In this document: positions 1 through 22,579 of the stretch, piece by piece | Layout of the letters: each line of letters begins with the position of its first letter | Numbering within the stretch: position 1 is the first letter of the stretch | Assembly: GCA_048939245.1 (NCBI GenBank) | Contig: JBHLPR010000034.1 | Span: 1 to 22,579, forward strand | Origin: Promethearchaeota archaeon | GTDB taxonomy: Archaea > Asgardarchaeota > Hermodarchaeia > Hermodarchaeales > Hermodarchaeaceae | Reading direction: 5' to 3' | DNA length: 22,579 nucleotides | Translations under genes and position numbers: made by a program | The notes under the pieces: model-generated | Databases searched by the model: none | The model's input: only the letters and a program-made list of their open reading frames with translations | Told to the model about the DNA's origin: nothing

Positions 1-1
1 A

Positions 2-118
2 CCACCCCATGGAGGGTTAGCAATTGGCATCGAACGATTAACAATGCAAATGCTTGGTTACTCTAATATTCGTGAAGTGGTCCTATTTCCACGAGACCGA
101 ACACGATTGGTACCTTGA
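2..118 (+). CDS. aspS: Aspartyl-tRNA synthetase, archaeal type, C-terminal fragment (gene begins before the window)
   Basis: Frame 2 reads [38 protein letters not shown]. This is class IIb motif 3 (PPHGG..G.ERL) plus the FPRD..RL.P terminus typical of archaeal AspRS. AsnRS is the less likely alternative. Confidence 0.88.
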
Positions 119-186
119 AGTTGTGAAACGGTGATTAGTAGTTAAGTTCAATAAGCACAGCATATGAATATAGGAGGGGTGATTCT

Positions 187-387
187 TTGTCGAAACCAAG
201 CGATCAGATGGGTGCCTATTTCCAAAAGAAGGGACAGAACTTGGAAGAGCTAGCAGACCACCATGCGTCAATTGGTGAAAAATCCCAGGCAAAAGACCTC
301 TATGCACAAGCCCGGTCGATGTATGAGCGCTTGGGCAACCAAGAACTTATTTCCCGCATCGATGAAAAAATGAGCGCCCTTAAGTGA
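187..387 (+). CDS. Small alpha-helical protein, TPR/SNAP-repeat-like (66 aa)
   Basis: TTG start preceded by a strong SD-like GGAGGGGTGA. The helix-turn-helix pattern LADHHASIGEKSQAKDLYAQARSMYERLG resembles a TPR. Confidence 0.6.
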   Translation: MSKPSDQMGAYFQKKGQNLEELADHHASIGEKSQAKDLYAQARSMYERLGNQELISRIDEKMSALK

Positions 388-419
388 GTTTCAAGAAGAT
401 TTACGGTTTTTCTATTTCA

Positions 420-1409
420 TCAGAAGATTGTGATGAACCGAGTGGCAGGTTCGCTGCGAAGCCGCACAGCGACTTGGTCGTTGTTAAGGTTTAGAAAGTG
501 GAGTTCTTGTTCTGTAAGTTGTGTATGGAGCACGGAGGGTGATTCATCAGAAGTACTTGTAAGAATGAAATTTTCGCTCTGTTGTAATGGGGGGTTAAGT
601 TGTTTGTCTTTGGTTTGAAAAATCACCAAAGAGCTTTTGGTTGCCCTGTAGCGTGTATAGAGCCAGTGGAATAATTGTGGGCTTAGTGGTGGTGGATCTA
701 CTAAAAAGAGTGCTGGAAGATGTTGGTTTTGGTTAGCAAGGAGTTTAAGGAGTAACATGTTTATTGCGAACGTGGTGGTTGGTGTATCGTTTGCGGATAT
801 AATAGTGGGTAGATATTGAAGTTTAGATAAGGTGACATTGTCGTAGTTCCTATTGAGGAGTTGATGGGGGATGGCTTGGAGTAATCCGCGGATTTCCTCG
901 TAGGAGGCGTTATGATGTTGATAAAAGGGAAGGGTGGTTTGGAGGTATTCAAGGGTAGGTTTTGAAGCGGATATAATTGTCTTCCAGATTATTACATGGA
1001 ACAGGTTTCGAGCAGTTGGTGAAAGGGGGCTAAATGCCTCGAATAGACTGATGAGGATACTAATCTGTCGTGAAGGATGCTGTTCCTTCGCAATATCGAG
1101 TGCGTTGAACGAAATGGCGTCCTTTTCAAGGTCGAGATGCCAAAAGGGACATTCACAGACCTGTTCTTCGAGACCTTCTGAAGGGTATCCTTTAATGACG
1201 AGTATTGGAATTCGGTGTTCATCACAGAGTTGAATCAGCAGGTTGAAGTAAATGTCCTTCGCCCGTCGACCTACGACAAAGAGATTGGATAGATCTTGAA
1301 GAGTGATTGAAAATGGATGAGTTTGTTGATTTTGAACTAGATAGCCTAGCTGGAGCAAGCCGGTTGCATGGTGCGATTCGAAATTGTATGGTGAACTTTC
1401 GTCCGACAA
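420..1409 (-). CDS. Degenerate HerA/FtsK/VirB4-like (DUF87-like) P-loop protein, probably catalytically inactive
   Basis: 329 aa ORF. LGY...PFSITLQDLSNLFVVGRRAK lies at the Walker A position, followed by IPILVIKG, LFLVDPP at the Walker B position, RYRATKSSLVIFQ in the R-finger/Q region and a C-terminal LNLNNDQVAVRL..P. The order matches the HerA fold but catalytic residues are lost. Confidence 0.55.
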   Translation of the reverse strand: MSDESSPYNFESHHATGLLQLGYLVQNQQTHPFSITLQDLSNLFVVGRRAKDIYFNLLIQLCDEHRIPILVIKGYPSEGLEEQVCECPFWHLDLEKDAISFNALDIAKEQHPSRQISILISLFEAFSPLSPTARNLFHVIIWKTIISASKPTLEYLQTTLPFYQHHNASYEEIRGLLQAIPHQLLNRNYDNVTLSKLQYLPTIISANDTPTTTFAINMLLLKLLANQNQHLPALFLVDPPPLSPQLFHWLYTRYRATKSSLVIFQTKDKQLNPPLQQSENFILTSTSDESPSVLHTQLTEQELHFLNLNNDQVAVRLRSEPATRFITIF

Positions 1410-1587
1410 GCCGTTTCCCCGTATTCGTTGCGGGTTCTACCCTTTTTTTAGGTATTCGTGATTATCTGTTTTAGTAGACAGACACGATGCAGAGAGGTCA
1501 CTGAAAGTATTCGCGTGGATTCTTCCTGCTTGCCGTTTCCTATTTAAACAATAAACGTTAATGCTCATTTTACTGTGAGTGTTGACC

Positions 1588-2505
1588 ATGAAAGTGAAGC
1601 CATTTCTCACAATAATGCGCCCCGCTAATCCGCTCTTCGGTAGCCTAACTGCGATTATTGGTATTCTCACAACAAACTATTTCATTATCGTGAATTTCGG
1701 ATTGGTGCGGTGGACAATTCCTGAGCTCTTTATTGTGCTAATCCTAACCGCTCTAACCTATATTTTCATGGCAGCCGCAGGTAACGTGGTAAATGATATT
1801 TACGATTTAGAAGTAGACAAGGTGAACCGTCCAGATCGTCCTTTACCCAGCGGACAAATCAGTATAAAACAAGCTAAGATGTGGACGGTGATTCTCATTC
1901 TCCTTTCACTGCTCTTTTCCCTCTTGACTGTGCCATTCTCGTTTATCGGACTCTGGACCTTGGCAATTGTGGCTCTGTTTGCACTTGTTGGACTGCTGTA
2001 TGCGGCAAAGGGAAAAGTGATGGGAATCTGGGGGAACTTCACTGTGGCAATAAGTTTCGCCTTTGGTCTCTTTTATGGATCCTTGGTGACCTTTCTTTTT
2101 ATTCCCCCCGTCATCTTTGTCTATTTCATTACTGCCGCGAGCGTCTTACAGGGTCGAGAGATAATTAAAGGAATTGAAGATGTCGAAGGCGATGCATTAC
2201 GGGATGTTAAAACCATTGCTCGTAAATACGGGGTTCAAAGAGCGGCAATTCTTGCAACAATCTGTAATGCAATTGGAATCATTGGCTTCTGCATACCATG
2301 GCTTGTTACCCTTCTGAGCTGGAATTGGATAGGTCCCCTTTATCTGATTCTCTTAATTCCTGGGTCAATTTGTGTAGGAATATCAGGGTTCCTTATTTTA
2401 CGCAACCCAGAAGAAAACGCTAGCCGAGCTAGTTTCTTTGATAAAATTGGAGCATACCTGGGATTATTGAACTTTCTGCTTGGATCCATCTTCATCATTA
2501 TTTGA
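1588..2505 (+). CDS. Digeranylgeranylglyceryl phosphate (DGGGP) synthase, UbiA prenyltransferase family
   Basis: N-terminal MRPAN, first Asp-rich motif NDIYDLEVDKVNRPDRPLPSG, second motif REIIKGIEDVEGD, and multiple TM helices. ATG 1588 is preferred over GTG 1579. Confidence 0.9.
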   Translation: MKVKPFLTIMRPANPLFGSLTAIIGILTTNYFIIVNFGLVRWTIPELFIVLILTALTYIFMAAAGNVVNDIYDLEVDKVNRPDRPLPSGQISIKQAKMWTVILILLSLLFSLLTVPFSFIGLWTLAIVALFALVGLLYAAKGKVMGIWGNFTVAISFAFGLFYGSLVTFLFIPPVIFVYFITAASVLQGREIIKGIEDVEGDALRDVKTIARKYGVQRAAILATICNAIGIIGFCIPWLVTLLSWNWIGPLYLILLIPGSICVGISGFLILRNPEENASRASFFDKIGAYLGLLNFLLGSIFIII

Positions 2506-3212
2506 CAGGAGAGAAAAAAAGGCTGCGAATCGCTGCCACCAGTGATATTCATTGGCCCCAATATCAGGGATTATTCATCAAATCATTACGACAATTACAA
2601 TCGAAGCTGGACCTCTTTCTACTTGCTGGTGATTTAGTCAATCGTGGCAATCTACGAAGCTTTCAGCCCATTCTAAATAAATTGGTTGAAGCGAAGCTTG
2701 ACTGCCCAATAGTTGCATGCTTCGGGAATGACGAGTACGATTCGATTCAAGACACATTACGAGCTCAAGGAGAAGGCATTATTACTTTTCTTGACGATGA
2801 GTTGATGACTCTTACAATTCGTGGAAAAAAAGTTTCAATTGTGGGCAGCCGAGGAGTGCTTGACCACCCTACATTCTGGCAATCACGAAATATCACTGGC
2901 ATCCGAGAAATATATACAGAAAGGGTGAACACTCTGGATTCTCTTCTTGAGGAAGCCAAGAGAATTAGTTCGTTCAGTATTTTACTCACCCATTATACTT
3001 CGACTTATGCGACTTTGAAAGGGGAACTCCAAAGGGACTACGCCCAAATGGGTAGTCATCGCGTTGAAGAGCTCCTTAAACGCCATGCACCCAACATTGC
3101 TATCCACGGTCATGCCCACCGCGGCTTACGAAAAACCCAGCTGAACAAAGTCAGAGTCTACAACGTTTCGCTCCCTTTAAATCGCCAGATTGTCATGATT
3201 AAGACCTCATAG
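2502..3212 (+). CDS. Calcineurin-like metallophosphoesterase
   Basis: Motifs SDIH, GDL, GNDE, THY and HGHAH in canonical order. Overlaps the upstream stop by 4 nt (TTGA). Confidence 0.9.
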   Translation: MTGEKKRLRIAATSDIHWPQYQGLFIKSLRQLQSKLDLFLLAGDLVNRGNLRSFQPILNKLVEAKLDCPIVACFGNDEYDSIQDTLRAQGEGIITFLDDELMTLTIRGKKVSIVGSRGVLDHPTFWQSRNITGIREIYTERVNTLDSLLEEAKRISSFSILLTHYTSTYATLKGELQRDYAQMGSHRVEELLKRHAPNIAIHGHAHRGLRKTQLNKVRVYNVSLPLNRQIVMIKTS

Positions 3213-3343
3213 AAATGACCGATTAACAGTGTTGCGCGCTATCTCCAGGATTTAAGTCGGAAAGAGAGCCATTTTCATCGACGTTTAAGCCTGTTTTACG
3301 GATTTAAGAAAAGTATATGTGTCGCTCAATCGACGAAAGGTTC

Positions 3344-4810
3344 ATGTCCCAGCCAGCGGTGGATCCAAAAAACAGTGGTTTCTGTCCATCCTGCCACATC
3401 AATATGGCCGAACGCTATTGCAAAGAATGTGGACAGGTCTTTTGCCTTCCTTGTTCGCGCCAAGACCTCAGCGAATTCTATACTTGCCCCAGGTGTGGAC
3501 CCGACAACATCGAAGAGCAAGAAGAAGGCGGCTGGATTTGCACAGAATGTGAAGAACCCGCACAGTTGGCGACGCGTCGAGTATACCTATGCCCCAATTG
3601 CGGATCTGAAGAGATTGTACCCATTCATAATATGCGTCAAGAGCTAGTGGGTCGCTTTCGTACCACCTATTACCGATTACGAACAGGCCACGAGCTATTA
3701 GCTGGATTTGCAGCACGATTACGGATATTGCGTTGGCGAATCCGGGAGCTTCGGACTGCGAGTTTTTTGCATGATCCTGAGGTTGAAAAAGAACTCCTTG
3801 ACTTGATGAAGACCGATTTGCCAAGCGTCCATGATCGCATTCTCTTTCGGGCTCGGAATGTCGTGGAACGCCACCGGCCAAGTAAAGCTCGATTTATGCA
3901 TCCTGAACGATGGACCATTACAGATTTTCCCCTTCTGGCGGGATTAATTGAAGCAATTCAAGAAGACGTGGCGGATTACCAAGCCTATTGTCGAGACTTA
4001 GTCAACGGATTAGATGTGAAACTGGCTACGATTGAGGCACGTTTGACACAGATTGCTGAATGGCACAAACTTTTCGATGATCACATTGAGCATTTACCGA
4101 TTCTTGAAAATGAAAGGCCGGTTGCAGCCATCCAGCCAGTCAATTTGAATAAAACGGAAGCAAATGAGGGAATGAGTAACGGCATCTTATTCATCACCTC
4201 ACGGCGCCTCCTATTTCTTGGGCGTAAGGGCTTTTTCAACAAAGAAATCCGCGTCGTGCACACGCTTCCACTTACAGAAATTCGAGAAATTGAACTTCAA
4301 GGACGGATTCGCCGACGGCTCTGTATCACCACAGAAACTGAAGAGCTGAAACTTGGTGGTCCTTCTAAAATTTTGGAAGAAACCCCTGATGCCATCAATT
4401 TGGCTACCAGTTTTTCAGATCATAGCCTTGTGACAACATCTGGGTCATTACGAATTTTGAATCTTAAAGTGGATGTTACCTTACTCCGCGATGAGTTGGA
4501 TCAACTGATTAATTACGCCGTTTCTCCTGAAGACCAGGATAATAGAGATCAAGTAGATGGGCCTAAACCGTATCCTTATCCTGAGGGGTATTATCCTCGA
4601 TTTTCACCTTCTGATGGTTTGGAGCGTGACCCTGTTTTTCAACTGGAACAACAGCGGTTTAGTATCGAGTCGACAATGGAACTATTGAAGAAACAGTTTG
4701 AGGAAGGAAAACTGTCCGATGAAAAATTCTTCAAACAGTATCGTTCCCTCACCCAAGAACTGTACCTAGTCGAAGCGCAGATTCGTGACCTTCGAAGACG
4801 ACAAGTCTAG
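3344..4810 (+). CDS. Multi-zinc-finger + PH-like + Pro/Tyr-rich + steadiness-box (Vps23/Vps37-like ESCRT-I core) protein
   Basis: Six CxxC pairs at the N-terminus. PH/GRAM-like segment GILFITSRRLLFLGRKGFF...LPLTEIREIEL. GPKPYPYPEGYYP linker. C-terminal SIESTMELLKKQFEEGKLSDEKFFKQYRSLTQELY resembles the Vps23/TSG101 steadiness box. ATG 3344 is preferred because AAAAGTATATG (BRE/TATA-like) lies about 27 nt upstream; the ORF track starts at 3317. Confidence 0.7.
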   Translation: MSQPAVDPKNSGFCPSCHINMAERYCKECGQVFCLPCSRQDLSEFYTCPRCGPDNIEEQEEGGWICTECEEPAQLATRRVYLCPNCGSEEIVPIHNMRQELVGRFRTTYYRLRTGHELLAGFAARLRILRWRIRELRTASFLHDPEVEKELLDLMKTDLPSVHDRILFRARNVVERHRPSKARFMHPERWTITDFPLLAGLIEAIQEDVADYQAYCRDLVNGLDVKLATIEARLTQIAEWHKLFDDHIEHLPILENERPVAAIQPVNLNKTEANEGMSNGILFITSRRLLFLGRKGFFNKEIRVVHTLPLTEIREIELQGRIRRRLCITTETEELKLGGPSKILEETPDAINLATSFSDHSLVTTSGSLRILNLKVDVTLLRDELDQLINYAVSPEDQDNRDQVDGPKPYPYPEGYYPRFSPSDGLERDPVFQLEQQRFSIESTMELLKKQFEEGKLSDEKFFKQYRSLTQELYLVEAQIRDLRRRQV

Positions 4811-4854
4811 GAAGCCACAATTGACTCATTGGGTGTGTCTGATGGTCGGCAGTG

Positions 4855-5487
4855 TTATTCTTTGACTTCCTTTTTCAGGCGTTCGAGTTCGCGTTTTGTG
4901 CGTTCGCGTCTTTCCTCGGATGTTTCGAGGAGCTCTTCTTCGCCTTCAGGCACGGCAGGTAATTGCCCGGCTTCTTCTAGGGCAATCATGGTTTCAATGT
5001 CTTCAAGCTCTGCATCGACTTCGGCATCCATTTCTTCATCTTCGAGACCCAGACCAAGAATCTCTTCAGTAGCTTCGGCTTCCTCAATGAGTGCTTGAGT
5101 TTCCAGAATCACTTCGCGAGCAACCTCAGGAGAAGCGGTTTCTCGAAGATTTTCCAACTCGGAACCAATGCCTTTCAAGGCACCGATTACTTCTGTTTCA
5201 CCGCGTGCTTGATCGATGGCTTCCACACCACGTTCCATCAAGTCGATTTCTTGTTCGATTAATCGAGCTTTCCGAAGATAGCGTTGGCGTCGACGGAGTT
5301 GAAGTTTGGCAGCCTTACGATCTCCACGTCGAACATAGCGGATTGCTTTAATCCGTGAATCCTTAGCCTTGGTTTCATACTGTCGACCACGGACTTCAAG
5401 TTTATCGGTAACCCGGTGAATTCGTGCAATGGTATCTTCTTTCGGTTCAGGTTTTTTCGGAAAGAGCTTTTCCCAGAATTTTGCCAT
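4855..5487 (-). CDS. ESCRT-III protein, Vps20/Vps32(Snf7)/Vps60 class
   Basis: Amphipathic N-terminus MAKFWEKLF, basic helical hairpin RRGDRKAAKLQLRRRQRY, acidic C-half DAEVDAELEDIE, and MIM2-like LPAVP. Confidence 0.9.
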   Translation of the reverse strand: MAKFWEKLFPKKPEPKEDTIARIHRVTDKLEVRGRQYETKAKDSRIKAIRYVRRGDRKAAKLQLRRRQRYLRKARLIEQEIDLMERGVEAIDQARGETEVIGALKGIGSELENLRETASPEVAREVILETQALIEEAEATEEILGLGLEDEEMDAEVDAELEDIETMIALEEAGQLPAVPEGEEELLETSEERRERTKRELERLKKEVKE

Positions 5488-5491
5488 TTTT

Positions 5492-6103
5492 CTAGCCCTC
5501 CTCCTTTAATCGCTCAATTTCTTTTTCGAGTTCCGAGACCCGCTTTTCGGGCTCGGGAAGCGAGGTGCCCGTTTCTACTTCAATTTCAGAATCGAGCTCT
5601 CGAAGTGCATCCTTTACCTCGCCATCGGTGACTTCAGTTGATACCGCCATTCGTTCCATTCCTGCTTCGGCTACTTCTTGGGTCATTTCGAAGTGGCGGA
5701 GGTTTCCTTCAATTTGATCTACGAGTTTGGCAACTTCAGGAACTTTCACCTGGTTCTTAAGCCCTCCGAGGGCAGAGTTGAGTTGCCCAAGGATTTTTGC
5801 CACTTCACCCATGGCTTCACTTTGGCGTAGCTGTGTTTGTAATCCTTCAATTCGTAGACGATACGCGTCTACACTAAGGGCCCATTTTTGGAAGCGCAGA
5901 TGGTGTTGTAAGTACATCCGCGTCGCATCCATATTTCCTTGAAGCCGGTACTTTTTGGCCCTCTGGCGGCTTTTACTCGCCTCTTTTTCGAGCATCTTCC
6001 GTTGTAAGTCGAGCTTCCGGCAGAAGACATCGAGGCGGAAGATGAGTTTCTTCAGATCGGGTCCGCCGCCCAGCCATGACATAAATCGGCGAATAGCAGA
6101 CAT
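5492..6103 (-). CDS. ESCRT-III protein, Vps2/Vps24/Vps46(Did2) class
   Basis: LIFRL...RKLDLQRKMLEKE...QGNMDATRMY resembles CHMP1/Did2. Has an LPEP motif and a MIM1-like C-terminal helix ELEKEIERLK. Separated from the next gene by 4 nt. Confidence 0.9.
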   Translation of the reverse strand: MSAIRRFMSWLGGGPDLKKLIFRLDVFCRKLDLQRKMLEKEASKSRQRAKKYRLQGNMDATRMYLQHHLRFQKWALSVDAYRLRIEGLQTQLRQSEAMGEVAKILGQLNSALGGLKNQVKVPEVAKLVDQIEGNLRHFEMTQEVAEAGMERMAVSTEVTDGEVKDALRELDSEIEVETGTSLPEPEKRVSELEKEIERLKEEG

Positions 6104-6137
6104 TATCGTTACCTTCCTGTCAACCCTTCAAATCGAA

Positions 6138-6150
6138 CCTATTATACTTT
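6138..6150 (-). promoter_or_regulatory. Putative BRE/TATA promoter of the ESCRT-III operon
   Basis: The minus strand reads AAAAGTATAATAG about 35-45 nt upstream of ATG 6103, followed by an SD-like AGGAAGGT. Confidence 0.45.
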
Positions 6151-6239
6151 TGGGCTCATAGCCTTTAATGGCACGGTTCTATGTATCGATTCGCAAAAAG
6201 AGAATCAATTCCAGGTCCAATACTTCGAAATGAGTCCTC

Positions 6240-6818
6240 CTAGAAAAGGCCGAGGTATCGTAACAATCCGATAATATGGTAGACGAGGGCGATGATGGTA
6301 CCAATAAGTCCAATCCATTGGAGGATTCTAGTTATAAGCTGATGAGAAGTGAGTGGAGTAGTGGTGATGGGCTGATAATCCTGTGGAATGGAGTTAGGAC
6401 GTTTACAGCCAATGGGTCCAAAGGCATCAACTTCTGGGAAAATGTTAATTTCAACGACTCCACGTGTGATTAGCTTGGTTAATGAATGGACGAAGGTGTG
6501 TTTCTTCATATTAAGTAAATTTGCAGCGGTAGTAATGCGAGTAGGATGAGTAATGGAGGCAACGAACCCAGTAACTATTCTGAGCCTTATGAGCTCGTTC
6601 CATTGACTGGTCGAAAGCCACATACCTAAGAACACAAAAATCAGTGATATTGTAAACCACGGAATACCCACAAGTAACAGAACACCAAAGGCGATGAGGC
6701 CTGCAATAGTAATAGCGACACCTATACTGATTGTAAGAGTATATCCTTCAGTTAATCGCCCCATGTTCTTATGATCTAGCGTCACTTCCATCACATTACT
6801 GCGTGTGTCACAGGTCAA
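6240..6818 (-). CDS. Membrane protein with a central winged-helix-like segment
   Basis: Two N-terminal TM helices, then TRITTAANLLNMKKHTFVHSLTKLITRGVVEINI (PCI/wH-like pattern), then a C-terminal TM helix. Start codon uncertain. Confidence 0.6.
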   Translation of the reverse strand: MTCDTRSNVMEVTLDHKNMGRLTEGYTLTISIGVAITIAGLIAFGVLLLVGIPWFTISLIFVFLGMWLSTSQWNELIRLRIVTGFVASITHPTRITTAANLLNMKKHTFVHSLTKLITRGVVEINIFPEVDAFGPIGCKRPNSIPQDYQPITTTPLTSHQLITRILQWIGLIGTIIALVYHIIGLLRYLGLF

Positions 6819-7151
6819 TTTAGCAACTATGTTTATTTATATATATGCTTATAACTATAATTAATTAGCATTAGAAACGTCAATTAATAATTTGGCTCCA
6901 AATTTAATTAAATTAACTGCAAGCCGCCGTTGTAGCGACAGTTCCCTTTTAGCCACAGCCTTTGCCACGTTAGTCTAGAATATTCGAATTACGTGACGGA
7001 GAATTATTTACGATTAGCCCAAGGCGTTTATTTATATACTCACCTATAATTATAGCGATTTACTGCTACAAAGGAGTCGACCAAACCAGCCAACGTAACA
7101 AACTAGAAAAGCGGTTCTTTAACATCAAAAAAATTCTCTGAGCTGAATCTT

Positions 7152-8459
7152 ATGCTTCAAGCGCTACCGACATTTCATCCACTCCTAATAATTGGCCTAA
7201 TCATTTTCTTAGCCGTCGTTGGTGCAGAGATTCAACGTCGCTTAGGGATTCCCCAAGTCCTCGGATTCATCACCATCGGAATCCTACTCGGCCCCTTAGT
7301 TTTTGGGATGATAGATGAAACTCTACTTTCATTTTCCCCTATCATTACAGCCATCGCACTAGGCTTCATCGGATATAACATTGGAAATGAGTTTAGGATT
7401 GATAAAGTGAAAAAGAACGCATCAAAGCTTTTTCCAATCTTGCTTGCAGAAACACTTGGAACATATTTTTTGGTATTTTTTGCAATATTCTTTTGGCTCC
7501 AGGACCCAATATTAGCAATTCTTTTAGGAAGTCTTGCAGCCGCAACCGCCCCTGCAGCAACGGCAGACATTATTTGGGAATTTAAAAGCCGAGGAGCAGT
7601 TACAGATTCGTTAATGTTTATTCTTATTATGGACGATGTCATCGCAATCATCCTGACCAGTATCGCGATTAGTGTTGTATTTCTTTTTCTTAATCCCGTA
7701 GGCACGACATTAATTGCCTTGGTAGCTGCACCCATAATCGAGATTGTTCTCTCAATCCTTATTGGTGCAGGATTTGGAATTCTTCTAGCCCATTTTCTAC
7801 AAAATGTTACAGATCATGGACGATATATACTGCTACTGATTAGCGTAATTATACTGATTATTGGAATTGCTCAATTCCTACATGCCAGTTATTTACTTAC
7901 ATGCATGGTATTTGGAATCGTACTTAGCAATCGCGTTCCAAAGGAATCAATCGAGTTAGGAAATGAAGCAGAAAAGATTCTAAGCCCGATTATTCTCCTC
8001 TTCTTTGTGTTCTTCGGGGCAGGAATGATTAATCCCGTATTGTTGGTTACAGGTGGCTTACTTATCTTCACAACGGCAATTATCTATGTCATAACACGAA
8101 CTCTAGGAAAATATTTCGGAACTCGGATTGCAGCGAAAATCACTGATAGCCCAACAGCAGTAAAGAATTATCTTGGATTATGCTTATTTAGCCAAGCTGG
8201 TGTCGCAGTTGGATTAAGTGTCGTAATGGCAGATTATATGACTCAACTTGGAGTACCAGAATATGCAATTATCATAGTGGGAGTTATTGGCATCTCAACA
8301 CTTATCTTTCAGCTTTTTGGACCACTATCTGTTAAAGTGGCAATCCATAGAGCCGGTGAAGTGAACAACGATAATGAGAATAAAACACCAACAAATGATG
8401 AAACAACACAATCAGGGCAAACATGTGGTTTCCAAGGTCAAGATTCAGATTCCAAATAA
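7152..8459 (+). CDS. Cation:proton antiporter (CPA2 / Na+/H+ exchanger family)
   Basis: About 12 TM helices. IPQVLGFITIGILLGP, ATAPAAT, IMDD, R..GKY.G and SQAGVAVGL motifs. Confidence 0.9.
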   Translation: MLQALPTFHPLLIIGLIIFLAVVGAEIQRRLGIPQVLGFITIGILLGPLVFGMIDETLLSFSPIITAIALGFIGYNIGNEFRIDKVKKNASKLFPILLAETLGTYFLVFFAIFFWLQDPILAILLGSLAAATAPAATADIIWEFKSRGAVTDSLMFILIMDDVIAIILTSIAISVVFLFLNPVGTTLIALVAAPIIEIVLSILIGAGFGILLAHFLQNVTDHGRYILLLISVIILIIGIAQFLHASYLLTCMVFGIVLSNRVPKESIELGNEAEKILSPIILLFFVFFGAGMINPVLLVTGGLLIFTTAIIYVITRTLGKYFGTRIAAKITDSPTAVKNYLGLCLFSQAGVAVGLSVVMADYMTQLGVPEYAIIIVGVIGISTLIFQLFGPLSVKVAIHRAGEVNNDNENKTPTNDETTQSGQTCGFQGQDSDSK

Positions 8460-8584
8460 AAAGCAGCGTTTCGATTTTAGTAAATCTTTCATCACCTCTT
8501 CCAGAGGAGTAAGACCACATTTCTAAGCTATTCTTTTAAACACGATATCTTGAATAATCATTTTAGAAGATACTAGTAGAAGCG

Positions 8585-8905
8585 ATGAAGATCATGGTAA
8601 CACCTGATGAAAAATGGCCAACCGCCTCCTTTGAAGAAAAATATCAGATGATGATTGGTAGTATGTCCAAGGATCAACAGAAAAGATCCGCGCAAAACGC
8701 TGTCCATCTCTGTCTTTGTAATAGGTGTCAGACCAACAACGAAACCGGGGAAATCAATCGTGTCTATTGCACCTTCGGCGAATCAAATTCAATTCAAGAG
8801 CAGAAGGGATGCCTTTGTTCAGAATGCCCAATCACCAAGACCATGAGTATGCGTTGGAACTATTACTGCATCCGAGGTTCAGCAGTGGATCTCTCAGACT
8901 TATGA
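8585..8905 (+). CDS. Cys-rich small protein, DUF2769-like
   Basis: CLCNRC...YCTFGES...KGCLCSECP...YYCIRG pattern. Confidence 0.75.
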   Translation: MKIMVTPDEKWPTASFEEKYQMMIGSMSKDQQKRSAQNAVHLCLCNRCQTNNETGEINRVYCTFGESNSIQEQKGCLCSECPITKTMSMRWNYYCIRGSAVDLSDL

Positions 8906-9024
8906 CCCCTAGTATTCTCTGATAGATTTGACCAAGTGATTTCCGAGTTCGATTTAGAAAAAATCCAATAATGCACTTTATATTGTTGGTCGAGGAACTA
9001 ACGTGAAACTCCGATACCTCATTT

Positions 9025-9249
9025 GTGAACTACCCCACCCTAAAGTGTGGAGCTTCCTGCTTCATCCCATCGACTCGTGTCGACTGGTCCACAGGATTTA
9101 CTCGCCGTTCCGGCGATATTGCCCAGCCACCGGATGACCTTGGTTCTCGGCCCTAGTGATTGAGACTGCATCTAGTTTAGGTGGAAAATCTTAGCTTAAC
9201 TCCTCGATTCATACCTGCCCTCAAAGGTGGGGTCTTCTCTGGGATGAAG
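9025..9249 (-). mobile_element. Non-autonomous IS200/IS605-family miniature element (PATE-like) with a TnpB omegaRNA-type right end
   Basis: On the minus strand: TTTAT target (9254-9250), then a left-end hairpin AGAAGACCCCACCTTTGAGGGCAGGTATGAAT, and a right end ...CCTGTGGA...GATGAAGCAGGAAGCTCCACACTTTAGGGTGGGGTAGTTCAC ending in TCAC. No tnpA or tnpB ORF. Confidence 0.85.
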
Positions 9250-9279
9250 ATAAATACGAATTGAACAAGATTTTTTGTT

Positions 9280-10821
9280 ATGGCCGCTTCTGAATCTCTT
9301 TCTGCATCAACTTATGACGACTATGTGCCTGTAAAAGCAAAACTGGGATTTAGCGCAGCTAATACGTCAAATATCCTCTTATCTGGTTTGGCTCTTGGAG
9401 CTATTGATATTTTTTATCTCAAATTCTATAATTTGGACCCCCGACTCCTAGCAATCTCTTGGATTCTGTTCATGGGATGGAATGCTGTTAATGACCCATT
9501 GATTGGGATTATTCAAGATAGAACTAAATCCAAACTTGGGCGCCGAGTTCCTTACTTGCGGTACGGGGTGATCCCGTATACGATAGCTTTTCTGTTAGTC
9601 TGGTTTCCTTTCATTTTTAATTCACAGGTCCTTTATTCTTTATTTGCGCAATGGTTTCCAGGAATCAACACTACTGATGTGGGCTTGTTTTGGAATCATT
9701 TGATGATGCTATTTATTTTCGACACGTTGTTTAGCATGATTGGTTTGATATGCAATATTCTCCCTGCCGAAATGGCTGTTACGGCACAAGAGCGGACGAA
9801 TGTTGTAGCCTTTGCTACGATTTTGGGGGTGCCTGGTTCAATCCTTTCGGTTATTCTTCCGATTATGTTACTCGGTGGAGACAGCCCCGATAAAACTACT
9901 TTTTTAATCGTGATGGTGGTTATTGCCATTATTGCAGGGGTATTGCTGTATGTATCGAGTTATTTCATTAAGGAAAATCGCTATGCGGTGACTGAGAAAC
10001 CATTGGGCTTCAAAGAGAGTATTATCGACACTTTCAAGAACAAGCCATTTCTAATCTTGGAAGTCACCATCTTTTCGTTTGTGGTACTTCAAGAGTCGAT
10101 GTTTAGCGGATTAGTTTATTTAATGGATTTTGTTTTGATTATTACTGGCTGGATGTCAATCGTTTCTCTTATCCCAGTTGTGATTGTGTTTGGCTGGGTG
10201 TTATGGAAGCTGCTGAGTAAAATCTCTAGTCTTGGACTCCGAAAAACCATGTTGAGGGCGTCTTTCATTGCGATAATCGGATATATTCTATTCTTGGTGA
10301 TTGGATTGTTCTGGGGTCCACGAGTATCTGTGGAGATGGTCGTGATTGCACTAGGTTTAATGTTTGTGGGATTATTGACGTTCGTGATGATCAACCAACC
10401 TTTGTTGGGGGAGGCCATTGATTATGATGAGATTCTCACTGGGAAACGCCGAGAAACGACATATTCAGGAGTCAACGCATTAATCACCAAGCCTGGAGTA
10501 TCGATTGCGCATTTCCTCACACTCTCAATTATGGCGATGTTTGGTTATAACGCCGACCTTCCCGTCTCAGCACAACCTACATCAGTGTCGATGGGAGTTT
10601 TCCTTGTGTTTACAGTAGTACCAATAGGTTTCCTCCTTATTGGTAGCCTCGCAATGATGAAATATCCCCTTCATGGTGTGGAGTGGAAAGATCAAAAGCT
10701 CCACCTGCAGAAGATTCACACGCAGAAAGAGCAGGAGTACTTGGTTTATCTCGAAGAGGTGATATTGAACAAGAAAGAGAATATCGAGGATAAAACACAA
10801 TCAGATGAACCGCATGGATAG
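9280..10821 (+). CDS. MFS transporter, glycoside-pentoside-hexuronide (MelB/MFS_2) family
   Basis: WNAVNDPLIGIIQDRTKSKLGRRVPY and DYDEILTGKRRETTYSG motifs, about 12 TM helices. Confidence 0.92.
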   Translation: MAASESLSASTYDDYVPVKAKLGFSAANTSNILLSGLALGAIDIFYLKFYNLDPRLLAISWILFMGWNAVNDPLIGIIQDRTKSKLGRRVPYLRYGVIPYTIAFLLVWFPFIFNSQVLYSLFAQWFPGINTTDVGLFWNHLMMLFIFDTLFSMIGLICNILPAEMAVTAQERTNVVAFATILGVPGSILSVILPIMLLGGDSPDKTTFLIVMVVIAIIAGVLLYVSSYFIKENRYAVTEKPLGFKESIIDTFKNKPFLILEVTIFSFVVLQESMFSGLVYLMDFVLIITGWMSIVSLIPVVIVFGWVLWKLLSKISSLGLRKTMLRASFIAIIGYILFLVIGLFWGPRVSVEMVVIALGLMFVGLLTFVMINQPLLGEAIDYDEILTGKRRETTYSGVNALITKPGVSIAHFLTLSIMAMFGYNADLPVSAQPTSVSMGVFLVFTVVPIGFLLIGSLAMMKYPLHGVEWKDQKLHLQKIHTQKEQEYLVYLEEVILNKKENIEDKTQSDEPHG

Positions 10822-10909
10822 AAAAAACTTGTTCATTATCTCAATCGGCTCAAAAGACCTGATCATTGTTTGATTTAATTTGTATTCCAATGGTTTAAGA
10901 CGTTTGGAT

Positions 10910-12523
10910 CTATTTTCTCATCATTTTTTTAGGATTAACGGTCATTTCGATGCCATAGCCTAAAAATGTCAGTCCAATAACAAAGGCAGCTATGCATATT
11001 CCAGGAGGGAAGAACATCCACCATGCTCCATAAGCAAGGGCATTCCCGTAGAATGCAACGGCAATCATTCGGCCCCAAGAAACAAAGTTGATGGGTAAGA
11101 ATATTGGTGAACTTGGAGTTCCTCGAAATTCGTCGAAGTTGTGTCGATAATCAAAGAAACCTAAACTGGCTTCGATTGTTACAGCAGTAGCTGCAATCAA
11201 TGTTAATTGAACCAGAAAAATTGTCAAAACATTTGGTAAGATTGTTCGAAAAATTAAGTATCGGGAACCGGCTCCCGCTGCGCGGGTAGATTCCACGTAG
11301 CCTTTTTCTTTTTCAACTAAAACTTGAGAACGAATTACTTTTGCCGTTTGAGGCCAAGTTAATAATGCTATGATCAAAATCATGAATTCGTAACTTGCCC
11401 CTTGCAGCACTACCATTAATACCATTAGAATCGGTAAAATTGGAAAAATGAGGAATAAATTCGAAACTGCCATTATAATTTCGTCTACAGCCCCACCTGT
11501 ATAACCTGCAATAAGTCCGGTGCAGAGACCGATTGTACCGCTAATTAATGCGGTTGATAAGGCGACATAGAGTGATATATGAGATGCCCAAAAGAGCTGT
11601 GATAGAATATCGTTACCATCCGTACTCGTTCCAAGCAAGCCGTAATAACGGCTTACTCCCCGGATTTCCATTTGATCGAACCAAAATTCGATGGTTCCGG
11701 TTCGACTTGCATCTTCTTCTGTAAAGTATAGTCCGAATTCGATGGTCACATTTTCAAAAGGTCGAAAAATGTGATTGCAGAGGAGGGAAACAATTGGCCG
11801 TCGATAAATTTCCCAATCAGAGTTGAATGAAGTAAATTCAAAATGATAGTAATTTACCGATACAGGAGGTGTGTCATTTGGAAGATATACTTCCAGATAT
11901 GGGATGACGGAATTGTGTGTGAAATTACCTGTGAATTTTGATTTCATAGCAAATTGAATAGCAATATCTGCTGGCGTACGATAGGGAAAGATGAAACTAA
12001 TTTTCCCCCATACGCTTTCTGAATATGCATCTGAGCTATTATTCTCAAATAGAGAAAATTTAACAGAACGTTGACCGGCAATAAATTCATCCATATCATA
12101 CGAAAAGTTGGCAACAGAGGGGTTAGAAGCGCCCATTATACAACTAGAGTTGTCTGTAAAAAAGGGGTCTGGAATGTAATTACCCGTGGGAGCTGCAAGA
12201 GGATCAAGAAAGGCTAACCAACCAGGCGCACACTTTGGTGGTCCCACAACATTTCCAACCCGTAATCCAGGATAGATTGGGAATAATATCGGTGCTAGAA
12301 TAGCCATGAAAATAGTGAACAAAATAATTCCGAGCCCAACAGGACCATACTTGGAATGGTAAAAATTCATCCATAAATTTTTGATATGCTCTTTCGGAGT
12401 TTGCCGATGTCTTATTCTTTGTTGGTTCATTATTACAAAGCACAGTTCGGAGTTTTCTGGTATATTGTATGCGGTGATGAGTTTGACGTGTGACGTATTA
12501 AGCTTTTGGAGTTGTTCAGCCAT
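10910..12523 (-). CDS. Peptide/nickel ABC transporter permease (DppC/OppC-like) with a large extracytoplasmic insertion
   Basis: LLGTSTDGNDILSQL, EAA motif YVESTRAAGAG, ILPN, EASLGF, SWG and AWWMFFPPG. An alternative start is ATG 12430. Confidence 0.9.
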   Translation of the reverse strand: MAEQLQKLNTSHVKLITAYNIPENSELCFVIMNQQRIRHRQTPKEHIKNLWMNFYHSKYGPVGLGIILFTIFMAILAPILFPIYPGLRVGNVVGPPKCAPGWLAFLDPLAAPTGNYIPDPFFTDNSSCIMGASNPSVANFSYDMDEFIAGQRSVKFSLFENNSSDAYSESVWGKISFIFPYRTPADIAIQFAMKSKFTGNFTHNSVIPYLEVYLPNDTPPVSVNYYHFEFTSFNSDWEIYRRPIVSLLCNHIFRPFENVTIEFGLYFTEEDASRTGTIEFWFDQMEIRGVSRYYGLLGTSTDGNDILSQLFWASHISLYVALSTALISGTIGLCTGLIAGYTGGAVDEIIMAVSNLFLIFPILPILMVLMVVLQGASYEFMILIIALLTWPQTAKVIRSQVLVEKEKGYVESTRAAGAGSRYLIFRTILPNVLTIFLVQLTLIAATAVTIEASLGFFDYRHNFDEFRGTPSSPIFLPINFVSWGRMIAVAFYGNALAYGAWWMFFPPGICIAAFVIGLTFLGYGIEMTVNPKKMMRK

Positions 12524-12739
12524 GTAGGTCTGATACCGTTATTGGCTTGATCATTTTCGATGTCGGATATGTCATAATCTTGGGCATCATTGTCATAATT
12601 GTGATAATTACAGTCACATATAATTTTTCAAAAAATGAATAAGAAGAATCAATCTAAAATGAAAATCTGTTGTTTTTGTGAGAGTGATATGCTCAATATA
12701 ATTCGAGGTTAAATGATTTTTACATGATAAGAGTATTAA

Positions 12740-12880
12740 CCTACAAAATTTTTCATATGATGTTTCTTAGCCACAAAGACCAAAGAAGGCGTTTCTGGGG
12801 AGCGATAACCGCGTAAGTTTTTCAAAGATTTTTTTCGGGTAGTAACCAGAAAAGCCACCTCACTTCACTCATTGCCAAAG
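12740..12880 (+). repeat. Dispersed cassette-boundary repeat, copy A
   Basis: CCTACAAAATTT-N18-GCCACAAAGACCAAAGAAGGCGTTTCTGGGGAGCGATAACCGCGTAAG...TAACCAGAAAAG, with tail TTGCCAAAG. Confidence 0.9.
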
Positions 12881-13055
12881 AGTTTCATTTTTCTGCAGAT
12901 ATTTATTGTCTTAACTTTTTTCCGCTTCGACTTAGTAGAAGAATCTGTTGATATGTTGGAAAAAAAGACTATTGGGTTTTTCCACTGAATTCTCCTTTGA
13001 GCGGGAGAAAAGAACTACCAGATAGATAATAGAAGTCAAAAACCTCTATCAGTGC

Positions 13056-13092
13056 AAAAAAACCAAGAAGGCGGTTGATAAGCACCGCCTTC
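13056..13092 (-). terminator. Hairpin + U-tract terminator-like structure after the DUF308 gene
   Basis: Perfect 9-bp stem GAAGGCGGT/ACCGCCTTC (13067-13092), followed on the minus strand by a T7 run. Confidence 0.6.
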
Positions 13093-13135
13093 AGCTATAA
13101 CGCCTATATCCCTAATAAGTAGGCAGTTTGGTTGC

Positions 13136-13684
13136 TTAGTGGTGACCTGTGATTCCTTTGACGAGGGCATTAAATCCAAACATCATGAAGCCAAGGGCTA
13201 CATAGATGATAAGAAGTAGATATCCAAATCCAGGTAAAGCGATGACTACAAAGGATAAGATAATGCCGATGAAACCAATGATAACAAGCCACCCACGATA
13301 CCAACCTGGAAGCTCAGTTATCATTGCACCAAAAACAATGGTATTTAAGCCGTTTACAAGGAGACCTATGACTAGTAACCAAATCAGCAGAAGTTCACCA
13401 AAAGCGGGGAAGGCGATTACCAGACTGGCTAACGAAAGCATAAGGATTCCAAGTATGACGGTAAGGACCCTTAGCCAAGTAGGTGTTTGTTTAGACAGAA
13501 GTCCCCCGACCAAATTACCAACCCCTAAGAAGATAAGAATCACTCCGAGAAAGGTAATTAAAACGAGTATCGTTAGGACTTGTAGCCAATCAAACCATAT
13601 AACTGCAAAGGCGACACCGATAGTAATGAAACCAACGATGATATTGAGAATACGTAACCACATAGGAATTACTGTTTCACTCAT
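13136..13684 (-). CDS. HdeD/DUF308-like membrane protein
   Basis: Three internal repeats (WLRILNIIVG, WLRVLTVILG, WYRGWLVIIG) and six TM helices. ATG 13684 (MSETVIP) is preferred over 13762. Confidence 0.75.
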   Translation of the reverse strand: MSETVIPMWLRILNIIVGFITIGVAFAVIWFDWLQVLTILVLITFLGVILIFLGVGNLVGGLLSKQTPTWLRVLTVILGILMLSLASLVIAFPAFGELLLIWLLVIGLLVNGLNTIVFGAMITELPGWYRGWLVIIGFIGIILSFVVIALPGFGYLLLIIYVALGFMMFGFNALVKGITGHH

Positions 13685-13897
13685 TAAGAATGCACCATTG
13701 GTGGGGTGAAAAAGAACCCTTAATATGTGTTTAGCTTTTATGAAAGCTGATTCGAACAACATGAATTGAACTTTTAGTGAAAAAACGAATTTCAGCTAAG
13801 AAACCAATTGTTCGTTTTTATTTGATAGATTAACAGAAGTACCTAAGGCTTTTATCGAAGATGAATGCAATGAGGGATAATAATCCTCTTTGGTGAA

Positions 13898-14257
13898 TTG
13901 ATAATGGTAGCAGGAATTATTGGCACCGCTATAATCTTCATCGTTGATTGGATCGTGATATCTGTTGTCATTATGCTTGCAGGTAAACTCGTCGCTGGTA
14001 TGGAGGCTACGTTCAAGCGGGCACTACTAGCCAGCTTAGTTGCTGCAATCGTTGGAACTTTAGTATATTACGGTATAGAGTGGTTCTTTCCATCACTCGG
14101 ATGGCTCTCAGGGGTCATCGTTTTCATTCTATATCTGGCGATTATCAGATATTACTTCCAGACTGGATGTATCGGCGCATTACTAGTGGCTATCATTGCC
14201 CTCATTTTGTGGATCATTCTCGCCTATCTTTTCACAGCCTTCCTCCCAGGATTCTAA
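13898..14257 (+). CDS. Small four-TM membrane protein, function unknown
   Basis: 119 aa hydrophobic ORF with a GGTGA SD-like sequence upstream. The start may be ATG 13904. Confidence 0.75.
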   Translation: MIMVAGIIGTAIIFIVDWIVISVVIMLAGKLVAGMEATFKRALLASLVAAIVGTLVYYGIEWFFPSLGWLSGVIVFILYLAIIRYYFQTGCIGALLVAIIALILWIILAYLFTAFLPGF

Positions 14258-14277
14258 GCGCCAGCTAAGAAAAAACC

Positions 14278-14309
14278 AGGAGCCCTTTGTGGCTCCTACC
14301 CTCTTTTTT
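14278..14309 (+). terminator. Hairpin + U-tract terminator-like structure
   Basis: AGGAGCC-CTTTGT-GGCTCCT stem-loop followed by T6, 20 nt after the stop at 14257. Confidence 0.55.
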
Positions 14310-14405
14310 ATGAATGGGTATTTGTAGACATATGCTTTAAAGAGTCATTCTGCCATTTCTTGAGAAATAGTATTTGAGCTTCACATCTTCTTAGGAGTAA
14401 GTACT

Positions 14406-15473
14406 ATGAAAAAGAGTGAACGCCCTCGTGGAGTGAAAATCCTTGTTATGATTTGGTCACTGAATGCAATGTTTCACCTTGGGATTGCCTTTTTTCGCGT
14501 TTTGACAGGAATTGGAATGTTGGAAGGAATTTACCCTTCTGATCCAAGCATTCCGAATTTTATTGATACCATCACTAACACCCTTAGGATCCTAGGCACG
14601 CCAGAAAATGTCATTGCCATCGTAGAAAGCGTAAAGGGACTTTTAGCAGGGATTGAGGGCAGCTTCTACATAATTTCTGGGGTCATATATTTAGGCATAG
14701 CAACCATCTATGCCTACATAAGCATCAACATTTGGTATATGGACTACCAAGCCATCTGGAAAGCTATTCTTATCAACATTTTAGAAATCGTCTTTTTCAT
14801 CAGCGTTTTTCAAACCATACTCAACCTCATAATTCAATTTCTGTGTATACTATCAATTGGGGTAATTATCATTATGAGCAGTTATCTCATCTTGAGACGA
14901 AATCTCTTCATTAATCGAAGAAAAGCCCGGGAAGAAGAACTCTTGGAAGGTGAAAAAGTCCCTAATCAACGACCTATGATTTACGGTATAATCGGGGGGG
15001 TAACCCTAATCCTTGTCCAGCGTAGTGGGCGAATACCCATTGTAACCTGGCTGCCACTCCTTCTTGGTCTGATTTTTATTCCCGAAATGACTCCTGAATT
15101 AATCACCTTGCTGATATTGTTAGACATTCTCGCATGGTGTGGTGGCTTCATCGTCATTGCCGGTGTGGTGCTCCTCTGGAGGGAGAATTATAATGGGGCA
15201 AAATTCCTAATGGGAATAGGTTCGGGATTTGGAATTGTTGGACTCTTAACGTGGTTTGCCATTGATTATGTCTTCAGCGCGATTTACCCTCTCGAGTACA
15301 CAATCATCCAATATGTTGAATTTTTTGGACTCTTACTAGTTCTTTTAGCTCGTGTGAGTATTCGCACGCCCAAGCAGTGGAAGAGAATCCTCGAACATCG
15401 GGCAAAGGAAGAAGCCGCCAAAGAGCGCTGGAGGTCCCGTTGGAGGAGGTTTACCAGTTGGCTAAGGAAGTAG
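14406..15473 (+). CDS. Polytopic membrane protein, function unknown
   Basis: 355 aa, about 8 TM helices, SD AGGAG upstream, basic C-tail. Confidence 0.8.
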   Translation: MKKSERPRGVKILVMIWSLNAMFHLGIAFFRVLTGIGMLEGIYPSDPSIPNFIDTITNTLRILGTPENVIAIVESVKGLLAGIEGSFYIISGVIYLGIATIYAYISINIWYMDYQAIWKAILINILEIVFFISVFQTILNLIIQFLCILSIGVIIIMSSYLILRRNLFINRRKAREEELLEGEKVPNQRPMIYGIIGGVTLILVQRSGRIPIVTWLPLLLGLIFIPEMTPELITLLILLDILAWCGGFIVIAGVVLLWRENYNGAKFLMGIGSGFGIVGLLTWFAIDYVFSAIYPLEYTIIQYVEFFGLLLVLLARVSIRTPKQWKRILEHRAKEEAAKERWRSRWRRFTSWLRK

Positions 15474-15491
15474 CTATCTGCAGAGTATTAT

Positions 15492-15637
15492 TCTGAGAAA
15501 TTTACCCTCAGCTAGTGCACGCCTGCAAAGACTAAAGAAGGCATTTCTGGGGACGATGACCGCATAGGGTTTTCAGGGATTTTCTTGAGTGATGACCAGA
15601 AAAGTAGGCTTCTTTTATTGTCATCACACCGGTAAAG
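15492..15637 (+). repeat. Dispersed cassette-boundary repeat, copy B
   Basis: TCTGAGAAATTT-N18-CCTGCAAAGACTAAAGAAGGCATTTCTGGGGACGATGACCGC...GTGATGACCAGAAAAG...GTCATCACACCGGTAAAG. Confidence 0.9.
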
Positions 15638-15822
15638 CACTTGTTTAGTTACATATACCCAAGATTCGTTTCATCTATGTTCTACCGTTACGAAAACATT
15701 ACCCTTTTTGTGCCTTTTTTCGAAATAACATTGAGCTTCGACAATTTGTACAAACGAGTAAGCTCTTGTTGTTCCACTGTTCTACTCCAACTCGCTCTGC
15801 TCGACATAGTCATTGGATCTTA

Positions 15823-17286
15823 TTAGTTTCCACCCCTAAAATCAGGGAACTGGTTCCCAGTGAATAATTGCGGAGCTACTTCCGAATATCCTGCCGCGAT
15901 CCGGTGTGCTGTGAGATCATCATAGGACTGGGCCACGATTTGAAGACCGGTTGGCATACCCTCAGAGGACCGCCCTGTGGGGGCATTGATGACAGGATAC
16001 CAGTTGAGAATATTAAACAGTGGCGTTAAGATCCAGCCAGCAAGCGAGTTAACCTCGACGCCATTGATGACCGTTGTGTCCTGGGTGTAATCGAGATCCG
16101 CTGGGATGTGACTGGTCGCTAGTGTGGGCATGACCATGGCATCATACCCTTTGAGGAAGATTTTGCTCTGGAGATGGTTGTTGGCGGCTTTGATGTTGTT
16201 TTCGTATTGGAGCGCTTCTTTCGCACCATACCCGCCTGTTGCCGCTTTATCCACAAAGTCCTTCCCATAAGTCGTCATTTGATCCCTTTGAGATGCGAAC
16301 CTCCCGAGCGTAGCCCCTTGTGGTCCATACAGTGCCGCTTCAACCAGGGCAAATCTTAGATCATCTGCGGTAACACCAAGGTCGAGGTCCACCTCATCAA
16401 CAACGGCACCAGCCTGCCGTAACAGATCGACGGCTTTGGCAGTATTTTTCGCCGTGTCAGTATCAATCTGCGCCCAACTTTGATCCGGGCTAAAGGCGAT
16501 ACGCACCCCTTTGAGGTCGGAATATTCTAACGGGAGTTCCAACTTCGGGCGAATGGTTGAAGGACTATAAGGATGCGGACCAGAGATGGTGTTCTGCATA
16601 TGGATGATATCAAGCAGCGTCCGAGCCATAGGCCCATTGGAAGCGATGACTAACAAAATCTCCGTGGTAGGCACACGCCCATAAGGGGGCTTGTATCCGT
16701 AAAGCCCATTGAACGCACATGGGATGCGAATCGACCCACCCATGTCTGAACCCGTTGCAAGGGTACAAAACCCCGCCGCTAATGCCGCCCCAGACCCACC
16801 AGATGATCCACCAACAGCGTATTTGAGGTTCCAAGGGTTCCGAGTAACACCCCATAAATCAGTCCAAGTGACCCCAGAAAAGCAAAACTCAGGTACCGTG
16901 GTTTGGATGTGTAGGATCGCCCCAGCTTCAAGCAATTTATTCGTAACCGGATCAGTTGCTTCAAGTTTGGCATCTTTATACAGCTTCGAGCCTTGGGTGA
17001 CTATCCAACCCGCCATTCCGTGTTCGTCTTTCATTCCAACTGTAATTCCTTCGAGGGGTCGCGGATTCCCTTGCTTATACCGCTTTTCAGATTCTTTTGC
17101 AGCTTTTCGGGCGGAATCAAAATGGGTGTAGGTGATAGCGTTAACTTTCTCATTCTCTGCTTCGATGCGAGATATTTGGGCTTCCAGAACATCAACAGGC
17201 GAAATCTCCTGGGCCTTGAAAAGCTCAAGAAGCCGGTGTGCAGGGGCGTAAACAAGTTCCAAATCAGAATTACCCACAGATATCAC
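15823..17286 (-). CDS. Amidase (amidase-signature family)
   Basis: Catalytic Lys in GMKD, plus TRNPWN, GGSSGGS, GSDMGGSIRIP and GYKP motifs. Confidence 0.95.
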   Translation of the reverse strand: MISVGNSDLELVYAPAHRLLELFKAQEISPVDVLEAQISRIEAENEKVNAITYTHFDSARKAAKESEKRYKQGNPRPLEGITVGMKDEHGMAGWIVTQGSKLYKDAKLEATDPVTNKLLEAGAILHIQTTVPEFCFSGVTWTDLWGVTRNPWNLKYAVGGSSGGSGAALAAGFCTLATGSDMGGSIRIPCAFNGLYGYKPPYGRVPTTEILLVIASNGPMARTLLDIIHMQNTISGPHPYSPSTIRPKLELPLEYSDLKGVRIAFSPDQSWAQIDTDTAKNTAKAVDLLRQAGAVVDEVDLDLGVTADDLRFALVEAALYGPQGATLGRFASQRDQMTTYGKDFVDKAATGGYGAKEALQYENNIKAANNHLQSKIFLKGYDAMVMPTLATSHIPADLDYTQDTTVINGVEVNSLAGWILTPLFNILNWYPVINAPTGRSSEGMPTGLQIVAQSYDDLTAHRIAAGYSEVAPQLFTGNQFPDFRGGN

Positions 17287-17460
17287 CAGTACGAATTTCT
17301 TATGGAAATGTCAGCGATTAAAAACCTACTGGTATTCCGAATGACTTGAATTTGAATAAATCCTTAGAAAACAGTATTTACATCTACGTTGGAGAATAAT
17401 GCTAACGATTAAGATGGCTCTTTCTTCAGTAGATAAATGGTTTGAAGCGACTGCGTTTTA

Positions 17461-17506
17461 TGGAGTTTATCATATTTTAGGAGGCGTTTCTGGGGGCGAT
17501 AACCGC
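17461..17506 (+). repeat. Dispersed cassette-boundary repeat, copy C (partial)
   Basis: TGGAGTTTATCATATTTTAGGAGGCGTTTCTGGGGGCGATAACCGC. The left flank resembles copy G and similarity stops just after the core. Confidence 0.8.
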
Positions 17507-17575
17507 AAAAATAATCTTCTGTAATAAATGGAGAAATTAATACCTTCAAATGCCATTATTGGACTCGCTACCCTA

Positions 17576-18076
17576 TCATTTTTCATCCAATTCAAGTATT
17601 GTTTCTACTGTCCATTTAGCAGCGTTTTCCGTTACAGAAGAACATTTTTCAACTGGCTTCGTTTCCATAAATGCTTGGATATCCTCAGGATTGAGAGAAT
17701 CATATGATCTCCCATACAATTTCGTTTGTATTTCACTGCACAAGAAGCCGCCATACTCTTGATTGAACTTTTCTCGAAGCAGCTTCACGACGCCCCATAT
17801 CTTCTCCGTTGTTGGTCCCATACTCTTGTATTTCTCTCGGTTCACTCCGTACTTCAGTCCTATTGCCGCTATTCCTCCACAAATAGAGCCGCAACCTCCG
17901 CTAAGACTGGATAAACCAATCATTGCCTTGAACAAAGAATCGCAGACTTCCAAGTCTAATGTATCAGCCACTGCTAAGAGAGTGGCTTGAGCGCAGCCTC
18001 CGTATTTCGACATATATTCTTTGCCTAATCGTCTTGCTTTTTCTATGAGTTGTTCATTTTTAGACATAATCATCAA
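17576..18076 (-). CDS. C-GCAxxG-C-C family putative redox-active protein
   Basis: YGGCAQA, GCGSICGG, LCSEI and KCS cysteine pattern. Confidence 0.88.
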   Translation of the reverse strand: MMIMSKNEQLIEKARRLGKEYMSKYGGCAQATLLAVADTLDLEVCDSLFKAMIGLSSLSGGCGSICGGIAAIGLKYGVNREKYKSMGPTTEKIWGVVKLLREKFNQEYGGFLCSEIQTKLYGRSYDSLNPEDIQAFMETKPVEKCSSVTENAAKWTVETILELDEK

Positions 18077-18212
18077 CCAATTCGTTTCGGATATATGGCA
18101 AATCTCTACTAAAAACGAGTTAAAAAAAGTAATGAGTTCGAGTCATAAGACCAATTGAGGATTTCTCACGAAAAATGAAGTTGAGTATAGTGTTTTGAGA
18201 AGAGATAGTTTT

Positions 18213-18326
18213 CCTGCAAAATTTGTTATATGGTAGATTGTACCCGCAAAGACTAAAGAAGGCATTTTGGGTGGCGATAACCGTTTATTTTTTTCCGGAG
18301 TTTTCTTGACCGACAACGGGAAATAG
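18213..18326 (+). repeat. Dispersed cassette-boundary repeat, copy D
   Basis: CCTGCAAAATTT-N18-CCCGCAAAGACTAAAGAAGGCATTTTGGGTGGCGATAACCG...TCCGGAGTTTTCTTGACCGACAACGGGAAA. Confidence 0.92.
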
Positions 18327-18530
18327 GGTAATTGCATTAAGAATTTGAGACACACAGAAAATTGTTTCGATTCTAATCGCATTCGAGAAGTAACAGACCT
18401 ATTAGCAATCATACGCGATGAATAATCTGGTAATAACGCTTCAGGCATCTATTACAACGTAAATCAATTGAACGAAAATAGAACATAAATAATCAGAGTT
18501 ATTTGTAATTTTAAAGTAACAGGGATCAAA

Positions 18531-19649
18531 TTGTATAAAATCACTAAGGATTCATCTAAAGTCATTGGTTTAACAATGGTTGCAGCTATTCTAGTGTTGT
18601 TAGCTTTACAGTTATATTTAACAACACCAGAAACCCGGTCTTTTGAATCAGAAAGTCAATCATATTTCTGTACAATCTTTAGTGTATCAATGGGTGACAA
18701 AGTATTCTTTGGTAATAATGAAGACTCTAAATGGTCACCTGAAACATCATTTATTTCTTTTATTCCACCTCAAACAATATACAATTTTAGAAATCTGCCA
18801 AGCTTTGGTTCATCACTTGACATCTATGGTCAAGTAATCGTTGGAACTGTTTTACGGGAAGAAGGACAGGACTATTACTATGCACAAGGAGGAATGAATG
18901 ATCAAGGCCTTTGTTTTGATGCGAATGCTATTCCCGAACAAATTCTAGATAATGAAAATGCCGATTGGCGTCCATTAAACGCTCATTGGGATATACTGTG
19001 GCATTGTCGCACGGTGGAAGACGTCATCAATTGGTATGAAACACACCCAATGATGTTCACGATATGGTCTGGTCAATGGAATTATGTAGACGCATCTGGT
19101 GATGGAGTTGTTGTTACAGCGACAGATGGTGAACTAGTATTTGTAAGGAAAAATACCAGCTACCTTGTATCAACTAATTTTAACCTTGCAGAACCTAGTA
19201 GTCATTACTTTGACTATCCTTGCTATAGGTACGACACTGCTACTGAGATGCTTGCAGAAATTGACAGTGAAGATGAGCTTACAATAGAAGCTTGTCGTGA
19301 TGTACTTAAGGCTACGCACTTTGAAGTTAATATCTTTGATAAACTTCACACAATGTACAGCACTATTTATGACGCAATTAGTAGAGATATCTACCTTTAT
19401 TTTCTTCATGACTTCACAGAGGTTGTTGAATTCAATCTTGAAGACGAAATCTCAAAAGTTGATTTGTTTGAAAGTAACAATACATTTCATAGCGCTATTA
19501 TAGATAATACTTACCTGATGAAGAATTTCTTTCATTATACATATTCAGGTTTCTTTTTATCTGATTATTTGATTGTTTTTCCATTAATCGGTGGTTTAAG
19601 TACCATTGTCATTATTGTTACTTTTCTGAAAAAAAAGAAACATTCCTGA
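18531..19649 (+). CDS. Membrane-anchored Ntn-hydrolase (C45/choloylglycine hydrolase/acid ceramidase-like)
   Basis: N-terminal TM or signal, nucleophile motif CTIF...FGNNED, GGMNDQGL, STNF and RY motifs, C-terminal TM helix followed by KKKK. Confidence 0.85.
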   Translation: MYKITKDSSKVIGLTMVAAILVLLALQLYLTTPETRSFESESQSYFCTIFSVSMGDKVFFGNNEDSKWSPETSFISFIPPQTIYNFRNLPSFGSSLDIYGQVIVGTVLREEGQDYYYAQGGMNDQGLCFDANAIPEQILDNENADWRPLNAHWDILWHCRTVEDVINWYETHPMMFTIWSGQWNYVDASGDGVVVTATDGELVFVRKNTSYLVSTNFNLAEPSSHYFDYPCYRYDTATEMLAEIDSEDELTIEACRDVLKATHFEVNIFDKLHTMYSTIYDAISRDIYLYFLHDFTEVVEFNLEDEISKVDLFESNNTFHSAIIDNTYLMKNFFHYTYSGFFLSDYLIVFPLIGGLSTIVIIVTFLKKKKHS

Positions 19650-19829
19650 CTTTCCAGTTATGAACTAAACAATCATAGTATCTAATAACATTCCACCTAA
19701 ATGAAATGAATAATGATCTAAGAGCTAATTGATAATCATACCCGAGCAAATACTTTTGTTAACAGCGAATAACTGATATGATATTCTATTGGCTGTTCTC
19801 AGAAAAAAAATGGGCAAGTGCTCCTTCAA

Positions 19830-19945
19830 CCCGCAACATTTTCTGAGGAACCATGATTTCCCGCAAAGACTAAAGAAGGCGTATCTGGGAGCGATAACCG
19901 CATAATATTTTCAAGGGTTTTCGCGGGTGATAACCTGAAAAGTCA
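19830..19945 (+). repeat. Dispersed cassette-boundary repeat, copy E
   Basis: CCCGCAACATTT-N18-CCCGCAAAGACTAAAGAAGGCGTATCTGGGAGCGATAACCGC...GTGATAACCTGAAAAGTCA. Confidence 0.92.
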
Positions 19946-20887
19946 ATCCCCTCGCGTGTTATGTTCCACCATTATTACTACATTTCCTTTCTTGTGTCCT
20001 TTGTCAACATATCGGTGGGCTTCGACAATTTGCTCCCATGGATAGGTTTTATCTATGACCGGTTTTATCTTTCCCGCCTCAACAAGCTCTTTTAGGAAAA
20101 TTAGATCGTCAACCTTTTCGCTTCCGATGTTATCATGAGCTGACATGTATGTCCCCGTTGGAGTTAGTGCTTTCTTACGATTTGCTTTGGGGATTTTTGC
20201 AACGGCATCAAAGATGATATCATAAAACTCTCCTTTTTCCGTAAAATCCACTTTAGTATAATCAATTACCTTATTAGCTCCCAGAGACTTCACTAACTCT
20301 AAATTCGTGGTACTGCATACCCCGGTAACTTCGGCCCCAAAGTACTTAGCAAGCTGTACTGCAAAAGTACCTACACTTCCAGAAGCACCGTAGATCAGAA
20401 CTTTTTGTCCGCTCTGGATATTTCCTTTCCTAAGAAACCTTAATGCATGAGCTCCTCCAGTCGCAAGTCCGGCAGCGGCTTCCTCATAGGTCATATTGGT
20501 CGGTTTTATTGCCACAATCCCGTCTTCAGGCAGACATCTGTATTCCGCATAACCACCAAAACTCATCCCGGTAGAAGCAAAAACCTGATCACCTTTTTTA
20601 AACCGTGTTACCTCTTTGCCTACTGCTTCAATTTTTCCAGCTAACTCCATTCCAAGGATTTTTTTCCGTGGTCCTCTGATACCTAGAATTAGTCTTGTGA
20701 GGAGCCTTTGGAAGGCGCCACCAGGGATGGTGAAACTTCGTATTCTAGAGTCTCCCCGATGCACTGTTGTCGCATAGACTTTAATCAACATTTCATTGTC
20801 CTTGGGAGTGGGCTTTTCAACCTCTTTGAACTGGAGAACTTCCGGTGGTCCGTATTTTTTGCATTCAATCGCTTTCATTTTCATCAT
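19943..20887 (-). CDS. NAD(P)-dependent medium-chain dehydrogenase/reductase (quinone oxidoreductase-like)
   Basis: MKAI...[27 protein letters not shown] nucleotide-binding motif, GHKKGNVVI. Zn-binding cysteines are absent. Confidence 0.93.
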
Positions 20888-20938
20888 CGATTGATTTCTT
20901 TACGTTTAAGGCAAATAAAATCTTACCTCAGATATTAT

Positions 20939-21153
20939 CCTGCAAAATTTGTCATCCGCTAGTGTCTACCCGCAAAGACTAAAGAAGGCGTTCTCAAAGG
21001 CGATAACTGATTTAATTTTCTCCGGAGTTTTCTTGACCGACAGTGGGAAAAAGTCAGCTGCAGCCTTACCCTGTCATCGCTCGAGAAAAGTCTGCCAAAG
21101 CCGAAAGTCGAAGATTAAATTAATACTGCCCAACCAAGGGTGCCCCAAGATAA
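20939..21153 (+). repeat. Dispersed cassette-boundary repeat, copy F (longest)
   Basis: Both CCYGCAAA boxes, the core, right arm CTTACCCTGTCATCGCTCGAGAAAAG, and tail GCCAAAG...TCGAAGAT...CAAGATAA shared with copy G. Confidence 0.92.
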
Positions 21154-21278
21154 AGTGTGTCACCTTTGCCGTGTTAGCTTATCTACCGCCGGGACTAAAG
21201 ACGACAATGGTATCCGTTCTTGTTGAATACATTTTTCAGTAAATTCCTTGAGTGATTAGAGATAAAGAGAGGTAGCCC

Positions 21279-22142
21279 ATGAAAATTACAATCATTGGAG
21301 TTCCGTTTAATGGAGATGGAACGCCTCCTGAAGTTGAAAACCCAGCCCAATCCCTTAGAGATGAAGGGGTGATTTCCGTACTTCAGAACAAAGGACATCA
21401 CCTAACTGATTTTGGCGATTTGCACATTCCCATGTTTTCAAATAAGAAAGATCCAATTACAAATGTTCTGAATTTTGATGCGTGGCGAGAGGTATCTCTG
21501 AGTTTATCTAGAACTCTAGGTGATGAATTAGCTCAAGATAGTTTCCCAATTGTACTGGGCGGAGACTGTGCCATTCTAATGGGGATTCTTGATGCGTTCA
21601 ATGTAATGAATCAACCTTTGAACCTCTTCTTTCTTGACGGACACGCTGATTTTCACACTCTTGATACCTCAACAACCGGTGAGCCCGCTGACTTAGAATT
21701 AGCTGCCTTGACAGGGCATTTGTCTAAAGAAATCGTTTACATGACAGGACGAGGGCCATTACTGCATGAAGAAAATGTCGTTGTATACGGAGTAGGTGAA
21801 CTTGACTCTATCGAAAGGTCGAATATCATGTTAGTTAATCGCAAATCAATTTTAAAAGATGGAATTGAACCAACCTTTCGTCGAAGCCTTGGCTCATTCC
21901 AGAATCCGGATTTGCCACTTTGGCTCCATTTTGATGTTGATGTCTTGGACAAAGAAATCATGCCAGCTATACAGTATCCTGTTGAGGGCGGTCTCTCATA
22001 CAACGAAATCCAAGAATTGCTTACTCTCCTAAAGGAAAGAACCCAACTAATCGGAATGAGTATTACTTGTTACCATCCAAAGCTGGATTATGATAAAAAA
22101 GGAGCCAAAACGCTTCTTTTACTTTTCAAGGAAATTTTCTAA
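21279..22142 (+). CDS. Arginase/ureohydrolase family protein
   Basis: GVP, DFGD, LGGDC, DGHADF, HFDVDVLD, GGLS and YHP.LD motifs. Confidence 0.92.
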   Translation: MKITIIGVPFNGDGTPPEVENPAQSLRDEGVISVLQNKGHHLTDFGDLHIPMFSNKKDPITNVLNFDAWREVSLSLSRTLGDELAQDSFPIVLGGDCAILMGILDAFNVMNQPLNLFFLDGHADFHTLDTSTTGEPADLELAALTGHLSKEIVYMTGRGPLLHEENVVVYGVGELDSIERSNIMLVNRKSILKDGIEPTFRRSLGSFQNPDLPLWLHFDVDVLDKEIMPAIQYPVEGGLSYNEIQELLTLLKERTQLIGMSITCYHPKLDYDKKGAKTLLLLFKEIF

Positions 22143-22249
22143 GACAGGAATTAACGAAAAAATTTCAAAAATGACGGAATGTATCTTTAATAGCCTTACT
22201 AATAATCTTGACTTTTGGGATTTGATGGAGGGAAAGTCTCTAAGCTTTG

Positions 22250-22436
22250 TGGAGTAGACCATATTTAAGAAGGCGTTATTGGGGGCGATAACTGATTTAA
22301 TTTTTTCCGGAGTTTTCGTGGCTGATAACGGGAAAAGTCGTTCCTCTTCTTACGCGGTTATCGCACCAGTAAAGTTGCCAAAGTATAATATCGAAGATAC
22401 ATAATCTACCAAAGTGTATAACACTCCTCAAGATAA
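22250..22436 (+). repeat. Dispersed cassette-boundary repeat, copy G
   Basis: TGGAGTAGACCATATTTAAGAAGGCGTTATTGGGGGCGATAAC...TCCGGAGTTTTC...ACGGGAAAAGTC...CTTACGCGGTTATCGCACCAGTAAAGTTGCCAAAG...TCGAAGAT...CAAGATAA. Confidence 0.9.
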
Positions 22437-22579
22437 GCAACTCATTCATTTAATCTAAGGATGAATTTCAAACCAAAGGCGATATACTACATTTGGTTCT
22501 TGTGAGAAGAAGAAGATGGGAATAAAGTTCTGGTTCATGAAAGCTTTCGTCATGAGATTCGGTATACCAAGAATCAAAC

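Follow-up and report, generated by a model that had tools for sequence, protein, structure and literature searches.

The window (the whole analyzed stretch of 22,579 nt) holds seven of the nine junction copies of a cassette stack of Ca. Hermodarchaeum, which lies between the ESCRT-III genes and vps4. The two other copies are on contig C54, where vps4 closes the array; at this end of the array a recombinase had been suggested in the first-pass annotation, and vps4 is found there instead. All evidence presented here comes from the comparison of MAGs and concerns arrays of one genus, the G000 MAG being 88% complete. The features of the window are as follows.

4855..6103, minus strand: two ESCRT-III (Snf7) genes (Snf7 called on orthologues), which form the fixed flank on the left and point away from vps4 where the locus is empty
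6240..12523, no strand: genes without sites (membrane protein, antiporter-like, DUF2769, MFS, ABC permease) in the old, eroded end of the stack
12727..12877, plus: junction 1, left arm of type A, core 12783-12793, right arm decayed
12783..15534, plus: interval 1, three membrane-protein genes (13136-13762, minus; 13898-14257, plus; 14406-15473, plus)
15482..15654, plus: junction 2, type A, core 15535-15545, with the complete set of three right-arm boxes
15535..17477, plus: amidase cassette (gene 15823-17286, minus)
17449..17510, plus: junction 3, left arm of type B whose 5' portion has been replaced, core 17478-17488, truncated right arm
17478..18255, plus: C-GCAxxG-C-C cassette (gene 17576-18076, minus)
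18203..18326, plus: junction 4, type A, core 18256-18266
18256..19872, plus: Ntn-hydrolase cassette (gene 18531-19649, plus; 34.7% GC)
19826..19954, plus: junction 5, type A, core 19873-19883
19873..20981, plus: MDR oxidoreductase cassette (gene 19943-20887, minus)
20931..21116, plus: junction 6, type A, core 20982-20992
20982..22266, plus: arginase cassette (gene 21279-22142, plus)
22212..22398, plus: junction 7, type B, core 22267-22277, with the complete set of three right-arm boxes
22267..22579, plus: beginning of the 4Fe-4S-protein cassette, interrupted where the contig ends and resuming on C54 after a gap of ~765 bp

The seven repeats reported initially are real junctions of the stack, all co-oriented and intergenic, as had been claimed, with each 11-bp core located. 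The profile HMM detects six window copies with E-values between 3.7e-42 and 4.2e-28, while the third copy, which is eroded, is found with E 1.5e-4 (the best match in the reversed genome has E 3.4), and it finds no copies within 6100-12720, consistent with the earlier statement that the upstream part is free of them. The cargo assignments (amidase, C_GCAxxG_C_C, zinc ADH/MDR, arginase) hold as well, and the Ntn-hydrolase gene is recovered as an AAT/Ntn hydrolase by a weak match (E 1e-4); the three membrane genes of interval 1 have no Pfam match. Mobility genes are absent from the cargo families shown. The median cassette interval is 1.3 kb, and the cargo lies both with (26) and against (18) the site strand.

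The repeat is a hybrid in which a left arm of ~60 bp and a right arm of ~100 bp enclose the 11-bp core. The left arm is inherited with the upstream cargo and the right arm with the downstream cargo, one cassette thus being a right arm, cargo in either orientation, and a left arm. The unit spans ~170 bp, and the 40-mer initially taken for it straddles the junction of two separately inherited halves. Moreover, left arms are of two types, A and B; the count of seven copies stands for the window, and copies 3 and 7 differ from the others in carrying the type B arm. Type A arms, type B arms and the vps4 leader switch within one shared 11 bp, reading AA-7 bp-TT. Boxes are seen in the arms at fixed offsets, -43 and -13 in the left one, and +18, +54/55 and, inverted, near +90 in the right one. 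Type A left arms form with the right arm an imperfect inverted repeat around ~10 bp, which type B left arms do not have and a part of which is already present in the empty host site.

Across the 19 genomes scanned, 34 of 36 right-arm matches are on array contigs, and no flanking duplications were seen at 52 sites. Hence a MITE, already doubted in the first-pass annotation, was rejected, the copies being co-oriented and clustered on array contigs without target duplications. A structured ncRNA was ruled out, as the repeat has no credible Rfam match and no conserved covarying fold.

The final junction of the array connects a left arm with the leader of vps4, and such hybrid terminal junctions were found at 14 loci. 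In the sister genus the same core is present at vps4, and the locus is empty of inserts. The 15-mer target occurs in 17 of the 19 genomes of the class as a single copy upstream of vps4, with the exception of G014. A TATA-like hexamer precedes the vps4 start by 55 nt, the distance at which such motifs are most frequent across the genome, and enrichment of the type A hexamer upstream of genes is just 1.4-fold; scans for sigma-70 promoters and terminators, unsuited to archaea, gave chance-level results. The insertion spot looks like the vps4 promoter, and each cassette probably restores its upstream half.

The idea of a gene-capture platform in an Asgard archaeon is supported on all three points initially proposed for challenging it, the dispersal of copies (see above), cargo order and breakpoints. 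Cargo content differs between genomes, and shared cassettes vary in neighbours and order, two of them being swapped in locus L027 relative to L094/L180. The breakpoints coincide with the repeats, falling at the core: alignments of shared cassettes begin at core offsets between -2 and +1, or stop between +10 and +13. Among six genomes, copies of the 4Fe-4S cassette are 92-97% identical, while the identity of vps4 among five of those six, where assembled, is 71-81%. The amidase cassette is 93% identical to that of G012 and 92% to that of G003, and the MDR oxidoreductase cassette is 91% identical to G013, the match stopping at core +10. The arginase cassette is the cleanest mobile unit (95% to G012 and 92% to G008, with different upstream neighbours); one arginase carrier labelled 'Hodarchaeota' belongs to the same species as G012 (99.9% identical) and is not a case of cross-class transfer. 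Interval 1 shows 75% and 89% identity to G012, and its three-gene unit probably consists of fused cassettes.

Cassettes erode with distance from vps4. Right-arm identity to the consensus is higher nearer vps4 (r 0.42, permutation p 0.027), the polarity signal being modest and the arrays, which have cassettes in common, non-independent. Deletions fuse cassettes at places away from the core, and in the old end of the stack the membrane protein, DUF2769 and MFS genes are site-bounded in relatives. Compared by eye between genomes, some arms of the same cassette have a mosaic appearance, and homologous exchange is therefore probably at work too.

The locus is an integron-like gene store, where packets of accessory genes are inserted, swapped between species and lost at one 11-bp spot, with no integron sites and no enzyme of its own. 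The explanation that we favour, with somewhat more confidence than doubt, is that integrative cassettes lacking an integrase, similar to CIMEs, have accreted into an array at a fixed target immediately upstream of vps4. It builds on what the comparisons demonstrate, namely the cassette unit, a crossover bracketed to 11 bp, the empty site of the sister genus, interspecies exchange, changes of order and decay with distance from vps4. In Streptococcus, CIMEs and tandem accretion arrays occupy fda, rpsI, rpmG and tRNALys (PMC5704250, PMC7563491), their most decayed units being farthest from the target (PMC7563491). As in those arrays, att arms are retained around a short shared core, integrase and transfer genes are lacking, units are stacked in tandem at one fixed host gene that has an empty site in relatives, internal sites are chimeric, distal units are the most decayed, and the cargo is metabolic. 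Unlike them, the Hermodarchaeum stack is archaeal, its target is an upstream (promoter) region, it reaches eight units with sites of a single family (two or three in CIMEs), single units are more than 90% identical between species, and no ICE, IME or relaxase was seen. Literature searches returned no description of this array.

In such an accretion array, a cassette circle would carry an attP-like site (left arm, core, right arm) and recombine as double-stranded DNA with the vps4-adjacent core, so that new units would enter next to vps4, while internal junctions would permit excision of single units. The short repeated boxes are putative arm-type or accessory protein-binding sites. The left arm may provide the BRE/TATA half of the vps4 promoter, which could be why every cassette carries it. 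Deletions and gene conversion would erode and homogenise older junctions. The enzyme would be a tyrosine integrase acting in trans from an autonomous element seen in no assembly. Neither an integrase nor an autonomous element was found in the arrays read, and at ten other integrase loci of the genus there is no site nearby and no autonomous element. The viral contigs lack both junction and right arm, as well as copies of the 4Fe-4S cassette and members of the XerA clade; four left-arm matches in them are chance matches inside phage genes. No ICE or IME with a cognate integrase was found in the arrays, the other integrase loci or the viral contigs, MAGs often dropping such elements. TnpB on C54 is absent from the loci of most relatives and was judged unrelated.

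Asgard elements of Atabeyarchaeia (Yucahu-i) also integrate at an 11-bp core, which is duplicated at both ends, but they bring a tyrosine integrase and replication genes of their own and do not form multi-cassette stacks (PMC11529989). Integrons and CALINs, archaeal ones included (PMC9668308), share with the stack a fixed platform, gene-sized cassettes, polar growth, re-ordering and inter-taxon exchange, while the Hermodarchaeum array has no attC motif, hairpin, IntI or attI, and its junctions are built from both cassette ends, with cargo in both orientations. A domesticated integron analogue of independent origin is a possible, though unlikely, reading: a permanent pool of purpose-built cassettes with double-stranded two-armed sites would be captured and shuffled by a host or undescribed recombinase, each insertion swapping the upstream half (A/B) of the promoter that serves vps4 together with its ESCRT-II neighbour. 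If so, gene capture would be coupled to ESCRT expression.

In pdif modules of Acinetobacter the recombinase is not module-encoded and the host site is regenerated. IMEXs at dif likewise rely on a recombinase that they do not encode, with the host site regenerated on integration (PMC9765430), and it is rather unlikely that the present stack is of this type, with host XerA as the enzyme and the arms as accessory sequences. XerA is the only tyrosine recombinase of G000 (score 274 with a XerA cut-off of 220, and 164 with an IntI cut-off of 265) and the only site-specific recombinase found genus-wide (12 of 15 genomes have it in full length and another has a partial copy), and it co-occurs with the array, being absent from the four sister-genus genomes; this co-occurrence is a single evolutionary contrast. 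XerA is missing at the syntenic place in G017. The AA-7 bp-TT core also speaks for this reading, as does the helix-J motif of the enzyme, which does not vary within the genus and is unlike the XKX motif found in Thermococcales XerA. However, the likeness to pdif noted initially does not extend to the site: core and arms have no 11-6-11 geometry with TAA/TTA inner ends, the arms are long, and the core lacks the TAA-N6-TTA arrangement. A separate family of dif-like sites, which have a XerD-type arm, is distributed in the same way as XerA (13 of 15 genomes of the genus, 0 of 4 of the sister genus), does not resemble the array core and fits XerA better as a target. Moreover, a hot-spring lineage has an empty, degenerate site, and its sample also holds this Xer, the two not being proven to come from the same organism. 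A canonical TAA-N6-TTA dif candidate on C22 is not conserved.

Less probable still is that no dedicated recombinase is involved, the repeats serving as homology landing pads for RadA-type recombination with selection for an intact vps4 promoter. The mosaic arms, the cassette-fusing deletions away from the core and the empty-handed enzyme search agree with this, but the switch of type A arms, type B arms and the vps4 leader in the same 11 bp and the exchange across species whose flanks are only 71-81% identical do not, and the non-host right arm with its fixed-spaced boxes is left unexplained.

It is improbable that the cassettes are non-autonomous elements of the transposon type (casposon-like or MIC-like) whose terminal inverted repeats are imperfect and which enter a single target repeatedly, duplicating 9-11 bp of it. 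The type A inverted repeat and the apparent polarity of insertion toward a leader recall such elements, but this repeat is missing in type B and partly present in the empty host site. Of the enzyme families searched for, Cas1, resolvase, IS110 and Y1 transposase are absent from G000 and large serine recombinases from all 19 genomes, and IS110 as a mobiliser was rejected, occurring in only three genomes with unrelated ends.

Finally, a CALIN of integron cassettes with diverged attC sites is hardly credible: the site-gene-site layout, the GTT conserved at the junction and the enrichment of integrons in Asgard MAGs (PMC9668308) would fit it, but attC identity, already doubted in the first-pass annotation, is rejected by GTTRRRY in 0 of 57 junctions, no single-strand hairpin (mean folding z from -0.6 to +0.2 on both strands, consensus energy -2.3 kcal/mol), no covarying stem in the junctions, cargo on both strands, a fixed flank on the wrong side of GTT and no IntI in the 88% complete G000 MAG.

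The stack represents an Asgard route of gene acquisition invisible to attC-based screens, and it is situated inside the ESCRT locus, central to ideas on eukaryote origins. It offers a short attachment site, which is present as one copy upstream of vps4 in nearly the whole class sample, together with natural cassettes; with both defined, the missing recombinase can be sought directly. Assemblies of the genus often break at vps4 because of the cassette stack there.

The seven repeat copies described in the first-pass annotation as co-oriented and intergenic were confirmed in the window, whose source, the complete contig C19, belongs to a MAG (G000) that is 88% complete. Searched with a profile built from these copies, the 2.5-Mb genome yields nine: the seven on C19 plus a pair at the end of a second contig, C54 (best E-value in the reversed-genome control, 3.4). 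In a relative with a contiguous locus here (L177), the ends of C19 and C54 correspond to opposite ends of a single 4Fe-4S-protein cassette, with a gap of about 765 bp between them. Since this locus joins both contig ends, the array spans the region from the ESCRT-III gene pair (4855-6103) to vps4 on C54, where vps4 is followed by ESCRT-II and ESCRT-I genes. Adjoining ESCRT-III, positions 3317-4810 encode a conserved 497-aa protein with weak matches to zinc-ribbon, GRAM/PH and Vps23-core domains. The ESCRT/ubiquitin cluster on C54 contains a TnpB (IS605 OrfB) gene without TnpA (L001:7057-8454), found at the same place in locus L162.

Each repeat is a hybrid junction, in which the left arm belongs to the upstream cargo and the right arm to the downstream one. 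The core between them, AAGAAGGCGTT, is exact at 41 of 57 sites. Left arms (about 60 bp) fall into type A, which has a pair of boxes, one at -43 and one at -13, and type B. On the right arm (about 100 bp) the GYGATRAC box recurs, at +18, at +54/55 and, inverted, near +90. In 14 loci the last junction leads from a left arm of type A or B through the core into the vps4 leader. Between-genome alignments define the unit of inheritance, as matches begin between offsets -2 and +1 of the core or end between +10 and +13. Within every locus read, all copies are on one strand. At 17360-17448, 89 bp that are 96.6% identical to C68:549-637 substitute for the terminal part of the amidase cassette together with the 5' portion of the left arm of junction 3, with short homologies at both joins.

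The junction pattern, compared with 185,579 species genomes, gives nine matches, all on contigs of Ca. Hermodarchaeum genomes. BLAST finds the repeat in 13 of the 14 other genomes of the genus, the fourteenth carrying the terminal copy, and in none of four sister-genus and 22 more distant genomes. The core is kept upstream of vps4 even where no array is present: in three genomes of the sister genus, ESCRT-III and vps4 diverge directly from each other across about 220 bp, with the same core upstream of vps4. The locus is likewise empty in a hot-spring lineage, where the core is degenerate. In an Odinarchaeum-like genome, vps4 is preceded by a similar AT-rich word. The 15-mer target is present in 17 of 19 genomes, as a single copy in each but G014. 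The TATA-like left edge of the core is 55 nt upstream of the vps4 start, which is the genome-wide peak position of such motifs. Judged by sequence, the core would be located within the vps4 promoter, and the left arm of each cassette may substitute for the BRE/TATA half displaced by insertion. In two sister-genus loci (L075 and L073), 14-20 bp before the TATA-like word upstream of vps4 repeat the first vps4 codons, and the stretch separating the divergent promoters does not align from one species to another.

The cargo comprises accessory metabolism and transport genes in both orientations. The arginase cassette is 92-95% identical among G000, G012 and G008, with a different upstream neighbour in each, and two cassettes are in reversed order in L027 compared with L094 and L180. 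Among six genomes, copies of the 4Fe-4S cassette share 92-97% identity, against 71-81% for vps4 in the five of them having it assembled; this greater similarity of the cassette indicates horizontal exchange. Genes bounded by sites in some genomes are found without them at the ESCRT-III end in others, as at window positions 6240-10821, and the closeness of right arms to the consensus rises near vps4 (r 0.42, p 0.027). A 230-bp element at 9024-9253, which shares 77-81% identity with segments of C78 and C69, occupies the place of the relatives' junction after the DUF2769 gene and is possibly a small mobile element.

The comparison class is formed by accretion arrays of CIMEs, integrase-less elements keeping their att arms (PMC5704250, PMC7563491). 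The Hermodarchaeum array resembles them in its short core, multi-box arms at both cassette ends and simple host target; its units likewise stack at one gene and decay distally. It differs from the described ones in the host domain, the apparent promoter target, the larger number of units, the uniform site family and the exchange of single units across species. Though its structure is that of a CIME array, we call it CIME-like rather than a CIME, because the parent element was not seen.

A lambda-type tyrosine integrase would act on an AA-7bp-TT core accompanied by arm boxes, and by these features the enzyme of the array sites would be of that type. The proposed gene-capture platform is supported except for the expected adjacent recombinase: the array adjoins vps4 instead, and no recombinase gene was found in any array read, including three whose whole span between ESCRT-III and vps4 is on a single contig (L026, L038, L162). 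Neither Cas1 nor resolvase, IS110 or Y1 transposases were found in G000.

The single tyrosine recombinase of G000 is XerA, which in this genus forms its own clade, the next named matches being bacterial XerC (42-47%). Full-length XerA occurs in 12 of the 15 genus genomes, and all four sister-genus ones lack it, as does the syntenic position in G017; given this distribution, it was the first candidate for the enzyme acting on the array sites. However, we now consider it a rival to the lambda-type integrase, because a dif-like motif family that bears no resemblance to the array core fits XerA better as a target. Of the 15 genus genomes, 13 contain this motif, which has an XerD-type right arm, at 1-7 copies that are often clustered in the same orientation; the four XerA-less sister-genus genomes have none. 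The family probably represents a separate Xer-dependent module system. Its copies include:

G000:C93:16926-16949 (L174), dif-like copy
G000:C93:17814-17837 (L174), dif-like copy
G011:C33, dif-like copies in a relative
G006:C34, dif-like copies in a relative
G004:C111, dif-like copies in a relative

The one clear stray array junction, full and accompanied by a DUF2769 gene, is at another chromosomal locus (G004:C48, L035:12945-13858), 770 bp from a dif-like site. The xerA gene itself is flanked by noncoding motifs conserved across the genus (L043, about 780-1110 and 2070-2530): an inverted operator-like pair upstream and, within very AT-rich sequence on the downstream side, a terminator-like hairpin and paired TTC-N8-GAA boxes. 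Fragments similar to integron and P4-like integrases on short contigs of the fragmented MAG G013 (C49 and C238; L088 and L087) are probably bacterial contamination.

The array works similarly to an integron, yet it does not qualify as one. Archaeal attC sites retain the fold (PMC9668308); here folding z-scores are near zero on both strands, no stem covaries, GTTRRRY occurs at none of the 57 junctions, and IntI was not found in the 88%-complete G000, which bears out the initial view that the repeats are not classical integron sites. The sole attC-like core pair among the 57 sites, GCCTAAC ... GTTAGGC, 63 bp long, is in the 3' portion of the first G014 junction (L038:9634-9790). A MITE is ruled out, as 34 of the 36 right-arm model matches among 19 genomes are on array contigs, and the repeat matches no known RNA. 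A separate co-oriented short repeat is present in G000 in three copies on C29 (14097-15878) and two on C82 (2264-4061).

Follow-up and report, generated by a model that had tools for sequence, protein, structure and literature searches.

What does the long repeat between the ESCRT-III genes and vps4 of Candidatus Hermodarchaeum do, and does it act through a folded structure or through its sequence? One part of it, positions 20986-21096 of the window (the whole stretch of DNA that was analysed, 22,579 nucleotides), was originally predicted to form a long imperfect hairpin with co-varying arms and an AAC...GTT core, like the single-stranded attC sites of integrons. To answer this question about 50 copies of the repeat were collected from 15 genomes of the genus, and the 25 copies with a full right part were aligned. 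Population variants were taken from Logan contigs of public sediment runs. In a literature search no paper describing the vps4 array was found; the three-box anatomy of its arm, the negative covariation and folding tests and the metagenome variants are new.

The cassette array between ESCRT-III and vps4

The window is the entire contig C19 of a 2.5-Mb metagenome-assembled genome (MAG) that is 88% complete. It holds seven copies of the repeat, each of about 165-200 nt and all on the plus strand, between positions 12736 and 22410. An eighth full copy (H) and a ninth, vps4-proximal junction lie on contig C54. A ferredoxin-like gene is split across the last 64 nt of the window (first 21 codons, 22516-22579, plus strand) and the reversed start of C54, which opens with its last 49 codons, so the two contigs are adjacent. 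C54 further contains junction H, two more ORFs, the vps4-proximal junction and vps4. A genome-wide profile search found no other copies of the repeat outside the C19/C54 array. The nine junctions of this genome divide accessory-gene cassettes between ESCRT-III and vps4.

The array is anchored on the left by two Snf7/ESCRT-III genes (4855-6103, minus strand) and is followed on the right by Vps4, ESCRT-II, Vps36-like, Vps28 and UEV/Vps23. In one genome of the sister genus the neighbour of the Snf7 genes is vps4 itself. Here the site is empty: Snf7 and vps4 are divergent with 222 nt between them, and CCACAAAGACTAAAGAAGGCGTTTT lies about 60 nt upstream of the vps4 ATG. The repeat is present in 13 of 14 genomes of the genus, in one of four genomes of the sister genus (this empty site) and in none of 42 other genomes of the phylum. 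The array is thus genus-specific and consists of accessory-gene cassettes inserted at the vps4 promoter of Candidatus Hermodarchaeum.

The surroundings of the array deserve a short description. A conserved 497-aa protein (3317-4810, plus strand) beside the ESCRT-III genes gave weak Vps23-core, zinc-ribbon and GRAM/PH-like matches and may be an ESCRT-I-like component of this lineage. On C54 (L001), among the ESCRT-I and ubiquitin genes downstream of vps4, lies a TnpB / IS605 OrfB-type gene (7057-8454, minus strand) with HTH_OrfB_IS605, OrfB_IS605 and Cas12f1-like TNB domains, which is missing from the syntenic region of the other genomes. From Snf7 to the first junction (6104-12736) there are genes for a 192-aa protein of unknown function, a Na+/H+ exchanger, a DUF2769 protein, an MFS transporter and an ABC permease, with no detectable repeat; a search for decayed junctions in 6000-12740 gave none at E<=0.1. 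Since the DUF2769 and MFS genes are bounded by junctions in other genomes, the genes of this segment may be older cassettes whose joints have eroded. The 192-aa protein (6240-6818, minus strand), which has no Pfam or NCBIfam match, lies beside Snf7 here and in genome G003, and in G014 it lies inside the array between two junctions. Possible readings are a cassette that has lost its junction here and an ESCRT-linked gene.

The cargo comprises several dozen unrelated enzyme and transporter families in both orientations, with a GC content of 0.34-0.51: amidase, arginase, Zn-dependent alcohol dehydrogenase (Zn-ADH), C45-like hydrolase, nitroreductase, alpha/beta hydrolases, alkyl sulfatase, P-type ATPase, MFS, GH38 and others. 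The first cassette of the window, between junctions A and B (13136-15473), carries a DUF308-like membrane protein (minus), a 119-aa ORF (plus) and a 355-aa membrane protein (plus), a trio that also occurs together in G012. Next come an amidase (PF01425; 15823-17286, minus), a C_GCAxxG_C_C redox protein (17576-18076, minus), a C45/AAT-like acyltransferase-hydrolase (18531-19649, plus; GC 0.34-0.36), the Zn-ADH (19943-20887, minus) and an arginase-family enzyme (21279-22142, plus).

Relics of the Zn-ADH 3' end, its last 30-34 codons, stand directly after the right-hand arm of the repeat (called M2 below) in junction B (15676-15748) and in three other genomes (L036 3359-3460; L038 1523-1615; L039 10871-10960). 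Three different cargos are preceded by the tail relic together with the same M2 subtype, and cargo therefore seems to have been replaced within an existing cassette frame; this suggests one route to new cassettes. Very high summed contig depth was seen over the ADH gene (19766-21177) in mangrove and sediment runs at 90% likeness; it probably reflects many related dehydrogenase genes of other organisms and not copy number.

The exchange point and the three-box arm

A junction is composed of a left module, an 11-13-nt core and a right part, about 200 nt where M2 is included. The left modules are of at least four unrelated kinds, of which the commonest resembles the native vps4 promoter region. 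The core, AAGAAGGCGTT, is a nearly invariant 11-mer. As its right part a junction has the M2 arm (about 135-145 nt), which is found on this side of the core only; the last junction has the genuine vps4 leader instead. The stretch 20986-21096 is the cassette-side M2 arm, that is, the right-hand part of junction copy F.

At which point are the cassettes joined? Junctions were paired that have an orthologous far flank on one side and an unrelated one on the other. In 15 pairs the left flank is orthologous and the right unrelated; in these, as in the converse pairs, the transition is always within AAGAAGGCGTT(YT). Two left-module kinds were each found both with M2 and with the vps4 leader, so that all four combinations exist. 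The arginase, amidase, ADH and MFS cassettes stand in differing contexts across genomes. For example, the arginase gene with its F-type M2 and the following L2 module recurs in G012 and G008, and both its left and its right neighbours differ among G000, G012 and G008. The amidase has other neighbours in G012, in G003 and in metagenome contigs, one of which joins it to junction G, with four cassettes skipped. On a contig from run X2, at 99.6% identity, the C_GCAxxG cassette lies behind another left flank, joined within the core; the joint is ambiguous over 17 nt at this place. A joint in run X1 (20994 to 22298) was rejected as the paralogous copy H mapping onto F and G, and another from this run (21106 to 22246) was left out, one of its sides being only 30 nt. 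Outside the array the 11-mer occurs five times in the genome, always in coding sequence and without repeat context.

These comparisons show that cassettes are gained, lost and reordered via exchange within AAGAAGGCGTT(YT), and that M2 is a discrete arm of three boxes travelling with the cassette on its right. As in integrons, cassettes of unrelated function are swapped as units at a common site, and their orders differ between related genomes. In this respect the original idea of a recombination-site repeat was right: the repeat belongs to a cassette array.

To work out the anatomy of M2, the 17 nt of the left arm (box 1, consensus GCGATAACCGCATAATT) were turned into a weight matrix, with no other box as input, and the rest of each of the 25 copies was scanned with it. 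The best match exceeded the 95th percentile of shuffled sequences in 23 of the 25 copies, and the second match did so in 15. The unit therefore carries three copies of a 16-17-nt box, GCGATRACCGnATAAG. Counted from the start of the core, box 1 lies at about +19 (the core begins 18 nt to its left) and box 2 at about +55, both direct, and box 3 lies inverted at about +80-96. The motif GYGATAACC, first described as occurring four times in alternating orientation, is instead found as three boxes, direct, direct and inverted, and the "hairpin" dyad is box 1 facing the inverted box 3. T6 and T4 runs between boxes 1 and 2, and an A run overlapping the end of box 2, are all near-invariant. Conservation of M2 in the 25-copy alignment is block-wise (core, boxes, T and A runs) with variable spacers, and lies in sequence rather than in structure. 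The five best box matches of the whole genome all fall within the array; vps4 leaders and left modules gave no match to the box matrix.

The copies of the window differ in how much of this arm they keep. Junction A (12736-12925), recovered by nhmmer, core table and weight matrix, has a vps4-promoter-like left module (12736-12782), the core AAGAAGGCGTT at 12783-12793, box 1 at 12802-12818 and a degenerate right part. Junction B (15488-15748) has a left module, a core at 15535-15545 (AAGAAGGCATT) and a full M2 with box 1 at 15553, box 2 at 15589 and box 3 at about 15613-15629, after which comes the ADH relic. In junction C (17430-17512) a second kind of left module (L2) is followed by the core variant TAGGAGGCGTT (17478-17488), and M2 ends after box 1 (17496-17512). 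Junction D (18209-18379) combines a promoter-like left module with a core at 18256-18266 and box 1 at 18274; it is without box 3. Junction E (19826-19959), with the L1b left module, has its core at 19873-19883, box 1 at 19891 and box 2 at 19927; its M2 runs into the Zn-ADH stop codon (19943-19945, minus strand), so there is no real box 3. Junction F (20935-21125) consists of a left module (20935-20981), a core (20982-20992), box 1 (21000-21016), a degenerate box 2 (about 21037-21053), the inverted box 3 (21064-21080) and a conserved tail, CTGCC..CGAAGAT, to about 21125. Junction G (22222-22410), the best-pairing copy, has an L2 left module (22222-22266), a core at 22267-22277, box 1 at 22285-22301, box 2 at about 22322 and the inverted box 3 at 22348-22364. 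All these junctions are on the plus strand. The truncation points of M2 differ among several cassettes (about +24, +35 and +57), and the vps4-proximal junction is entirely without M2. In a near-identical strain even a cassette that has box 1 only has been rearranged, which means that boxes 2 and 3 are not an absolute requirement.

Two smaller features were noted at the junctions. The 7-nt spacer between core and box 1 (20993-20999 in F) is hypervariable after every core (CTTGCGG, TCTGGGG, CTCAAAG, ATTGGGG and others), even between orthologous cassettes whose adjoining 270 nt are nearly identical. About 40 nt before the core, F carries the palindrome GCAAAATTTGC (20948-20958), which recurs at the corresponding place in other left modules of the promoter-like kind and may represent the vps4 promoter's TATA/BRE region or a binding site of another sort.

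Several other readings of these sequences were rejected. A small ORF over the repeat (20949-21242) does not hold, as the indels between copies are not multiples of three. M2 is not an old vps4 leader or head: the apparent colinearity (GATAA at +24, ACC.G at +58, CAGCT.GCAG at +68) found no support, and in an nhmmer search of 13 vps4 leaders with the M2 profile there was no match even at E<=100. A second dyad around the core, CCGCAAA...TTTGCGG, appears at CTTGCGG-type junctions and in some vps4 leaders; it gave no complementarity peak over slid registers in 51 junctions, and a genome-wide search for similar dyads returned only noise.

Enzyme search and possible roles of the arm

If cassettes are exchanged at the core, then which enzyme could do it? 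Pfam and NCBIfam searches found no recombinase, transposase or endonuclease among the approximately 50 ORFs of the array, and none of the 15 arrays encodes a recombinase. The genome has a single tyrosine recombinase (one PF00589 match), which scores above the cut-off of the archaeal XerA model (274 against 220 bits) and below that of the integron-integrase model (163.9 against 265 bits), and which is present in one copy through most of the genus. No serine recombinase (PF00239) was matched in the genome. No IntI-type integrase was found either, which in a genome 88% complete does not prove its absence. As the sole tyrosine recombinase is of the XerA type, a host enzyme acting in trans is conceivable. 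Archaeal tyrosine recombinases are reportedly the subject of an existing review.

The core shows no consistent inverted repeat around it: complementarity of the flanking 11 nt averages 4-5 of 11 at every register, without a peak. A dif site is built of 11-bp arms and a 6-bp spacer (PMC2958812), and since no such 11-6-11 inverted-repeat layout surrounds the core, it is unlike a dif site.

Homing endonucleases were also looked for, and none was found. The genes adjacent to vps4 differ in every genome (hydrolases, ferredoxin, nitroreductase, small unknown ORFs), and in 12 genomes the slot beside vps4 holds no endonuclease-like gene. An array grown by the swapping of heads and tails by a homing endonuclease was therefore rejected, the slot having no endonuclease, M2 showing no detectable likeness to the vps4 leader and one exact core being the meeting point of unrelated flanks, though the left module is promoter-like. 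The end of an IS or MITE and a plasmid or phage origin were rejected too: the copies occur at one locus only, and neither a blastn search of plasmid and phage collections nor a pattern search of viral contigs gave a match.

Among the roles proposed at the outset, a multi-subsite region of putative recombinase-binding sites fits best: the three boxes hold fixed positions, occur only in the array and lie beside the mapped exchange point. M2 is best read as a putative double-stranded, multi-subsite accessory arm of a conservative site-specific recombination site, with behaviour like that of integrons and a site that is not attC; we give this reading a probability of about one half. Even odds also apply to its mechanistic part, in which the boxes and the T and A tracts would serve, as double strand, to bring a recombinase acting in trans together at the core, in the manner of accessory sites. 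Each cassette would bring its own M2, with three boxes adjoining its core; a recombinase or an architectural partner, supplied in trans, would bind the boxes as double strand; the bendable T/A tracts together with the bound boxes would build the synapse; and conservative strand exchange would take place at the neighbouring core, as with the arm sites of lambda-type attP. The outcome would be an integron-like cassette array with a sequence-defined site and without an integron integrase. Several observations speak against such an accessory arm. The array encodes no recombinase, and the core has no consistent flanking inverted repeat, which is unusual for core sites of tyrosine recombinases. In addition, M2 is truncated in places, the cassette with box 1 only has been rearranged, and the vps4-proximal junction is without M2.

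The arm may have a different role. As a transcriptional insulator or operator, M2 would stop or regulate transcription that comes from the left module, where a displaced vps4 promoter copy lies; T runs would then be archaeal terminators, the boxes putative regulator sites, and only the core would take part in recombination. This is unlikely on present evidence and is nevertheless consistent with several features: the left module is similar to the native promoter region of vps4, the T6 and T4 runs, 25-40 nt beyond the core, are near-invariant, the A run is a T run on the other strand, and M2 is always absent from one kind of junction only, the vps4-proximal one, at which read-through is needed. 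However, no regulon is apparent, the box having no further strong sites in the genome, and the cargo genes downstream of M2 point either way.

M2 could also be an old flank of an ancestral Zn-ADH cassette, copied whenever cargo was replaced or a cassette duplicated, with boxes that come from an old internal duplication and have no present function. The ADH remnants after M2 in junction B and in three other genomes, before three cargos, point in this direction. Because one M2 subtype with an ADH-tail relic precedes these three cargos, the conservation of M2 could partly reflect common descent. The truncation of M2 at many points and the degenerate boxes 2 and 3 of several copies agree with this. 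Against mere hitch-hiking stand the block-wise conservation with variable spacers, where uniform decay would be expected, the box positions held in copies only 60-80% identical overall, and the right end of M2, common to copies before many unrelated cargos. We regard such an origin as rather improbable.

Folding of the dyad and comparison with known sites

Does the dyad fold? All coordinates and strings on which the original prediction was built were rechecked in the window and are correct. In G, GCGATAAC (22285-22292) stands opposite GTTATCGC (22357-22364) and TTATTGG opposite CCAGTAA; in F, TTCTC opposite GAGAA; in B, GATGAC opposite GTCATC; and the left arm of A (12802-12817) is the exact 16-nt reverse complement of G 22349-22364. 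The proposed helices are 75.7% paired in the 25 copies and 31-62% paired once their partner columns are shifted, which shows the inverted repeat to be real; the recovery of boxes 2 and 3 by the box-1 matrix shows this too.

Co-variation of the arms did not survive the larger sample. In the 25 copies, drawn from 15 genomes, both the pairing percentage and the covariation score equal the shuffled means (318-320 of 500 shuffles were as high), and in the register of copy F 342-369 of 500 shuffles were as high in pairing and covariation. When the dyad is extended to 16 bp, 41-50 of 500 shuffles reach it, and two candidate inner stems show weak trends (12-62 of 500); such counts can occur without any structural constraint. 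About four new copies from a metagenome pattern scan were too few to alter the test. The two changes taken as compensated also have simpler explanations. The arginase-cassette orthologues of G012 and G008 have CTTGCGG in place of F's TTCTC, opposite the same right arm, and the G-C pair of B is a single change on the left meeting the majority C on the right. At the central position of the dyad 19 of the 25 copies have an A.C mismatch. The original prediction held that structure is under selection and named an absence of significant covariation among more homologues as its refutation; the larger set gave no significant signal and on that criterion refutes a selected fold.

Folding of both strands led to the same result, most single copies being no better than shuffled sequence. 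As single-stranded DNA the z-scores range from -2.3 to +1.3 overall and from -0.9 to +1.3 in 12 of 14 strand-copies; they are close to zero in five of seven copies on the plus strand and in all seven on the minus strand. As RNA, only the G-type subfamily (z -2.9 to -3.6) and copy B do better than shuffled sequence; in five of eight copies the fold of lowest energy is the long hairpin. The RNAalifold consensus of the 25-copy alignment is weak (-2.58 kcal/mol) and does not contain the long stem. A search against Rfam 15 gave no match at gathering score over the whole window and none at E<=1 over 19800-22450. Nothing in these results indicates that the DNA must fold like an integron attC site.

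For the repeat to be such a site, the M2 strand would have to fold into a hairpin of box 1 and box 3 and be recombined as single-stranded DNA by an integron-type integrase. The inverted repeat, with parts about 80 nt apart and AAC...GTT-like ends, and the good RNA folds of some copies are in its favour, as is the reported occurrence of integrons and CALINs, archaeal ones included, in Asgard MAGs, where integrons and integrase-less attC clusters are reported to be enriched (Ghaly et al. 2022, PMC9668308). However, covariation does not exceed that of shuffled sequence, and in most copies neither do the single-stranded DNA folds. Where attC has two nested inverted pairs, three boxes are found, one inverted pair plus a direct third box. 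The RYYYAAC...GTTRRRY ends with a joint inside the GTT of R' were not seen: 19 of 25 copies have GTCATCGC as their right arm, so that GTCATC, not GTT, occupies the would-be R' box, the A.C mismatch results, and the AAC...GTT core of the prediction lacks its GTT in most right arms. The mapped joint belongs to a separate core, whose start is 18 nt beyond the stem, the cargo is found in both orientations, and the only tyrosine recombinase stays far below the integron-integrase cut-off (163.9 against 265 bits). The vps4 array thus fails every attC-defining feature that could be tested, and the attC reading, very improbable by now, is largely refuted.

Least probable of all is a structured non-coding RNA transcribed from the promoter-like left module: a TATA-like AAAATTTG about 40 nt upstream of the core and the copies that fold well as RNA would suit it, but the consensus fold lacks the long stem, the inner stems show only weak trends (12-62 of 500), Rfam has nothing at gathering score or E<=1, and many copies are without the promoter module or half of M2. 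A C/D-box sRNA reading of the GATGA and CTGA strings was rejected, most copies having GATAAC and Rfam giving no match.

How does the array compare with known systems? It is like sedentary chromosomal integrons and CALINs in that a co-oriented repeat separates cassettes of one or a few unrelated genes, cassettes are common to species in different orders, repeats are alike within an array and no integrase is adjacent. Unlike them, it has a site defined by sequence (an 11-13-nt core with 16-17-nt boxes) and not by a folded R''-L''/L'-R' hairpin; its joint lies outside the dyad, its cargo in both orientations, and no IntI was found. Its anchor is the promoter of the core gene vps4, whereas an integron array starts at attI beside intI.

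The second comparison is with lambda-type att sites. In a lambda-type attP, arm-type boxes are bound by the N-terminal domain of a heterobivalent integrase, with bending factors in addition, and integrative elements can accrete in tandem at one chromosomal att site. The vps4 array shares with these sites a short common exchange core, a mobile-side site of about 200 nt with direct and inverted boxes and A/T tracts, a much shorter chromosomal site, and an element that replaces the displaced part of its target, here the promoter-like module. In contrast, its cassettes carry no integrase or excisionase, the core has no consistent inverted repeat, and the elements are only 1-3 kb. The likeness to attP is one of layout alone (three boxes, T/A tracts, adjoining core), no candidate integrase having been found.

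The accessory-arm reading can be carried one step further, to an Asgard gene-capture platform without its own integrase, placed in the vps4 promoter within the ESCRT locus and run in trans by the housekeeping XerA or by a so far unrecognised recombinase family; the three boxes of M2 would be the accessory sites that bring the enzyme in. This is a speculative proposal and we would not expect it to hold. If true, cassette systems would gain a new class with a mechanism unrelated to that of integrons.

The repeat should not be classed as attC or as a structured RNA. Its architecture, an 11-13-nt core with a three-box arm, is directly testable. Asgard archaea are the closest prokaryotic relatives of eukaryotes, and the vps4 array bears on how they acquire foreign metabolic genes: it offers a concrete, sequence-defined docking site at which such genes are stacked and shuffled in the midst of an ESCRT gene cluster.
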